NCBI GenBank assembly: GCA_902538185.1
Contig: CACBED010000001.1
Span: 34,195-98,194 of the forward strand
Source of the DNA: an uncultured OCS116 cluster bacterium
Lineage (GTDB): Bacteria > Pseudomonadota > Alphaproteobacteria > Rhizobiales > TMED25
Reading direction: 5' to 3'
DNA length: 64,000 bases
Both the position numbers and the translations under genes were made by a program. Position 1 is the stretch's first letter. The number at the start of each line of letters is the position of its first letter. This document shows, one piece after another, positions 1-64,000 of this stretch. The notes below the pieces were generated by a model. The model saw only the letters and a list, made by a program, of their open reading frames with translations, was not told the DNA's origin and searched no databases.

Positions 1-1005
1 TTTATCTAATGCTTTCATTGCGTCAGCTATTGCAATTGCAGCGTGACTGTTGTGTCCTCCGTCTAACCATATTTCAGTATCATTATGTACATACCCATGT
101 AAAGGGCCAGTTTCCAGGAGGTCTAATCTTGCTGGCCATTCAGCATTTTCTATGCCTTCAACAAAAGACCCCCTCGTAATGGTAACATCATCAATCGCTG
201 CAATTGTTGCGATTGCTGTTCCGGCGTTCATAATCTGGTGCCTACCGTATAAATTTGGAAGTGGAAGTGACATTTGATATTTTTGATCGGAATATGTAAA
301 ATCTTCGCCGTTATCGATAACAAAATAATCTTTGTCCCAAATTTTAGAGACATTATTTCTAGAATTAATTATATCTTGAAATATTGGGACTATATTTTTA
401 TCCTGATATGATAGTACAGTTTTACATTTATCTTTAATGATGCCTGCTTTCTCTGATGCAATCTCTTGAATAGAGTCTCCGAGAAATTGCTGATGATCAA
501 TACCTATTGGTGTAATCACAGATACAAGTGGATTTTGGATAACATTCGTTGCATCCAATCTGCCACCTAAACCTGTTTCAAGTATGAGAAAATCAGATTT
601 TGTTTGTGAAAATTTTAGGAATGCTGCTGCTGTGATTAATTCAAAAATTGTTATTGGATCACCATCATTTACTTGCTCGCACTCCAAGAGTATATCCTCC
701 AGGGCAGCATCATCTATATCTTCCTGATACCCTCTTCTCCCAATCTTAATTCTCTCATTAAAGTGAACTAAATGTGGCGATATATATGAGTCAACTGTGA
801 AGCCAGATGCACTGAGAATACTTGAAATATATGTGAGTGTTGATCCTTTTCCATTTGTTCCTGCTATATGAATGATCTTCTCTATGCTGTCTTGTGGATT
901 ACCTAGTTTTTTGAGAAGATTTTCAATTCTTCCCAGAGATAAATCCATTACTTTTGGATATAAATGGGCAATTCTATCTTGGAAAGATTTTATTTCAAAT
1001 AACAT
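1..1005 (-). CDS. folC: Folylpolyglutamate synthase / dihydrofolate synthase FolC; C-terminal part cut by the window edge
   Basis: Absent from the ORF track because it runs off the edge. My reverse-strand translation from ATG (1005..1003) gives MLFEIKSFQDRIAHLYPKVMDLSLGRIENLLKKLGNP...HIAGTNGKGST (P-loop), LETGLGGRLDATN, GIDHQQFLG, EKAGIIK, WPARLD, LDGGHNSHA. It stays open in frame to base 1 (335 codons). accD-folC adjacency is conserved in proteobacteria. Confidence 0.85.
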   Translation of the reverse strand, partial: MLFEIKSFQDRIAHLYPKVMDLSLGRIENLLKKLGNPQDSIEKIIHIAGTNGKGSTLTYISSILSASGFTVDSYISPHLVHFNERIKIGRRGYQEDIDDAALEDILLECEQVNDGDPITIFELITAAAFLKFSQTKSDFLILETGLGGRLDATNVIQNPLVSVITPIGIDHQQFLGDSIQEIASEKAGIIKDKCKTVLSYQDKNIVPIFQDIINSRNNVSKIWDKDYFVIDNGEDFTYSDQKYQMSLPLPNLYGRHQIMNAGTAIATIAAIDDVTITRGSFVEGIENAEWPARLDLLETGPLHGYVHNDTEIWLDGGHNSHAAIAIADAMKALDK

Positions 1006-1022
1006 AAGGTATACTTGATGTA

Positions 1023-1868
1023 TTATTTATTGAGAAGGTGTTTGCAAATAGTAATAAGCTTGCTCCTGAGATCATGCCTGTGCACTACCATATCAATCAT
1101 ACCATGCTCTAAGAGATATTCAGATCTCTGAAAACCCTCAGGTAATTTTTCTTTGATTGTTTGTTCTATAACTCTTGGCCCCGCGAAGCCTATTAAAGCA
1201 CCAGGCTCGGCAATATGGATATCGCCTAACATCGCATATGATGCTGTTACCCCTCCAGTTGTCGGATTAGTGAGAACAACAATATATGGTATCCTTGCTT
1301 CATTTAGTTTTTGAACGGCTATAGTCGTTCTCGGCATCTGCATGAGTGACAAAATACCCTCTTGCATTCTCGCGCCACCTGCCGCAGAAAATAGTATGAC
1401 GGGCGAGGATGAACGAAGTGCTTCATCCATTGCCTTTATTATGGCTTCCCCTGCTGCAACACCCAGCGATCCACCCATAAATGCAAAGTCTTGAACTATG
1501 CACGTCACTGGAATACTACCAAGTTTGCCCTGCGAGATCACAACAGCATCGTCTGTACCAGTTTTTTTTCTAGCATCTTTAAGTCTATCAATATACTTTT
1601 TTTCATCTTTAAATTTCAGAGGATCTGACACACCCACATCTACATCAATTACTGTGTATTCGTCGTCATAGAGAAGCTCCAGCCTTTTTTTTGCTGGGAT
1701 TTTCATATGATAATTTGAACCAGGAATAACCCATTGATTTGCCTCCAAATCCTTATGAAATACCATCTGTCCACTTTCTGGACATTTTATCCAAAGATTG
1801 TCAGGTACATCTTTTTTGGTTAAGATCTCCTTTATTTTTGGTGTGACTATATTGTTAATCCAACTCAT
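1023..1868 (-). CDS. accD: Acetyl-CoA carboxylase carboxyltransferase beta subunit
   Basis: 281-aa ORF with carboxyltransferase motifs [22 protein letters not shown] and [11 protein letters not shown]. Sits between trpA and folC as in many proteobacteria. Confidence 0.9.
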
Positions 1869-1888
1869 ATATCATTCCTGATTTAAAA

Positions 1889-2686
1889 TTATACAGCACT
1901 TGCAAATTCTCTAACTTTTTTCACTATTTTATCTTTTATAGCAGACTCATTTTCATTATTTTTTATTATATCAACCAATACTGAACCTACAATCACCCCG
2001 TCTGCAAAAGTACCAATCCTCTCAATATCATCTTTTGTTCTTATTCCAAAACCCACGCCAATCGGAATATTTGTTTTTGTTTTAATTTCTTTGACTGCGG
2101 TCTCAACTTCATTCATTTCTGGTCTCTTTGAACCAGTTATCCCAGCTATTGATACATAATATAAAAATCCTGATGTTTTTTGAAGAATTTTATTGAGTCT
2201 GTCTGAATTAGTTGTGGGAGTCACTAATCTTATAAATGAAAGGTCAGCAATTTCCAGCGCGTCACAAAGCTCATTATCTTCTTCTGGCGGTAAATCAACA
2301 ACTATGACGCCATCAACTTCAATATCAATAATCTTTTTAATAAAAGAATTGACCCCGTAATTATATATAGGATTGAAATATCCCATAAGGATTATTGGAG
2401 TATGGGAATTATCTTTCCGAAAACTCTCAATCATCTCAAAGGTCTTTTCCATTTTATGGCCCGAATTTATCGCCCTGAGCGAAGATGCCTGTATCGAAGG
2501 TCCATCAGCCATTGGATCACTGAACGGCATCCCAATTTCAATAATATCTGCACCTGCTTCTGGCAATGACTTTATTAGCTCTAGTGATAAATTGTAATTT
2601 GGATCACCCGCAGTTAAAAAAGCTATTAAGGCTTTTTTGTTAGTTAATTTAAGTGTTTCAAAACAATTATCGATGCGCACAGTCAA
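1889..2686 (-). CDS. trpA: Tryptophan synthase alpha chain
   Basis: 265 aa with EIGMPFSDPMADGPSIQ and GVGFGI motifs. Lies 3 nt downstream of trpB. Confidence 0.92.
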   Translation of the reverse strand: MTVRIDNCFETLKLTNKKALIAFLTAGDPNYNLSLELIKSLPEAGADIIEIGMPFSDPMADGPSIQASSLRAINSGHKMEKTFEMIESFRKDNSHTPIILMGYFNPIYNYGVNSFIKKIIDIEVDGVIVVDLPPEEDNELCDALEIADLSFIRLVTPTTNSDRLNKILQKTSGFLYYVSIAGITGSKRPEMNEVETAVKEIKTKTNIPIGVGFGIRTKDDIERIGTFADGVIVGSVLVDIIKNNENESAIKDKIVKKVREFASAV

Positions 2687-2689
2687 GTC

Positions 2690-3901
2690 TTATATCTCCA
2701 TATTCAGATGTTCCGCAATAGTAAAAATATCTTTATCGCCTCTTCCACATAAATTCATAACCACAAGATCATTCTTTGATAAATTCGGTGCTATATTTAT
2801 TAAATGAGCTATTGCATGAGATGGCTCTAATGCTGGTATAATACCCTCTGTTTTTGTACATATTTTAAAGGCTTCGACTGCTTCACTGTCTGTAATTGCA
2901 ACATATTGAACTCTTCCTGACTCTTTCAACCAAGCATGCTCTGGACCGATCCCGGGATAATCAAGACCAGCAGAAATTGAATGACCTTCAATTATTTGCC
3001 CTTCATCATCCTGCAGAAGATATGTTCTATTTCCGTGTAGAACACCTGGCCTCCCCGCTGTTAGGCTGGCGCAATGCTTATCTCCTTGAAGCCCCATACC
3101 CCCAGCCTCAATTCCTGTGATCTTAACATTTATATCATCTAAAAAGGGATAAAATAGACCCATTGCATTTGACCCACCACCAATACATGCAATCAGTTGA
3201 TCCGGAAGACGCCCCTCCTGATCAAGAATTTGCTCTTTTGTTTCTTTGCCAATTATTGACTGAAAATCGCGGACCATTTCAGGATAAGGGTGAGGTCCTG
3301 CCACAGTTCCAATTATGTAGAAGGTATCATTAACGTTTGCAACCCAATCTCTGAGTGCTTCATTCATCGCATCTTTTAATGTAGCATTACCAGATCTTAC
3401 AGGAACAACCTTGGCTCCGAGCAGCTTCATTCTAAAGACATTAGGCTTTTGTCTCTCAATATCTTTTGCCCCCATATAAATCACACATGGAAGTCCAAAT
3501 CTTGCAGAGACTGTGGCAACAGCAACTCCATGTTGTCCAGCCCCTGTTTCAGCGATTATTCTCGTTTTTCCCATCCTCTTCGCTAATAATATTTGACCTA
3601 AACAATTATTGATTTTATGACTGCCAGTATGATTAAGTTCATCTCTTTTAAAATAAATTTTTGCAGTTTTGAGGTAATCTGTTAATCTTTCTGCAAAATA
3701 AAGTGGGCTTGGTCTTCCTGTATAATATTTATTTAAATAAGCCAGCTCAGATATAAAGCTGTCATCTTCCTTTGCTTGCTGATATGATTTCTCTAGGTCT
3801 AATATAAGGGGCATTAGTGTCTCGGCAACAAATCTTCCACCAAATATTCCGAACCTACCATTTTGATCGGGTCCGAGTTTATAAGAGTTTAACTTATCCA
3901 T
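2690..3901 (-). CDS. trpB: Tryptophan synthase beta chain
   Basis: 403 aa with PLP-lysine motif [15 protein letters not shown] and GGGSNAMG. Part of a trpF-trpB-trpA order. Confidence 0.95.
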
Positions 3902-3904
3902 CTC

Positions 3905-4558
3905 TTAATCTTTCTCCATGTAATTTCTTGCATTATAAATAAATTTTGTTATTAAATCATTATCTTTGATGCCATCATCATTCTCAACACCTGATGAAAC
4001 ATCTACGAAATTTGCACCTGTGTTTTTTATGGCATCACCAATATTTTCAGGACTTAGTCCACCTGATAGTATCCAATTCGAGTCCATTTTAAAATTCTTA
4101 ATTAAATTCCAATCAAAACGATTACCGTTACCACCTGGTCTCATAGAGTCTTCTGGTGGGGGGGCATCAAATAGTAAATAATCCATATTATTTTGAAGCT
4201 CAATCAATTTGGCTTTATCAGTACCCTCATTTATATTTATAGCCTTGATAATTTGTATATCATATTTGGATTTTAAAGTTAGTAATTTACCTAAATTTTC
4301 ATTACCATGAAATTGTAGAATATTTATCCCAATTTCATTTACTAGTGTCTCGACTAGGCTTTCATCCGGATCAACAACAAGCCCAACGATATTAACTTCA
4401 CGACCAAACTCTCGATATAAATTTTTGGCTTTTAAAGTTGAAATATTACGCGGGCTATTTTTATAGAACACAAATCCGATCATATCTACTGAATTATCGA
4501 TACAACACTTGATATTATCTTCTTCGCTGATCCCACAAATCTTTATTTTAACTCGCAT
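3905..4558 (-). CDS. trpF: Phosphoribosylanthranilate isomerase
   Basis: 217 aa starting KICGI, with FVFYKNSPRNI and LSGGL, typical of PRAI. Lies 3 nt upstream of trpB. Confidence 0.85.
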   Translation of the reverse strand: MRVKIKICGISEEDNIKCCIDNSVDMIGFVFYKNSPRNISTLKAKNLYREFGREVNIVGLVVDPDESLVETLVNEIGINILQFHGNENLGKLLTLKSKYDIQIIKAININEGTDKAKLIELQNNMDYLLFDAPPPEDSMRPGGNGNRFDWNLIKNFKMDSNWILSGGLSPENIGDAIKNTGANFVDVSSGVENDDGIKDNDLITKFIYNARNYMEKD

Positions 4559-5279
4559 AATCGTCGATATTCTTTCTAATTATTTTGGCAACACCCATGG
4601 GATCACTCGCTTTTGTTAGAGGTCTTCCAACTACTAGAATGTCTGCACCATTCCGAACAGCTTCATATGGTGTAAGGGTTCTTTTTTGATCGTCAGATTG
4701 TGTTTTTTCTAGTCTAATACCCGGCACAACTGTTAAAAAATCACTTCCGCATTTACTTTTTACCTTGCCTGCCTCATGCGGGCTACAAACAACACCATCA
4801 AGTCCACAATCAGCGGCTAAAGTTGCAAGATTAATTACCTGATCTTGAATATTAAGCTTCAAGCCTTGTTCTTCAAAGCTGTATTCATTCATGCTAGTCA
4901 ATATTGTTACCCCAACAATTTTTGGCCTCTTATCTTTACTTTCATGGATTGCACTAACTGCTTCTCTAAGCATCACAGCGCCCCCAGATATATGAACATT
5001 AATCATGTACGGATTAAGTGGGATTAGGGATTTTATTGCTGAGCTTACTGTATTGGGTATATCATGTAATTTTAAATCTAGAAATATTGGTATGTTTAAA
5101 TCTTGTAATCTTAAGTAACCATCAATACCCATTGAATAGAAGGCTTCCATTCCAATCTTTATGCCGTCTATGTAATCTTTTATAATGTTTGTGAAAGATA
5201 AAGCTTGGTCTATACTTTTCATATCAAGAGCACAGAAAAGGGCATTTTTATTTTTAAAACTCAAATTACCACTCCTCAT
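4548..5279 (-). CDS. pyrF: Orotidine-5'-phosphate decarboxylase
   Basis: 243 aa with FLDLKLHDIPNT and VVGRPL motifs. Its 3' end overlaps the trpF start by 11 nt. Confidence 0.88.
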   Translation of the reverse strand: MRSGNLSFKNKNALFCALDMKSIDQALSFTNIIKDYIDGIKIGMEAFYSMGIDGYLRLQDLNIPIFLDLKLHDIPNTVSSAIKSLIPLNPYMINVHISGGAVMLREAVSAIHESKDKRPKIVGVTILTSMNEYSFEEQGLKLNIQDQVINLATLAADCGLDGVVCSPHEAGKVKSKCGSDFLTVVPGIRLEKTQSDDQKRTLTPYEAVRNGADILVVGRPLTKASDPMGVAKIIRKNIDDYAS

Positions 5280-5290
5280 TGATTAGATTA

Positions 5291-5575
5291 TTAACTGCTA
5301 CTATTGATACGTTCCTTGAGTTCTTTACCAGGCTTGTAATATACTGACTTTTTCCTTGGCACCGCCACTCTCTCACCGTTTTTTGGATTTCTTCCTATCC
5401 GTGGGCCTCTTTCTTTTGTTGAGAATGCGCCAAATCCTCGTAACTCCACTCTTTGACCGTTAGCTAATGCTTCGGAAATTGAATTGTAAAATACGTCGAC
5501 CACTTTTTCGATATCCCTATGGTATAAGTGAGGATATTCTTTAGCTAATTGGTCAATTAATTCTGATTTCTTCAT
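5291..5575 (-). CDS. ihfB: Integration host factor beta subunit (HU/IHF family)
   Basis: MKKSELIDQLAKEYPHL...VELRGFGAFSTKERGPRIGRNPKNGERVAVP is the IHF/HU fold signature. I prefer the ATG at 5575 (GGAG 7 nt upstream) over the track start at 5611, which would overlap sppA by 19 nt. rpsA...ihfB linkage is conserved. Confidence 0.8.
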   Translation of the reverse strand: MKKSELIDQLAKEYPHLYHRDIEKVVDVFYNSISEALANGQRVELRGFGAFSTKERGPRIGRNPKNGERVAVPRKKSVYYKPGKELKERINSSS

Positions 5576-5592
5576 ATTTTCTCCAGAAGTTG

Positions 5593-6531
5593 TCAACTTG
5601 GATGCTGCCAAATGGATAGAAGACCGTTAACACTTATCAGTGAGAGATTATTTTTTAAACTATCCCCATACGATGAATTTATATTAAAATAATCCATAAT
5701 TTTTGCAACACTTAGTTCGATAAAATTAGTATTCTTATTTTGGTCATAGGCCAATATTTCAAGATCAGTATTTATTTCTCGATTCTCAATTAACCAGAGT
5801 TTTGCTTCTCTATTACCGCCAATCTCGTCTATCAAATTTAAGTCTAGAGCTTGCCTACCTGTGAATATCCTCCCGTCTGATATTAGACTAATTGCATAGT
5901 CTCCAATTCTTCTGCGTTCCGTAATTAGATTAAGAAACCAAGCATAGGTTTCATCAACGATTTTTTGGGTTAATACTAACGCCTCTTCATCAGACTCTCC
6001 AAAAAGATCCGGCTCTGCCTTTAATTTTCCACTCTTAACCTCTTTCATCTCAATACCGAGCTTTTCAAGTCCTTGATCAATCCTTGCCCATTGAAGTAAG
6101 ACTCCCACTGATCCGGTAATTGTATTCTCACGTGCAAATATTCTGTCTGCACCGATTGAGAATAAATATGCTCCGGAGGTTGCAATATTCTTCATAACCA
6201 CAACTATTGGTTTATTTAATGATATAGATCTGATCTTTAAAAAGATCTCCTCTGCGGTCACAGTTGTACCACCAGGACTATCGACAGTGATAATTATTGC
6301 TTTAACATTATCTTCAAAGTCCAAATATTCCAAATCTTCTAAAATCTGATCCGCGTTTACAAGTAAACCACTAATATTGTAGTTTGCGATGTGTGGCTTA
6401 GAGCTAATATTTGTTTTTGGGTTGCTAAAAAAAATATAGAGTAGAGATATTGCTAAAACGAAAGAAAAAAACCGCCATAAAAATAGTTTTCTGCGGTACC
6501 ATTTTATTTCTGCTGAGTTATTGAAGACCAT
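5593..6531 (-). CDS. sppA: Signal peptide peptidase SppA, 36K type (S49)
   Basis: 312 aa with an N-terminal membrane anchor (LFLWRFFSFVLAISLLYIFF) and S49 motifs VDSPGG, ATSGAYL and TGSVGV. Confidence 0.8.
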   Translation of the reverse strand: MVFNNSAEIKWYRRKLFLWRFFSFVLAISLLYIFFSNPKTNISSKPHIANYNISGLLVNADQILEDLEYLDFEDNVKAIIITVDSPGGTTVTAEEIFLKIRSISLNKPIVVVMKNIATSGAYLFSIGADRIFARENTITGSVGVLLQWARIDQGLEKLGIEMKEVKSGKLKAEPDLFGESDEEALVLTQKIVDETYAWFLNLITERRRIGDYAISLISDGRIFTGRQALDLNLIDEIGGNREAKLWLIENREINTDLEILAYDQNKNTNFIELSVAKIMDYFNINSSYGDSLKNNLSLISVNGLLSIWQHPS

Positions 6532-6586
6532 TTAATCACCGCTTGGCTTGAGTCGTTATCATAAGTTAACCAATATTTGACTTTTT

Positions 6587-8419
6587 TTATCTTGAAGCCT
6601 TTGAGTCTTTTGTTTTTTCTTCCTTTTTTGATTCTTTCTTTTCAGCTTTTGGTTTTGCTTTCTTCACCGTTTTCTTAGCCAAGTCTGATGGGTCTGCAGA
6701 AGCCTCAATTTCTTCCTGATCGTTGGCGATATTTAATGCTTCCCCTAAGATATCACCCAGTGAAGCGCCAGAGTCTGCAGATCCGTATTGTTCTACAGCT
6801 TCTTTTTCTTGATCAATTTGCAAACTTTTTATTGATAAAGTAAGTTTATTATTTTTTGCATCTATCTGTGTCACCTTTGCATCAACCATCTCACCGACAT
6901 CAAACCTATCTGGTTTCTGTTCAGACTTATCTACTGATAAATCTGTCCTCTTGATCGAACTCGGGACTCCATCCTTGCCAATTGTAACGTCCAGGCCACC
7001 ATCACGGATATTTGTTATATAGCATGTTACCGTATCACCTTTTTTAATTTGGCTGAGCCCAGAATAAGGATCATCAGACAATTGCTTAACACCGAGGCTT
7101 ATTCTCTCTTTTTCAACATCAATATCAAGTACCTTAACATCGATTGTCTCTCCCTTTGCATGCCTCTCAAGAGAGACTTCGGGCTTTTCATTCCAGTCTA
7201 AATCTGATAGATGAATCATACCATCAAGATCACCCTCTAAACCTACAAATAAACCAAATTCAGTGGCATTCTTTACCTCTCCGCTGATAACTGAGCCAAT
7301 AGGATAATTCTCCGCAAATTTTGCCCAAGGATTTTCTACACACTGCTTCATCCCAAGAGAAATTCTTCTTTTTTCATAATCTATTTCTAAAATCACAACT
7401 TCTACCTCTTGTGAGCTTGATACAATCTTACCAGGATGTATATTTTTCTTTGTCCAGCTCATTTCTGAGACATGTGTAAGTCCCTCGATACCCGGTTCAA
7501 TTTCAACAAAAGCACCATAATCCGTAATATTTGTAACATTACCTTTTAATTTTGTATTTATTGGATATTTTTCAGCGATACCGACCCATGGATCAGCCTC
7601 AAGTTGCTTCATTCCAAGGCTAACTCTTTTGCTTTCTGCGTTTATTTTGGTAACTTGAACTTTAACCGATTGCCCAATCTTTAATAAATCACTGGGGTGA
7701 TTAACTCTCTTCCATGATATGTCTGTTACATGCAGCAAACCATCCATCCCACCGAGGTCAATAAATGCACCATAGTCTGTTATGTTTTTGACAATACCAT
7801 CAAGGGTCTGACCCTCCTCAAGATTATCAGCAAGCTCAGGATTATAGTCACCTTTAGAGTCTTCAATAATTGCCCTCCTTGACACAACAATATTACCTCT
7901 TTTCCTATCCATTTTTAAAATTTGGAATGGTTGAGATACATTCAACATACCACCAATATCTCTTACAGGTTTTACATCAACTTGGCTTCCTGGAAGGAAT
8001 GCGATTGCACCATCAAGATCTACAGTGAACCCGCCCTTTACTCGGCCAAAAATCACTCCCTCGACCCGAACACCATCTGCATGTAGTTTCTCTAGGTTAT
8101 TCCAGCTTTCCTGTCTTCTTGCTTTTTCTCTACTTAATACAGCTTCTCCGTTTGAATTTTCAACTCTATCTAAGTAAACATCAACATCATCACCGATCTC
8201 AGGGACACTTGGCCCAGAAGCTGACTTGAATTCTCTTGTTGGTATCCTGCCTTCTGTTTTGAGTCCTACATCAACTATTACAAAGTCATTCTCGACAGCG
8301 GTTACCTTACCTTTTATTACAGTTCCTTCAGAGAGATTTATTTTACTCATGCTCTCTTCAAGCAAAGCTGCAAAATCATCAACAGATGGATTTAACTTAT
8401 CAAGTTCATTATTTACCAT
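6587..8419 (-). CDS. rpsA: 30S ribosomal protein S1
   Basis: 610 aa with repeated S1 domains (DYGAFIDLGG, DYGAFVEIEPG, EFGLFVGLEG and others). cmk-rpsA order is conserved. Confidence 0.95.
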   Translation of the reverse strand: MVNNELDKLNPSVDDFAALLEESMSKINLSEGTVIKGKVTAVENDFVIVDVGLKTEGRIPTREFKSASGPSVPEIGDDVDVYLDRVENSNGEAVLSREKARRQESWNNLEKLHADGVRVEGVIFGRVKGGFTVDLDGAIAFLPGSQVDVKPVRDIGGMLNVSQPFQILKMDRKRGNIVVSRRAIIEDSKGDYNPELADNLEEGQTLDGIVKNITDYGAFIDLGGMDGLLHVTDISWKRVNHPSDLLKIGQSVKVQVTKINAESKRVSLGMKQLEADPWVGIAEKYPINTKLKGNVTNITDYGAFVEIEPGIEGLTHVSEMSWTKKNIHPGKIVSSSQEVEVVILEIDYEKRRISLGMKQCVENPWAKFAENYPIGSVISGEVKNATEFGLFVGLEGDLDGMIHLSDLDWNEKPEVSLERHAKGETIDVKVLDIDVEKERISLGVKQLSDDPYSGLSQIKKGDTVTCYITNIRDGGLDVTIGKDGVPSSIKRTDLSVDKSEQKPDRFDVGEMVDAKVTQIDAKNNKLTLSIKSLQIDQEKEAVEQYGSADSGASLGDILGEALNIANDQEEIEASADPSDLAKKTVKKAKPKAEKKESKKEEKTKDSKASR

Positions 8420-8450
8420 TTACGTATATTCTCCAATTCATATACAATTT

Positions 8451-9074
8451 TTAACCTTTATGTATGTATTTTACAATAAAGTCAATTACATCATCAATTT
8501 TCATCTCAGTTGTATCAATCTCAACTGCATCCTCAGCTTTCTTGAGGGGAGCAATTTTTCTATTAATATCCCTAAGATCCCTATTATTTATATCATTTTT
8601 GATATTATTTCTATCTATTTCGGCATTATCCTTCTTTAGTTGCAGATATCTTCTTTCCGTTCTTTGATCTAATGATGCAGTTATATAAAATTTATAATCA
8701 GCATTGGGAAAAATTATGGTTCCAATGTCTCTACCATCTACAACTGCTCCGTTTGAAGCAAAGTCTCTTTGATATTCAATGAGCTGATCACGAATTTCAC
8801 TATATTGTGATATAATTGAGGCCACGGTTGATATTTCATCATTCCTTAAATCTTTAATTTCAGTGATGTCAAACTCAATTTGATTAGTAAGCTCTATGAG
8901 TGCGGGCCTATTATTTGGATTGATTGTACTCTTTATAGCCAAATGAGCAATGTGCCTGTACAGCTGACCTGAGTCTAAGTGAGGCAAGTTGAAAATTTTT
9001 GCAAGTTTCTTTGCAACTGTACCCTTGCCACTTGCCGCGGGACCATCTATTGCAATAATTATTTTTTCATCCAC
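8451..9074 (-). CDS. cmk: Cytidylate kinase
   Basis: 207 aa with P-loop IAIDGPAASGKGTVAK and DGRDIGT. Located between aroA and rpsA. Confidence 0.9.
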   Translation of the reverse strand: MDEKIIIAIDGPAASGKGTVAKKLAKIFNLPHLDSGQLYRHIAHLAIKSTINPNNRPALIELTNQIEFDITEIKDLRNDEISTVASIISQYSEIRDQLIEYQRDFASNGAVVDGRDIGTIIFPNADYKFYITASLDQRTERRYLQLKKDNAEIDRNNIKNDINNRDLRDINRKIAPLKKAEDAVEIDTTEMKIDDVIDFIVKYIHKG

Positions 9075-10416
9075 TTTGAAAAGTTCCCCCTATTTTACGA
9101 TAAATTTCCATAAAATTTGGAAAACTTGTTGCTATAGGGGAAACATCATCAATCCTGATTTGACTTTTTGAATTGAGCCCCAAAATTAGCGCTGACATGG
9201 CCACACGATGGTCATAATTGGACTTAATATCTGAGCCACCAGGGACTTCCCCGTTCCCATATATTGTGAGATCATCATCCTTTGTTTCACACTTGACACC
9301 TGAGGCTGTTAACATGTTAATTATCGCTTCAAGGCGATCGCTCTCTTTTACTTTTAATTCTGAAACCCCGCAAAATTTACTCTCACCTTTTGCGTAAGCA
9401 GCTGCGACAGATAATATAAGAAATTCATCAATAATTGATGGGGCGTCGTTCAGACTGGTTGTGACTCCTTTTAATTCACTTGCTGTAACGTCAATATCCA
9501 CAACCTCTTCACCACATTTTGAATATTTATCCAAGAAGTCAATCTTTGCCCCCATTGAGATCAAATAGTCAATAAATAGCGACCTTGTAGGATTTATCAT
9601 TACATTTTTTATCCTTAGCTTAGAACCTTTTGATATTAAGCCTGCAACAATAAAAAATGCAGCTGAGCTTGGGTCACCGGGAATATCTATCTCTCTTGGA
9701 GAGAGTTTTTTTTGCCCGCTTATCATAATTTCCTTTTGGCCCAAATCATTCAACCTTATTTGAATATCTGCGCCAAAATATTCAAACAATTTTTCCGTAT
9801 GGTCACGAGTTTTAATTGTTTCAATTATTGTAGAGCGCCCTCTTATGTTTAAGGCTGCCAGCATTAAAGCTGACTTTATTTGAGCTGATGGCACAAAAAG
9901 CTTATGATTTATAGGAACAGGTAAAGCCGTGCCCCTCAGCTTTAATGGTAAATTTTCTTTCTCATCGCCCAGTATTTCTAAACCAATGTCTTTTAAAGGA
10001 TCTAATACTCTACCCATTGGCCGTTTAGACAGTGACTCATCACCTTCAAACTCTACACAAACATCACAGCTTGACATAAGACCAATAAGCAATCTTGCGG
10101 AAGTTCCTGAGTTTCCTAAATAAATTTTTTTACTGGGTTGTAACAATCCACCAATTCCAATACCGTATATATTTGTTATGTTCTGCTCTTCTCCCAAATG
10201 GATACTTGCACCAAACTGCTCCAAAGCACAGATTGTGGAGGTGATATCTTCCGACATAAGTAAATTATGAATTTTCGTTTCACCAATGCATAGCGAGCCA
10301 AGAATTAGAGCACGATGTGAAATAGATTTATCACTTGGCGTGTCGATACTACCAGACAGGGCGTTTGATCTCTCAACAATGACTGGATTATTTTTGTTGT
10401 TTATTTTCATGATCAT
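9067..10416 (-). CDS. aroA: 3-phosphoshikimate 1-carboxyvinyltransferase (EPSP synthase)
   Basis: 449 aa with SDKSISHRALIL, LGNSGTSARLL and DHRVAMS motifs. Overlaps the cmk start by 8 nt. Confidence 0.92.
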   Translation of the reverse strand: MIMKINNKNNPVIVERSNALSGSIDTPSDKSISHRALILGSLCIGETKIHNLLMSEDITSTICALEQFGASIHLGEEQNITNIYGIGIGGLLQPSKKIYLGNSGTSARLLIGLMSSCDVCVEFEGDESLSKRPMGRVLDPLKDIGLEILGDEKENLPLKLRGTALPVPINHKLFVPSAQIKSALMLAALNIRGRSTIIETIKTRDHTEKLFEYFGADIQIRLNDLGQKEIMISGQKKLSPREIDIPGDPSSAAFFIVAGLISKGSKLRIKNVMINPTRSLFIDYLISMGAKIDFLDKYSKCGEEVVDIDVTASELKGVTTSLNDAPSIIDEFLILSVAAAYAKGESKFCGVSELKVKESDRLEAIINMLTASGVKCETKDDDLTIYGNGEVPGGSDIKSNYDHRVAMSALILGLNSKSQIRIDDVSPIATSFPNFMEIYRKIGGTFQSG

Positions 10417-10497
10417 GTGTATATAAATGTAGTTATCATAATATTACATTATATAACATAGTATTAAATTGGCATAAAATATAAAAGGGGTTTTATA

Positions 10498-10947
10498 GTG
10501 GCTAGAGCTGAATTAGGGAGCAAACATACGTGTCTAAACTGTGGCGTAAAGTTTTACGATCTCAATAAGTTTGAAATAATTTGTCCTGCATGTGGTACAG
10601 AAGTCACGCTTACATCAGATGAGCCACAAGTTCCATTGCAAACCACGCAGACTCCTATTGTTACTGAGGTTATTGTTAAAGATGATGCGGAATTGGAGCA
10701 GGAAAAAGAACCATTGGACAACAATCTGGAAGGTGGTGCCATCGAAGATGATAATCCCATTATAATGGATGATGATGACATACTCGATGACGAATCTGAA
10801 GAAGAGCTTATAAATGAAAATGAAATTGATATCCCAGATATAGAAAATGAAGAATTGATCGAAGATGACGATAATGACTTTCTAGTTGAAGAGGACGAAA
10901 TTGAAGACTCGGATTTGATTATCACCCCAAAAAGTGATGATGAGTAA
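10498..10947 (+). CDS. TIGR02300 (FYDLN_acid) family protein: N-terminal zinc ribbon plus hyper-acidic tail; function unknown
   Basis: GTG start. N-terminus is CLNCGVKFYDLNKFEIICPACG (two CxxC pairs and the FYDLN motif). The C-terminal two-thirds is very rich in D/E. Confidence 0.7.
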   Translation: MARAELGSKHTCLNCGVKFYDLNKFEIICPACGTEVTLTSDEPQVPLQTTQTPIVTEVIVKDDAELEQEKEPLDNNLEGGAIEDDNPIIMDDDDILDDESEEELINENEIDIPDIENEELIEDDDNDFLVEEDEIEDSDLIITPKSDDE

Positions 10948-10975
10948 TACAACTTCACTTTAACGCGATCAGCAT

Positions 10976-11611
10976 ATGGAACCTGAATACTGGAAAAGAG
11001 CCCTCATTAAGCTCAAAAAAGAAGATGTAATCCTTAAATCAGTTATTGAACGAAATCAAAAAAATATCCTTAAATCAAGAAAAGACCCCTTTGGGACACT
11101 ACTAAAATCGATTGTTGGACAACAAATCTCAGTCAAAGCGGCGGAGAGTATCTATAAAAAGCTCTTGAAACTATTACAAGCAGATGTTTCTCCTAATATG
11201 CTTTTATCCATCGACAAACAAGCGCTAAGAGAAACTGGACTTTCACGTCAAAAAATAAATTATTTGTGCAATATATCAAAATATTTCATAGAAAATCCTA
11301 ATACTTCGACAAAAGAGTATTTTTTAGATGCTAATGATGAAACTATAAAGTCTAACCTTATTACCATTAAAGGTGTTGGCCCTTGGACAATAGAGATGTT
11401 CCTGATATTCTTTAAAATGAGTCCAGATATTCTACCACTTGGAGATATTGGGCTAATTAATGCCATAAAAAAAGTTTATAACCTAGATCATTTTGAGAAA
11501 ATCTATCAAATTGAAAAAATCAATCAAATATCAAATAAATGGCGCCCGTATCGGACTGTAGCAACATGGTATCTTTGGCAGGTAATAGATGATGAGCTAG
11601 TGGAATATTGA
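10976..11611 (+). CDS. DNA-3-methyladenine glycosylase II-like (HhH-GPD family)
   Basis: 211 aa with helix-hairpin-helix IKGVGPWTIEMFLIF followed by LPLGDIGL (candidate catalytic Asp). AlkA-like size and layout. Confidence 0.75.
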   Translation: MEPEYWKRALIKLKKEDVILKSVIERNQKNILKSRKDPFGTLLKSIVGQQISVKAAESIYKKLLKLLQADVSPNMLLSIDKQALRETGLSRQKINYLCNISKYFIENPNTSTKEYFLDANDETIKSNLITIKGVGPWTIEMFLIFFKMSPDILPLGDIGLINAIKKVYNLDHFEKIYQIEKINQISNKWRPYRTVATWYLWQVIDDELVEY

Positions 11612-12012
11612 TTAAAATCGAAAAAAATATTCAATACTTACTTTCCTTCTTTGTGATACTCATCCTTATTTTTTTTGCTGTAGTCAATTCAAAAACAATA
11701 TGTGATGATCTCGATGGCAAAAGTAGAAATGGAGTTCTATTTTTAAAAGAATCTAAGAAACCTTATACAGGGAGAAGCTTGTGTATCTGGGATATTAATA
11801 ATACCGTTTGGTATGAGGGTAATTATAAAGATGGGCTAAAAGAGGGCTTATGGACTTTCTACAATATTGACTCAACTAAAAAATCAGAAATAAATTATGA
11901 AAATGGAAAGATGCATGGTGTTAGACTAATTTATAACTCCAATAATCAAATAATGAAGCGAATGGAATGCAAAGAGAATATTTGTAAAACTGTGAACCAA
12001 TCAATTGATTAA
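11608..12012 (+). CDS. Exported or membrane-anchored MORN-variant repeat protein (YwqK-like); function unknown
   Basis: 134 aa with an N-terminal hydrophobic segment (LLSFFVILILIFFAVV) and repeats of the type YEGNYKDGLKEGLWTFY / INYENGKMHG. Confidence 0.5.
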   Translation: MIKIEKNIQYLLSFFVILILIFFAVVNSKTICDDLDGKSRNGVLFLKESKKPYTGRSLCIWDINNTVWYEGNYKDGLKEGLWTFYNIDSTKKSEINYENGKMHGVRLIYNSNNQIMKRMECKENICKTVNQSID

Positions 12013-12063
12013 AATAAACTGTACGTATATGATACCATAAGGTTCAAATATGCTGAGGAGAGG

Positions 12064-13542
12064 ATGAGTCAGAAAATAATAAATTATCAAATGATCATAG
12101 ATGGCAAGTATACTAATAGCATAACAGAAAAGACAATTGAAATTGAGTGTCCTGCAAACAAGAGGATATTTGCTACTGTTCCACGGGGTAATGAGGCTGA
12201 TGTTGATATCGCCGTAAAATCGTCTCTGAAAGCATTCAGATCCTGGTCAAAAGTAATGCCTAAAGAGAGAGGAAAAATACTTCTCCAGATAGCTGATGCC
12301 ATAGAAATTGAAAAAGAAGATATTGCAAAAATTATTGCAACTGAAACTGGAAATGCAATAAAGACCCAAGCAAGGCCAGAAATTAATCTTGTGGTTGATA
12401 TATTTAGATATTTTGGTGGATTATCCTCTGAATTGAAAGGTGAAACCATCCCACTTGGAGAACATGTGTTGAGTTATACCAGGCGTGAACCCTTAGGTGT
12501 AGTCGGTGCAATAATTCCTTGGAATGCTCCTGTCATGCTAGGTGCATGCAAAATTGCACCCGCATTATGTGCAGGCAATACAATTGTAATGAAGGCCGCT
12601 GAAGATGCCCCGTTGGCAATTCTAAAAGTTGCTGAGATTTGCCAAAAATTCATACCACCGGGTGTACTGAACCTTCTAACAGGAACCGGTCCTGAATGTG
12701 GTGAGCCGCTCGCATATCACCCTGAAATAAATAAATTATCCTTCACGGGATCAACGGGAGTTGGAAAGCTAGTAATGAGGGCGGCTGCGGAGAGGATACT
12801 GCCAGTATCTCTTGAGCTCGGAGGAAAAAGTCCTTCAATAGTTTATCCTGATGTAAATGAAGATTGGACAGTTGATGGAATTATTGGCGCCATGAGATTT
12901 ACAAGGCAAAGCCAATCTTGCACAGCAGGCTCAAGATTATTCCTACACAAAAAAATATTTGATAGCTTTATTGATAAATTATCAGAAAAACTTGATAAAC
13001 TAATCATCGGTAATCCACTCGATGATAATACTGATATAGGCACTATCATAAATAACAAACAATTTACAAAAGTTTGTGACTATATTTCAGACGGTTTAAA
13101 TAATAAAAATACAGAAGTTATTTGTGGAGGTCTGCCTCCTGAAGATGGCCCCCTTAGCGAAGGATATTATACAATACCAACCATCTTCAGAAATAAATCA
13201 AATGAATGGCGTCTTGCAAAGGAAGAAATTTTTGGTCCCGTCCTTGTTGCGATCCCATGGGATGAAGAAGAAGAAGTCATAAGAATGGCAAATCAGAGCC
13301 ACTATGGCTTAGCAGCATATGTTTGGACTCGTGATATTACAAGAGGCATAAATGCTGCTCATGCAATTGAATCTGGCTGGGTACAGGTTAATCAAGGCCT
13401 GGCGCAAGCCCCTGGACATTCATATGGTGGATTTAAACAATCGGGTATTGGCCGTGAATTTTCACTTGAAGGTATGCTCGATAGCTTCACTCAAAGAAAA
13501 AATATTAGTATAAACCTAAATACTCCATCAAAAGAAATCTAA
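12064..13542 (+). CDS. NAD(P)-dependent aldehyde dehydrogenase
   Basis: 492 aa with ALDH motifs ELGGKSP, catalytic Cys context QSCTAGSRLF and EEIFGPV. A strong GAGGAGAGG lies upstream of the ATG. Confidence 0.88.
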   Translation: MSQKIINYQMIIDGKYTNSITEKTIEIECPANKRIFATVPRGNEADVDIAVKSSLKAFRSWSKVMPKERGKILLQIADAIEIEKEDIAKIIATETGNAIKTQARPEINLVVDIFRYFGGLSSELKGETIPLGEHVLSYTRREPLGVVGAIIPWNAPVMLGACKIAPALCAGNTIVMKAAEDAPLAILKVAEICQKFIPPGVLNLLTGTGPECGEPLAYHPEINKLSFTGSTGVGKLVMRAAAERILPVSLELGGKSPSIVYPDVNEDWTVDGIIGAMRFTRQSQSCTAGSRLFLHKKIFDSFIDKLSEKLDKLIIGNPLDDNTDIGTIINNKQFTKVCDYISDGLNNKNTEVICGGLPPEDGPLSEGYYTIPTIFRNKSNEWRLAKEEIFGPVLVAIPWDEEEEVIRMANQSHYGLAAYVWTRDITRGINAAHAIESGWVQVNQGLAQAPGHSYGGFKQSGIGREFSLEGMLDSFTQRKNISINLNTPSKEI

Positions 13543-13544
13543 AA

Positions 13545-14342
13545 ATGCTCACTCTTTTTCATTACGACAGAACCAGTGCAGCTCAGAGGGTACGTCTTTG
13601 TCTCGAAGAAAAATCTATTCCATGGGAAAGCATAATTGTAGATACCGCGCTGGGAGATATTGATCAGCTTCCAAAAAATTTTTATGAGCTAAACCCCAAA
13701 GGGCTTGTCCCAGTGATTATTGATGATAACTTTGCAATACCCGAGTCTTTAGTAATTATCGAATACCTTGAGGAAAGATATGGTGGAGATCCGAAATTAA
13801 AACCATCTAGGCCAGAAGATCTCGCCCAAATGCGTCTTTGGATGCGTAAAATAGATGAAGGGATCCATGTTGCAAGTCGAACAATTGGCGTATGTCTCGT
13901 GAACAGGCACATCTATAAAAAGAAAGACCCAGGGCAGATTAAAAAATACTACAAAGAAATGAAAGACAAAGTTCGCAAAAAAAATGATCAAATAAATATT
14001 GAAATGGGGATGGAGTCACCTCTTCTTGAAGAGGCGATGATTGAATTCAAGTCACTATTTGTAGAAATGAATGAATATTTAGGTAAAAATACTTGGCTAG
14101 CTGGTGATAAGTACTCGTTAGCGGATATTGCATTTGTCGTTTATCTACACAGATTGGACTCCTTTATGATGAGACCTTTATGGAAGGATCTAAAAAATCT
14201 TGATAAGTGGTATGAAAAAATTAAAACAAGACCTGCATATAAAAAAGCAATATATGATTGGGGGGATGTAACTGCAGATCAAAGAGCTCAAAACGGTAAG
14301 GATGCATTCCCGAAAATAAAGGAATATTGGGATAAAGCTTAA
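13545..14342 (+). CDS. Glutathione S-transferase family protein
   Basis: 265 aa with an N-terminal thioredoxin-like GST domain (LNPKGLVPVII..IPESLVIIEYLEERY) and a helical C-domain. Lies 2 nt after the ALDH gene. Confidence 0.8.
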   Translation: MLTLFHYDRTSAAQRVRLCLEEKSIPWESIIVDTALGDIDQLPKNFYELNPKGLVPVIIDDNFAIPESLVIIEYLEERYGGDPKLKPSRPEDLAQMRLWMRKIDEGIHVASRTIGVCLVNRHIYKKKDPGQIKKYYKEMKDKVRKKNDQINIEMGMESPLLEEAMIEFKSLFVEMNEYLGKNTWLAGDKYSLADIAFVVYLHRLDSFMMRPLWKDLKNLDKWYEKIKTRPAYKKAIYDWGDVTADQRAQNGKDAFPKIKEYWDKA

Positions 14343-14348
14343 TAATAG

Positions 14349-15326
14349 CTAGGATATTAGTATGTGATCGCCCAAATGAGAGCCACTTAGATAAGCGGCT
14401 TCAATCCTTCCTTGAACAAACCAGTCTCCGCAAAGACCAAATTTATTACCTCTATCCAAAAAGAATTCAAGATTATTTTGTTTTTTTATATTTGCATAAC
14501 GCCATCCCTGTAATCCAATATAATTCGCATTTCCCGCTTTTATTGGAACTAAATTTGATAATTCATTATAGAGATAACCCTTAACCCAATCCCTATCATT
14601 ATCTATATTTTGAGACGCCCATTTGTTGGTTGAGTGTATAAGAAAAGTTGTATTATTAACGTTTGAGTGCTTCGATGAATTTACCGATAGCCAGCTAATA
14701 TCTGCTCCCTTTATTAGTGCGGCATCAAACCCTATATCTATTTTTTTCTCGTACCCCAGCATGAGCGAATAACATGCGAGCATCTCGTAACGACTAATTT
14801 CGCTATATAAATTAACAACATCAGGGATCATATCTATTGCTTGTTTGGGCGGTATTGCAGAAACTACCCAATCAAACTCACCAATATTATTATTTGTTTC
14901 ATCATATAGTATCCATTTTTTACCTTTTAATACATTTCCCACTTTTTCTGATAATCTAACATTTAGGCCGTCTGCCATATATTTGCCAATAGCATTCATG
15001 GATGGTATTCCAACATAATTTGATGGATCTTCCCCCCAAATACGGTCATTTGTAATTTTACCATTATCAATTTCAACAAACCGTGCCCTCCAAACATCAA
15101 TTATATCCTGATCAATCATGGGTTTAATGTAATTACTAAATTCTTCTGTTTTTGCTTTGAAAAACTGAGCCCCATGATCAAATATAAATTCACCAGATCT
15201 TCTTGTCGCAACACGGCCTCCATAGCCGCGTGATTTTTCAAATATAACGACTTCAAAATGGTTTTTTAACTTATTAGCAAGGGCTAGGCCAGATATACCA
15301 GCACCTATAATGGCGACTTTATCCAT
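14349..15326 (-). CDS. NAD/FAD-dependent oxidoreductase (renalase-like, COG3380-type)
   Basis: 325 aa with Rossmann dinucleotide motif VAIIGAGISGLALA...FEKSRGYGGR. Confidence 0.7.
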   Translation of the reverse strand: MDKVAIIGAGISGLALANKLKNHFEVVIFEKSRGYGGRVATRRSGEFIFDHGAQFFKAKTEEFSNYIKPMIDQDIIDVWRARFVEIDNGKITNDRIWGEDPSNYVGIPSMNAIGKYMADGLNVRLSEKVGNVLKGKKWILYDETNNNIGEFDWVVSAIPPKQAIDMIPDVVNLYSEISRYEMLACYSLMLGYEKKIDIGFDAALIKGADISWLSVNSSKHSNVNNTTFLIHSTNKWASQNIDNDRDWVKGYLYNELSNLVPIKAGNANYIGLQGWRYANIKKQNNLEFFLDRGNKFGLCGDWFVQGRIEAAYLSGSHLGDHILIS

Positions 15327-15359
15327 TGGATTACCAGATTTATTTATCTTCTTGTTATC

Positions 15360-15797
15360 CTAGAGGCTAGCTAGGAGCGCTTCGAGCTTTTTCTTACTTT
15401 TTCCAACAACTCTAGTTGATGCAATATCATCGATATTTGATAGATCCCCATCCACAATGACCAATGCGATCATACCCATGCTCTTGTGAGGTGAACATTG
15501 ATATAAATATACACCCGGTTCATCGAAAGTATAACTAAATTCTTTATTTACCTTAGACGGTTTCTTTGGAAGTTCTGCACTTTCTGGGGCGCCAATGAAC
15601 TCTACGTTGTGTCCAGGCGAAGTAGTTAGCCAATTAACTGTATCATTAAGTTCAACATATAAAATATCTTCAGAGTAAACCATCTTCTCTCCATCATCTC
15701 TTTTATTTAACATATCGACATCATATGTTGCGGAGATCGCGTTATTGTGTGTAAAAAGAAGGGCGATTAAAGTAAAAAGAAGTGTAAGCTTATTCAT
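15360..15797 (-). CDS. Pseudoazurin (type 1 blue copper protein), exported
   Basis: 145 aa with a signal peptide (LTLLFTLIALLFTHNNAISA). Reads MLNK...GHNVE...YQCSPHKSMGMIALVIV, giving the His/Cys/His/Met copper ligand pattern with pseudoazurin spacing. Confidence 0.85.
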   Translation of the reverse strand: MNKLTLLFTLIALLFTHNNAISATYDVDMLNKRDDGEKMVYSEDILYVELNDTVNWLTTSPGHNVEFIGAPESAELPKKPSKVNKEFSYTFDEPGVYLYQCSPHKSMGMIALVIVDGDLSNIDDIASTRVVGKSKKKLEALLASL

Positions 15798-15871
15798 GTA
15801 ATTTGTCCTTATATCAAACGTTGATTACATTACGATTAAAATACTTTCAAAGTTTACATTTGATGTTAATC

Positions 15872-16525
15872 TTATGGTTTTTTGACTTTGATGGGTTTTT
15901 TTCTGTCAGGGTAACAAGTGTTGCAGATCTCGCAATCAATGCCGTAGCATGCTCTGGCCTGACAATATTCGCGTCCATAAAATATAATTTGTAGATGTAA
16001 TCTATTCCAATTTTCTTTTGGAAATAATCTTTTTAAATCTCTTTCTGTTTGAACAACACTTTTTCCATTTGTGAGGCCCCATCGTTGGGCTAGTCGGTGT
16101 ATGTGTGTATCAACTGGAAAAGCAGGGTGACCATGACCTTGAGACATTACAACGGATGCGGTCTTGTGGCCCACACCAGGTAAAATCTCCAATTCCTCAT
16201 AAGTATCCGGAATTTGACCGTTAAAATCACGGATGAGTATCTCGGACAGCTCCTTTATTGCAGCAGATTTTTGTGGTGCTAAGCCGCAGGGTCTTATTAT
16301 TTCATAAATTACGTTCAAATCTAAACGACTCATATCCTTTGCATTATTTGCTAATTGAAAGAGGCTAGGCGTAACTTGGTTCACTCTAACATCCGTACAT
16401 TGAGCGCTTAGCAGAACCGAAATAAGCAATTCAAATATATTTTTGTGGTCAAGTGGGATGGGGGGATCGGGATATATCCTATCCAATATTTTAATTATAT
16501 TTTTTACGCGTTCGGCTTTGATCAT
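15872..16525 (-). CDS. nth: Endonuclease III
   Basis: 217 aa with HhH-GPD motif LPGVGHKTASVV, VDTHIHR and a C-terminal Cys cluster for the 4Fe-4S loop. Confidence 0.92.
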   Translation of the reverse strand: MIKAERVKNIIKILDRIYPDPPIPLDHKNIFELLISVLLSAQCTDVRVNQVTPSLFQLANNAKDMSRLDLNVIYEIIRPCGLAPQKSAAIKELSEILIRDFNGQIPDTYEELEILPGVGHKTASVVMSQGHGHPAFPVDTHIHRLAQRWGLTNGKSVVQTERDLKRLFPKENWNRLHLQIIFYGREYCQARACYGIDCEICNTCYPDRKKPIKVKKP

Positions 16526-16593
16526 TTTTAATTTTATTTTTCTTTAATTCTAATATGATAAAAATATTACACAATCCTGATTGTTTTGGAATT

Positions 16594-17028
16594 ATGAAAA
16601 GACTGGTTTACGTAATAATTATTCTAATAATTTATACCTCTCTCTCGCATAGTAAAGAAGTTAATTGCCCTTCCCATAATGTGTATGTAATTGATGCTGA
16701 TACAATAAAACTATGCAATATGAAGATACGCTTAAATGGAATATCTGCTGCAGAAAGAGGTCATGTGACCTATAAATCTTGCAAAAAAAAAGTAGAAAAA
16801 ATTATTGCTGAGTCCGATACAATGTCATGCAAATTAACAGGTGATATGACCTACGACCGGCATGTAGGTATTTGCGCAGTAACAAAAAAAAATAAAACTG
16901 AAGATTTACAACAAAAAATAATTAAGAATGGTTGCGCAAGAGATTGTAGACGATACTCAAAAGGGAAGTATAAAATCTTCGAGACAGAGGCGTCAAGAGA
17001 ATTACCTCTTCCGAACTATTGTAAATGA
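16594..17028 (+). CDS. Exported Cys-rich staphylococcal-nuclease-like (SNase fold) protein
   Basis: The track ORF begins at 16555. The ATG at 16594 gives a signal-peptide-like N-terminus (MKRLVYVIIILIIYTSLSHS). VIDADTIKL...IRLNGISAAERG...DRHVGICAV...IIKNGCARD resembles the thermonuclease pattern VIDGDT..RLxGIDAPE..D(K/R)YGR..G.A. Confidence 0.55.
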   Translation: MKRLVYVIIILIIYTSLSHSKEVNCPSHNVYVIDADTIKLCNMKIRLNGISAAERGHVTYKSCKKKVEKIIAESDTMSCKLTGDMTYDRHVGICAVTKKNKTEDLQQKIIKNGCARDCRRYSKGKYKIFETEASRELPLPNYCK

Positions 17029-17112
17029 GATCTATTTTTTATTACAATTAAATTTTATCAAAAAAGGATTCTATATTTAATGATACTTATATTTATGTTA
17101 TTTTGCAGATAT

Positions 17113-17188
17113 GGGGCCATAGCTCAGTTGGGAGAGCGCTTCGCTGGCAGCGAAGAGGTCGGGGGTTCGAGCCCCCCTGGCTCCACCA
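17113..17188 (+). tRNA. tRNA-Ala (anticodon GGC)
   Basis: Folded by hand: acceptor GGGGCCA/TGGCTCC with the G3:U70 alanine identity pair, D arm GCTC-AGTTGGGA-GAGC, anticodon stem CTTCG/CGAAG with loop CTGGCAG (anticodon GGC), T arm GGGGG-TTCGAGC-CCCCC, and an encoded CCA. Confidence 0.93.
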
Positions 17189-17279
17189 TCATCATTTTTT
17201 TAAAATTTCAAAAATCTAATTTTGATAAACCAAATATAAGCAGTCTTTCAATCTATCCATAATTATGAGATAATTGTTT

Positions 17280-19031
17280 ATGTCTGACTCTATCCAAAAA
17301 TATCAAAATCTACTGTCTGTTTTTTGTGACCAAGCGAAGAAATATGGTGATGTGCCATATCTTTGGTCAAAAAATAATAAGCATTATCATTCCCTGAGTT
17401 GGAATGAAACATACCTTCAGGTTAAAAAATTGGCAAACTATCTAAAAAAGATAGGTATTAAAAATGAAGCCAGGGTGATGCTTGTCTCAGAAAACAGACC
17501 TGAATGGCAAATAAGTGACTTAGCCATCATGGCGGCTGATGGAATATCAGTTCCAGCTTACACAACAATTACCTCACAAGACTATGAATATTTAATAAGC
17601 CACTCCGAGGCAAGAGTAATAATTGTATCCTCTGAATTTTTATATTCAAAAATTGAGTTAGCTATAAATAAACTGAAAATAAAGCGGGATCTTATAATTA
17701 TCGATGATTTTGACCTGAAAAAAAATGATTTAATTATGATACACAAATGGGATGAAATTCAAAACATGCCCACTGATAATGATAGTGACCATGTATCCAA
17801 TCAGGCAATAAGAAAGAAAAGAAAAGATATTGCATGCATCATATATACATCAGGAACCTCTGGCTTCCCAAAGGGTGTGCTGTTAAGTCATGGGTCAATT
17901 CTTCATAATTGCGAAGGCGCCCATGAAATACTCGGACCGGAGCTAAATAATATTAATGATGTACTTTTTTTATCGTGGCTCCCATTGTCACATTCATATG
18001 AACACACCTTACAGTTTTATAATTTATTTTCTGGTAACCAGATTTACTATGCAGAAAGTCTAGACAAGCTACTTCAAAATCTTAGTGAGGTAAGGCCTCA
18101 CTTGATGTCTGCGGTGCCTCGGTTTTATGAGAGTCTCTTACAGAAGATTTCCCTACAAATGAGCAAAGAAAATAAAGTTAAGAAGAAATTATTTAACGAT
18201 ACAATCACATTAGGACGGAAATTATATGAGCAAGATAGGCTCTCACTTGGGAGTAAATTGTATAACAGAATTTTATCTCTTTTGGTTAGAAAAAAGATTG
18301 GAAATAGATTCGGGGGCAGATTGGTAGGGCTGATCTCAGGTGGGGCTGCTCTAAATTACGATGTTGGTATATCCTTATATTCTCTTGGTATTCCAATCTA
18401 CCAAGGATATGGGCAAACAGAGAGCGGGCCAGTAATATCTGTAAATTACCCAAAAAATAACAAGATCGATACCGTAGGTCGATTATTGCCCAATACTGAT
18501 ATAAAAATATCAGACGAGGGTGAGATTCTTGTCAAAGGTGAAAATGTAATGAATGGATATTTTAAAGACCCGATTGCAACAATAAATGCATTTTCAGAAG
18601 AATGGTTAAAAACTGGCGATATTGGGTTTTTTGATGAGGACAACTACTTAGTTATTACAGATCGTATGAAAGACATTATCGTAAATTCTGGTGGGGATAA
18701 TATTTCTCCCACAAAAATAGAGACTATGCTGGTGATGGAGCCTGGAATTAATCAGGCAATGGTATATGGAGATGGAGAAAAATACTTAGTTGCTATTATT
18801 GTTATTGATACAAGTTTTGTAGATAAGACCCAGCCAGCAAGAAAGATTATTGATGGGGCGCTGAAACGAGTTAACCATCAACTTTCAGCCATCGAGAAAG
18901 TAAAAAAATACATTATTGTTGATGAAGAATTTACGATAGAAAATGAAATGATGACCCCATCTATGAAAATAAAAAGATATAAGGTGCTTGAAAAATATGA
19001 AGAGGATTTGAGAGTGCTATATTCAACGTAA
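17280..19031 (+). CDS. Long-chain fatty-acid-CoA ligase (AMP-dependent synthetase/ligase)
   Basis: AMP-binding signature IIYTSGTSGFPKGV, plus GYGQTE and TGDIGFFDEDNYLVITDRMKD. The track start at 17274 is TTG; the ATG at 17280 is the more likely start. Confidence 0.85.
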   Translation: MSDSIQKYQNLLSVFCDQAKKYGDVPYLWSKNNKHYHSLSWNETYLQVKKLANYLKKIGIKNEARVMLVSENRPEWQISDLAIMAADGISVPAYTTITSQDYEYLISHSEARVIIVSSEFLYSKIELAINKLKIKRDLIIIDDFDLKKNDLIMIHKWDEIQNMPTDNDSDHVSNQAIRKKRKDIACIIYTSGTSGFPKGVLLSHGSILHNCEGAHEILGPELNNINDVLFLSWLPLSHSYEHTLQFYNLFSGNQIYYAESLDKLLQNLSEVRPHLMSAVPRFYESLLQKISLQMSKENKVKKKLFNDTITLGRKLYEQDRLSLGSKLYNRILSLLVRKKIGNRFGGRLVGLISGGAALNYDVGISLYSLGIPIYQGYGQTESGPVISVNYPKNNKIDTVGRLLPNTDIKISDEGEILVKGENVMNGYFKDPIATINAFSEEWLKTGDIGFFDEDNYLVITDRMKDIIVNSGGDNISPTKIETMLVMEPGINQAMVYGDGEKYLVAIIVIDTSFVDKTQPARKIIDGALKRVNHQLSAIEKVKKYIIVDEEFTIENEMMTPSMKIKRYKVLEKYEEDLRVLYST

Positions 19032-19034
19032 GAA

Positions 19035-19160
19035 TTACTTGTTATCCCTACAACGCTTTGAACAATATTTAACCTCATTCCAATTTAGTTTCCACTTCTT
19101 TCTCCAGCTAAAAGGTTTTTTACACCTAACACAAATTTTTTCAGGCAGATTTTTACTCAT
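19035..19160 (-). CDS. DUF2256-like 41-aa Cys4 peptide (not in the ORF track)
   Basis: My translation is MSKNLPEKICVRCKKPFSWRKKWKLNWNEVKYCSKRCRDNK*. The pattern C-x2-C...RKKW...W..V.YCS..CR matches my memory of the DUF2256 family. The start overlaps the upstream DCC stop as ATGAGTAA (8 nt). Confidence 0.6.
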   Translation of the reverse strand: MSKNLPEKICVRCKKPFSWRKKWKLNWNEVKYCSKRCRDNK

Positions 19161-19512
19161 TAATTTGTTTTCGATTTTTTAAATATAAAAAGAAAGCCAT
19201 CGCTTCATATAAATAGGTTGCAAAAAAATATATGACTTTGTAATCAAGCAATTTTGCAAGAAATTTATACCTATCAATCTTGGACCAAATTAACTTAAAT
19301 GCATCAACGCCAACATAAACCTTATCCCCTTCACATACATGGAGTTTTCTAATTAATTTAGATTTATCAATTGAGTCCAATTTCACTGGTAAATCTTGAT
19401 GCAAATCAAAATATTGAATCGTATCTGTATTTTGTTTTTTATAGTGATTAATTTCGAACCTACAGATCGAGCATGAGTTATTATAAATTACTTGAATGGT
19501 AGGCTTTTTCAT
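19153..19512 (-). CDS. Thiol-disulfide oxidoreductase DCC family (DUF393)
   Basis: MKKPTIQVIYNNSCSICRFEINHYKK carries the N-terminal CxxC typical of DCC proteins. The track start at 19560 is a TTG inside the hairpin downstream of proteorhodopsin, so I prefer the ATG at 19512. Confidence 0.7.
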   Translation of the reverse strand: MKKPTIQVIYNNSCSICRFEINHYKKQNTDTIQYFDLHQDLPVKLDSIDKSKLIRKLHVCEGDKVYVGVDAFKLIWSKIDRYKFLAKLLDYKVIYFFATYLYEAMAFFLYLKNRKQINE

Positions 19513-19539
19513 AAGAAGGAAGTTTAGGGGGTTATAAGT

Positions 19540-19568
19540 GTTGGTGGTTGTACTAGACAACCACCAAC
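19540..19568 (-). terminator. Perfect 12-bp stem / 5-nt loop hairpin 6 nt after the proteorhodopsin tandem stop codons
   Basis: Plus strand reads GTTGGTGGTTGT-ACTAG-ACAACCACCAAC (19540-19551 / 19552-19556 / 19557-19568). PR ends with TAATAA (19572-19577). No U-tract follows immediately on the mRNA strand (ACUUAUAACCCCC), so it may be a partial terminator or a 3' stabiliser rather than a canonical intrinsic terminator. Confidence 0.5.
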
Positions 19569-19574
19569 TTGTTA

Positions 19575-20264
19575 TTATTTTGCGTCAGATGTAGCAGCAA
19601 CCCATATAACAACACCAAATGCGATTTTGTTAACAAAATCAGCAAGGTTGTATATGATGTTGAGCGCGTCTGCACTTCCGGCACCAGCGTAACCAAGTAC
19701 ATAGCCGAGTGGGTAAATTGCCCAACCAACTGTTACTATGATTCTCAAAGCATTAAATGCTCGTTGAGATGCTGGGGTACCATCACTTGCACTAATTTTA
19801 CTTGCTTCACCAGCAAATATTTCGTAAATGATGTAGATCCAACCTGCCATTCCGATGATGAAAGCAAGCCAGACATTCATTGCACCTACTTCACCGAGAT
19901 AACCGGCAACTAGCATTATAACTGATGCGATGAGCAGGCGCCAGAATAGTGACGCTGCAACCACAGCAATAGCTGCTAGTATTAAGTAGAATTCAACAAT
20001 TTGAAGTGGTACGGTTAACAGCCAGTCTACATATCGGAATACGATTGGGGACTCGCCTGTGCTAACCCAAACATCACGCATGTAGAAATAATGGATGGCA
20101 GCAATACCTGTAACCATTGCGGCTACAGTTAGAGATGTTTTCCATTTACCAACTGCGCGATCTCTTTCTACCCAGAAAAAGAATGTTGCTGCAACCATAG
20201 CTGCAGATATAATCCAGAAACTTACACCGACGTAATCAGCTGGATTGAGTGCTCCTGTTGTCAT
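19575..20264 (-). CDS. Proteorhodopsin, DTE-motif proton pump type, blue-tuned (Gln at the position equivalent to 105)
   Basis: 229 aa, 7 TM. FRYVDWLLTVPLQIVEFYL gives Asp (acceptor), Thr and Glu (donor) with PR spacing, with Gln at the spectral tuning site. The Schiff-base Lys sits in NLADFVNKIAFG, and the His in AAIHYFYMR is conserved. AAGGGAGA lies 6 nt upstream of the ATG. Confidence 0.95.
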   Translation of the reverse strand: MTTGALNPADYVGVSFWIISAAMVAATFFFWVERDRAVGKWKTSLTVAAMVTGIAAIHYFYMRDVWVSTGESPIVFRYVDWLLTVPLQIVEFYLILAAIAVVAASLFWRLLIASVIMLVAGYLGEVGAMNVWLAFIIGMAGWIYIIYEIFAGEASKISASDGTPASQRAFNALRIIVTVGWAIYPLGYVLGYAGAGSADALNIIYNLADFVNKIAFGVVIWVAATSDAK

Positions 20265-20381
20265 AATAGTTCTCCCTTTTAAAAATTAACTATATAACCC
20301 CTTATTTCCTTACACATAAAATATTGGAAAAATATGCTAAAAACAATGTTTTTTTATAAAAAAGTAGTAACTTTATGTTAA
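20265..20381 (-). promoter_or_regulatory. Proteorhodopsin 5' region (Shine-Dalgarno plus presumed promoter)
   Basis: 117-nt AT-rich spacer, one of only four spacers over 100 nt in the window. The SD AAGGGAGA (plus-strand 20271-20278) is visible. A possible TTGTTT-N17-TATTTT pair on the minus strand is only a by-eye guess. Confidence 0.35.
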
Positions 20382-21068
20382 CTATTTTTGCTTTGTTATT
20401 ACGTCAACTAAGACTGCAACTATCAAATTTAGGATTGTTATTGATCCTATTGCGACAAAACTATAGAAGTATGCCCATGCCCACCAGTATATCTCCTGCA
20501 TTGGTAGCATCACATTTTCCCAACTTGATAGTGTGAGAACTTGAACAAGGGTAATCATCGATATTCCCAGATCTCCCCATCTCTGTGGATCTGATTGTCC
20601 AAATAGAATACTTCCAAATGATGCATAAACGTAGATAATTATGAACAGGAGTAAGGATACATAAAACACCCTTTTTATTGATTTTAATAGTGCTTCGATT
20701 AATTCTTTTAGTTCTGGTATGGCAGATATTAATCTTAAAACTCTAAATATTCTCAATAATCTTAGAACGAGTATTGATGAATTTGGGCCGATGGGAATAA
20801 TGGAAATTATCACAATTAAGCTATCAAAAATATTCCACCCATTTTTAAAAAAATGCAGTTTCTTATCCTCAGCAAAGAATCTTATACAAATTTCAATAAC
20901 AAAGAAAATAGTGATTAGTGTATCTAAAATATAAATAAATGCTATTGCTTGCGGAGGTATATTATAAGTTGAAACACCAACTAAAAAAGCTGATAATATT
21001 ATAGCACTAATTACAAATGCTTGAAAAAGTCGATTATTTTTTATCTTTTCAAATGAAGTTCTATTCAT
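20382..21068 (-). CDS. Single-domain voltage-gated cation channel (BacNav/NaChBac-like, 6 TM)
   Basis: 228 aa. S4 reads LVLRLLRIFRVLRLIS, with four Arg at every third position. The pore region LVQVLTLSSWENVMLPM aligns by eye to NavAb LFQVMTLESWSMGIVRPLM. S6 reads ITILNLIVAVLVDVI, and the protein ends 4 residues after S6. Confidence 0.85.
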   Translation of the reverse strand: MNRTSFEKIKNNRLFQAFVISAIILSAFLVGVSTYNIPPQAIAFIYILDTLITIFFVIEICIRFFAEDKKLHFFKNGWNIFDSLIVIISIIPIGPNSSILVLRLLRIFRVLRLISAIPELKELIEALLKSIKRVFYVSLLLFIIIYVYASFGSILFGQSDPQRWGDLGISMITLVQVLTLSSWENVMLPMQEIYWWAWAYFYSFVAIGSITILNLIVAVLVDVITKQK

Positions 21069-21397
21069 TTATTGGTACCGACTTTTTTTGTTATTTTCTT
21101 TATCCACTCACCAAAATCTTTGTCAATATTATTGATGGGAAAGCTCACAATGCATGGCATTTCATATGAATGATTTTCTTTAATGAGAGCAGATATCCCA
21201 TCAAAATTTTCTTCAATTGTCTTTAAAAATAACGCGCATTCACTTTCACTGGAAATCTTACTATCCCACTTAAAAATGGATAAAATCTTTGGAATAATAT
21301 TTCCGCACGCAATCAAATTCTTATCCAATAAAATTTTTGTAATATGCGTCGCTTCATCTTCTGAGGTGCATGTCGTATAAATCATAATAAAATTCAT
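21065..21397 (-). CDS. cutA: Divalent-cation tolerance protein CutA
   Basis: 110 aa reading IYTTC...ITKILLDKNLIACGNI...S.FKW...E.ALFLKT...I.ENHSYE.P, which is the CutA1 pattern. It has ATGA overlaps with both neighbours. Confidence 0.85.
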   Translation of the reverse strand: MNFIMIYTTCTSEDEATHITKILLDKNLIACGNIIPKILSIFKWDSKISSESECALFLKTIEENFDGISALIKENHSYEMPCIVSFPINNIDKDFGEWIKKITKKVGTNK

Positions 21398-22044
21398 CGA
21401 ATTTTTCTTTCAATAAATAATACAACAAGAGTATATAACAATATCGAGTTTAGAATGTGCCATATCCAATGTGTGCCATGTGAAAATTGTGCACAAGTAA
21501 ATAAATCAAGTTGCCTAAATCCAAGAGACAACATGAAGATGAAAGATGTGAGAAATAGTCCATATGAGATATTCCTTTTATTTTTTCTATAAGCAATACA
21601 AGCAATAATTAACATAGAAAATAGAGCCATAAGATATGACGATATCTCCTCAACGCCAAAATAACTCAAAGAATAATTTAAGAATAAAAATAAAAATATT
21701 GAGAAAGCAGAAATAACTTGCGTTTGCTCAAGATAGAAACGGACGGCAAGATATAGGTATAGGATGATAAAAATCATTATTGGAATTGTGTCAGCTAGTA
21801 ATGACCATACATTACCAAATAAATGAAAAAGGAAACTTCCCGTACCAATTATAAGAACAAGAGAGATGAGTATTATGGAATAAATTCTTAAATTTACATG
21901 TTCATAATTTTTTTTATTATATTTTTTTAGTAATAAAAAGAAGGCAACCCAAAAAGCAATATTAGTGAAAAAGTTTATTGGTTCAGCGAATATTTCAGGG
22001 GATATTCTCTCACAATATATATCAATACTCTGATTAAGACTCAC
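21394..22044 (-). CDS. Ceramidase-family (alkaline ceramidase / CREST-type) 7-TM zinc hydrolase homologue
   Basis: 216 aa. YCE...AEPINFFTNIAF, GTGSFLFH...LADTIP and HGTHWIWHIL align by eye to human ACER3 WCE..AEFWNTVSN, GMGSWCFH..LLDELP and FHAWWHIL. The Ser/His/Asp/His/His positions implicated in zinc binding are all present. Confidence 0.75.
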   Translation of the reverse strand: MSLNQSIDIYCERISPEIFAEPINFFTNIAFWVAFFLLLKKYNKKNYEHVNLRIYSIILISLVLIIGTGSFLFHLFGNVWSLLADTIPIMIFIILYLYLAVRFYLEQTQVISAFSIFLFLFLNYSLSYFGVEEISSYLMALFSMLIIACIAYRKNKRNISYGLFLTSFIFMLSLGFRQLDLFTCAQFSHGTHWIWHILNSILLYTLVVLFIERKIR

Positions 22045-22057
22045 ATTTCACACTATT

Positions 22058-22432
22058 TTAACTTAGGCTTTCAATTCTCTCGTTTGCTTCTCTTAATTGC
22101 TTTATTACATTCCGCATTCTCGGCATCATATTTTTTTCCCAATAATTTAGCATTTTTATATTATCCCTGTTTGTTTTATAAATCTCAGAATAATGTAAAA
22201 TTAACTCGTCAGACCCCACGAGGAAGATACCATCATCGGTTTCAACGGTTGGGAAACTTGCTTTTTGACCTGATTTTTCAAGTATATACATAGTAATTTC
22301 TTCATACGATGGTTCATCGGCATGAGCGACATTAATATCAAAATCTTCAAGCTTATTTATCTCATTCAGAAAAATTATGAACTTATATGAAAAAGGGCAT
22401 CCCCCTTTCACAAATAATTTATTTTTGATCAT
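22058..22432 (-). CDS. Thioredoxin-fold protein with CPFS active-site motif (glutaredoxin / GST-N-like)
   Basis: 124 aa. KGGCPFSYKF near the N-terminus, FPTVE (cis-Pro loop) and GSDEL fit a monothiol Grx/GST-N fold. A helical tail follows. Confidence 0.55.
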   Translation of the reverse strand: MIKNKLFVKGGCPFSYKFIIFLNEINKLEDFDINVAHADEPSYEEITMYILEKSGQKASFPTVETDDGIFLVGSDELILHYSEIYKTNRDNIKMLNYWEKNMMPRMRNVIKQLREANERIESLS

Positions 22433-22458
22433 TTTTTCTCCTTCTTGCTGTTTTTTAA

Positions 22459-23361
22459 TTATTTAATAAATTGCCCCGTATTTAAATCATGCATCGCTTG
22501 CATCAGCTCATTTCTTGAATTCATAACGATTGGACCATGCCATGCAATCGGCTCACTAATCGGCTTTCCTGAAACAAGTAGGAACCTAACACCTTCTTCA
22601 CCTGTATGAAGAGAGACAAACTCTCCAGGATCAAAGTATATCAAGGTTTTATTACCCGATAAATCTCGTATATTTAATTCCCTCCCTTCAAACTCTTTTT
22701 CAACTCTAATTCCGGCTGGAGCTGAAGCATATTTGAAATCTGCCTTACCATCAAAAATATACGCAAAAGTCTTCTTGTATGTATCTATTTTTATTACTTT
22801 ATGGGTATGCGGAGGTATGGATATATCCAAAAACTCTGGCTCGGCGGCGATGCCATCAACCGGTCCTAAAATCCCTCTATAATTACCAACGATGACTTTA
22901 ATTTTTGATCCATCGTCATCTTCAATAACTGGTATATTTGATAAATTAATATCTTGATACCTAGGCGTTGTCATTTTTTTTTCTGAGGGGAGATTTGCCC
23001 ATAATTGAAAGCCATGCATCTGACCATTCTTATTACCCTGAGGCATTTCTTGATGCATTATTCCCGAACCAGCAGTCATCCACTGGACATCACCACCCGA
23101 TAATAATCCTGTATTTCCTAAACTATCTTTGTGTTCTACAGTTCCCTCTAAGACATATGTTATAGTCTCAATACCTCTATGGGGATGCCATGGAAATCCA
23201 GCCTTATAACATTCTGGGTCATCATTTCTGAAATCATCTAAAAGTAAAAATGGGTCAAATTTCTCTGGCTCCATGAAGCCGAAGACTCTATCTAGAGAAA
23301 CTCCAGCCCCTTCAATGACAGGTTTCGGTTTTGAGATAGTTGTTATTGGCCTAAACGACAT
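22459..23361 (-). CDS. Pirin family protein (bicupin)
   Basis: 300 aa with FPWHPHRGIETITYVLEGTVEHKD (pirin metal motif) and GFQLWANLP. Confidence 0.9.
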   Translation of the reverse strand: MSFRPITTISKPKPVIEGAGVSLDRVFGFMEPEKFDPFLLLDDFRNDDPECYKAGFPWHPHRGIETITYVLEGTVEHKDSLGNTGLLSGGDVQWMTAGSGIMHQEMPQGNKNGQMHGFQLWANLPSEKKMTTPRYQDINLSNIPVIEDDDGSKIKVIVGNYRGILGPVDGIAAEPEFLDISIPPHTHKVIKIDTYKKTFAYIFDGKADFKYASAPAGIRVEKEFEGRELNIRDLSGNKTLIYFDPGEFVSLHTGEEGVRFLLVSGKPISEPIAWHGPIVMNSRNELMQAMHDLNTGQFIK

Positions 23362-23370
23362 ATCAATCCT

Positions 23371-23583
23371 TCAATCTAATAATTTTACTATTGTAATTAC
23401 TGCCATAGTAATACCTAATGCGAAAGAAATTATTATCACCAACCCAAGAATACTTGCAATCCTGCTTAAAAAATGTGGCACTTCTAAATTCTTAATTTCA
23501 CGGGACTTAATCTTATGAAAGATATACCCCGATACAAGGAAAATCGCTAACAGTACTAATGTATATTTAAGTTCGTTAATCAT
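23371..23583 (-). CDS. Small two-TM membrane protein, hypothetical
   Basis: 70 aa with two hydrophobic helices (YTLVLLAIFLVSGYIF; ILGLVIIISFALGITMAVITIV). Lies 9 nt upstream of pirin. No recognisable family. Confidence 0.4.
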   Translation of the reverse strand: MINELKYTLVLLAIFLVSGYIFHKIKSREIKNLEVPHFLSRIASILGLVIIISFALGITMAVITIVKLLD

Positions 23584-23676
23584 ATTTGTATATTCATATA
23601 GGCATATTAAAACAGTTTACTAGGATCAATAAAAATTATATCCTCATAATTAAATACATGCAAACAGGACAAAAAA

Positions 23677-24495
23677 ATGCCAATTATAAAAAAATTTGAT
23701 GATGTTGAATACAATAAGATAGACCAAGATATCCTGTGTAAAAATTTACTTCGAAAAGATGATCTTGATGATGGCAGAATAACAATTGATTATTATAAGC
23801 TCTCAAATAAAGCCCAACTAAATTATTTAAACGAAGATAGTGACATTAGCTGGATACAAATATTATCTGGAGGCATAAAGGCATCTGAGAGTGACTTTAA
23901 TAAGGATCAGATTGTATTGATAAAGGGTAAAAGGGAAATACAATTAAGTACATCCAGAGATACGGAGTTAGTAATAACAAAAATAAATGATTATAAGATA
24001 TTTGAAAGCGATGCTTCCGATGTCTTTGACTCGCAAATTAACATAATTAATTGGGGCAATGAGCCAATTCTAAAATCCGAGCATGATGATAGGAAGAGGG
24101 TATATTTATTATCAGAGCTCCTTGCGGGCACAGACTCAGTGAAAGGTGAATTAATAATATACCCAAAAAACACATCCTGTCCCGAGCACTATCATGTTGG
24201 CGCACAGCACTACCAGCTAATTACCGAGGGTGAAGTCATCGCAGTCCTCGATGGCAAAGAGACAAAACTTGAAAAGTATGATGTCTTATATAATTTTGAG
24301 AACGAACCGCATTGGTTTTATACAAATGAAAAAAGCTGCGATTTTGTAGAATTTTTTGTACCAGGCGAAAATAAAACAGTTTGGACAAAAACAACCAATG
24401 TTTGTACTTGGTCACCAATGGGTGTTGATGTAAATGGCCAGTCACCATCAAGACATATTGAAAAACACGTGCATGGTGAAGGAAAAAATATATAA
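23677..24495 (+). CDS. Cupin-domain protein (degenerate N-terminal plus intact C-terminal cupin), function unknown
   Basis: 272 aa. The C-terminal half reads PEHYHVGAQHYQLITEGEV...ENEPHWFYTN, which fits cupin motifs 1 and 2 with Gln in place of the usual motif-1 Glu. Confidence 0.6.
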   Translation: MPIIKKFDDVEYNKIDQDILCKNLLRKDDLDDGRITIDYYKLSNKAQLNYLNEDSDISWIQILSGGIKASESDFNKDQIVLIKGKREIQLSTSRDTELVITKINDYKIFESDASDVFDSQINIINWGNEPILKSEHDDRKRVYLLSELLAGTDSVKGELIIYPKNTSCPEHYHVGAQHYQLITEGEVIAVLDGKETKLEKYDVLYNFENEPHWFYTNEKSCDFVEFFVPGENKTVWTKTTNVCTWSPMGVDVNGQSPSRHIEKHVHGEGKNI

Positions 24496-24636
24496 AAAGT
24501 GATCCAAAGATAAAACCATACCGTTTCGTTTGTGTGTGGGTAGATGATAGTTAGTATTACCAAACCTCATCTTACATACTATATCAACATATCCCTATAA
24601 ATCCCTAAAGGTTGATCTCACTTACCCACACTATAC

Positions 24637-24966
24637 TTATCCAATTTTTGTTGCTCCAGTTTCACATTGAATCAATTTCCCATCTTTTTTGGTATATGCC
24701 GCTAAAACAGCTTCTTTTGTATTATCAGGGAATGCGATTACCATGTGTTCAACAAGAATATCATCATTCTCATAAACGCATCTGTGACTTTCAACATTGA
24801 AACTGTCACTGTTAAAAAACCCCTCGATCATTGCTAAGGTTTCGTCTTTATTCATAGTTGTTCCAGTCTGATGTCTAACAAATGTATAATTATCAGATAG
24901 CAACTCACCGAATGCAACGTGATCTTTATTTTCTCTTGCCAACTTCATTTTTTCAAAAAAACTCAT
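24637..24966 (-). CDS. Small hypothetical protein, possibly NTF2-like (SnoaL/DUF4440-like)
   Basis: 109-aa ORF with a size and alpha+beta-looking pattern compatible with the NTF2-like fold. No diagnostic motif recognised. Confidence 0.35.
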   Translation of the reverse strand: MSFFEKMKLARENKDHVAFGELLSDNYTFVRHQTGTTMNKDETLAMIEGFFNSDSFNVESHRCVYENDDILVEHMVIAFPDNTKEAVLAAYTKKDGKLIQCETGATKIG

Positions 24967-25056
24967 AACTATATTCCTTTAATTTATTTATCAAATATTG
25001 AAAGATTTACACATACGTATTAAGGTGTAATATTCACTATAAACATTAACACAACA

Positions 25057-26427
25057 ATGAATTTAAACGAATACGAAAAAATAGATAGAGAATATCTTAT
25101 CCACCCTATGACTCATCTCGCAAAGTTTGAACGCGGTGAAATCGATAATAGAATAATGAAAACTGCAAAAGGTGTAGAGATAATAGATGCTCAAGGTAAC
25201 TCATTCATAGACGCATTTTCTGGTCTGTATTGTGTAAATGTTGGTTATGGTTGCACAGATATTATTGACGCGATTAAAAAACAAGCAGAAGAGCTTGCAT
25301 ATTATCATTGTTATTATGGAAATGCCACTGAGGCTTCAATCAAATTATCTGATATGGTTATTGAGAGGGCACCAAATAACATGAAAAAAATATATTTTGG
25401 TTTATCTGGCTCTGACGCTAATGACACTAATATAAAATTATTGTGGTATTACAATAATCTTATCGGTCACACGAAGAAAAAGAAGATAATATCGAGGAGG
25501 GGTGGGTACCACGGAGCAAGTATTTTTACAGGCAGCCTTACAGGTATTGAAACATATCATTTCAATTATGATTTACCTATCAAAGGAATACTTCATACGG
25601 AGCCTGCATTTTATTTCCACAGAGCTGAACTAGATCAAACAGAAGATGAATATTCCCAATTTTGCGCGGACCAGCTCGAAGAGCTAATTTTAAAAGAAAA
25701 TCCAGATACTGTAGCTGGTTTCATTGCTGAGCCTGTTATTGGAAATGGAGGACTGGTACCTCCACCACATAATTACTGGCCAAGAATTAAAAGTGTCTTA
25801 GAGAAATACGATGTTGCACTTATATCAGATGAGGTTGTGACTGGTTTCGGCAGACTCGGAAAAATGTTTGGTGTTGATTATTTTGGGATCGAAGCTGATA
25901 TGATCACTGTCGCCAAGGGTATTACCTCGGCATACTCTCCACTATCAGGGTCGATATTATCAGAAAAAATATCTAATGTAATAAGGGATGCAACTGACAA
26001 ATACGGAGTTTGGACACATGGTTCTACCTATTCTGCCCACCCAATATCTTGTGCAGCTGGAGTCGCGAATTTAAATCACATAGATAATCATCAACTTATT
26101 AAAAAAGGTAAGGATACATCCGAATACTTTAATTTCAAACTAAAAGAGAAATTTCAAGATCACCCTCAAATAGGCGATGTAAGGGGGATTGGATTACTAT
26201 CTGCTATTGAGCTTGTAAAAGATAAGAAAAATAGGAAATTTTTTAAAAAAAGGGGGCAATTATCTCAAGAGATAGTAACGAGGATGGCAAGAAATGGCAT
26301 TTTGGCTCGAGCAATGCCAGCAGGTGATACAATTGGTTTTGCTCCTGCTTTCTGTATTAGTAATGATGAAATTGACACCATACTCAATGGAACCCTTCAA
26401 AGTATAGATGAAGTAATTAATAATTAA
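25057..26427 (+). CDS. Class III (omega) aminotransferase, PLP-dependent
   Basis: 456 aa with SGSDANDT, ISDEVVTGFGRLG and TVAKGITSAY (PLP Lys), as in omega-amino acid:pyruvate / diaminobutyrate-type transaminases. Confidence 0.88.
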   Translation: MNLNEYEKIDREYLIHPMTHLAKFERGEIDNRIMKTAKGVEIIDAQGNSFIDAFSGLYCVNVGYGCTDIIDAIKKQAEELAYYHCYYGNATEASIKLSDMVIERAPNNMKKIYFGLSGSDANDTNIKLLWYYNNLIGHTKKKKIISRRGGYHGASIFTGSLTGIETYHFNYDLPIKGILHTEPAFYFHRAELDQTEDEYSQFCADQLEELILKENPDTVAGFIAEPVIGNGGLVPPPHNYWPRIKSVLEKYDVALISDEVVTGFGRLGKMFGVDYFGIEADMITVAKGITSAYSPLSGSILSEKISNVIRDATDKYGVWTHGSTYSAHPISCAAGVANLNHIDNHQLIKKGKDTSEYFNFKLKEKFQDHPQIGDVRGIGLLSAIELVKDKKNRKFFKKRGQLSQEIVTRMARNGILARAMPAGDTIGFAPAFCISNDEIDTILNGTLQSIDEVINN

Positions 26428-27157
26428 TTTGCGCCAATGCGGAAATTATGGATGGATCGGTCTCAATTGGACCGGAAATAGGAGGTTTTAATGACCATGG
26501 TAATCCTTCAGTTGCCTCTGCAAAGGTAAAATTATCAAGCATACTATGTAGCAACCAACCATCATCCGACATTATAAATTTTGCTTTATCGGTTATCAGA
26601 ACTGAGGGACCTTCTGGCAAATTTAGTTGCTCTCTAATTTTCTTAATATCCCTCCCAGAGCCAGGGCTAGTTGCAAAATCAACAGTGTCAACAAACCGCC
26701 TCGGATCATGAGGCATCAGAATAATTAAATTTGGTATTAAACATGCAATATCATGTGCTCCACCCGACCCGACCATCCTTATCTTTGGATCATCATAGCC
26801 TCCAATAACGGTTGAATTTAAGTTTCCAAATTTATCAATTTGGGCTGCAGATAGTAAACCAACATCTATTCTACCGGCCTGCAAATCTGAAAACACGGTG
26901 AGACTATCTGTTATCATATCCGCACCGTGTGCGATTGATGGGCTACCAGTCGAATAAGACTTAGAAAGAGGTAGAGCACCAATTGCGCCTGACTCATAAA
27001 TAAGATTGAGCTCTGGTTCGACACTGAGTTTTGCCAAGCATGCTGCGTCGGATGGAATACCAATCCCAACAAAACAGGACTTGTGCCCCACAAGTTCGGA
27101 TGCTGCAATTATCGCGATCCGCTTATTTGGGCTGTATTCTCTGTAGTCAATCTTCAT
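26417..27157 (-). CDS. Family I CoA-transferase subunit B (glutaconate CoA-transferase-like)
   Basis: 246 aa with the catalytic-Glu context LIYESGAIG. Its start overlaps the 3' end of the subunit A gene by 11 nt. Confidence 0.8.
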   Translation of the reverse strand: MKIDYREYSPNKRIAIIAASELVGHKSCFVGIGIPSDAACLAKLSVEPELNLIYESGAIGALPLSKSYSTGSPSIAHGADMITDSLTVFSDLQAGRIDVGLLSAAQIDKFGNLNSTVIGGYDDPKIRMVGSGGAHDIACLIPNLIILMPHDPRRFVDTVDFATSPGSGRDIKKIREQLNLPEGPSVLITDKAKFIMSDDGWLLHSMLDNFTFAEATEGLPWSLKPPISGPIETDPSIISALAQINY

Positions 27158-28040
27158 TTTTTACTCCGCATAGCCCCTCTTCAAGCTCTTTGATTTTTGT
27201 ATTTCCAATTATCTTTTTATATTCTTTTATATTTCTAACATCATGAACCCAATTTTTAAGGTAGCTAGATAGTTTATCCTCATCTCTTGATGTTGCATCA
27301 TATTCAATATAATGATCATCATCCCTTGAATAATAACCCGAAACGTATGATGGGTATGCACCCCATGGAAGTTCAATAATATTAGAAACTCTGTGCGATG
27401 GTATAACTGTTTTTTCGGGTGACTCTTTTATTTTTGAATTACTAATAATTTTTTCAACACTGACAATAATCTTATCTGATGCAAGCGCCCCTTCAATAGT
27501 GTCACCGTCAATACCCCACATTTGAACATTTCCATACTTATCAGCACATTGCGCGTGTATGAGTGCAATATCAGGCTTTAGCGCGGGAATTGCCGAAAAT
27601 TTGTGCCCTGTGTATGGACATGTAATTTGTTTTAAATAAGCAATATTACTAGGCTTATCTCCAATCTGAAGAATCTTTGATGGGACAAAACTAACACCCA
27701 TCCTTGCTGCATGTAATCTCATTATGATCGACTGATTTGTCCACTCTTCAATCTCTATTGATTTTTTTTTGTATGCTCTGCTAAATGAGTGCGACAAACC
27801 AACAGTTGGATTCCCAACATAACCAAAAATTATTTTTTTTACAATTTCAGATGCTATTAATTGGTCGAATAAAATATCTGCCCCCGATCGGCAAATGGTT
27901 AAATCAACTATTTTTTGGCGTATGAGCTCATGCGAGAGATAGAATGGTATTAAGTGACCAAAGCCGCCGATAAATATAGTATCACCAGCATTTACATTAT
28001 TCTTTATTGCGTGTTGTACTGTTGAAGTTTTATCAATCAT
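27147..28040 (-). CDS. Family I CoA-transferase subunit A (glutaconate CoA-transferase-like)
   Basis: 297 aa with N-terminal GDTIFIGGFG, typical of CoA-transferase alpha subunits. Paired with subunit B. Confidence 0.8.
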   Translation of the reverse strand: MIDKTSTVQHAIKNNVNAGDTIFIGGFGHLIPFYLSHELIRQKIVDLTICRSGADILFDQLIASEIVKKIIFGYVGNPTVGLSHSFSRAYKKKSIEIEEWTNQSIIMRLHAARMGVSFVPSKILQIGDKPSNIAYLKQITCPYTGHKFSAIPALKPDIALIHAQCADKYGNVQMWGIDGDTIEGALASDKIIVSVEKIISNSKIKESPEKTVIPSHRVSNIIELPWGAYPSYVSGYYSRDDDHYIEYDATSRDEDKLSSYLKNWVHDVRNIKEYKKIIGNTKIKELEEGLCGVKNED

Positions 28041-28052
28041 AAAATTTGATTT

Positions 28053-29252
28053 TTAAATAACGTTCTTTGTATGAAGTTCTTTTATATACTCTTCATCGTA
28101 TCCAAGGGAGGATAAAACATCATAGTTATCTTCTCCAAGAAGCGGTGGCGCTTTATCTATCTGCGCTGGTGTATCCGAAAATCTATATGGGACACCCAAC
28201 ATCTTAAGTGTTCCAGCTTCTGAATGCTCTATATTTACGACCATGTCATTGGCTATCGTCTGTTCGTCTGCTAGCGCGCTTTCAACAGAATTCACAGCGC
28301 TTGCAGGTATGTCTGAACTCAATAGCTTCTCGAGCCATTCTGTAACTGTTTTGCCAGCAATAACATTCTGTATTTCTTGATCTATTAATTGTCTGTTTAT
28401 TACTCTGTCAGCATTTTTAGTGAACCTTATATCTGTTGCCCACTCTTCTTTGTTCAAACATGCGGCAAATTTTGCAAATTGAGTATCGTTTCCAACAGCG
28501 ATAGCAATACTACCATCATTCGCCTCAAAAGTCCTGTAGGGCACGATATTTGGATGCCCATTTCCAAATCGTCTTGCTGGCTTACCGCTAACAAGGTGAT
28601 TAGCCGCAACATTAACTAACATCGAAATGCTGGTTGTGTACAAGCTGGTCTCTACTTTTTGCCCTTTACCAGTGTTGTATCTGGAATTTAATGCTCCCAA
28701 AATAGATATTGTTGCATTCATCCCTGTACATATATCGACTAATGCAACACCAACTTTCATCGGTTCTCCGTTTTCTTCACCTGTGATACTCATTAGCCCA
28801 CTTTCAGCTTGAAGCAGAAAGTCATACCCTGGTCTTTTACCTCTTGGACCTCTACCACCATATCCTGTAATCTGGCAATGTATGAGCTGAGGTGCTTCTT
28901 TCTCTCTCCATTCGTCACTGATCCCATAGCTATCCATTGTGCCATACTTAAAATTTTCTATCAGAACGTCAGCTTCCTTGAGCAGTCGTTTAAGGATGTC
29001 GATACCTTCCTGAGATTTTAAGTTTAATGTCACACTTTTTTTATTTCTGTTGATACCGAGGAAATATGCAGCTTCACTCCCTGCAAATGGAGGGCCCCAC
29101 GCTCTTGTGTCATCACCTTTTCCGGGTTGCTCAATCTTGATGATTTCTGCACCCATATCTCCAAGATTCATAGTACAAAATGGACCCGCCAATATTCTGC
29201 TTAAGTCTAGCACCTTAATGCCAGTTAGAGGGCCCTGTTCTTTTTTAGCCAT
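28053..29252 (-). CDS. Family III CoA-transferase (CaiB/BaiF family)
   Basis: 399 aa with GPLTGIKVLDLSRILAGPFCTMNLGDMGAEIIKIEQPGKGDDTR, the family N-terminal signature. Confidence 0.88.
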   Translation of the reverse strand: MAKKEQGPLTGIKVLDLSRILAGPFCTMNLGDMGAEIIKIEQPGKGDDTRAWGPPFAGSEAAYFLGINRNKKSVTLNLKSQEGIDILKRLLKEADVLIENFKYGTMDSYGISDEWREKEAPQLIHCQITGYGGRGPRGKRPGYDFLLQAESGLMSITGEENGEPMKVGVALVDICTGMNATISILGALNSRYNTGKGQKVETSLYTTSISMLVNVAANHLVSGKPARRFGNGHPNIVPYRTFEANDGSIAIAVGNDTQFAKFAACLNKEEWATDIRFTKNADRVINRQLIDQEIQNVIAGKTVTEWLEKLLSSDIPASAVNSVESALADEQTIANDMVVNIEHSEAGTLKMLGVPYRFSDTPAQIDKAPPLLGEDNYDVLSSLGYDEEYIKELHTKNVI

Positions 29253-29269
29253 AAATTGTCCTTTTTGCG

Positions 29270-30136
29270 CTAGTTAGGTCTCTCGTTTTCATCATTATCA
29301 AGTCCATCAAGGTATGCCTCAACATTTTCTTTTCTTCTTTCACGGAACTGCTGAAAGTCGGGTTTCCTTTTTTCGAGAAATGCATTCATACCTTCAAGAG
29401 ACTCTTCAGAACCCCATACATGAGCGAGGAGTTCCATACCATGCTGCCAACTTGCATATAACGTATCAGAGTCATGATTGAGTGATTTCTTTGTCTGTCT
29501 TATGGTCTGACCGCTTCTCTCAATAAGCCCCTCGCACCACTTTTGGGTTTCTTCGTCTAACTTATCTTTTGGAACCACTTTATTGATTAATCCGATGCTA
29601 ACAGCTTCTTCTGCAGTGAATCGTCTCGCCATAAAAATCATTTCCTTTGCCAACCTTGACCCAATTAGTTGTGGAAGATATTGAGTTGCCCCAACAGTAG
29701 GACAAGCCCCTACTACTGCACCGCTTTGGCCAAATATTGCGTCATCTGCAGCAATAACCAAATCACACCAAAGTGCAAGCTCGTGACCACCACCCATGCA
29801 GTAGCCATGAACAGATGCAACTACTGGTATTGGTAGGCCTCTAATAGCCATTGCTAGCGCTAACATGCGGTCATTCCAGTGCGCTGCGTTGATCCAATCT
29901 AATCTCATCATTGCATGAAAATCACCACCTGCAGAGAAAGCCTTATCACCGACTCCATTAATCACAACACACACGATTGATGGATCGTTACGCGTAGATA
30001 GAACAGCGTCAGTTAACTCATCCAGAGTCTGCTCACGGAATGCATTTCTTACTTCAGGTCTATTTATTGAAATCCATGCAACATTGTTTCTAATTTCAAA
30101 TAATACTTCTTTATATTCACCACCAGCTTTTGACAT
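29270..30136 (-). CDS. Crotonase-superfamily enzyme of the MenB/BadI-like branch
   Basis: 288 aa with INRPEVRNAF, GDKAFSAGGD, GGGHELALWCDLVIAADDAIFGQSG and EGMNAFLEKRKPDFQQF. These parallel E. coli MenB INRPQVRNAF / GDKAFCSGGD / GGGH..CDLTIAADNAIFGQTG / KRQPDFSKF. Confidence 0.85.
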   Translation of the reverse strand: MSKAGGEYKEVLFEIRNNVAWISINRPEVRNAFREQTLDELTDAVLSTRNDPSIVCVVINGVGDKAFSAGGDFHAMMRLDWINAAHWNDRMLALAMAIRGLPIPVVASVHGYCMGGGHELALWCDLVIAADDAIFGQSGAVVGACPTVGATQYLPQLIGSRLAKEMIFMARRFTAEEAVSIGLINKVVPKDKLDEETQKWCEGLIERSGQTIRQTKKSLNHDSDTLYASWQHGMELLAHVWGSEESLEGMNAFLEKRKPDFQQFRERRKENVEAYLDGLDNDENERPN

Positions 30137-30181
30137 TTTTACCTCTGCTAATTTTATTAAATTTTTGACAAATGAAAATTA

Positions 30182-30631
30182 TCATTCTTTTTCATGCTCT
30201 TCAACCTCAATCAGTGCACCGCAAACCTCACTTGGGTGAATAAAATATAAATTTCTTCCATGATAACCTGTTGTTGGTTCTGATAAGATATTTATTTTCT
30301 TTTCTTTTTGGTCTCCATACGCCTGGTTGAGATCCCTAACGGCAAGACAATAATGGTGTAATCCACCTTTTGGATTTTTTCGTAAATAATTAGCGATAGG
30401 GGATTTATCACTCAAGGGTTCCATGAGCTCAATCTTTAAATTTGCAAAAGATACCATCGCAATCTTGATGTCTTGCTTTTCTATTATTTTGATATCAGAT
30501 ACTTTAGCGCCAAAAACTGTTTTATATTGACTTATCGCATCTTCAATATTTGGAACTGCATGTGCAATATGGTCTACGCTAAAATTGGAATGATCCATCT
30601 CAATCTCATCATTACTCATAATTTTATACAT
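30182..30631 (-). CDS. VOC-superfamily protein, methylmalonyl-CoA epimerase-like
   Basis: 149 aa with VDHIAHAVPNIEDA...IELMEP...GGLHHYCLAV, the glyoxalase/MCE metal-ligand pattern (H, E, H, E-type). Confidence 0.75.
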   Translation of the reverse strand: MYKIMSNDEIEMDHSNFSVDHIAHAVPNIEDAISQYKTVFGAKVSDIKIIEKQDIKIAMVSFANLKIELMEPLSDKSPIANYLRKNPKGGLHHYCLAVRDLNQAYGDQKEKKINILSEPTTGYHGRNLYFIHPSEVCGALIEVEEHEKE

Positions 30632-30756
30632 AAAAAATAAAAATAATTATCTATACTATTTAATATATGAATAAAAAAAAATCTATGTTTAATGAAAAAT
30701 ATTTTATATGGTACTTTATATGTTCAACTCAAGATAACTTACTGTGAGGAAATTCA

Positions 30757-31677
30757 ATGCTAAATCCTTTTAATCAACCAGAACTAATAAAAGCTGAGGT
30801 ATTCACTGAACTACCAGAAAAATACAGGGATACGAGACAAACGGCATGGTCAAACCCAAATAGACAAGGTGCAAAAGTGAATCAATTTCTTGAAGGCCCC
30901 TCTTTTGACAGAAATGGTAATTTGTATGTAACAGATATTCCTTTCGGTAGAATTTTTAAGATATCTCCAGACGGTGAATGGGATATTGTTTGTGAATATG
31001 ATGGTTGGCCAAATGGATTAAAATTCCATAAAGATGGCTCCGCTTATATTGCCTGCTATAAACAAGGCTTAATGAAATTAGACGTAAACTCAGGATCGAT
31101 TGAGCCAATAATAGAGACTATGTATTCTGAGGGATTTAAAGGCCTAAATGATCTTCACTTTACATCAAACGGAGATCTATATTTTACTGACCAAGGTCAG
31201 ACGGGAATAATAGATCCAACCGGTAGGGTATTTAGGCTAACTGCAGGTGGTGAATTACATAAACTTGTGACAAACGCACCGAGCCCAAATGGTATAACGG
31301 TGAATAATTCCGAAAATCAAGTGTATGTAGCTATTACAAGGTCTCAACAAATATGGCGACTGCCTCTAATGGCAGATAACAGTGTGAGCAAAAGCGGTGT
31401 TGCAATACAGTTATCTGGGGGACATGCTGGACCAGATGGACTTGAAATGGATTCCGAAGACGGAATGATTGTAAATCACTTAGGGGTCGGTGTTTGGAGA
31501 TTTGATAGTAATTGTCTGCCAACACATCTTATTTATACGGATAATCATAGTTTGATGACAAATACGGCATTTGGTGGCCCAGATAGAAAAACGCTCTATA
31601 TAACCGACTCAATGAATGGAAGGATAATGAGGGCTTCATTACCGGTTGCGGGCAAACTTTTATATGGATTATCCTAG
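30757..31677 (+). CDS. SMP-30/gluconolactonase/LRE-family beta-propeller hydrolase
   Basis: 306 aa with EGPSFDRNGNLYVTD, PNGL, LNDL and PDGLEMD repeats typical of the six-bladed lactonase fold. Confidence 0.8.
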   Translation: MLNPFNQPELIKAEVFTELPEKYRDTRQTAWSNPNRQGAKVNQFLEGPSFDRNGNLYVTDIPFGRIFKISPDGEWDIVCEYDGWPNGLKFHKDGSAYIACYKQGLMKLDVNSGSIEPIIETMYSEGFKGLNDLHFTSNGDLYFTDQGQTGIIDPTGRVFRLTAGGELHKLVTNAPSPNGITVNNSENQVYVAITRSQQIWRLPLMADNSVSKSGVAIQLSGGHAGPDGLEMDSEDGMIVNHLGVGVWRFDSNCLPTHLIYTDNHSLMTNTAFGGPDRKTLYITDSMNGRIMRASLPVAGKLLYGLS

Positions 31678-31718
31678 TTAGAGTTTTAAAATATTGATAG
31701 GGATATATTGGTGTAATT

Positions 31719-32912
31719 ATGAATAATGCTCAATTCATTAATGATCTTAATGATACATGTAAAGCAATTTTAAAAGAGAAATACCCTGTTTTTAGTGAGG
31801 CAGAATATCAAAGAAGATTTTCCCTTATTGAGACTGTCATCAAACAAAAAAAATTAGATAAAGTTATCATATATGAAGCACTTGGCTCAGGTAATGCTGT
31901 ACAATATTTTACTGGATGGCATACAACACAAGAAGCTCTTGTTGAGATTAGAGAAAATGAAAATTTAAATTTGTACGTAGAACATTACAATCACCTCCCA
32001 ATGGCTGAGAAGCTTATCAATAATAGAACAAAATTATTTTGGGGGCAAAGACAACTCGCAAATAAAATATTACCTGAAATGATAGATGACCTCGGTCAAA
32101 ATAATACCATAGGAATAATTGGGAGATTACCATACAACTATATAACCATGCTTCAGCAAAAAAATATAAAAATCATTGACATCTCCAAAGACTATAATTT
32201 GATGAGATCAATAAAAAGTAATGAGGAAATATCATGGATGAAAATTGCTGCTGCACTCACAGACGAGGGTATAAATAATATTGTCTCAAACTTAAAGCCG
32301 GGCCTCAATGAACACGAGATGTCTGAGATAACCCAGTGCGGTTATTTAAAGCATGGAGGTCACAAGATAATCAATTTCTTTGGAATCACGGATATGGATA
32401 ATCCAGAAAATTGTGTTCCGTATCAATATACATCAAACAAAAACATTACACAAAATGATATAATTACAACTGAGATAAGCTCCCACTTTTGGAATTATCC
32501 AGGACAAGTACTCAGAACCATCGGCTTTAAAAAAATGACCCCACTGTATAATGACTTACACGATGTAGGTGATGAGGTCTTCAGTACTATTTTTTCGATT
32601 CTGAAAGATGGGACAACAATTGAAGATATCAATGCAGTATCATCTAAAATTGAGGATGGTAGTTTTTCAATCTGGGATGACCTAATTCATGGTTATGGGG
32701 GTGGCTATTTAGACCCAGTACTTGGAACAAAAAGTCGTCCGGCTAGCAGTTATGAAGGATTCACATTTAAAGAAAATATGACGGTTGTTATTCAGCCCAA
32801 TGTCATAACAAATGACCATAAGGCTGGTATTCAGACTGGAGAATTAGTTCATATACGAAAAGATAAGACGGTTAGAATGCACAGTTTCAAGATGGGATAT
32901 ATTGAACTGTAA
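31719..32912 (+). CDS. M24-family (creatinase / Xaa-Pro peptidase fold) hydrolase with atypical metal site
   Basis: 397 aa with a creatinase-type N-domain plus a pita-bread C-domain (NDIITTEIS...NYPGQVLRT...IHGYGGG...VVIQPN...GELVH). Confidence 0.75.
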   Translation: MNNAQFINDLNDTCKAILKEKYPVFSEAEYQRRFSLIETVIKQKKLDKVIIYEALGSGNAVQYFTGWHTTQEALVEIRENENLNLYVEHYNHLPMAEKLINNRTKLFWGQRQLANKILPEMIDDLGQNNTIGIIGRLPYNYITMLQQKNIKIIDISKDYNLMRSIKSNEEISWMKIAAALTDEGINNIVSNLKPGLNEHEMSEITQCGYLKHGGHKIINFFGITDMDNPENCVPYQYTSNKNITQNDIITTEISSHFWNYPGQVLRTIGFKKMTPLYNDLHDVGDEVFSTIFSILKDGTTIEDINAVSSKIEDGSFSIWDDLIHGYGGGYLDPVLGTKSRPASSYEGFTFKENMTVVIQPNVITNDHKAGIQTGELVHIRKDKTVRMHSFKMGYIEL

Positions 32913-32928
32913 GTTGATTGGTTAAAAA

Positions 32929-35385
<2,457 letters not shown>

Positions 35386-35437
35386 TCAATGTTAATATTA
35401 GATAAAAAAAAACGTGATTCTGCAAGTTTTTAATCGA

Positions 35438-36604
35438 TTAGACCCCATTGTGATCTAGTTTTCCATCATTAATATTAAATATGTCTGTTTTATCACTTAT
35501 GCAGTCAAACAAATGTTCGGATGTACCCGTTAACCAAGTCTGTGAACCAATATCCCCAATCTGCTCAAATAAATTTGAAACCCGCTCATTATCCATATGG
35601 GCAGTAATCTCATCCAATAAAAGTATCGGTGATGTACCATTATTTATTTCTTGATACACTCTTGCTTCAGCTAAAATCACTGAAACAAGAAGATTTTTTT
35701 GTTCTCCAGTCGAACAGTTCTCAGCGTACATATCATTCTTATTATAATAAAGCGTAAAATCAGTTCTGTGGGGGCCTACGTTAGTTCTAAACGTGTCTCG
35801 ATCTTTTATGCGGAATTGAAAAAATAATTTTTGAAGCTGTTCTTCTATTTCTATCATTGATGATCTTGTATTTATATCACCAAGCTCCTCTCTCATAACA
35901 ATCTTAGCTGATGGAAATAAGTTATTTTTTACTTCTGCATCCATGATTTTGTTTAGTCTATTTGTCGCAATTTGGCGTGATATAAGTATGTTTGCAGCAA
36001 TTTTTGATATCTGTTTCTCTATTTTATCAAGCCAACTTTTCTTATCATCCATGTCCACCAGAACCCTATTTCTTTGCATGATTAGTCGATCATAATCTTT
36101 AATATTTTTCTCATGGATTGGTTCAATTAAACAAACCAACTTATCAAAGAATTTCCTCCTGTCTGTTCTTTGCCCAATAAAAAGTCTGTCCATTTGGGGC
36201 GTAAGCCAAATAATCCCAATGTAATCGGTAAATTCCCGAGAGCTTTTTAGAAATTTCCCGTCCACACGGCACTGCCTAGCTCTACCTTCCATTATTTGTG
36301 AACTGCCTATGCCTGTTCCTAATTTTGTTATTCCCTTAGCTGTTTTTACCTCCATAAATATTGACCATCCACCATTCCCCTTGATGTTTGATTGCTCAGA
36401 TAATTGGGCGCCTCTTAAGCCTTTCCCAGAAGAAAACATTGAAACAGCTTCAATGACGTTTGTTTTTCCCGACCCATTTTTTCCAACGAAAGCAACAAAT
36501 TTTTTATCGGTTTCTATAGATGTAAAACTATGATTTCGAAAATCTGTCAGGTTCAACTTGCTAATGTCAACAAAATTTGAAGCTGCTTTTTCTACTTTAT
36601 CCAT
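35438..36604 (-). CDS. recF: DNA replication and repair protein RecF
   Basis: 388 aa with Walker A GKNGSGKTN, signature STGEQK and LLDEITAHMD. Lies upstream of gyrB. Confidence 0.9.
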   Translation of the reverse strand: MDKVEKAASNFVDISKLNLTDFRNHSFTSIETDKKFVAFVGKNGSGKTNVIEAVSMFSSGKGLRGAQLSEQSNIKGNGGWSIFMEVKTAKGITKLGTGIGSSQIMEGRARQCRVDGKFLKSSREFTDYIGIIWLTPQMDRLFIGQRTDRRKFFDKLVCLIEPIHEKNIKDYDRLIMQRNRVLVDMDDKKSWLDKIEKQISKIAANILISRQIATNRLNKIMDAEVKNNLFPSAKIVMREELGDINTRSSMIEIEEQLQKLFFQFRIKDRDTFRTNVGPHRTDFTLYYNKNDMYAENCSTGEQKNLLVSVILAEARVYQEINNGTSPILLLDEITAHMDNERVSNLFEQIGDIGSQTWLTGTSEHLFDCISDKTDIFNINDGKLDHNGV

Positions 36605-36639
36605 AAATTATATATTATAGCCAGATTAAGATATTTAAA

Positions 36640-37236
36640 TTATTTATTTGACTTACTGACGCCAACTCTTGCAGGTCTAAGAATTCTTTCGTTTATACGA
36701 TAGCCTGGTTCTACCAGATGAACAACTATTCCGGTCTCTTTTTCCGTGTCAGGAACTTCAAACATTGCTTCATGTAAAGTTGGGTCAAATTTTTCACCAG
36801 TAGGGTCAAATCTCTCAATACCATTTCTCTCGAGTATTTGGGTGAGGGACCTCATTGTTAATTGTACCCCTTCAGATAAGGTTTTAGTTGTTTCGTTATT
36901 ATCGAGGTTGATGTCCTTGATGCTATCTAGTGCTCTTTCTAGATCATCAGCTACGGTAACTATATCCCGAGCAAATTTTGTTGTTGAATACTTAATTGCA
37001 TCTTCTTTTTCCTTTAGACTTCTTTTTCGATAATTTTCCATCTCGGCGGCCATTCTTAAAATTCGATCGTTTGCCTCTTCTAGCATTTCAGTTAAATCAG
37101 GCTTATCCTTTGTCGCCTCACTCATGGAGCCCCCATCCTCAAGGTCTGACTCGTTGACTAATGCCGAGTCCTCCATTAGGTTCTCAATATCCTCATGTAA
37201 TTCTGGTTCTTTTTGTTTATCCTTTTTATCTTTCAT
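36640..37236 (-). CDS. grpE: Nucleotide exchange factor GrpE
   Basis: 198 aa reading R..AE.EN.RKR...E.......F.......DDLERAL, with a C-terminal beta domain ending RPA.V.VS. Confidence 0.92.
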   Translation of the reverse strand: MKDKKDKQKEPELHEDIENLMEDSALVNESDLEDGGSMSEATKDKPDLTEMLEEANDRILRMAAEMENYRKRSLKEKEDAIKYSTTKFARDIVTVADDLERALDSIKDINLDNNETTKTLSEGVQLTMRSLTQILERNGIERFDPTGEKFDPTLHEAMFEVPDTEKETGIVVHLVEPGYRINERILRPARVGVSKSNK

Positions 37237-37307
37237 TGACTTGCCAATCTTCTAAATTATTTAAATTCATAATAACTGTTGATCTTATTATATTCAATAT
37301 CACAAAT

Positions 37308-38369
37308 TTAACCTAAAATCTTCTTCATAAGCTCTGCAGTATAATTCACCATTGGTATTATTTTACCATAATTCATTCTCGTTGGGCCAATCACACCAAG
37401 TACCCCAATAACCTGCTTTTTTTCATTTTTATATGGTGTGACTATCATAGACGAGCCTGACAATGAGAATAATTTATTTTCAGATCCAATAAAAATTCTC
37501 ACCCCCTCAGCCTTTTCTGCCATTCCAAGTAATTCCATGATTTCTTGCTTATTTTCTAAATCTTGAAAGAGATGCCTGACCTTTTCAAGATCATCATTAG
37601 CCTCAATATTTGAGATTAACTTCGATGCACCTTTGACGATTAAGATCTTATCATCTTTATTATAATTTGAATTACTCCATGTTGCCAGACCTTGGGTTAA
37701 TAAATCTGTAGTTTCCTTGTCAAGTTCATTTTTCTTATGTACGAAATCGGACTCTATTCTCTTGACAGCCTCATTCAACGTAAGACCCCTCATGTGATGA
37801 TTAAGATAGTTACTCGCAGATGCCAAGCTAGAAGCTGTAATTCCCTCAGAATTATTTATAATTCTATTTTCAACTTTACCATCCTCATCTACAAGGATAA
37901 CGAGAATTTTTGTTTTATCGAGGGAAACAAATTCGATGTGCTTGACGTATTTTACATCTTTATTTACCGAAACAACTCCCGTGCAATTTGTTAAACCTGA
38001 TAGCATTTCGCTCGCCTTACTCAATGCGTCTTCTAATGTCATATTGTTTGTCATAGCCTGCTCTTTCATCGCAGCTTGATCTGTGTCGGTGAGATTGCCA
38101 ATCTCCAGCATTGCGTCAACAAATAATCTGAGGCCACCCTCCGTTGGTATCCTTCCCGAACTTGTATGAGGCGAATATATGAGACCCAAAGACTCTAAAT
38201 CATGCATAACGTTTCTAATTGAAGCGGCAGATAAATTTATTCTGTCCATTTGTGATACTGTTCTAGATCCAATTGGAAAACCCTTAGCCAAATACTCTTC
38301 AACAATTCTCTTAAAGATTTCTCGCGACCTATCGTCGAGATGAAATAGATTGGAATTCTTAATAGTCAT
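37308..38369 (-). CDS. hrcA: Heat-inducible transcription repressor HrcA
   Basis: 353 aa with an N-terminal winged helix (IFKRIVEEYLAKGFPIGSRTV) and IRN.M.DLE..GLI...HTSSGRIPT. Confidence 0.9.
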   Translation of the reverse strand: MTIKNSNLFHLDDRSREIFKRIVEEYLAKGFPIGSRTVSQMDRINLSAASIRNVMHDLESLGLIYSPHTSSGRIPTEGGLRLFVDAMLEIGNLTDTDQAAMKEQAMTNNMTLEDALSKASEMLSGLTNCTGVVSVNKDVKYVKHIEFVSLDKTKILVILVDEDGKVENRIINNSEGITASSLASASNYLNHHMRGLTLNEAVKRIESDFVHKKNELDKETTDLLTQGLATWSNSNYNKDDKILIVKGASKLISNIEANDDLEKVRHLFQDLENKQEIMELLGMAEKAEGVRIFIGSENKLFSLSGSSMIVTPYKNEKKQVIGVLGVIGPTRMNYGKIIPMVNYTAELMKKILG

Positions 38370-38455
38370 TTTCCTTGTTATTCTTTTTCTATTTTAATTC
38401 TTCATTTTTATACCTTATATTAGTAAAAAAAATAACATAAAATCAAGAGATATAA

Positions 38456-39169
38456 ATGAGAGTAAATAAGAGGGAATCAATGGCAATTCGCCCAATAAAA
38501 ATAACGCCAGGTATAATAGAAAACGCTGATGGCTCCTGTATGATTGAGGTCGGTAAGACGCGAGTTATATGTACAGCTTCAATTGATAGCAGAGTTCCAT
38601 TTTGGCTAAAAAATTCAGGAAAAGGGTGGATCACGGCTGAATATGGTATGCTACCAAGATCGACAAATCAGAGAATGCCGAGAGAATCAAAATCTGGTAA
38701 GCAAACAGGCCGTACCCAAGAAATCCAAAGGCTCATTGGTAGAAGCCTGAGGGCTTGCACGGATTTAGAAAGAATTCCTGAAAAACAAATTATTATTGAT
38801 TGTGACGTTATAGAAGCTGATGGAGGCACAAGAACAGCATCTATAACAGGTGCTTGGCTATCACTAAAATTTTGCGTAGAAAAGATGATGAGGCATGGGA
38901 TAATAAATAGTAGCCCAATAAAAAAACAGATTGCAGCTATATCCTGCGGTATTTTGAATGGTGAGGTGCTTATTGATCTGGATTATGAAGAAGACTCAGC
39001 AGCTGAAGTAGATGCAAATTTTGTATTCACAAGTGATTTTGAGTTAATTGAAGTTCAGTCAACTGGTGAAGAGCAAACCTTTAAAGTTGAAGATTTGAAT
39101 CAGATGTTAAATTTGGTCAGAATAAATTCCCAGAAAGTTTTCGAAGCTCAAAAAAAGGCAATTTCATAA
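38456..39169 (+). CDS. rph: Ribonuclease PH
   Basis: 237 aa with RPIKITPG...ADGSCMIEVGKTRVICTAS, TGRTQEIQRLIGRSLR and DCDVIEADGGTRTASITG. Confidence 0.93.
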   Translation: MRVNKRESMAIRPIKITPGIIENADGSCMIEVGKTRVICTASIDSRVPFWLKNSGKGWITAEYGMLPRSTNQRMPRESKSGKQTGRTQEIQRLIGRSLRACTDLERIPEKQIIIDCDVIEADGGTRTASITGAWLSLKFCVEKMMRHGIINSSPIKKQIAAISCGILNGEVLIDLDYEEDSAAEVDANFVFTSDFELIEVQSTGEEQTFKVEDLNQMLNLVRINSQKVFEAQKKAIS

Positions 39170-39171
39170 AA

Positions 39172-39807
39172 ATGTATGACCTGCATCAAGATAAACTGCT
39201 AATTGCCAGTCATAATGAGGGCAAAATATCTGAATTTAGTGAACTTCTTGGATTATTAAAAATAGATATATCCTCATCTAGAGAATTAAAACTGCCCGAA
39301 CCGGTTGAAGATGGTCTAACATTCGAGGAGAACGCACTAATTAAAGCAAAATCTGCATCCGATTATTCCAATTTAATTTCTTTATCCGACGACTCTGGTA
39401 TTGAAATTGATGCTTTAGATAAACAGCCGGGTATATACTCTGCAAGGTGGGCGGGGCCAAATAGAGACTTTGATTTTGCAATGCGTGAAGTCACAAGATT
39501 ATTGGATGAAAAGAAAATACCAATTGCAGAAAGAACAGCAAGATTTGTATGTGCATTATGTCTTTTTTATCCAAATGGTGAATATCATTTTTTTGTTGGA
39601 AAAATTGAAGGGCGAGTAGTTTGGCCACCGCGTGGTAAATATGGTTTTGGTTATGATGCAATATTCGAGCCACTTAATATGAATAAAACATTTGGAGAAA
39701 TAACATCGGATAAGAAACACTCATGGACACCAGAAAAAGTTGGATTATCTCATCGAGCAAAAGCTTTTGCAAAATTTGTTAGTTATTTATCTCAGAAAAA
39801 AAAGTGA
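39172..39807 (+). CDS. rdgB: Non-canonical purine NTP pyrophosphatase RdgB (HAM1 family)
   Basis: 211 aa with LLIASHNEGKISEF, DDSGIEIDAL...PGIYSAR and FGYDAIF. Part of the rph-rdgB-hemW order. Confidence 0.88.
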   Translation: MYDLHQDKLLIASHNEGKISEFSELLGLLKIDISSSRELKLPEPVEDGLTFEENALIKAKSASDYSNLISLSDDSGIEIDALDKQPGIYSARWAGPNRDFDFAMREVTRLLDEKKIPIAERTARFVCALCLFYPNGEYHFFVGKIEGRVVWPPRGKYGFGYDAIFEPLNMNKTFGEITSDKKHSWTPEKVGLSHRAKAFAKFVSYLSQKKK

Positions 39808-40953
39808 ATGATGTCCGAATTAAGTATTTATATCCATTGGCCCTATTGTCTATCTAAGTGTCCATATTGTGATTTTAACAGTCATGTTCCAGATAAAAAA
39901 ATTAATCAAGAAGAGTTCCTGGAGCTCATAAAAAAAGAAATAGATTATCATGGTAAATACATAGATAACAAAAAAATTTCATCTATTTTTTTTGGTGGCG
40001 GAACACCATCCTTAATGGATCCAAATATTATTGAGAGAATTTTAGCTCATCTATCCAGCCGTTGCAATATTGAGAATAATACAGAAATCACGATGGAAGC
40101 TAACCCTACTAGTGTGGAGTTACAAAAATTTAGGGATTACTCAAATACCGGCATAAATAGAATATCAATTGGTGTTCAATCATTAGATAATGATGATTTA
40201 AAAAATCTTGGCAGGACTCATACAGCTGAGCTGGCAATTAAGGCAATTGGTATCGCACAAAAATACTTTGAATCAGTTTCTATAGACTTAATCTACGCTC
40301 GACCTGGTCAGAATGAAAAGTCATGGAAATTGGAATTGGAGAGAGCCCTCTCTCTTCAAACACAACACTTGTCTTTATACCAGTTAACAATTGAACCAAA
40401 TACTCTGTATGAGAAGTTATATAAATCTGGAAAAATTAAATTACCAAATGAAACACTATCTAATGAGTTATATCAAATTACTGAAGAGATTTGTCATAAA
40501 TTCTCTCTGAAAAAATATGAAATCTCAAATTTTTCAAAGAGGGGATTCGAGTGCAAGCACAATTTAAATTATTGGAATTGCGGCGAATGGATAGGCATTG
40601 GTCCAGGTGCTCACTCACGAGTAAAAGAAAAAAATAAAAGAAGGTCTCTAATCAACGAATATGATCCATATAATTGGGGTCAGAAGATAAGAAATTCTGG
40701 ACATTCTATGATCGAAAACAGTGTTCTGACAGACGAACAGAATCAAGACGAATATATTGTGATGTCGATGCGAACAAGGGATGGTTTGAACGTCAATAAG
40801 TACGAAAAGTTAGGTGGTAAATTGAATATAGATAACATAAATTTACTTATATCAAATGGCTATTTGAGGAAAGGTAAAACGGAAGAAAATATAAAAATAA
40901 CGAGAAAAGGATCACTTGTTTGCGATAGTATAATATCAAGTTTAGCGGACTAA
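39808..40953 (+). CDS. hemW: Radical SAM family haem chaperone HemW (HemN-like, oxygen-independent coproporphyrinogen oxidase family)
   Basis: 381 aa with YIHWPYCLSKCPYCDFNS (CxxxCxxC) and FFGGGTPS. Confidence 0.85.
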   Translation: MMSELSIYIHWPYCLSKCPYCDFNSHVPDKKINQEEFLELIKKEIDYHGKYIDNKKISSIFFGGGTPSLMDPNIIERILAHLSSRCNIENNTEITMEANPTSVELQKFRDYSNTGINRISIGVQSLDNDDLKNLGRTHTAELAIKAIGIAQKYFESVSIDLIYARPGQNEKSWKLELERALSLQTQHLSLYQLTIEPNTLYEKLYKSGKIKLPNETLSNELYQITEEICHKFSLKKYEISNFSKRGFECKHNLNYWNCGEWIGIGPGAHSRVKEKNKRRSLINEYDPYNWGQKIRNSGHSMIENSVLTDEQNQDEYIVMSMRTRDGLNVNKYEKLGGKLNIDNINLLISNGYLRKGKTEENIKITRKGSLVCDSIISSLAD

Positions 40954-40975
40954 AAATAATTGGAAATAATAAAAA

Positions 40976-41815
40976 ATGGAAAATACCCAAGGACTATATC
41001 TTGTTTCAACACCAATTGGAAATCTTGAAGATATATCGCATCGTGCTGTCAGAATATTAAACTCCGTTGACATGATCTATTGTGAAGATACTCGTGTATC
41101 AAAAAAACTTCTCAACCATTATCAAATCAAAAAACAGCTACTCCTTTACAATGATTTTAGCAGTGAATTATCCCGCAATAAAATTCTAAGTAAACTGATG
41201 GAGGGTAAGTCGGTAGCATTAATTTCTGACGCAGGAACACCCCTCATATCAGACCCAGGGTATAAATTAGTTAAATTGTGCAGACAAAAAAAAATACCAA
41301 TATACACAATACCGGGACCATCTGCATTGACTTCCTCCGTAATCATATCCGGATTACCAACAGATAAGATATATTTTTTGGGATTTCTTCCGGGTACTGC
41401 ATCAAAAAGAAAGCACGAGCTTCAGAAAATAAAAAAGCTAGATGCAACAATCGTCATCTTCGAGAGTGCGAAAAAAATCCACAAGACTTTAAATGAGATA
41501 CAAAATTATTTTGGTGATATTGAGATTGTAATAGCAAGGGAAATGACGAAGGTATTTGAAGAGGTTATTACAAATAAAATTAGTAATATTATCTCCGAAA
41601 TAAACGAAAAACCCATAAAAGGGGAAATGGTCATACTTTTTAATACCTCAAAATTAATTACACATAATGTTGATTTTGTTGAGGTAGAAAATGACATAAA
41701 AAAACAAATAAATGATTTGCCTGTGAAACAAATTACAAATATGATTCATATGAAATATAACCTTCCAAAAAAAATGGTTTATGATCTATGTCTCAAATCA
41801 AAAAAAACTAAATAA
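40976..41815 (+). CDS. rsmI: 16S rRNA (cytidine1402-2'-O)-methyltransferase RsmI
   Basis: 279 aa with LYLVSTPIGNLEDIS.RA...L, CEDTR, SDAGTPLISDPG and a tetrapyrrole-methylase-like fold. Confidence 0.85.
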   Translation: MENTQGLYLVSTPIGNLEDISHRAVRILNSVDMIYCEDTRVSKKLLNHYQIKKQLLLYNDFSSELSRNKILSKLMEGKSVALISDAGTPLISDPGYKLVKLCRQKKIPIYTIPGPSALTSSVIISGLPTDKIYFLGFLPGTASKRKHELQKIKKLDATIVIFESAKKIHKTLNEIQNYFGDIEIVIAREMTKVFEEVITNKISNIISEINEKPIKGEMVILFNTSKLITHNVDFVEVENDIKKQINDLPVKQITNMIHMKYNLPKKMVYDLCLKSKKTK

Positions 41816-41858
41816 TATTTTTGATTTTTAAAAAAAAATAAGCATATAACGACACATT

Positions 41859-42797
41859 ATGAAAATCATAGTACAAATGGACCCAATAGAGAGACTAAAC
41901 CTGTCTGGTGATAGCACTTTCGCCCTTCTTTTAGAAGCACAGGAAAGAGGTTACGATATAGATATATACACCCCGCATATGTTGACTCTAAATGATGGAT
42001 TATTATCTGCGGAAGCACAGCAAATAAATGCTTACCATAGCCCTGATAGAATAGAAGAATTAAACCATCCGAGATCTGTGTTACTAGATGAATATGACAT
42101 TGTGCTGATGAGACAAGATCCACCTTTTGATATGAGCTACATTACCGCCACTCATCTTTTAGAAACAATTCAGGACAAAACGCTAATTTTGAATAATCCA
42201 TTTTATGTACGAAACTGTCCAGAAAAGATTTTTGTAAATAAATATATGAAATATATGCCACACACACTTATAACCCGAAATATGAATGAAATAATAAAAT
42301 TTCGAGATAAACATGAAAAAATAATAATAAAACCACTATATGGTAATGGCGGGGCTAATGTTTTTTATTCTGATGGTACTGATAGAAACTTCGGATCAAT
42401 AATTGAAAATTTTTTGGAATTGAATAATGAGCCTTTTATAATTCAGCAGTTTATTCCAAAAGTCAAAGAAGGTGATAAGAGAATAATTCTCATTGATGGG
42501 GAAATTGCAGGGGCGATAAATCGTTTACCCCAAGATGGGGAAATTAGATCAAATATGCATGTTGGAGGGCTACCTGCTAAAACCGAAATAACAGAGGGAG
42601 ATGCTAAAATATGCAATGCCATCTCGCAAGACTTAAAGGATTTTGGCTTATTTTTTGCCGGAATAGACATAATTGATAATCTTATTACTGAGATTAATGT
42701 CACTTCCCCAACTGGAATAAGAGAAATTCTCCAATTGAGCGGCATTGATGTTGCAAAAATATTTTGGGATCAGGCCGAAAAAAAAATAAATAATTAG
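41859..42797 (+). CDS. gshB: Glutathione synthetase (prokaryotic ATP-grasp type)
   Basis: 312 aa with MRQDPPFD, KPLYGNGG, EGDKRIILIDGE and SNMHVGG. Confidence 0.9.
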   Translation: MKIIVQMDPIERLNLSGDSTFALLLEAQERGYDIDIYTPHMLTLNDGLLSAEAQQINAYHSPDRIEELNHPRSVLLDEYDIVLMRQDPPFDMSYITATHLLETIQDKTLILNNPFYVRNCPEKIFVNKYMKYMPHTLITRNMNEIIKFRDKHEKIIIKPLYGNGGANVFYSDGTDRNFGSIIENFLELNNEPFIIQQFIPKVKEGDKRIILIDGEIAGAINRLPQDGEIRSNMHVGGLPAKTEITEGDAKICNAISQDLKDFGLFFAGIDIIDNLITEINVTSPTGIREILQLSGIDVAKIFWDQAEKKINN

Positions 42798-42823
42798 AAT
42801 AATATAATTTTATACCTACTCAT

Positions 42824-43699
42824 ATGTCGAAGATAACTCAAAAAATTAAAGAATATAATTCCCATAATAAAAATAAAATTTTAAGTCTCCGAAGGAGAAT
42901 AACCAAAGAGCCACAGAACATAGATTTGGACGCGAGATTGGCAAAAACAAAAAATGAGATAAAAGCAGCTCAACAATTAAGGTTTAAAGTATTTTACAAG
43001 GAGTTGTCCGCGCACCCAAGCATACTAACTAGATTTACACGAAGAGATAGAGACACCTACGATAAAATTTGCCAACACATGCTTGTCATTGATAAATCAA
43101 ACAAAAAGAGAGGTATATTATTAATAGGAAAAAAGAAAGAAAATGTTGTGGGGACTTACAGGCTACTCCCTCAGAGAGATGCAGAGTCCAATAAGGGATT
43201 TTATAGCCAAGATGAGTATGATATAAAACCGCTTATTGAAAAGCATAAAGAAAGAAAGTTTCTAGAGCTTGGGCGCTCATGTGTACTAAATTCATATCGT
43301 AAAAAATCAACGATTGAGCTGCTTTGGCAGGGTGTTTGGAGATACATATTGGAAAATAATTTTGATGTTATGATCGGGTGTGCAAGCTTTCAAGCAACAG
43401 AACCTGAGCAAATTGATATGGCATTAAGCTTCCTTCATCATTACGCATTAGCGCCAGAGGAATGGCGTGTTAATGCAAAAAAAAATAGATACGTAAATAT
43501 GAATATGATGAAAAAAGAGGAGATTAACAAGAAAGAAGCTTTAAAAATTATGCCTCCACTGATAAAGGGTTATTTGAGATTAGGGGCTTACGTAGGAGAT
43601 GGGGCGGTTATTGATAAGCAGTTTGGCACAATCGATGTTTTTATTGTAATGCCTCGTGAGCTGATTGAGAAAAGATTCGTAGATAAATTCACTATATGA
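42824..43699 (+). CDS. olsB: GNAT-fold N-acyltransferase, ornithine-lipid OlsB-like (COG3176 'haemolysin-like')
   Basis: 291 aa with AQQLRFKVFY.EL, YRLLPQ, LELGRSCV and GYLRLGA. Its position relative to glnD...plsC-miaB matches my recollection of olsB/olsA in Sinorhizobium meliloti. Confidence 0.6.
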   Translation: MSKITQKIKEYNSHNKNKILSLRRRITKEPQNIDLDARLAKTKNEIKAAQQLRFKVFYKELSAHPSILTRFTRRDRDTYDKICQHMLVIDKSNKKRGILLIGKKKENVVGTYRLLPQRDAESNKGFYSQDEYDIKPLIEKHKERKFLELGRSCVLNSYRKKSTIELLWQGVWRYILENNFDVMIGCASFQATEPEQIDMALSFLHHYALAPEEWRVNAKKNRYVNMNMMKKEEINKKEALKIMPPLIKGYLRLGAYVGDGAVIDKQFGTIDVFIVMPRELIEKRFVDKFTI

Positions 43700-43831
43700 G
43701 AATATTAGGTCCATCACATCAGATGAAATTAGACAATGATAAGCTACACCAAGTTATGGTTATTAAGTGCTCCGATGTTAGAGCGTTATCTAAAGATATA
43801 TATATTTTTAAACAGCTGTAAGTAATCAAAT

Positions 43832-46582
43832 ATGGATAAGAACACAGACATATTAATGAATCCAAAGTCTCTTGCTTTATCTATCAGCAAGATTTTGTCG
43901 AAAAATAAAGGTAATGTCTCAAAAACCCGTGAGGGTCTAGTCGCCGTATTATCCGATACAATAGAATCAGCAAGAAAAAAAGCTGAAAGCTCACTAAAGA
44001 GGCATGGGAATGGTATTCGAACAGCGCGAAGCATATCAGAGTTCCAAGATACGCTCATAAAAACAATGTATGAATTTATAGTCCAAAACGTATATTTACC
44101 AAAGGACCTAAAGAATATTGATAAAATATGCCTAGTCGCTGTTGGTGGCTACGGTAGAGGGACTCTTGCTCCTTTTTCGGATATTGATCTGCTCTTCTTG
44201 CACTCGAATAAACTTAATAACTGGACAGAGTCCGTTATTGAATACATGCTTTATATTCTCTGGGACTTAGGCTTTAAGGTTGGTCATGCAACAAGAAATT
44301 TAGATCAATGTCTTGAACTCTCAAAATCTGACCTCACCATAAGAACATCAATTTTAGAAGCAAGATATGTACATGGGCACAAAGATTTATATGAAAAATT
44401 AATTCAAAGGTTCAACACCGAAATTGTTGCCAAGACAGCTGATGAATTTATAGAGATGAAGTTAGATGAGAGAGATAAAAGACATAATACATATGGTTCA
44501 TCGCGCTTCCTTGTTGAGCCAAATGTTAAAGAAAGTAAAGGAGGGCTGAGAGACTTACATACACTCTTTTGGATTGGTAAGTATCTTTTTAGAACCCAGG
44601 CTCTTGATGATTTAACGAAAAATGACCAATTTCTCACCTCATCAGAATTAAATAGCTTCAAAAAAGCAGAAGATTTTTTTTGGGTTGTAAGATGTCACTT
44701 ACATTTTATCTCAAATAGAGATAACGAAGTTCTGACCTTTGATAAACAGCTCGAACTTGCATCAAGGTTGGGATACGCCAAGAGACCTGGTCAAAAAGAT
44801 GTTGAACGTTTCATGAAGCATTATTTTATGACTGCAAAGGAAGTTGGAAACTTAACAAGAATAGTTTGTGCTTCTCTTGAGGAAAAATCGATAAAAAAAG
44901 ATCCAACTGTCTATGAAGTTCTGGATAATCTTTTGTCTTTTCGAAAAAAAGACAACAAAGAAACAAATTTTTACATAAAGAAGGGTAGGCTCCATACAAA
45001 AGATAATTTTAGCTTCAATGAGAATAAATTAGATTTGATCAGACTCTTCATCATAGCCGACCAGGATAATGTACTACTCAGCCCAGAGATAATTCAATCC
45101 ACTAATCGTTCACTCAAGATTATTGATAATGATTTACGAAATAATAAGCTCGCAAATAAAATTTTTTTAGATCTATTTTCAAATTCGAGAGAACCAGAAA
45201 CAATACTGAGAAACATGAACGATGCTGGAGTTCTCGCAAAATTTTTACCTGATTTCGCTAGGGTTGAGGGAATGTCTCTTTTTAACCTCTACCACAATTA
45301 TACTGTAGATGAACACCTTCTAAAAACGGTTGGCTTCATGAGTAAAATAATTAATAATACCCTGAGTCAACCTCATCCATTTACCTCTAATTTTAATGCT
45401 AAACTTGATAACAAAAAAGTCCTACTTCTCTCTGCTTTTCTCCATGATATTGGTAAAGGAAGGAAGCAAGATCATAGTATTCTGGGATCCCAAATAACAG
45501 AAAAATTATGTAATAGAATCGGAATGAAAAAAAATGAAGTATCCCAGACAGCATGGCTCGTGAAAAATCATTTAGTTATGAGTGATGTTGCACAAAAAAG
45601 AGATTTATATGACCCAAAGACAATAGTAGATTTTGCTAGCATCGTAAAAAATCAGAAAAATTTAGATTACCTTTTGGCTTTAACCGTTGCAGATATAATG
45701 TCAGTTGGTCCAAGTATTTGGAATGCTTGGAAGAGTGGTCTTCTCAGGACCCTCTATAATGAGACATCAAATTATTTAAGTGGAGATAAAAATAAATCTA
45801 TTGAAAATGAAAATAACTGCATCAAAGCTCAAAATAAATTTAAAGAAGAGTTGTCTGACTGGCCAAAACTACTTATAAATTCATACGTTCATAGGTTTAG
45901 TAATAACTACTGGCTTACAACCTCGATTGAACAGCAAATCGCGCATGCAAAAATCTTAAAAGATAAAGACTCAAAAAATATATCTCTCGAGATTTACAGT
46001 AAAAAAAATACCAATAATAACACAACAACCATCACCCTTATTGGACCTGACTATCCTAATTTATTAGAAACATTAGCCGGCGCGTGCTCACTATATGACG
46101 CGAACATAATTGATGCCCAGATTGAAACTACAATCGATGGAATAGCTATTGATACCATATCTGTTAGTCGAGATTTCCAAGATCAAGATGAAGACAGAAG
46201 AATCATTAGAATTTCAGATTGCATAAAAAAAAGCCTAAGTGGTGAGTTATCGCTTGATAGAGAGATATCAAAAAAAGTTACAAAAATTCGCTATGAAAAA
46301 ACATTTAAAGTCAGTAATAAAGTTAATATAACAAATGAATTTTCAAATAACTCAACTGTTATTGAAATTGAGGGTAGGGATAGACCCGGATTGCTCTATC
46401 AAATTGCCAACACATTGAAAGAAACAAACATCAATATTAAATCGGCACACGTTGTTACTTTTGGAGAAAAAGCAAATGATATCTTTTACATAACAAATCT
46501 TTTTGGAGAAAAAATTTATACGCCTGAAAAGCTTTTATTAATAAAAAGTATGTTGTTATCTTCAATGAAAGAAAATACGTAA
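43832..46582 (+). CDS. glnD: [Protein-PII] uridylyltransferase / uridylyl-removing enzyme
   Basis: 916 aa with a nucleotidyltransferase motif (VAVGGYGRGTLAPFSDIDLLFL), an HD domain (LLSAFLHDIGKG) and two C-terminal ACT-like domains. Confidence 0.92.
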   Translation: MDKNTDILMNPKSLALSISKILSKNKGNVSKTREGLVAVLSDTIESARKKAESSLKRHGNGIRTARSISEFQDTLIKTMYEFIVQNVYLPKDLKNIDKICLVAVGGYGRGTLAPFSDIDLLFLHSNKLNNWTESVIEYMLYILWDLGFKVGHATRNLDQCLELSKSDLTIRTSILEARYVHGHKDLYEKLIQRFNTEIVAKTADEFIEMKLDERDKRHNTYGSSRFLVEPNVKESKGGLRDLHTLFWIGKYLFRTQALDDLTKNDQFLTSSELNSFKKAEDFFWVVRCHLHFISNRDNEVLTFDKQLELASRLGYAKRPGQKDVERFMKHYFMTAKEVGNLTRIVCASLEEKSIKKDPTVYEVLDNLLSFRKKDNKETNFYIKKGRLHTKDNFSFNENKLDLIRLFIIADQDNVLLSPEIIQSTNRSLKIIDNDLRNNKLANKIFLDLFSNSREPETILRNMNDAGVLAKFLPDFARVEGMSLFNLYHNYTVDEHLLKTVGFMSKIINNTLSQPHPFTSNFNAKLDNKKVLLLSAFLHDIGKGRKQDHSILGSQITEKLCNRIGMKKNEVSQTAWLVKNHLVMSDVAQKRDLYDPKTIVDFASIVKNQKNLDYLLALTVADIMSVGPSIWNAWKSGLLRTLYNETSNYLSGDKNKSIENENNCIKAQNKFKEELSDWPKLLINSYVHRFSNNYWLTTSIEQQIAHAKILKDKDSKNISLEIYSKKNTNNNTTTITLIGPDYPNLLETLAGACSLYDANIIDAQIETTIDGIAIDTISVSRDFQDQDEDRRIIRISDCIKKSLSGELSLDREISKKVTKIRYEKTFKVSNKVNITNEFSNNSTVIEIEGRDRPGLLYQIANTLKETNINIKSAHVVTFGEKANDIFYITNLFGEKIYTPEKLLLIKSMLLSSMKENT

Positions 46583-46591
46583 CCTAATTTT

Positions 46592-48136
46592 ATGAATATA
46601 ATCAAACCATTATTCCGAGTTTCCGGTATGACGCTCATCAGCAGATTACTCGGATTTATCAGGGATATACTAATTGCAGCAACATTTGGTGCGGGAAGTA
46701 TTGCTGATGCCTTTTTTATTGCTCTAAAGTTTCCAAATATTTTTAGAAGAATTATGGCGGAAGGCGCACTAAATATGTCTTTTATACCAATGTTTTCTAA
46801 AAAACTACCCAATAGTAAAGATGCAAATATTTTTTTCAGTGAGATTTTTAACTTCTTATTCTGGTCCTTACTGCTAATTGTAAGCGTATTTGAAATACTA
46901 ATGCCCGCTTTGGTATTTATACTGGCGCCTGGATTTTTACAAGATCCAAAAAAAATAGATTTAGTTGTTGATTTAGCTCGTATCTCCTTCCCATATCTTT
47001 TTTTTATATCGCTTGTGACACTCCTCTGCGGGGTCTTGAATTCACTAGGAAAGTACCTGCTCGCAGCATCAATGCCAATATTTGTAAATATTTCAATGAT
47101 AATTGCTTTATTACATGTGCAGACAATGGAAATGCAAAATACTCGGGCTGCAGCTCTTTTATTAATGGTAAGCTTCTTAATCTCAGGTGTCTTACAGTTA
47201 GCTCTAAGTATTTATGGATGTAAAAAACATGGTTTCTTTCCGAAAGTAAAACTTCCGAAAATTTCCGATAATATAAAGAAATTTATGATTTTAAGCTTCC
47301 CTGCGATTGGAGCTGGTGGAATTATTCAAATAAATATCCTTATTGGAAGCATTATCGCATCATTTGAAGAAAAAGCTGTGTCTTATTTGTATTACGCAGA
47401 TAGGATATACCAGCTCCCATTGGCAATGATTGGCATTTCTATGGGGATTATACTTCTTCCAGAGCTATCCAGGGAAATTGCACAAAAAAATTCAAAAAAT
47501 ATTGACCTCATTCAAGAAAAATCACTTGAAATATCACTCCTTCTTGCAACTCCAGCTGCGTTTGGCCTTATTTTTTTATCCCAAGAAATTATAATGGTTT
47601 TATTTGAGCGCGCTTTCTTTACTTACACAGATACAATTGCAACCTCTCGTGCACTAATTGTTTTTGCCTTGGGATTACCCGCTTTTGTTTCTGTTAAAAT
47701 TTTTCAAGTAATGTTTTTTTCAAGAGAAAATACAAGGTCTCCAATGATCTTCGCCGGTTTTACTGTCCTCGCAAATATATTTATTTCACTATCACTATTC
47801 CAATATTTAGGTTATTTAGGAATTGCAATCGCCACAACCATTTCCTCATGGATAAATCTAATTTTACTTTACCGAGAGTCTGCTACAAAAAAATACTTTA
47901 TTTTTAATGTAAGATTATTAAATCGTATAATAAAAATTACCATAGCTTCTACAGGCATGATACTTATCCTGTTTTTAATTGAAAAAAATTCATCAATTTT
48001 ACAATTTTCAGAAGGGTATATTGTCAATTTTTTAATACTTTTATGCTATGTTATAATTGGAATAATTTTTTATGGAATAATTTGCAAAGCACTCAAAATT
48101 ATTGAATTAAAATCCTTTTTTAGATACATGCGATAG
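46592..48136 (+). CDS. murJ: Lipid II flippase MurJ (MviN)
   Basis: 514 aa, polytopic, with N-terminal [40 protein letters not shown], the MurJ signature. Confidence 0.9.
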
Positions 48137-48137
48137 A

Positions 48138-49157
48138 GTGATGAGAGTTTTTTCAGGTATACAGCCATCAGGAAATCTACATTTAGGTAATTACCTTGGC
48201 GCAATTGTAAATTTTGTTGAATTACAAGACGCAAATCAATGTATTTATTGTGTTGTTGACTTGCACTCAATTACAGTATGGCAAGATCCACAGAAGTTAA
48301 AAAGAAATATTCACGAAATAACTGCAGGATTCATAGCCTCAGGGCTAGATCCGAAGAAAAGTATTATCTTTAATCAAAGTAGTGTTCAAGAACATGCTGA
48401 ACTATCTTGGCTTTTAAATTGTGTCGCAAGAGTTGGCTGGTTGAATAGGATGACTCAATTTAAAGAAAAGGCAGGAAACAATAAGGAAAAAATGTCTGTT
48501 GGTCTGTACACCTATCCGATATTAATGGCGGCCGATATACTCGCCTACAAAGCCACCCATGTCCCTGTAGGGGAGGATCAAAAGCAGCATATTGAGCTAT
48601 CCCGAGATATTGCACAAAAATTTAATATTGATTTTCATGATAGGATTCTTGAAATTACCACGAAAGAAGAGTTCTTTGTATTACCTGAGCCTATGATAAC
48701 TGGACCTGTAACTCGAGTAATGTCATTGAGAGATGGCCAGAAAAAAATGTCGAGTTCAGAATTGTCTGATATGACAAGAATAAACTTGTTGGATACTGCA
48801 GATCAAATTTCGAATAAGATAAAAAAAGCTAAAACGGACTCTGAAGCCATTCCTGAAAAGATCTTCGAAATTAAGGATCGTTATGAATTAATTAATTTAT
48901 TATCAATATACGCAGGTATCAGTGGCCAAAGAAAAGAGGATGTACTTTCCGAGTTTTCTGGGAAGCAATTCTCCTATCTAAAAGAGGCCCTTACCGATCT
49001 ATTAGTTCAAAAAATTTGTCCAATTGGAAATGAAATGAATAAGATAATTAACGAAAAAGAGTACCTCGGAAATATACTCAAAGATGGAGCTGAAAAAGCC
49101 AAAGAAATCGCACAGCCTGTTTTAGAAGAAACAAAAAAAATAATAGGTTTAGCATAA
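48138..49157 (+). CDS. trpS: Tryptophan--tRNA ligase
   Basis: 339 aa with [15 protein letters not shown] (HIGH-type) and KMSSS (KMSKS-type). Confidence 0.93.
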
Positions 49158-49204
49158 ATTTATGCTTATAATATTGGCATTGAATTCATATTTTACTAAA
49201 TTAG

Positions 49205-49681
49205 ATGTCTAAAAAAATAAGAAAATTTTTAGTTGTTGTAGACGACACGTCAGAATGTCATAGAGCAATCAGTTATGCCTCTAGAAGGGCTATGCAGACG
49301 AAAGGAAAGATAACTTTGCTAAGAGTGGTAAACACATCTGACTTCAAAAATGTTTATGGGGTTGAAGCTATTATGAAACAAGAGGCCGAAGAGAACGCTC
49401 GGGAAATACTAAAAACATATTCCGAAAATGTGAATGCAGACACTGGCTTAGTTCCAGAACTAGTTGTAAGGTTTGGGCAACCAACCACAGAAATTATTGA
49501 TTTTATAAATGAAGATGGTTCCATATCACTTCTTGTATTAGCTGCTGCGACAGATAGCATAAACCCTGGACCACTTGTGTCGCAATTTACAGGATCAAGA
49601 GCATCAAATTTCCCTATCCCAATAACAATTATACCTGGACAAATCACCAAAGATGCCATTCTAGAATTAACAGCAAACTAG
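49205..49681 (+). CDS. Universal stress protein family
   Basis: 158 aa with the alpha/beta USP layout (FLVVVDDT...LLVLAA...G). Confidence 0.7.
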   Translation: MSKKIRKFLVVVDDTSECHRAISYASRRAMQTKGKITLLRVVNTSDFKNVYGVEAIMKQEAEENAREILKTYSENVNADTGLVPELVVRFGQPTTEIIDFINEDGSISLLVLAAATDSINPGPLVSQFTGSRASNFPIPITIIPGQITKDAILELTAN

Positions 49682-49758
49682 GCCAAGAAGTCAGCATAAA
49701 TATAAAGCTTGAATTGTAAATATTTAATATTTAAATTAAAGGTAGAAGGATTTTAATA

Positions 49759-50310
49759 ATGTTTATCGAAACCATATCAACACCAAACCCAAATACTCTG
49801 AAGTTTATACCTGGTTGTGATGTTCTTCCTGGATCAACTAGGGAGTATAAAAATCCAGTAGAAGCTGAGGAATCCCCCCTTGCAGCAAAGATATTCTTAA
49901 TTGATGGAGTATCTGGTGTTTTCTTCTCTGATGATTTTATAACGGTGACAAAGACTGCATATGAATGGCCTCAACTGAAGCCAATTATACTTGGGGAAAT
50001 TATGGATCACTTTCTATCAGACAAACCTTTAATCGTTGGGGTTAGTCAGGATAAACAAGAGGAATTTTTTGACCCCAAAGATAGTGAAACTGTTGATAAA
50101 ATAAAAGATCTCATACAAACTAGAGTTCGCCCGGCTGTGGCACATGATGGCGGTGACATCACTTTTCAAGGATTTAAATCAGGGACTGTTTACTTAAACT
50201 TGCAAGGTGCTTGTGCTGGATGTCCAAGTTCCACCATGACTTTAAAAAATGGTATTGAGAATTTACTCAAACATTACATCCCTGAAGTAATGGAAGTTGA
50301 AGCTATATAA
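49759..50310 (+). CDS. NifU/Nfu-type Fe-S cluster assembly protein (Nfu_N plus NifU C-terminal domain)
   Basis: 183 aa with TPNPNTLKF (Nfu N-domain), RPAVAHDGGDI and GACAGCPSS (CxxC). Confidence 0.85.
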   Translation: MFIETISTPNPNTLKFIPGCDVLPGSTREYKNPVEAEESPLAAKIFLIDGVSGVFFSDDFITVTKTAYEWPQLKPIILGEIMDHFLSDKPLIVGVSQDKQEEFFDPKDSETVDKIKDLIQTRVRPAVAHDGGDITFQGFKSGTVYLNLQGACAGCPSSTMTLKNGIENLLKHYIPEVMEVEAI

Positions 50311-50316
50311 TTTACT

Positions 50317-50994
50317 ATGATTACCCTGCTAATTGATGTTGTCTCAAACAACTCAATAATTGCATTAATATCTGAAGAGAAGCCTAAAACTTTCGAAAAA
50401 ATAAATCTTGATTGCAATCAATTACATAGCGAAAGCATAGTCCCAGCTCTTGAGTTACTTATTAGCAAGAGTACTTTTAATTATTTAGATATTAAAAAAG
50501 TGATTTGTGTGACTGGACCAGGAAACTATACTAACATCAGAACAGGTCTGGCAGTCGCAAAAAGTATATCTTTAGTGAATAACATTGATACATATGGCAT
50601 TACACAGCATGAGCTAATTGCAGAAACTTATCAATATTCAGCTATTTGTGGCGCCTTTATAGTTATAACGCATTCGACAAATAACAATTTTTACTACAAA
50701 GAATTTAATCAGAATAGGCCCGATCCGCTAGATCCAATACTACTCCACGCAGATGAGGTTTTAAATAAAATTTATAAAATTAAATCCAATATAATTGAGC
50801 CTGGAAATGAATTCCTGAATTATCTTATTAAAAATAATTTAAGCGTTAAAAATCTTACAAGCAATTATAGAATCCCAGATAATAATTTTGGTAAAATTTG
50901 TGATTCAAAATCAATCATTTCCAATAATATGGAAGCAAAGTATATTAAAAATCCAAATTTTGTGAAGTATAAAAAAAGGGATATTTATGAATAA
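50317..50994 (+). CDS. tsaB: tRNA threonylcarbamoyladenosine biosynthesis protein TsaB (YeaZ)
   Basis: 225 aa with VTGPGNYTNIRTGLAVAKSI, resembling GPGSFTGLRIG. Followed by an overlapping rimI, as is usual. Confidence 0.7.
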   Translation: MITLLIDVVSNNSIIALISEEKPKTFEKINLDCNQLHSESIVPALELLISKSTFNYLDIKKVICVTGPGNYTNIRTGLAVAKSISLVNNIDTYGITQHELIAETYQYSAICGAFIVITHSTNNNFYYKEFNQNRPDPLDPILLHADEVLNKIYKIKSNIIEPGNEFLNYLIKNNLSVKNLTSNYRIPDNNFGKICDSKSIISNNMEAKYIKNPNFVKYKKRDIYE

Positions 50995-51451
50995 TGTAAG
51001 TATGTATTTTAATTCCGCTAGCACTAATGATATTGAAAATATAATAGAAATAATGAGGGGTGGATATCATAAATGTTGGGATAAAAAATTTTTTCTAAAT
51101 TTAATAGAAAATAAAAATTCAATTTTATACATACTAAAAGACAAGAAAAGCACAGTGGGTTTTGTTGCGTGCACCATATCTGATAGAGACTGTGATATCA
51201 TTATGATGGTTATTGATATCAAAAGTCGAAAAAAAGGTTTTGGATCATTATTGTTGTGTAGCACGCTTTCTTTACTGAAAGCTATGGGTGTCACAAATGT
51301 TTACTTAGAGGTTGCTGTGAATAATATTCGCGCGATTAATCTCTACGAAAAAAATGGCTTTAAAAAAATTAATACCAGACAGTCATACTATAAATATAAC
51401 GAAACGATGATTGATGCAGCATTATATCAAATGGTCAACACCAAAAATTGA
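50987..51451 (+). CDS. rimI: GNAT acetyltransferase, ribosomal-protein-alanine N-acetyltransferase RimI-like
   Basis: 154 aa with a GNAT motif A-like SRKKGFGSLLL and LEV...N..AI.LYEK.GF. Overlaps tsaB by 8 nt. Confidence 0.7.
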   Translation: MNNVSMYFNSASTNDIENIIEIMRGGYHKCWDKKFFLNLIENKNSILYILKDKKSTVGFVACTISDRDCDIIMMVIDIKSRKKGFGSLLLCSTLSLLKAMGVTNVYLEVAVNNIRAINLYEKNGFKKINTRQSYYKYNETMIDAALYQMVNTKN

Positions 51452-51495
51452 TGTTATATTAGAGTGATGGTAAATAGAGAAATAACCAAAATCAG

Positions 51496-51909
51496 ATGGT
51501 TGTAAATAGAATTGAACAAAAATGCATACAAAAAGGCTTGAGAATGACAGAGCAGCGTAAAGTTATTGCTCGAGTACTATCATCATCTCATGACCATCCA
51601 GATGCGGAAGAATTATACAGAAGATCAAATGCGATAAACAATAGCATTTCACTTGCTACAATATATCGTACGCTTAAACTCTTCAACAATAACGGTATAT
51701 TAGAAAAGCATGAGTTTAAAGATGGAAAATCACGCTATGAAACAGTTTATAAAGATCACCATGACCATTTGATTGATATTGAAACAGGAAAGGTGATTGA
51801 ATTTCAGGATGAGGAAATTGAAGAACTACAAGAGAAAATTGCTAATAAATTGGGCTATAATATTATAAATCACCGTCTTGAAATCTATGCAGTAAAAAAA
51901 AATAAATAA
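51496..51909 (+). CDS. Fur-family transcriptional regulator (Fur/Mur/Zur/Irr-type not resolvable)
   Basis: 137 aa with LRMTEQRKVI, SLATIYRTLKLF and HHDHLIDIETGKVIEF. No CxxC pairs, so it lacks the structural Cys4 zinc site. Confidence 0.85.
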   Translation: MVVNRIEQKCIQKGLRMTEQRKVIARVLSSSHDHPDAEELYRRSNAINNSISLATIYRTLKLFNNNGILEKHEFKDGKSRYETVYKDHHDHLIDIETGKVIEFQDEEIEELQEKIANKLGYNIINHRLEIYAVKKNK

Positions 51910-51925
51910 TAAGAAGTAATTAATT

Positions 51926-52699
51926 ATGTCATTTCTTAAGAGCTATTTGATTATTTTTCTCATTATTTTGATAACTACTATATTACTTCCAGTTCAAGTA
52001 TTACTGCATATATTTCAAAAACCACTCTCAAAAATAATCCCAATGATTTACCACAAAATCATTTTAAAATTACTGTCAATAAAAATTGTTGTGAAAGGAA
52101 GTTTCGGTGGGGATGGATCACTAATTGTCTCAAACCATGCCTCATGGGTAGATATACTTATAATAAGTTCCATCATTAAAACATCCTTTGTATCTAAGAG
52201 CGAAGTATCTAGATGGCCTCTCATAAGTTGGTTAGCAAAACTTCAAAGGACAATATTTATAAATAGAAATAATAATAAGGAGCTTGCTAAAACAGCAAAT
52301 GAAATACAAGGTAGAATATCTAACAATCAAAATGTAGTCCTATTCCCTGAAGGAACATCAAGTGATGGGAATAGGGTACTTCCATTTAAATCATCCATAT
52401 TCATATTGTGCGAACTTTCAGAAGTAAGTAAATTTAATATCCAACCAATATCAATTGCTTACACTAAATACAACGGATTGAGTATGACTAGAATTGAGCG
52501 CATGCTTATCGCTTGGTATGGGGATATGGATTTACTGAACCACATATATAATATAATCCGTTCGGGCTCATTTGAGGTAGAAGTAACTTTCCATAATAGA
52601 ATTGACATATCCGAAAAAAAATCTAGAAAAGATATTGCAAGTGAATGTGAAGATATTGTGAGAGATGGATTTCTACAATCTCTTAACAGAGGAGTGTAA
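51926..52699 (+). CDS. Lysophospholipid/1-acyl-glycerol-3-phosphate acyltransferase family (PlsC-like; candidate OlsA)
   Basis: 257 aa with an N-terminal TM segment and acyltransferase motifs SNHASWVDIL and FPEGTSSDG. Lies immediately upstream of miaB, where I recall olsA sitting in S. meliloti. Confidence 0.7.
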   Translation: MSFLKSYLIIFLIILITTILLPVQVLLHIFQKPLSKIIPMIYHKIILKLLSIKIVVKGSFGGDGSLIVSNHASWVDILIISSIIKTSFVSKSEVSRWPLISWLAKLQRTIFINRNNNKELAKTANEIQGRISNNQNVVLFPEGTSSDGNRVLPFKSSIFILCELSEVSKFNIQPISIAYTKYNGLSMTRIERMLIAWYGDMDLLNHIYNIIRSGSFEVEVTFHNRIDISEKKSRKDIASECEDIVRDGFLQSLNRGV

Positions 52700-52704
52700 T
52701 AACT

Positions 52705-54027
52705 GTGAAAAAGGTATACATCAAAACATATGGTTGCCAGATGAATGTTTATGACTCAGAAAGAATATTAGAAGCTCTGGACAAGGAGGGTTTCACTGAA
52801 ACAAAAGACTCTGATGAAAGTGACCTGGTCATATTCAATACTTGTCATATAAGAGAAAAGGCAGCTGAAAAATTATATTCTGACATTGGCAGATTAAAAA
52901 AACAAAATAATACAAAAAAGATTGTAGTTGCTGGTTGTGTAGCGCAAGCAGAAGATAGTGAGATTATTCGGAGAATGCCTGATGTTGATATGGTTATAGG
53001 TCCACAAACTTACCATAAGCTTCCTGGATTAGTATCTAAACTGGATAAAAAGAAGAAAATTATCGAAACGGACTTTCCAATTGAAAATAAGTTTAATTTG
53101 CTTGCAAGAAGAAAAAGGCTCGAAAAAAAGCCTACTGCCTTTTTAACAATACAAGAGGGTTGTGATAAATTTTGTACATTTTGCGTTGTGCCGTACACAA
53201 GAGGCGCAGAGTATTCAAGAACTACAGCGGAATTAATCGAGGAGGCAAAGTCACTTGTTGATCAGGGCGTTGTTGAATTGACATTACTGGGCCAAAATGT
53301 GAATGCATACCACGGAGAGAGCTTAACAAATAGTACCTCAAACTTGGCTCGCTTAATTTATGAATTATCTAAAATATCCGGAATAAAAAGATTAAGATAC
53401 ACGACCAATCATCCAAATGATGTTAATGATGAATTAATTTGTGCACACAGGGATATTGAAAAATTAATGCCTTATATGCACCTGCCAATACAATCGGGGT
53501 CAAATAAGATATTAAAGTCAATGAACAGAAAGCATAATGTTGAAAAGTATATAGATATAATTGATAAAATTCGCTCAGCAAAAAAAGGAATAGCAATCTC
53601 ATCAGATTTTATTGTGGGATTTCCGGGTGAATCAGATAAGGACTTTGAAGACACCTTAGACCTTGTGAAAAAGATTAAATTTGCGCAGGCCTTTTCATTT
53701 AATTATTCTCCAAGGCCTGGCACACCGTCCGCTGACTATGAAGTACAGATCCCTCAAGCAACAAAATCTGAAAGACTAAACCAACTTCAGGGTCTTTTGA
53801 AGGAGCAACAATTCCAATTTAATAATCAGTTTATTGGTAAAACTGTGAAAATATTAATTGAAAAGGTTGGGAAAGAGGGATGTCAGTTGGTTGGCAGAAC
53901 ACCTCATTTACAATCAGTTTTTTTTGAAGATATTAGAAAAGTATATAAAATAGGAGAATTTGCTGATATTAAAATAAATTCTGTGAAAGTTAATAATCTA
54001 AGCGGTGAGTTAATTGAAAACAGTTAA
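52705..54027 (+). CDS. miaB: tRNA-2-methylthio-N6-dimethylallyladenosine synthase
   Basis: 440 aa, GTG start, with YGCQMN, the radical SAM motif CDKFCTFCVVP and a TRAM domain. Confidence 0.93.
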   Translation: MKKVYIKTYGCQMNVYDSERILEALDKEGFTETKDSDESDLVIFNTCHIREKAAEKLYSDIGRLKKQNNTKKIVVAGCVAQAEDSEIIRRMPDVDMVIGPQTYHKLPGLVSKLDKKKKIIETDFPIENKFNLLARRKRLEKKPTAFLTIQEGCDKFCTFCVVPYTRGAEYSRTTAELIEEAKSLVDQGVVELTLLGQNVNAYHGESLTNSTSNLARLIYELSKISGIKRLRYTTNHPNDVNDELICAHRDIEKLMPYMHLPIQSGSNKILKSMNRKHNVEKYIDIIDKIRSAKKGIAISSDFIVGFPGESDKDFEDTLDLVKKIKFAQAFSFNYSPRPGTPSADYEVQIPQATKSERLNQLQGLLKEQQFQFNNQFIGKTVKILIEKVGKEGCQLVGRTPHLQSVFFEDIRKVYKIGEFADIKINSVKVNNLSGELIENS

Positions 54028-55003
54028 GAGTAAACAGAGCCTAACCGTTAACCGATTATCAAACTCTTGTATGAATATTATAATTAATGACTCAAGTAAA
54101 TTGGTTAATATTTTTGGTAAAAATGATGAAAATTTAAGATTAATAGAAAAGGAAGTGTCAGTAGAGATTATACCTCACGGAAATACAATACAAATCTCAG
54201 GTGACAAATCAAATTTAAATATAGCAGAGAGTATTATTCTTGATATGGTTGAAAGAGATAATTTAGGTGTGAACAATAATATTGATGAAGTTTCAGGTTC
54301 TATAAGAGTTAAAAATATTAAATCTGACCAAAAAAAGTCAGAGAAAAATATTATAAAAACAAAAATTAAAACGATACTTCCTAGATCATTAAATCAAGAT
54401 GAATATATAAATTCGATTTATAACAATCCTTTAACATTTGGTATTGGCCCAGCAGGAACTGGAAAAACATACCTTGCTGTTGCAGCTGCTGCATATTTTT
54501 TGGAGGCTGGATTGGTTGATAGAATTATCTTATCAAGACCAGCTGTTGAAGCTGGAGAAAAACTTGGTTTTTTACCTGGAGACCTAAAGGAAAAAATAGA
54601 TCCTTACCTACGTCCGCTATATGATGCACTGTATGACTGCCTTCCAGCAAATAAGGTTCAAAAGGGACTAGATAATAACATAATTGAAATTGCCCCCCTT
54701 GCATTCATGCGGGGCAGAACGCTCGAAAATGCATTTATAATTTTAGATGAGGCACAAAATTGCAATTCAATTCAAATGAAAATGTTCCTTACACGACTTG
54801 GCATCAATAGCAAGATGGTTATTACTGGAGATCCAACACAGATTGATTTACCAGCTAGCGAGAAATCTGGTTTGCTTGAAGCAATCCAAGTTACAAAGAA
54901 TATGAGTCAAACAAAACAAATTAAATTCAGCTCGGATGATGTCGTAAGACACTCACTAGTAAAAAAAATAATAAACGCGTATGAAAAAATACTCAAAAAA
55001 TGA
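54014..55003 (+). CDS. ybeZ: PhoH-family ATPase (YbeZ)
   Basis: 329 aa with GPAGTGKTYLAV and ILDEAQN. The track start is TTG, overlapping miaB by 14 nt. An internal ATG at 54071 is an alternative. Confidence 0.85.
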   Translation: MKTVKSKQSLTVNRLSNSCMNIIINDSSKLVNIFGKNDENLRLIEKEVSVEIIPHGNTIQISGDKSNLNIAESIILDMVERDNLGVNNNIDEVSGSIRVKNIKSDQKKSEKNIIKTKIKTILPRSLNQDEYINSIYNNPLTFGIGPAGTGKTYLAVAAAAYFLEAGLVDRIILSRPAVEAGEKLGFLPGDLKEKIDPYLRPLYDALYDCLPANKVQKGLDNNIIEIAPLAFMRGRTLENAFIILDEAQNCNSIQMKMFLTRLGINSKMVITGDPTQIDLPASEKSGLLEAIQVTKNMSQTKQIKFSSDDVVRHSLVKKIINAYEKILKK

Positions 55004-55451
55004 ACTAGTGCCTGATATAATTATTGATTTTGATGAGTGGGAGAAACATTCTGAAATATATTCAGTCATTGAGAAGGCTACCGAACAGACATTAATTTAT
55101 GTTAATAATACTCAATATGATGAATTAAGCATATTGCTCACATCAAATAAAAACATAGCTGCGCTAAATAAAAAATTTAGAAATATAAATAAAGCTACAA
55201 ACATCTTATCATTTAAATCAGAAAAGCCTCATCTGGGTGACATAGTTCTATCGTACGAATATATATCAGCTGAACTTGTTCAACAAAGAAAAAATCTCGA
55301 TGAGCATTTAAGCCATCTTATAATACACGGTATTCTACATTTATTAGATTTCGATCATGAAAATGACACAAATGCCTTTGAAATGGAAGAAATTGAGATA
55401 AATATTATGAGTAATCTTGGTTACAAAGACCCCTATTTATTACATGAATAA
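54981..55451 (+). CDS. ybeY: rRNA maturation endoribonuclease YbeY
   Basis: 156 aa with the zinc motif HLIIHGILHLLDFDHE. Confidence 0.88.
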   Translation: MKKYSKNELVPDIIIDFDEWEKHSEIYSVIEKATEQTLIYVNNTQYDELSILLTSNKNIAALNKKFRNINKATNILSFKSEKPHLGDIVLSYEYISAELVQQRKNLDEHLSHLIIHGILHLLDFDHENDTNAFEMEEIEINIMSNLGYKDPYLLHE

Positions 55452-55466
55452 TTTGTACTTAAATTA

Positions 55467-57062
55467 ATGGATTTTAATTTAATAAAACCAAATAATCTAA
55501 GCTTTCCAAGAAAATGCCTAATCAATTTTTTGATGGGCTCACTTTCAGTATTATCTCTCGATCCTATAAACTTTTTTGTGATCCTATTTTTTACAATACC
55601 AATTTATATATTTAATTTTGATACTCTTGATGATGAAAAAAATTTTCATTCTAAAAAAATATTTTTCATAAAATGTTTCTTATTGGGTATGTCTTTTGGT
55701 TATGGTTTTTATTTCTTTAGCCTTTATTGGATTAATATTTCGCTGTTAATTGAAATTGAAGTTTACTATCTTCTATTAATGCCAAGCTTGCTATTTGTCC
55801 CATTAGCACTGTCTGTATTTTATGGTTTATCAACTTTATTATTAGCTTTTTTTTACCCAAGAAATATAGCGAGAATATTTATTGTTGCAATTGCATGGAC
55901 AATTTCCGAATATCTCAGAATAAGCATCACTGATTTCCCTTGGGCACAAATTGGTCATTCTCTTATTCACATTAATGCTATTCTACAAATTATTTCTATT
56001 TTTGGTGAACTATTTTTAACAACGCTTACAGTAATAATATTTTCTTTGCCCTTAATATTGATATTGAATAAATCGCCCGAATTAAAATACACATCATTGC
56101 TTACAACTTTATTCGTATTGCTTGGAATCATAACCTTTGGACTATCAAGGCCTGGATTATTAGAAGGTAAAACTGATAATATTGAAATTAATATAATACA
56201 GCCAAACATAAAACAGACAGATAAATGGGATAGAGAATTGGCCCAAGTCAATTTAAACAAGCTAACATCTGCTACAATTGAAATGTTAAATAATAAAGAA
56301 GCATCCTCGGACAAGAGATACTTTATATGGCCTGAAACTGCCACACCTTATTTAATTGATGAAAATTTAGAAATAACTTCTGATTTAGCAAAAAATATGT
56401 CATCAAAAGACTACCTCATGGCGGGCTCTCTGCGGAGAGAAGGTGCAGCAGTGGGTAACCAATCAATTTATAACAGCTTATTTATGATCGATTGGAGAAA
56501 TAAAATTATTGGTAAGTATGACAAAAATAGGTTAGTACCCTTTGGCGAATATTTGCCATTTAGTCAACTCCTATCAAAATTAGGGTTTCTGAATTTTGAA
56601 CAATTATCTGGGAATTTCTCAAATGGTCAAGGAGGTATGACAGTATTGGATGATGACTTGATCATACCTCATGTACTTATATGTTATGAAATTATATTTT
56701 CAGAATTTCTTCATAGTTATAATCAAAAAACAAATTTTATACTGAATGTGACAAACGACGCATGGTTTGGCAGAAGCTCGGGCCCATATCAACATTTTAG
56801 CATGTCGATCCTGAGGGCGGTTGAACGAGGTTTACCAGTTGTAAGAGTCGCAAATACTGGTATTAGTGGGGTAATTGACCCATTCGGCAGAGTAATTATT
56901 AAATCAAAATTAAATACAGAATATTATAACAAGACAATATTACCTCAAAAAACTGACGTAACTTTTTATACAAAATACGGATATAACCCTCTATTTTCTA
57001 TTTTGATGCTCTGTTTTTTATTAATATACTACTCAAACAAAAAGTTAATTTCAAAAAATTAA
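55467..57062 (+). CDS. lnt: Apolipoprotein N-acyltransferase
   Basis: 531 aa with a polytopic N-domain and a C-terminal CN-hydrolase domain (WPETA, KNRLVPFGEY, ICYEIIF). Confidence 0.85.
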   Translation: MDFNLIKPNNLSFPRKCLINFLMGSLSVLSLDPINFFVILFFTIPIYIFNFDTLDDEKNFHSKKIFFIKCFLLGMSFGYGFYFFSLYWINISLLIEIEVYYLLLMPSLLFVPLALSVFYGLSTLLLAFFYPRNIARIFIVAIAWTISEYLRISITDFPWAQIGHSLIHINAILQIISIFGELFLTTLTVIIFSLPLILILNKSPELKYTSLLTTLFVLLGIITFGLSRPGLLEGKTDNIEINIIQPNIKQTDKWDRELAQVNLNKLTSATIEMLNNKEASSDKRYFIWPETATPYLIDENLEITSDLAKNMSSKDYLMAGSLRREGAAVGNQSIYNSLFMIDWRNKIIGKYDKNRLVPFGEYLPFSQLLSKLGFLNFEQLSGNFSNGQGGMTVLDDDLIIPHVLICYEIIFSEFLHSYNQKTNFILNVTNDAWFGRSSGPYQHFSMSILRAVERGLPVVRVANTGISGVIDPFGRVIIKSKLNTEYYNKTILPQKTDVTFYTKYGYNPLFSILMLCFLLIYYSNKKLISKN

Positions 57063-57079
57063 GAACGGTGAGTACACAG

Positions 57080-58249
57080 ATGTCAAAGAACGCCTACCTA
57101 TTTACAAGTGAGTCTGTATCGGAGGGGCACCCTGATAAAATTGCAGATCAATTATCTGATAGAATTTTGGATAATTTAATTCTTCTTGATCCAAATGCAC
57201 GCGCAGGGATTGAAGCATTAGTAACGTCTAATCTTGTAATACTGGCAGGTGAAACTAGCCTTATAAATTTTCGTGAAAAAATCGATCTTGAAGATCTTGT
57301 AAGAAATTGCATTCGTGAGATTGGATATGAAGATGAAAATTTTCATTGGGAAAAAATTGAAATCATTGATAAAATTCATGGGCAGTCTGAAGATATTGCC
57401 CAAGGAGTCGTGGAGACAGAAAACAAAAACCAGGGAGCTGGTGATCAAGGTATAATGTTTGGTTATGCGACTGATGAGACTGATAGCTACATGCCCGCAC
57501 CCCTTTATTTTGCAAATCAAATTTTGTCAAAAATATCTATTGAAAGAAAAGCAGGTAATATGCCAGAGCTTGGACCTGATGCAAAAAGTCAGGTAACCCT
57601 GATGTATGAAAATGATTACCCTGTATATGCAGATAAAATTATCGTATCGAACCAACATAATGAATCCGCAGAAAATAGCTATGTGAGAGACATACTTTTG
57701 GACGTTATTTTATCCGCTTTACCGGAAGGATGGATAAAAAATAATAAGGATCTAATAATTAATCCAACAGGCAGATTTGTCATTGGTGGACCGGATGGTG
57801 ATGCTGGACTAACCGGAAGAAAAATCATTGTTGATACCTATGGCGGGGCCGCCCCTCATGGTGGAGGTGCATTCTCAGGAAAAGATCCTTCAAAAGTTGA
57901 CAGATCAGCTGCTTATATGGCCAGATATATTGCTAAAAATATTGTGCACGCAAAAATAGCTAAGAAATGCCAAATTCAAATATCGTACGCTATAGGTCTC
58001 TCCTACCCTATGTCATTTTATTTGAAACTGGATAATAGTGCTAATATAGATACAAAAAAACTATCTGACGCAATTATGAAAATTGTTGATTTATCTCCAA
58101 AAGGGATAGTGGATCACCTATCACTAAAAAATCCAATATATTCAAAAACAAGCTGCTATGGTCACTTTGGTAGATCTCCAGATCCGGATGGTTCATTCTC
58201 ATGGGAAAAATTAGATTTAGCAGAAAAACTTTTATCAGAACTTTCTTAG
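57080..58249 (+). CDS. metK: S-adenosylmethionine synthase
   Basis: FTSESVSEGHPDK, GAGDQG and GGGAFSGKDPSKVDRSAAY. The ATG at 57080 fits the family N-terminus better than the track GTG at 57068. Confidence 0.95.
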   Translation: MSKNAYLFTSESVSEGHPDKIADQLSDRILDNLILLDPNARAGIEALVTSNLVILAGETSLINFREKIDLEDLVRNCIREIGYEDENFHWEKIEIIDKIHGQSEDIAQGVVETENKNQGAGDQGIMFGYATDETDSYMPAPLYFANQILSKISIERKAGNMPELGPDAKSQVTLMYENDYPVYADKIIVSNQHNESAENSYVRDILLDVILSALPEGWIKNNKDLIINPTGRFVIGGPDGDAGLTGRKIIVDTYGGAAPHGGGAFSGKDPSKVDRSAAYMARYIAKNIVHAKIAKKCQIQISYAIGLSYPMSFYLKLDNSANIDTKKLSDAIMKIVDLSPKGIVDHLSLKNPIYSKTSCYGHFGRSPDPDGSFSWEKLDLAEKLLSELS

Positions 58250-58251
58250 TT

Positions 58252-58923
58252 ATGAAAAGTGATAGTCCCTATGTATCCAAGCTATATGGTCGGAAAAAAA
58301 GCCGCTCTCTCAATACTTATAGTCAATATATTTTAAAAAATCTATTTCCGAAGTACAAGTTTGAAGATGAGTCCGTTATCGCCATTGATGACAATATCGA
58401 ATTTGAGATTGGATTTGGGTATGGGGAACATCTGCTCTGGCAAGCTATAAATAATAAAAATAAAATGTTTATTGGAGCCGAGCCATTTATAAGTGGCGCT
58501 GTAAACTTAATCAAGGAAATAAATCAGAAACAAATCAAAAATATCAGGATTAGCACAGATGACGCTATCAATATTTTAGACACCATGGCGGATTGTTATC
58601 TCTCATCTATCTACATATTATTCCCTGACCCCTGGCCGAAAAGAAGACACCATAAAAGGCGATTAATCAATCCGAACAATGTTGATAAATTTCATAGAGT
58701 GCTTAAAAAAAATGGTAAAATCATAATCGCTAGCGATCATAAAGGATACATACACTCAATATTATTAGATTTTTTGTATGATAATCGATTTGATTGGATA
58801 TGTGAAAAAAGCAGTGATTTTACCGAAAAGCCATTCCCATCAACACAATCAAAATACGAAAAGAAAGCCATCAAAAATAACCAAAACCCGGTCTATTTTA
58901 CTTTCAAAAAAATAAGCTTGTAA
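58252..58923 (+). CDS. trmB: tRNA (guanine46-N7)-methyltransferase
   Basis: EIGFGYGEHL and FPDPWPKRRHHKRRL motifs. The ATG at 58252 lies 2 nt after the metK stop. The track start at 58201 would overlap metK by 49 nt. Confidence 0.85.
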   Translation: MKSDSPYVSKLYGRKKSRSLNTYSQYILKNLFPKYKFEDESVIAIDDNIEFEIGFGYGEHLLWQAINNKNKMFIGAEPFISGAVNLIKEINQKQIKNIRISTDDAINILDTMADCYLSSIYILFPDPWPKRRHHKRRLINPNNVDKFHRVLKKNGKIIIASDHKGYIHSILLDFLYDNRFDWICEKSSDFTEKPFPSTQSKYEKKAIKNNQNPVYFTFKKISL

Positions 58924-58975
58924 TATTTACACCTTAAAGATATAATTAAATCAAATTCAGGAATTCAACAATAAT

Positions 58976-59002
58976 AGGCTTTCTCGAAAAGCCTTTTTTT
59001 TT
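58976..59002 (+). terminator. Rho-independent terminator after trmB
   Basis: AGGCTTT-CTCG-AAAGCCT (7-bp stem, 4-nt loop) followed by a run of nine T (58994-59002). Confidence 0.6.
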
Positions 59003-59027
59003 GGGTTTTTATACATTAAGTAAAAGA

Positions 59028-59534
59028 ATGGAAGAACATCGGATAAATAACGAAACATTGGAAGAGAGTAAAATTTCTTCTCTGATTGAGTTAGAACTTA
59101 AAGAGCTTGGTTATCTAATTGTGCAAGTAAAAATTAATAGTCACGAGAAGGCATTACAAATTATGATGGAGAGAATTTCCGGAAAACTTAATATCAATGA
59201 TTGTACCAAAGCTAGCAGACTAATAATGCCAATGATTGAATCCAATAGATTGTTACCTGATAATTACAGGATTGAAATATCATCACCCGGTATTGATCGT
59301 ATTTTAGTTAGGAGGAAAGACTTTATTCAAAATATTGGTAATGAAGTCAAGGTAGAATTAATCGAGAAAATTGAAAATAAAAAAAATTACAGGGGTGAAA
59401 TTTTTGGATTTCAGGAGGATTATCTGCTACTCACTGACGCAAAGTCAACTGAGGTAAATAATAAAGTGAAAATACCCATTCAAAATATTAACAAGGCAAA
59501 ACTAGTATTTAGTGATAAATTATTGAAACTATAA
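59028..59534 (+). CDS. rimP: Ribosome maturation factor RimP
   Basis: LGYLIVQV and ISSPGIDR motifs, first gene of rimP-nusA-infB-rbfA. The track start (TTG at 59001) lies in the terminator T-run, so the ATG at 59028 is preferred. Confidence 0.8.
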   Translation: MEEHRINNETLEESKISSLIELELKELGYLIVQVKINSHEKALQIMMERISGKLNINDCTKASRLIMPMIESNRLLPDNYRIEISSPGIDRILVRRKDFIQNIGNEVKVELIEKIENKKNYRGEIFGFQEDYLLLTDAKSTEVNNKVKIPIQNINKAKLVFSDKLLKL

Positions 59535-59548
59535 ATTGGAGAGTGAAT

Positions 59549-61207
59549 ATGTCCGAGGCAGGAATAAGCGCAAACAGACTTGAATTACTTCAAATTGCTG
59601 ATGCAGTAGCAAGAGATAAGTCCATAGACAAAGATATTGTGATCTCTGCGATGGAAGATGCAATACAAAAAGCAGCAAAAACTCGTTATGGGAGCGAAAA
59701 TGAAATTCGCGCAGAAATTGATCCTACAACTGGACAAACAAATCTTGCAAGATTACTAGAGGTTGTTGAAGTCGTTGAAAATAAAGCAACCGAAATAGAT
59801 TTAAAAGAAGCTAGAAAAAAAAATAAAGAAGCAGAAATAGGTGACTTCATCTCTGAAGAACTACCACCCATTGAATTTGGAAGAATTGCAGCCCAAAGTG
59901 CAAAACAAGTTATATTTCAAAAGGTTAGAGATGCTGAAAGAGATCGTCAATATGATGAATTTAAAGATAAAATTGATGAGGTCATATCAGGAATCGTCAA
60001 GAGGGTCGAATACGGAAATGTCATTGTTGACCTTGGCAGAAATGAAGCTATCATTAGACGAGATGAGCTACTTCCTCGAGAAAGCTTTAGAAGTGGCGAC
60101 AGAGTCCTTGCTTACATCCAAGATGTCAGGCGTGAACCCAGAGGACCACAAATTTTTCTATCAAGAACTAACAATAATTTTATGGCAAAGTTATTTATGC
60201 AAGAAGTACCAGAAATATACGATGGTATTGTAGAGATTATATCAGTTGCACGCGATCCTGGAAGCAGAGCTAAAATTGCTGTACATACATCTGAAAATTC
60301 AATCGACCCCGTTGGCGCCTGCGTAGGTATGAGAGGAAGCCGTGTCCAATCCGTTGTAAATGAATTACAAGGTGAAAAAATCGATATAGTTAAATGGAGC
60401 CCGGATATAGCTACATTTGTAATAAGTTCACTTGCCCCTGCGGAAGCAACAAAAGTTGTCTTAGATGAAGAGATTGAGCGCATAGAGGTTGTTGTACCTG
60501 ATGACCATCTGTCTCTTGCAATCGGCAGGCGAGGACAAAATGTGAGACTCGCAAGTCAACTTACCAAGTGGGATATTGATATACTGACTGAAGCTGAGGA
60601 ATCGGAAAGAAGGCAAAATGAATTTAATGAAAAAAGTGAAATTTTTATACAAGCACTCGATGTTGATGAAGTAATCGCGCAACTTCTTGTTTCAGAGGGC
60701 TTCTTATCTATTGAAGATCTTGTTTTTGTTGAAACATCAGAAATATCATCCATCGAGGGTTTTGATGATGATACAGCTGTTGAAATTCAATCGCGTGCCA
60801 AAACATTTATTGAAGAAGAGGGCAAAAAGCAGGATGCAAAAAGAAAAGAGCTGGGAGTCCAGGATGATCTGGCACAAATTGACGGTATGACAGCCAGTAT
60901 GCTTGTCGCTCTCGGAGAAAATGATATAAAAACTCTAGACGATTTTGCTGGATGTTCAACGGACGAACTATTTGGATGGGTAGAAAAGACTGAAATGGGA
61001 AGCAAAAAACAAAATGGACTTTTCACTGGCTTCGATATAACGATGGAAAAAATAGAAGAGATGATTCTTCATGCAAGACTAAAACTTGGTTGGATAGCTG
61101 AAGTTGATGAAGTCGATCTAGATATTGACGATAATAACTCAAATGAAATTGTAGATGATAAATTAGAATTAGCAGAAAAGCTTGCAAATGCAAGAATACT
61201 GAAATAA
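59549..61207 (+). CDS. nusA: Transcription termination/antitermination factor NusA
   Basis: S1 domain (GIVKRVEYGNVIVDLG), KH domains (GACVGMRGSRVQ, LAIGRRGQNVRLAS) and C-terminal acidic repeats. GGAG lies 7 nt before the ATG at 59549; the track start is GTG at 59543. Confidence 0.95.
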   Translation: MSEAGISANRLELLQIADAVARDKSIDKDIVISAMEDAIQKAAKTRYGSENEIRAEIDPTTGQTNLARLLEVVEVVENKATEIDLKEARKKNKEAEIGDFISEELPPIEFGRIAAQSAKQVIFQKVRDAERDRQYDEFKDKIDEVISGIVKRVEYGNVIVDLGRNEAIIRRDELLPRESFRSGDRVLAYIQDVRREPRGPQIFLSRTNNNFMAKLFMQEVPEIYDGIVEIISVARDPGSRAKIAVHTSENSIDPVGACVGMRGSRVQSVVNELQGEKIDIVKWSPDIATFVISSLAPAEATKVVLDEEIERIEVVVPDDHLSLAIGRRGQNVRLASQLTKWDIDILTEAEESERRQNEFNEKSEIFIQALDVDEVIAQLLVSEGFLSIEDLVFVETSEISSIEGFDDDTAVEIQSRAKTFIEEEGKKQDAKRKELGVQDDLAQIDGMTASMLVALGENDIKTLDDFAGCSTDELFGWVEKTEMGSKKQNGLFTGFDITMEKIEEMILHARLKLGWIAEVDEVDLDIDDNNSNEIVDDKLELAEKLANARILK

Positions 61208-61241
61208 TTGGAAATAATTTATAATTGAATAAATTCTGAAC

Positions 61242-63656
61242 ATGACCGAAGAAAAAAATATAAAAGATGATAAAAACGCGAAAGGGTCAAAAAAAACTCT
61301 TAGTCTAAAAACCAATGTTAATCCCACTCAAATTAGATCCAACTTCTCATCGAACAGGGCTAACACTGTAGTTGTAGAAACAAAAAGAAAAAGAGTCATA
61401 AGAAACCCTGAAAAGGCAAGCTCTTCTGATAAAATGCAGAGTGGTGAACTCACAAATCGAGAAATAAATGCAAGAAACCAAGCAATAATTGACTCAAAAA
61501 ATTCCAATTTAAACGTACCTAAAACTGATGCTGGACATATTACAGATACTACCAAAGGTGAGAGAAGTAAAATTCAAGAAAAAAATGATGTAGTCAATGA
61601 AAACATTCTCGACAGCTCAAATGTCCCCTTTCCACAAGAAGTGGATGGTGGTAAGAAAAATAAAAGAAATGCAGATTCAGTTGAAGAGCAAAAACAAGAT
61701 GTACTTGACGAAGAAATAGATGAAGCAAAAGCACCGAATAAGTTTACAAGATTTCGACCTCAAGAGGAGCGTCGACAAACAAAAATTACTGTCACAACTG
61801 CATTGGACGACTCCCCGAGACAAAGATCTCTTGCTTCAATAAGAAGGAGGAGGGAACGTGAAAGAAGGCAACACACAACCCCTATGCCAACACAAAAAAT
61901 AAACAGAGAAATTATAATCCCAGAAGCAATATCAATAAAAGAACTCGCAAATAGAATGGCTGAGAGAGCTGTCGACGTAATCAAACTGCTTATGAAGCAA
62001 GGCCAAATGAATAAAATTACAGATGTAATTGACGCTGATACAGCACAGCTAATTGCAGAAGAATTAGGACATAGTGTAAAAAGAGTTTCTGAGTCTGACG
62101 TTGAGGAAGGCCTTGAGGGGGTTGATGATAAGGAAGATGATTTACAACCAAGATCTCCTGTTGTCACAATTATGGGACATGTTGACCATGGTAAAACAAG
62201 TTTGCTTGACGCACTAAGAGAAACAAGTATAGTTTCGGGGGAAGCAGGAGGAATAACCCAACACATTGGAGCATACCAGCTTAAAACCTCGAAAAAAAAC
62301 ACAATAACATTTATAGATACGCCAGGTCATGCCGCATTCACATCAATGCGGTCTAGGGGGGCTAAAGTTACTGATATAGTAGTTATCGTTGTTGCCGCAA
62401 ATGACGGCGTAATGCCACAAACGATTGAGGCTATTAGCCATTCTAAAGAGGCTAATGTGCCAATAATAGTTGCAATAAACAAAATAGACCTAGATGGGGC
62501 TGATCCAAATAGAGTAAAAAACGAACTACTAACGCACGAAGTAATAGTGGAGTCACTCGGTGGCGATATATTGGAGGTTGAGGTATCAGCCACAAAAAAA
62601 ACTAATCTTGATCAATTAATTGACACAATTATTTTACAATCGGAAGTACTTGATCTCAAAGCTAACCCAAACCGCATCGCAGATGGGACAGTAATAGAGT
62701 CCTCACTTGACAAAGGCAAGGGGCCAGTAGCTACAGTGCTCGTTCAAAGAGGAACGCTAAATATTGGTGATATTGTTGTCTTGGGGTCAGCTTGGGGTAA
62801 AGTTCGTGCATTATCTAATGATTTGGGAGCATCAATCCAAAAAGCTCAACCATCTGATCCAGTTGAAATTCTTGGTCTGAATGGTGTACCAGAAGCTGGA
62901 GATAAATTCACTGTCGTAAATAGTGAGGCGAGAGCAAGAGAGATTAGCGAATACAGGCAAAGGAAAATAAAGAATTATGCTACAGGGCTCACCAATAAAT
63001 TAACTCTCGAGAATATGATGGGGCAAATAAAAGAGAAAAACCTAAAGGAGCTGCCTGTTCTACTAAAAGCAGATATGCAAGGTTCAATAGAGGCGATCAG
63101 CTCCGCTTTGAATGAGCTTGGCTCTGATGAAGTTGTGGTTAGAATAATCCATTCGGCTGTTGGAGCGGTATCCGAAACTGATATAGCCCTTGCTTCCGCA
63201 TCAAATGCTATATTACTCGCATTTAATGTACGTCCAAACTCAAATGCAAAGCTTCAAGCCCAAACCGATGGTGTCGAAATTAGACAATATTCAATTATTT
63301 ATAATTTAATTGATGAAATTAAACTGGCTTTATCTGGTCTATTAGATCCAACCATTAATGAAAAAATAATTGGTAATGCTGAAGTTAAAGAAGTTTTTTA
63401 TATCTCGAAAGTTGGGAAGGTAGCCGGCTGCATGGTTACTGATGGAATTGTTAGAAATAAAGAAAACTTGAGACTAATTAGGGATAGTATTGTTATCCAC
63501 GAGGGCAAACTCTCATCCCTCAAAAGGTTTCAAGAAGAAGTTCGTGAAGTGCAAGTAAGTCAAGAGTGTGGTATTTCGTTCCAGAATTATCAAGATATAA
63601 AAGCTGGTGATATAATAGAGTGTTATGAAATTGAAACAATAGAAAGATCGCTATAG
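61242..63656 (+). CDS. infB: Translation initiation factor IF-2
   Basis: 804 aa with GTPase motifs [14 protein letters not shown] and NKID, and a charged low-complexity N-terminal region. Confidence 0.96.
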
Positions 63657-63659
63657 AGA

Positions 63660-64000
63660 ATGCTCAAAGGAAAAATACAGAGAGATACTTACAGTCAAAG
63701 GCAACTAAAAGTTGGAGAAATAATCAAGAAGTCACTTTCTGATTTTCTATATAGAGATACAATACATGATGCGGATTTACAGAATATATCTATTACGATA
63801 ACTCAGGTAACCGTGAGTCCTGATTTGAAACAAGCAACTGCTTACGTAATGCCACTTGGTGGAATGGGGGCTATTGATATTGTTGCAGCTCTAAATAAGA
63901 ATTCCAGATATATCAGAGGTAGAATTGCTCCAAAACTATCCTTAAAATTCACTCCTTCAATTGTCTACAGAGAGGATCAAACATTTGAATATGCCTCAAA
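63660..64000 (+). CDS. rbfA: Ribosome-binding factor A, truncated by the window end
   Basis: Not in the ORF track (no stop in the window). My translation from the ATG at 63660 is MLKGKIQRDTYSQRQLKVGEIIKKSLSDFLYRD...ISITITQVTVSPDLKQATAYVMPLGG. This fits the RbfA pattern, and it follows infB by 3 nt. Confidence 0.85.
   Translation, partial: MLKGKIQRDTYSQRQLKVGEIIKKSLSDFLYRDTIHDADLQNISITITQVTVSPDLKQATAYVMPLGGMGAIDIVAALNKNSRYIRGRIAPKLSLKFTPSIVYREDQTFEYAS

Follow-up and report, generated by a model that had tools for sequence, protein, structure and literature searches.

Introduction

The closest described system to the channel analyzed here is NavRh, whose crystal structure (PDB 4DXW, listed by Foldseek under the title 'Crystal structure of NavRh, a voltage-gated sodium channel') was released on 2012-05-23; the entry contains four chains, and the NavRh tetramer is seen there. 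The protein originates from the marine alphaproteobacterium HIMB114 (UniProt D0RMU8; Zhang et al. 2012, Nature 486:130), and a hydrated Ca2+ was caught in its selectivity filter, as described in PMC4692491. PMC4225499 gives the filter as TLSSWET and reports that heterologous expression of NavRh yielded no currents, that NaChBac with the grafted NavRh filter is Na+-selective, and that the Glu carboxylates of NavRh fill the same space as those of NavAb. In PMC5008630, Ser180 is assigned to the constriction ring, equivalent to the DEKA or inner ring, and Glu183 to the outer ring, while molecular dynamics (MD) simulations of the wild-type channel indicate weak Na+/K+ selectivity. The TLSSWE filter is also treated in PMC5445024.

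The better-known BacNavs NaChBac, NavAb, NavMs, and NavAe carry the filter TLESW. They share with the present channel a single 6-TM Ion_trans subunit, four Arg residues in S4, and a T-L-x-S-W P-loop, at an identity of 31-40%. They differ from it in having Glu instead of Ser at the high-field-strength position of the filter; in the present channel, the acidic ring is shifted to the residue that follows the Trp.

Results and Discussion

Identity and Architecture of the Channel

The window, i.e., the whole analyzed stretch of 64,000 nucleotides from an uncultured OCS116 cluster bacterium, contains a complete gene for a NavRh-type single-domain voltage-gated cation channel at positions 20382..21068 of the minus strand, stop codon included, as identified from the list of ORFs, the Pfam Ion_trans model, and PDB 4DXW. 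The reading frame starts with ATG, encodes 228 amino acids, and ends with a TAG stop at 20382-20384; its GC content is 31%, compared to 35% for the window. Ion_trans (PF00520) covers residues 13-227 of the 228 with E=1.3e-45 and corresponds to one 6-TM domain, which, together with the PDB matches to BacNavs, confirms the BacNav-type architecture proposed in the original prediction.

The voltage-sensing domain (S1-S4) is predicted to span residues about 13-116 (20721..21032, minus strand), on the basis of the DSSP helix boundaries of an AF2 model and the alignment to 4DXW. Within it, S4 (residues 99-116, 20721-20774, minus strand) has the sequence LVLRLLRIFRVLRLIS, with Arg at every third position. 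The resulting gating charges, R103, R106, R109, and R112, are the four arginines that had originally been noted for this segment. The pore module, consisting of S5, the P1 helix, the filter, the P2 helix, and S6, occupies residues about 132-226 (20391..20675, minus strand), and its P-loop, LVQVLTLSSWENVML, contains the motif TLSSWEN at residues 179-185.

The best match in the PDB is chain 4dxw_A of NavRh, at an E value (1.2e-93) that leaves no room for a chance similarity, to which residues 6-228 of the query align without gaps over chain residues 5-227, with 150 of 223 positions identical (67%). NaChBac, NavAb, NavMs, and NavAe are matched by the same full-length search at E values of 1e-35 to 1e-41. 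In a phmmer search restricted to the pore, 4DXW is found at 2.5e-45, and NavAe, NaChBac, NavAb, and NavMs follow at 1e-21 to 1e-15. In NCBIfam, no specific family was found for the channel, the sole match being an uninformative one to a K-channel equivalog below threshold (33.7 bits against a cutoff of 300 bits).

An AF2 monomer of the channel, built with 35 close homologs, is a poor model (pLDDT 67.8 overall and 55-63 in the pore, pTM 0.47) and draws the filter region as one continuous helix. Foldseek with this low-confidence monomer also ranks 4DXW first, and the TM-scores of the search are low (0.44-0.56). The 4DXW crystal structure was therefore given precedence over the AF2 monomer.

The channel is thus very probably an ortholog of NavRh, that is, a member of the BacNav subfamily found in genome-streamlined marine Alphaproteobacteria. 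All the features of this subfamily that were put to the test are present, including the type of host, a genome-streamlined marine alphaproteobacterium (35% GC in the window). Two traits of canonical BacNavs are missing from the channel, just as they are from NavRh: the Glu of the TLESW motif and the coiled coil at the C-terminus.

The two proteins have in common the QVLTLSSWE motif, the S4 sequence LVLRLLRIFRVLRLIS, the absence of a C-terminal domain, and nearly the same length (229 amino acids in NavRh and 228 in the channel). They are distinguished by 73 substitutions, which are scattered but lie chiefly in S1, the S1-S2 loop, and S6. One of the differences concerns the residue after the filter Glu, which is Asn in the channel and Thr in NavRh. 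Its effect is probably minor, because Asn, Gln, Thr, and Ser are all found at that position in the clade. The hosts differ as well, NavRh belonging to the SAR11-related HIMB114 and the channel to an OCS116/'Rhodobiaceae'-type bacterium, and so does the genomic context. The 'NavRhi' described in a 2026 gene-therapy paper was also considered as a possible counterpart, but it is a Rhizobiales BacNav distinct from NavRh.

Selectivity Filter and Its Register

The selectivity filter comprises residues T179-L180-S181-S182-W183-E184-N185, encoded at 20514..20534 on the minus strand by the codons ACA CTA TCA AGT TGG GAA AAT. In the HMMER/phmmer alignment of the pore to NavAe (PDB 4LTO), the segment qvltlSswE.nvmlp of the channel is placed over qvmtlEswSmgiarp, and in the HMMER alignment to domain I of Cav3.2, qvltlSsw is placed over qvitlEgw. 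Since both alignments are free of gaps before the Trp, Ser181 occupies the position of the canonical high-field-strength Glu. Glu184, which follows the Trp, is the only acidic residue of the filter, and immediately behind it the channel is one residue shorter than the canonical BacNavs. The register that had been proposed by eye, with Ser in place of the canonical Glu and a Glu after the Trp, is hence upheld by HMMER against NavAe and Cav3.2. A shifted register that would bring back the canonical Glu was also considered and is ruled out, T-L-S-S-W lying without gaps over T-L-E-S/G-W up to the Trp in NavAe, NaChBac-type chains, and Cav3 domain I. In the alignment to 4DXW, S181 and E184 of the channel correspond to S180 and E183 of NavRh.

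A similar correspondence holds for the eukaryotic Nav and Cav channels, the single repeats of Cav3 and Nav1.x being strongly homologous to the channel. Ser181 falls on the position of the inner DEKA/EEEE ring and Glu184 on that of the outer EEDD ring. Unlike the eukaryotic proteins, the channel is predicted to be a homotetramer of one repeat, and the inner acidic/Lys ring is absent.

CavMr (TLEGWVD), the engineered CavAb (TLDDWSD), and NsvBa (TLDSWGS) are built on the same BacNav scaffold. In all of them the canonical position is acidic, and the Ca2+-selective ones have further acidic residues, whereas the channel has a single acidic residue, located elsewhere. A CavMr/CavAb-like or NsvBa-like identity is ruled out by the Ser at the canonical position and by Glu184 being the sole acid of the filter. 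The literature search found no work that treats CavMr together with NavRh.

The C-Terminus

The protein ends in ...LVDVITKQK, six residues past D222 of S6, so that the cytoplasmic tail consists of VITKQK only (20382..20402 on the minus strand, including the TAG stop), and the neck and coiled coil are absent. The spacer of 117 bp between the stop codon of the channel and the start of the next gene, a proteorhodopsin gene (start at 20264), is closed in each of its three frames by a stop no more than 32 codons away, and no coiled-coil-like coding was found in any of these three frames. A tail of 6-13 amino acids after the 'VD' of S6 is found in 70 of the 73 orthologous loci in which it could be delimited, out of 80 collected (see below). 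The loss of the neck and coiled coil that was noted originally is thus real, and NavRh is alike in this respect.

Two deviations were observed among the orthologs. The TLSSWEQ channels of three Pelagibacteraceae SAGs (L071, L078, and L080; ORF from 6001) are ∼261 amino acids long and possess a highly charged tail of 39 residues, …NQNKKKDDMIKTRNNAEKLNEQFSEEISLDKLKKDQ, which could be either a remnant of the cytoplasmic helix or a regained one. In L012, a long-read Hyphomicrobiales MAG, the channel ORF (6001-6603) ends at about residue 209, and this early stop could represent a frameshift left by assembly polishing or a pseudogene.

Distribution and Conservation of the Clade

The spread of the NavRh type was assessed with the best 120 cluster representatives (67-98% identity) from a database of 5.8 billion proteins. 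TLSSWE is present in all 120 of these closest homologs, followed by Gln in 62, Asn in 50, Thr in 7, and Ser in 1. Their lengths are similarly uniform, 117 of the 120 being 227-237 amino acids long, with a mode of 228 for the clade. The nearest genomes are MAGs and SAGs labeled 'uncultured Rhodobiaceae bacterium' or 'OCS116 cluster bacterium', with 92-98% identity. Further orthologs occur in other marine MAGs labeled Hyphomicrobiales (75-83%) and in Pelagibacteraceae, including Ca. Pelagibacter ubique HIMB4 (60-69%).

In addition, 80 loci were taken from species-representative genomes of the OCS116/'Rhodobiaceae' group and SAR11. In every one of the 80, the filter reads TLSSWE[N/T/Q] and all four charges of S4 are retained. 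The S4 core RLLRIFRVLR is identical in 68 OCS116-type and closer SAR11 loci (L001-L070), and RLLRVFRVLR is present in 12 other SAR11 loci. Alignment A2 shows no variation at the six filter positions of TLSSWE or at R103, R106, and R112, and R109 is nearly invariant there.

The homologs with E<=1e-10 number 5,013. An exhaustive search at the level of 50%-identity representatives retrieved four sequences with TLSSWE, one of them a fragment, and one with TLSGWEL. The five Ser-type sequences have tails of 8-16 amino acids, compared to 19-173 amino acids for 16 single-repeat relatives whose canonical filter position is Glu or Asp; the six-residue tail of the channel, which lacks the neck and coiled-coil domain, is also shorter than any in the latter set. 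Because filter type and tail length are paired in this way among the representatives, the replacement of Glu by Ser goes hand in hand with the missing C-terminal domain, and the two mark out the NavRh clade. The TLSGWEL protein (P0143; 46% identity, 235 amino acids, short tail) represents a second Ser-type variant adjoining the clade.

The NavRh type is thus no one-off, but forms a strictly conserved clade common to SAR11 and OCS116-type bacteria. SAR11 and OCS116 are among the most abundant bacteria of the ocean.

Proposed Mechanism

The homology to NavRh, the register of the filter, the retention of the gating charges, the lack of a C-terminal domain, and the conservation throughout the clade are direct observations, on which a mechanism can be proposed by analogy. 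Four identical 6-TM subunits would associate into a domain-swapped tetramer, as suggested by the 67%-identical 4DXW. S1-S4 would act as the voltage sensor: depolarization is expected to displace the four arginines of S4, whose movement would draw on the S4-S5 linker and open the S6 gate. Because the subunit ends right after S6, a trait of the whole clade, both assembly and gating would have to take place without a C-terminal four-helix bundle, and tetramerization would be accomplished by the transmembrane pore alone.

The pore would be built by S5-P-S6. An entering ion is expected to meet the Glu184 ring first, then the Ser181 constriction, and finally the sites formed by the Thr179 and Leu180 carbonyls. 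The narrow constriction would be lined by the Ser181 ring together with main-chain carbonyls from Thr179 and Leu180. The only acidic ring, that of Glu184, would lie one turn farther outward, where eukaryotic channels have their outer EEDD ring, with its carboxylates roughly in the space taken by the NavAb Glu. The pore expected from this arrangement is a Na+-preferring cation pathway that can be blocked by Ca2+, and the chimera data speak for this preference and block. For the native channel, we infer from related proteins that it assembles as a tetramer, is gated by voltage, and prefers Na+; for the natural protein, the basis of voltage gating and Na+ selectivity is the NaChBac chimera together with homology.

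Alternative Interpretations

Three other interpretations of the locus were weighed against a NavRh ortholog of this kind. It could be argued that the short C-terminus is an artefact, i.e., that a frameshift or assembly error conceals a longer coiled-coil tail, given that most characterized BacNavs have tails of 30-60 amino acids and that a 39-residue tail exists in the three SAR11 loci mentioned above. However, most orthologs across 80 independent genomes end within a few residues of one position, NavRh with its 229 amino acids ends at the same position as the channel, and all three downstream frames are stopped, with the next gene just 117 bp away. On account of the shared end point, the stops in every downstream frame, and the length of NavRh, a hidden frameshift, which the original prediction had named as a possible refutation, is excluded. 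It has also been suggested that the filter does not occur among the characterized channels, such that the channel would represent a novel BacNav filter class of unpredictable selectivity. It is true that Ser really replaces the canonical Glu and that a Glu really follows the Trp, and no recording of a native current exists for the NavRh clade. On the other hand, the same filter and architecture were crystallized in 2012 (4DXW), and the TLSSWE filter has already been analyzed by chimera electrophysiology and MD, which makes a novel class highly improbable. TLSSWE is the filter of NavRh, with which the channel shares 67% identity, and published characterization of channels of this type, which the original prediction had named as refuting it, does exist (PMC4225499, PMC5445024, and PMC5008630). 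Both the filter and the truncated architecture have been known since the 2012 crystal structure and have repeatedly been reused in modeling studies.

A third interpretation accepts the kinship to NavRh and concerns what such channels do in vivo. NavRh-type proteins might not be conventional depolarization-activated Na+ channels, but might instead be weakly selective, be gated or blocked by Ca2+, or need native lipids or partners. The Ser constriction, the single outer Glu ring, and the missing C-terminal domain fit this proposal, as do the lack of currents from native NavRh (PMC4225499), the weak Na+/K+ selectivity in MD (PMC5008630), and the Ca2+ in the crystal filter (PMC4692491). The strict conservation in SAR11 and OCS116 implies, in addition, that the function is a selected one. 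Against it stand the Na+ selectivity of the grafted filter in NaChBac (PMC4225499) and the canonical voltage sensor with its gating charges; moreover, AT-rich marine genes often fail to express in heterologous hosts, so that such a failure is no evidence of another function. We consider this interpretation unlikely. A NavRh ortholog that conducts Na+ preferentially is accordingly the reading we retain, and the earlier statement that ion selectivity is unpredictable appears overstated in view of the Na+-selective NaChBac chimera, although it retains some force because native NavRh gave no currents. The channel is a second, 67%-identical ortholog and constitutes a reasonable extra candidate where the expression of NavRh failed.

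Genomic Neighborhood

Upstream of the channel gene, and on the same minus strand, lie a gene for a ceramidase-family membrane protein (21394-22044) and one for CutA1 (21065-21397), both assigned from the ORFs and Pfam. From the ceramidase-like gene through cutA to the channel gene, each gene overlaps its successor by 4 nt (ATGA), which suggests that the three form one transcript and a translationally coupled operon. Downstream, 117 bp from the channel, a proteorhodopsin gene (Bac_rhodopsin, E=1.2e-48) occupies 19575-20264 on the minus strand.

The order in the OCS116-type loci L001-L012 is, in outline, pirin, an unknown ORF, the ceramidase-family protein, CutA1, the channel, proteorhodopsin, the DCC1-like protein, DUF2256, and acyl-CoA synthetase. 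The ceramidase/CutA1/channel order is kept in L001-L012 only. Two of these loci deviate: neither L006 nor L008 gave a match to CutA, and proteorhodopsin lies elsewhere in L006 and was not found in L008. In the SAR11 loci, the ceramidase, CutA1, proteorhodopsin, and other OCS116 neighbors are absent beside the channel, which is flanked there by unrelated housekeeping genes. As the neighbors are not shared with SAR11, the context offers no functional clue. A functional tie between the channel and proteorhodopsin was considered and is unsupported, their adjacency being limited to the OCS116 group, interrupted in L007 and L009, and absent in SAR11.

The interruption in L007 (6702-9928), also present in L009, is a 3.3-kb insertion between the channel and proteorhodopsin genes, which contains two ORFs of 139 and 443 amino acids without a Pfam match and a LuxC-like acyl-CoA reductase (PF05893, E=4.5e-07).

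At 43%, the GC content of the proteorhodopsin gene is above that of both the window (35%) and the channel gene (31%). Wherever proteorhodopsin was found in the related OCS116-type loci, it is 87-100% identical, which exceeds the conservation of its neighbors there. Directly downstream of it, at 19035-19560 on the minus strand, an ORF for a DUF2256 zinc-ribbon-like protein of 41 amino acids and a gene for a DCC1-like thiol-disulfide oxidoreductase overlap by 8 nt, and the DUF2256/DCC1-like order is kept in the OCS116-type loci.

Follow-up and report, generated by a model that had tools for sequence, protein, structure and literature searches.

A conserved gene module around a MenB-like crotonase in the marine OCS116 clade and its possible role in CoA-dependent catabolism

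The stretch of DNA analyzed here (64,000 nucleotides; hereafter, the window) derives from the marine OCS116 clade of the Alphaproteobacteria and carries an eight-gene "cluster" that is a composite, in which five or six genes, centered on a MenB-like crotonase and a CoA-transferase, make up the conserved module. We tentatively read the region, with slightly less than even confidence, as a conserved CoA-dependent catabolic module, made up of a five-gene operon and a divergent lactonase gene, in which an acid would be activated by CoA transfer, epimerized, and cleaved at a C–C bond. No description of such a module was found in the literature, nor was a characterized orthologous cluster, and the initial annotation was right to place the region outside the cai, doe/eut, benzoate, and methylmalonyl pathways.

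Gene layout and conservation

Eight open reading frames sit exactly at the coordinates of the initial annotation, and the family of each was confirmed via Pfam and NCBIfam. The minus strand holds a tight run of five genes, beginning with a VOC-fold protein of the methylmalonyl-CoA epimerase class (nt. 30182–30631), followed by the MenB/BadI-clade crotonase that anchors the module (nt. 29270–30136; ECH_1, 238 bits), a CaiB-type, SUGCT-like family III CoA-transferase (nt. 28053–29252; CoA_transf_3, 433 bits), and the alpha (CoT-A, GctA-like; nt. 27147–28040; CoA_trans, 90.6 bits) and beta (CoT-B, GctB-like; nt. 26417–27157; CoA_trans) subunits of a family I CoA-transferase. The gaps in this run are 45, 17, and 12 bp, followed by an 11-bp overlap. 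Transcribed divergently on the plus strand, as originally described, are an SMP-30/gluconolactonase-fold six-bladed propeller (nt. 30757–31677; SGL, 124 bits) and, after a 41-bp gap, an M24 (pita-bread fold) protein (nt. 31719–32912; Peptidase_M24, 66 bits). A class III (omega-type) aminotransferase (AT3, plus strand; nt. 25057–26427; Aminotran_3, 266 bits) is convergent with the 3′ end of the operon, with which it shares an 11-bp overlap. The region is flanked by cupin and SnoaL genes on one side and by gyrB and recF on the other.

Using the crotonase as an anchor, we compared 80 species-level genomes, 66 outside the OCS116 lineage and 14 within it. In 62 of the 66 outside species, the crotonase gene is immediately followed by that of the CaiB-like transferase, an adjacency that spans several orders and two phyla, and the VOC gene lies beside the crotonase, usually upstream, in 37/66. 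The GctAB-like CoT-A/B genes occur near the crotonase in 10–11/66 (CoT-A within 10 kb in 10/66) and a divergent SMP-30 lactonase in 9/66, while neither AT3 nor the M24 protein was found near the crotonase in any of these 66 species; both accompany the module in 14/14 OCS116-lineage species. The six-gene layout is repeated in unrelated lineages at 58–79% identity (loci L003–L005, and L088 lacking the VOC gene), and in locus L058, CoT-A/B take the place of CaiB directly downstream of the crotonase, which fits two interchangeable activating enzymes. The module is present in hundreds of bacterial species from marine, freshwater, and soil environments. Its core is the crotonase and the SUGCT-like CoA-transferase, usually with the VOC gene upstream; GctAB and the lactonase are optional, and AT3 and M24 are OCS116-lineage-specific neighbors not linked to the module. 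The initial annotation's view of the eight genes as one unit does not stand against these counts.

No regulator and no transporter lies between 24.6 and 36.6 kb of the window, in agreement with the initial annotation; however, GntR regulators and transporters of the TctABC, ABC, or MFS types are found at related loci, and the absence is a feature of the window's streamlined genome only. The window also lacks a 3-hydroxyacyl dehydrogenase able to make a beta-keto substrate, an MLE-subgroup enolase, a thiolase, and a hydrolase, and has no mutase or carboxylase near the module. Elsewhere, the neighborhoods are heterogeneous, with 3HCDH (17/66), MLE-subgroup enolases (34/66, positioned after CaiB), Ldh_2, and GFO/SDR dehydrogenases recurring alongside ACMSD-like decarboxylases, RidA-like proteins, and Mo-hydroxylase subunits. 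The core may receive different compounds in different lineages, or it may have a general role; the gene neighborhoods outside the window suggest lactone-forming sugar acids or other hydroxy-dicarboxylates as candidate substrates.

Protein components of the module and its neighbors

The assignment of the crotonase to the MenB/BadI branch was upheld, with its best NCBIfam matches being MenB (236.6 bits, cutoff 380) and BadI (218.8 bits, cutoff 467.6), both far under the cutoffs. Its closest PDB entry is MenB (2iex, 3.6e-64), and its sequence identity is 39% with E. coli MenB and 31% with ScpB (31–32% across CaiD and ScpB). An identity as MenB itself was rejected, as the catalytic Tyr97, Ser161, Asp163, and Tyr258 are all replaced (by Ile, Ala, Pro, and Trp, respectively) and Glu119 occupies the position of MenB Val136, so MenB-type chemistry is not simply to be assumed. 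The protein belongs to a separate orthogroup in which the motif GGGHELALW is invariant and whose members are 70–77% identical over Alphaproteobacteria and Acidobacteriota. MenB-clade crotonases that are 45% identical and share the same Glu136 and Pro163 occur in a BadI-type acyl-CoA dehydrogenase/hydratase/SDR cluster of Rhodococcus jostii RHA1.

The closest PDB entry to the CaiB-like protein is the human succinate-hydroxymethylglutarate CoA-transferase (9br6, 1.7e-102). The protein reaches 369 bits for the succinate-glutarate CoA-transferase equivalog (cutoff 750), and its catalytic Asp (E. coli CaiB D169) is conserved as D173. Both family I subunits are closest to glutaconate CoA-transferase (CoT-A, 1poi_A, 3.8e-36; CoT-B, 1poi_B, 4.9e-26), with IpdA (6co6) and AibA (5mzw) following for CoT-A near 3e-17. 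The ESG Glu first annotated in CoT-B is E55 of 'IYESG', which lines up with the catalytic residue of GctB, and this ESG is retained in 15/15 subunit-B homologues collected. Because the catalytic Glu is present, the GctAB-like enzyme is predicted to be a genuine transferase. Among the region's genes, only the VOC gene passes an NCBIfam equivalog cutoff, that of methylmalonyl-CoA epimerase (TIGR03081; 127.3 bits, cutoff 114.95); of nine other loci, eight have a VOC gene in this position that also passes.

The SGL protein is probably a lactonase, with lactonase Drp35 (4.5e-20) and the beta-propeller lactonases 7ris/8djf as its closest PDB entries. Its orthogroup is tight (65–80% identity) and found mostly in another, CoA-free, sugar-acid-like context (acid-sugar dehydratase, 3HCDH, Ldh_2, and TctC), with the crotonase present in just 8 of 80 lactonase-anchored loci. 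Given that the lactonase is missing from most crotonase loci and the crotonase from most lactonase loci, its link to the module is facultative. The AT-rich, 125-bp divergent intergenic region read between the VOC and lactonase genes (nt. 30632–30756) presumably holds the promoters of both, judging by gene arrangement, with promoter-like matches there not above shuffled expectation.

For AT3 and the M24 protein, a functionally meaningless adjacency is the default reading. AT3 falls under the NF005684 cutoff (669 vs. 687 bits), the best PDB match of the M24 protein is the prolidase 1pv9 at just 7e-13, and Glu and Gln stand at the positions of the E. coli PepP metal ligands D260 and D271. The pair occurs in only one of the 80 lactonase-anchored loci, itself from OCS116.

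Proposed route and alternative readings

We infer every step of the route apart from the presence of the CaiB catalytic Asp and the closeness of this enzyme to the dicarboxylate-specific SUGCT. In lineages having a lactonase, a lactone would be opened to a hydroxy- or keto-(di)carboxylic acid, onto which the family III transferase would place CoA from succinyl-CoA or from the product-CoA of the pathway. In the resulting substrate-CoA, the C-alpha would be substituted and acidic, lying between the thioester and another carbonyl group, and the VOC protein would interconvert the epimers of this compound. The crotonase would then stabilize the thioester enolate while a C–C bond is broken, consistent with MenB and BadI, its nearest characterized relatives, making or breaking C–C bonds next to a thioester. 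This cleavage could well be a hydrolytic retro-Claisen reaction of the BadI and EchA20 kind on a beta-ketoacyl-CoA, yet we regard this as falling short of probable, and it is an analogy only because the MenB residues are lost and the BadI score is far under its cutoff. Decarboxylation of a 2-substituted malonyl-CoA, as by E. coli ScpB, appears somewhat less likely, and simple hydration improbable. Finally, the GctAB-like enzyme may activate a second, C5-type dicarboxylate product or recycle CoA from the product, such that the pathway would need no ATP-dependent ligase. Of the general logic first suggested for the region, CoA transfer, beta-dicarbonyl thioester chemistry, and epimerization hold, whereas the step that would take off an amino or amidino group has no comparative support because AT3 and M24 are never near the crotonase in the 66 species.

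Following the initial annotation, the eight genes together could be read as a single pathway acting on a cyclic osmolyte with amino or amidino substituents; the M24 protein would open or deamidinate the compound and the aminotransferase would take off the amino group. The synteny of all eight genes over the 14 OCS116-lineage species (M24 and AT3 down to 52–59% identity), the probable co-transcription of M24 with the lactonase, and the apparent loss of two metal ligands in M24, as in creatinase-type non-peptidase members, speak for it. However, this lineage conserves the order of the flanking cupin, SnoaL, and gyrB genes just as well, so the eight-gene synteny there reflects shared ancestry and not function; with AT3 also transcribed convergently, and the pair absent from the core and nearly all lactonase loci elsewhere, we find a single eight-gene pathway rather improbable. 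The converse, that the adjacency has no functional meaning and the genes have unrelated housekeeping roles, might draw on the heterogeneous surroundings of the core and the mostly separate occurrence of the lactonase, but for the crotonase–CaiB–VOC core it already fails on the conservation of the pair and the fixed upstream VOC gene, and the tight or overlapping gene spacing adds to making it very improbable for the region.

Among pathway-specific alternatives, the CaiB-like enzyme may use succinyl-CoA to convert a free 2-substituted malonate into (methyl/ethyl/hydroxy)malonyl-CoA, with the VOC protein acting as a true methylmalonyl-CoA epimerase and the crotonase as a methylmalonyl-CoA-type decarboxylase yielding propionyl- or another acyl-CoA. 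As a specific pathway, this is the decarboxylase sub-case of our preferred explanation. It agrees with the VOC protein exceeding the epimerase cutoff in 9/10 module copies tested, a CaiB-like protein nearest to a dicarboxylate:succinyl-CoA transferase, the E. coli scpB–scpC pairing of a crotonase-fold methylmalonyl-CoA decarboxylase with a CoA-transferase, and the lack of an acyl-CoA dehydrogenase (a thiolase occurs in one locus only); nonetheless, the crotonase is nearer to MenB than to ScpB, the lactonase, GctAB, MLE, and 3HCDH neighbors are left without a role, and the missing mutase and carboxylase also count against it, making it possible but unlikely. A CoA-dependent variant of the 3-oxoadipate (muconolactone) lower pathway, in which CoA transfer activates a C6 dicarboxylate or lactone of the muconate type that is then isomerized or hydrated by the crotonase and VOC protein and opened by a lactonase or hydrolase to 3-oxoadipyl-CoA, would account for the MLE-subgroup enolases, the PcaD/RutD-like alpha/beta hydrolase after CaiB in 8 species, the C5–C6 dicarboxylate preference of SUGCT-like and Gct-like transferases, and locus L086, where a bona fide PcaF thiolase (684 bits, cutoff 605) and CoT-A/B are divergent from VOC-ECH-CaiB-MLE. 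Yet PcaF is adjacent in just 1/88 loci, no ring-cleaving dioxygenase or CatC/PcaC was seen, the window lacks the MLE, thiolase, and hydrolase, and the best PDB match of the MLE is N-succinyl-amino-acid racemase (2p88), not muconate cycloisomerase; we therefore consider this variant distinctly improbable.

Comparison with known systems

The preferred reading, a CoA-dependent acid catabolic module, shares elements with several characterized systems. The crotonase has the fold, oxyanion-hole glycines, GGGH and FGQ(S/T)G motifs, and C-terminal KRKPDF segment of MenB and BadI, which act through a thioester enolate, but it is paired with a CoA-transferase and an epimerase in place of men genes or BadK/BadH/AliB-type partners. 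Crotonase and CoA-transferase pairs are also seen in the E. coli CaiB/CaiD (carnitine) and ScpB/ScpC systems, where the CoA ester of a free acid undergoes the reaction and the CoA is passed on with no need for a ligase, and in AcuN/AcuK (acrylate). The module differs from all three in its additional epimerase-class VOC protein, second transferase, and lactonase, and lacks caiA, caiC, and caiT of the carnitine system and the mutase and ArgK that accompany ScpB/ScpC.

In steroid ring C/D catabolism, the MenB-like crotonase EchA20 works with the GCT-family heterodimer IpdAB in hydrolytic ring opening, acting on beta-keto or enoyl acyl-CoA intermediates (PMC5380842). The module likewise encodes a MenB-like crotonase beside a glutaconate-CoA-transferase-family alpha/beta pair, and among PDB entries, IpdA ranks second in similarity to CoT-A; however, CoT-A/B are far nearer to GctAB (4e-36, 5e-26) than to IpdAB (3e-17, 1.5e-4) and keep the transferase Glu, and the steroid genes ipdC, ipdF, fadE, and fadD3 are absent from the window, whose host genome is small, streamlined, and marine.

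For the oxidative deoxyribonate pathways, fitness data led to the proposal that a lactonase acts together with the oxidation and cleavage of a sugar acid bound to CoA (PMC6365646). This applies especially to the Klebsiella michiganensis variant, which combines a lactonase, CoA activation, a beta-hydroxyacyl dehydrogenase, C–C cleavage of a 3-keto sugar acid, and a CoA-transferase releasing the product. Related module loci carry 3HCDH, SDR/GFO dehydrogenases, and Mo-hydroxylase subunits; in contrast, cleavage in the deoxyribonate pathways is by a thiolase or BKACE and not a crotonase, no epimerase is involved, and the window has no dehydrogenase. Finally, in both structure and sequence the two transferases come nearest to human SUGCT and Acidaminococcus GctAB, which act on C5–C6 dicarboxylates, and they retain the catalytic residues of these enzymes; identity is ~40% or lower, under the NCBIfam equivalog cutoffs, and the physiological context differs.

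Gene organisation and co-conservation

The initial annotation had proposed eight genes (25057-32912) as a single CoA-dependent catabolic cluster, and ORF calls with Pfam/NCBIfam searches returned all eight at exactly these coordinates and in the families claimed. Five of them form a tight run on the minus strand (30631 to 26417), comprising a VOC protein, a crotonase, a CaiB-like family III CoA-transferase, and the A and B subunits of a family I CoA-transferase (CoT-A and CoT-B), with gaps of 45, 17, and 12 bp and then an 11-bp overlap between CoT-A and CoT-B. An SMP-30/SGL propeller gene, followed after 41 bp by an M24 gene, is transcribed divergently on the plus strand from an AT-rich spacer of 125 bp, and a class III aminotransferase gene (25057-26427, plus strand) is convergent with the 3′ end of the operon. 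As the initial annotation had noted, there is no regulator or transporter inside the eight-gene region, and pattern scans of the region for promoters and terminators stayed at background level, not beyond shuffled sequence. The crotonase, CaiB-like, and CoT-B genes (within 26417-30136) have a G+C content of 41-43%, compared to a window mean of 35%.

The cluster is flanked upstream by genes for a pirin, a 272-aa Cupin_2 protein, and a SnoaL-like protein (22459-24966), and downstream by gyrB, recF, grpE, and hrcA (32929-38369), where grpE and hrcA directly follow gyrB and recF in place of dnaN and dnaA; the cumulative GC skew of the window has its minimum near 36-38 kb. Further upstream (19575-21397, minus strand) lies a bacteriorhodopsin-family gene (229 aa; Bac_rhodopsin, 166 bits), adjoining a single-domain Ion_trans channel of 228 aa and CutA1.

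To assess co-conservation, all proteins of the window were compared by tblastn with the 80 best species loci, each extended by 10 kb in both directions. The eight genes are in synteny throughout the OCS116 lineage (14 species), where the cupin (14/14), SnoaL (12/14), and gyrB flanks are syntenic too; given that these flanks are equally syntenic, we attribute synteny within the lineage to common descent rather than function. Outside this lineage, in 66 species from Paracoccaceae, Rhodospirillales, SAR116, other Hyphomicrobiales, and Acidobacteriota, the picture is different: near the crotonase we found the CaiB-like gene in 62, the VOC gene in 37, CoT-A/B in 10-11, and the SGL gene in 9, while the aminotransferase, the M24 gene, the cupin, and the SnoaL-like gene were each found in 0/66. 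The eight genes thus do not hold together as one unit outside the OCS116 lineage, and the comparison narrows the conserved module to five or six genes. An SGL gene divergent from VOC, crotonase, CaiB, CoT-A, and CoT-B is also present on unrelated contigs, with 58-79% identity (loci L003-L005, and L088 without the VOC gene), and at another locus (L058) CoT-A/B take the place of CaiB directly after the crotonase.

Contigs of one genome per species were searched with the orthogroup-specific peptide patterns GGHELALW and WQ[HQ]GMELL, giving matches in at least 599 stretches, of which at least 550 were confirmed. The core pair, crotonase and CaiB, matched such patterns in no fewer than 550 genomes at species level, and several abundant, mostly uncultured clades of marine Alphaproteobacteria are among its carriers. 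The crotonase orthogroup is very tight (69-99% identity among the best 120 database clusters); a crotonase-anchored genome scan located 98-100% identical loci in single-cell genomes labelled 'OCS116 cluster' and in MAGs labelled 'Rhodobiaceae', which places the window in the marine OCS116 clade of Alphaproteobacteria, and homologues in Acidobacteriota MAGs (L048, L060, and L061) are 71-72% identical. Such unusually high sequence identity across phyla points to the core having spread horizontally, or else to extreme constraint.

Enzymes of the module

The crotonase clearly belongs to its superfamily (ECH_1, 237.9 bits against a gathering score of 27) and keeps the oxyanion-hole glycines, with G71 and G116 aligning with MenB G86 and G133. 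Among characterised families it is closest to MenB and BadI, with scores far under their cutoffs, and it shares 39% identity with E. coli MenB, 32% with CaiD, and 31% with ScpB. At the positions of the E. coli MenB catalytic residues, which we take to be Tyr97, Ser161, Asp163, and Tyr258, the aligned crotonase has Ile82, Ala144, Pro146, and Trp241, the last three being invariant across 15 orthologues; MenB Val136 corresponds to Glu119, within the invariant motif GGGHELALW. A true MenB is ruled out by these replacements, by the sub-cutoff equivalog scores (NF005637, 236.6 against 380; TIGR01929, 221.1 against 342.7), and by the lack of men context, as no menC, menE, menD, or menH was found in the window region by comparison with the E. 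coli men locus. The score against the BadI equivalog is below its cutoff as well (TIGR03210, 218.8 against 467.6), and the window crotonase is not adjoined by the acyl-CoA dehydrogenase, second hydratase, or SDR expected for a BadK/BadH/AliB context. Rhodococcus jostii RHA1 and Paraburkholderia have 44-45% identical relatives that share Glu136 and Pro163; unlike the window crotonase, the RHA1 relative does lie in a BadI-type context, with an acyl-CoA dehydrogenase, a hydratase, an SDR, and a CoA-transferase. The plasmid collection yielded only relatives of 44-45% identity, in other contexts. Because the MenB catalytic set is replaced, we assign the crotonase to a predicted distinct functional subfamily within the MenB/BadI clade, other than MenB.

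In both CoA-transferases the catalytic residue is retained. The CaiB-like protein is a family III member (CoA_transf_3, 432.8 bits), in which D173, kept in five orthologues, aligns with the catalytic D169 of E. coli CaiB; its best PDB relative is human SUGCT (1.7e-102), and the succinate-glutarate CoA-transferase equivalog NF052585 was not reached (369.4 against a cutoff of 750). CoT-A and CoT-B, as separate alpha and beta subunits from adjacent, overlapping genes, are of the glutaconate CoA-transferase type, with Acidaminococcus glutaconate CoA-transferase (1poi_A and 1poi_B) as best PDB relatives, followed by the atypical IpdAB and AibAB. CoT-B E55 aligns with the catalytic Glu of GctB, and retention of this beta-subunit residue here and in 15/15 homologues (as ESG) argues for a true transferase. 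A PcaIJ/ScoAB 3-oxoacid CoA-transferase is ruled out by the TIGR02428 and TIGR02429 scores (37.9 against 243.55 and 69.2 against 128.5, respectively).

The VOC protein is predicted to be of the methylmalonyl-CoA epimerase class by its equivalog score (TIGR03081, 127.3 against a cutoff of 114.95), and the module VOCs at eight of nine other loci also exceed this cutoff, the ninth scoring 113.7. The SGL protein (Pfam SGL, 124.4 against a gathering score of 26.3) is a predicted lactonase, as its nearest solved relatives are lactonases. An alignment of its orthologues retrieved 80 metagenomic loci (64-97% identity, mostly soil and freshwater), of which just eight carry crotonase or CaiB orthologues. 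The commonest context has a 3-hydroxyacyl-CoA-dehydrogenase-family (3HCDH) gene upstream, GntR and Ldh_2 genes downstream, and an acid-sugar dehydratase close by. This CoA-free context is conserved on freshwater and soil contigs (L163, 5125-11723; also L098, L116, L123, and L152) and represents a sugar-acid-like cluster, itself apparently without an assigned pathway; in L163, the layout is GD_AH dehydratase < 3HCDH < SGL > GntR > Ldh_2 > TctC, and a pirin gene is also close by. Given the scarcity of crotonase or CaiB and this context of its own, the lactonase appears to be primarily part of the sugar-acid-like set, which some marine and freshwater lineages combine with the CoA module.

The M24 protein (Peptidase_M24, 66 bits) matches prolidases weakly in the PDB. 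Taking the metal ligands of E. coli PepP to be D260, D271, H354, E383, and E406, we noted Glu at D260 and Gln at D271, as in three orthologues; the E383 position appears by eye to be the Gln of 'VIQPN', within a C-terminal half whose alignment is unreliable. The protein may be a creatinase-like, non-peptidase member of the fold. A DddP-type DMSP lyase was considered and rejected, as the best PDB matches are prolidases and no DddP structure is among those at E<=1e-3.

Neighbours of the core and candidate pathways

We clustered the neighbouring ORFs of all loci and annotated representatives. Directly after CaiB, 34 of the 66 species have an MLE-subgroup enolase, with N-succinyl-amino-acid racemase and muconate cycloisomerases as best PDB matches. 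Other neighbours among the 66 are ACMSD-like Amidohydro_2 decarboxylases (24), 3HCDH proteins (17), TctABC transporters (15), Ldh_2 dehydrogenases (13), and GntR regulators (11), with RidA-like proteins, GFO and SDR dehydrogenases, luciferase-like monooxygenases, and a xanthine-dehydrogenase-family Mo-subunit also repeated. The Amidohydro_2 proteins were considered as alternative lactonases and rejected, being ACMSD-like decarboxylases (2e-51 to human ACMSD), and an ORF cluster resembling a crotonase-CaiB fusion proved to be the Mo-subunit. This xanthine-dehydrogenase/aldehyde-oxidase-family molybdopterin subunit lies within 10 kb of the core at 14 loci (L055, L063, L069, L071, L079, and others), often alongside luciferase-like monooxygenases and an LVIVD-repeat protein. 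At five SAR116 loci (L034, L041, L047, L049, and L066), the core is surrounded by two FrsA-like alpha/beta hydrolases, an OsmC-domain protein, an acetolactate-synthase-like ThDP enzyme, a Cyclase-family protein, a TauE-type permease, and an SBP_bac_5 ABC transporter. Among the module proteins, the epimerase model was the only NCBIfam equivalog over its cutoff; of the recurrent neighbours tested, only PcaF in L086 and a YbiC-type Ldh_2 exceeded one.

Known pathways fit the module poorly. The carnitine cai operon is ruled out by missing partner genes, in agreement with the initial annotation: caiT, caiA, and caiC counterparts were not found, as the stretch from 19.5 to 38.4 kb has neither an acyl-CoA dehydrogenase nor a ligase nor a BCCT transporter. 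Ectoine degradation (doe/eut), also dismissed there, is ruled out both by the M24 scores against the DoeA and EutD equivalogs (41.9 against 575 and 28.7 against 613) and by the absence near the window cluster of doeB/doeC-type partners, a deacetylase or dehydrogenase. A 3-oxoadipate-type pathway is a minor possibility. At L086 (6515-13413), PcaF (3-oxoadipyl-CoA thiolase; 684 bits against a cutoff of 605) and a GCT-family CoT-A/B pair are divergent from VOC, crotonase, CaiB, and the MLE-subgroup enolase, hinting at a C6-dicarboxylate end product; however, PcaF is beside the core in only this one of the 88 loci compared. A further, unrelated CaiB-crotonase pair lies 8 kb upstream in L086, with an FAD protein and a ferredoxin.

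Proposed chemistry and comparison with known systems

By analogy with the chemistry of these families, the starting carboxylic acid, which in some lineages would come from hydrolysis of a lactone, would be given CoA by succinyl-CoA or by a product of the pathway itself. The resulting thioester would have a substituted, epimerisable C-alpha beside a second carbonyl, which would account for the epimerase of methylmalonyl-CoA type, and the crotonase would break a C-C bond through the thioester enolate, either by BadI/EchA20-like hydrolytic retro-Claisen cleavage of a beta-ketoacyl-CoA or by decarboxylation of a 2-substituted malonyl-CoA in the manner of ScpB. For the second transferase, the two candidate roles are activation of a C5-type dicarboxylate product and recycling of CoA.

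In its fullest form, which taken as a whole we consider rather unlikely, the crotonase-CaiB-epimerase core would be a thiolase-independent, ATP-free means of cutting beta-dicarbonyl acids, with 3-keto sugar acids/aldarates or alicyclic beta-keto acids from lactones as substrates. Hydrolysis or decarboxylation of the CoA ester would fall to the MenB-derived crotonase, the transferases would hand CoA from product to next substrate, and the core, having spread horizontally, would be used by abundant marine clades such as OCS116, SAR116, and marine Rhodospirillales on a common, hitherto unrecognised lactone or hydroxy-dicarboxylate of dissolved organic matter.

The folds and reaction types are all familiar; new are their widely distributed combination without an assigned pathway and, as predicted from alignment, the remodelled active site of its MenB-clade crotonase. 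If the substrate is found, it would give a function to the recurrent 'enoyl-CoA hydratase-related / CoA transferase' annotation gap, define a new reaction specificity for crotonases of the MenB/BadI branch, and link a specific dissolved-organic-carbon compound to OCS116- and SAR116-type bacteria.

A search of full-text literature found no description of the module gene set, only analogies (PMC5380842 and PMC6365646); a further sugar-acid paper (PMC12994016) is unrelated to the module. The two analogies are EchA20 with IpdAB (PMC5380842) and the lactonase/CoA/3-keto cleavage scheme proposed for deoxyribonate catabolism (PMC6365646). Precedents for the pairing of a crotonase with a CoA-transferase are provided by caiBD and scpBC of E. 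coli.
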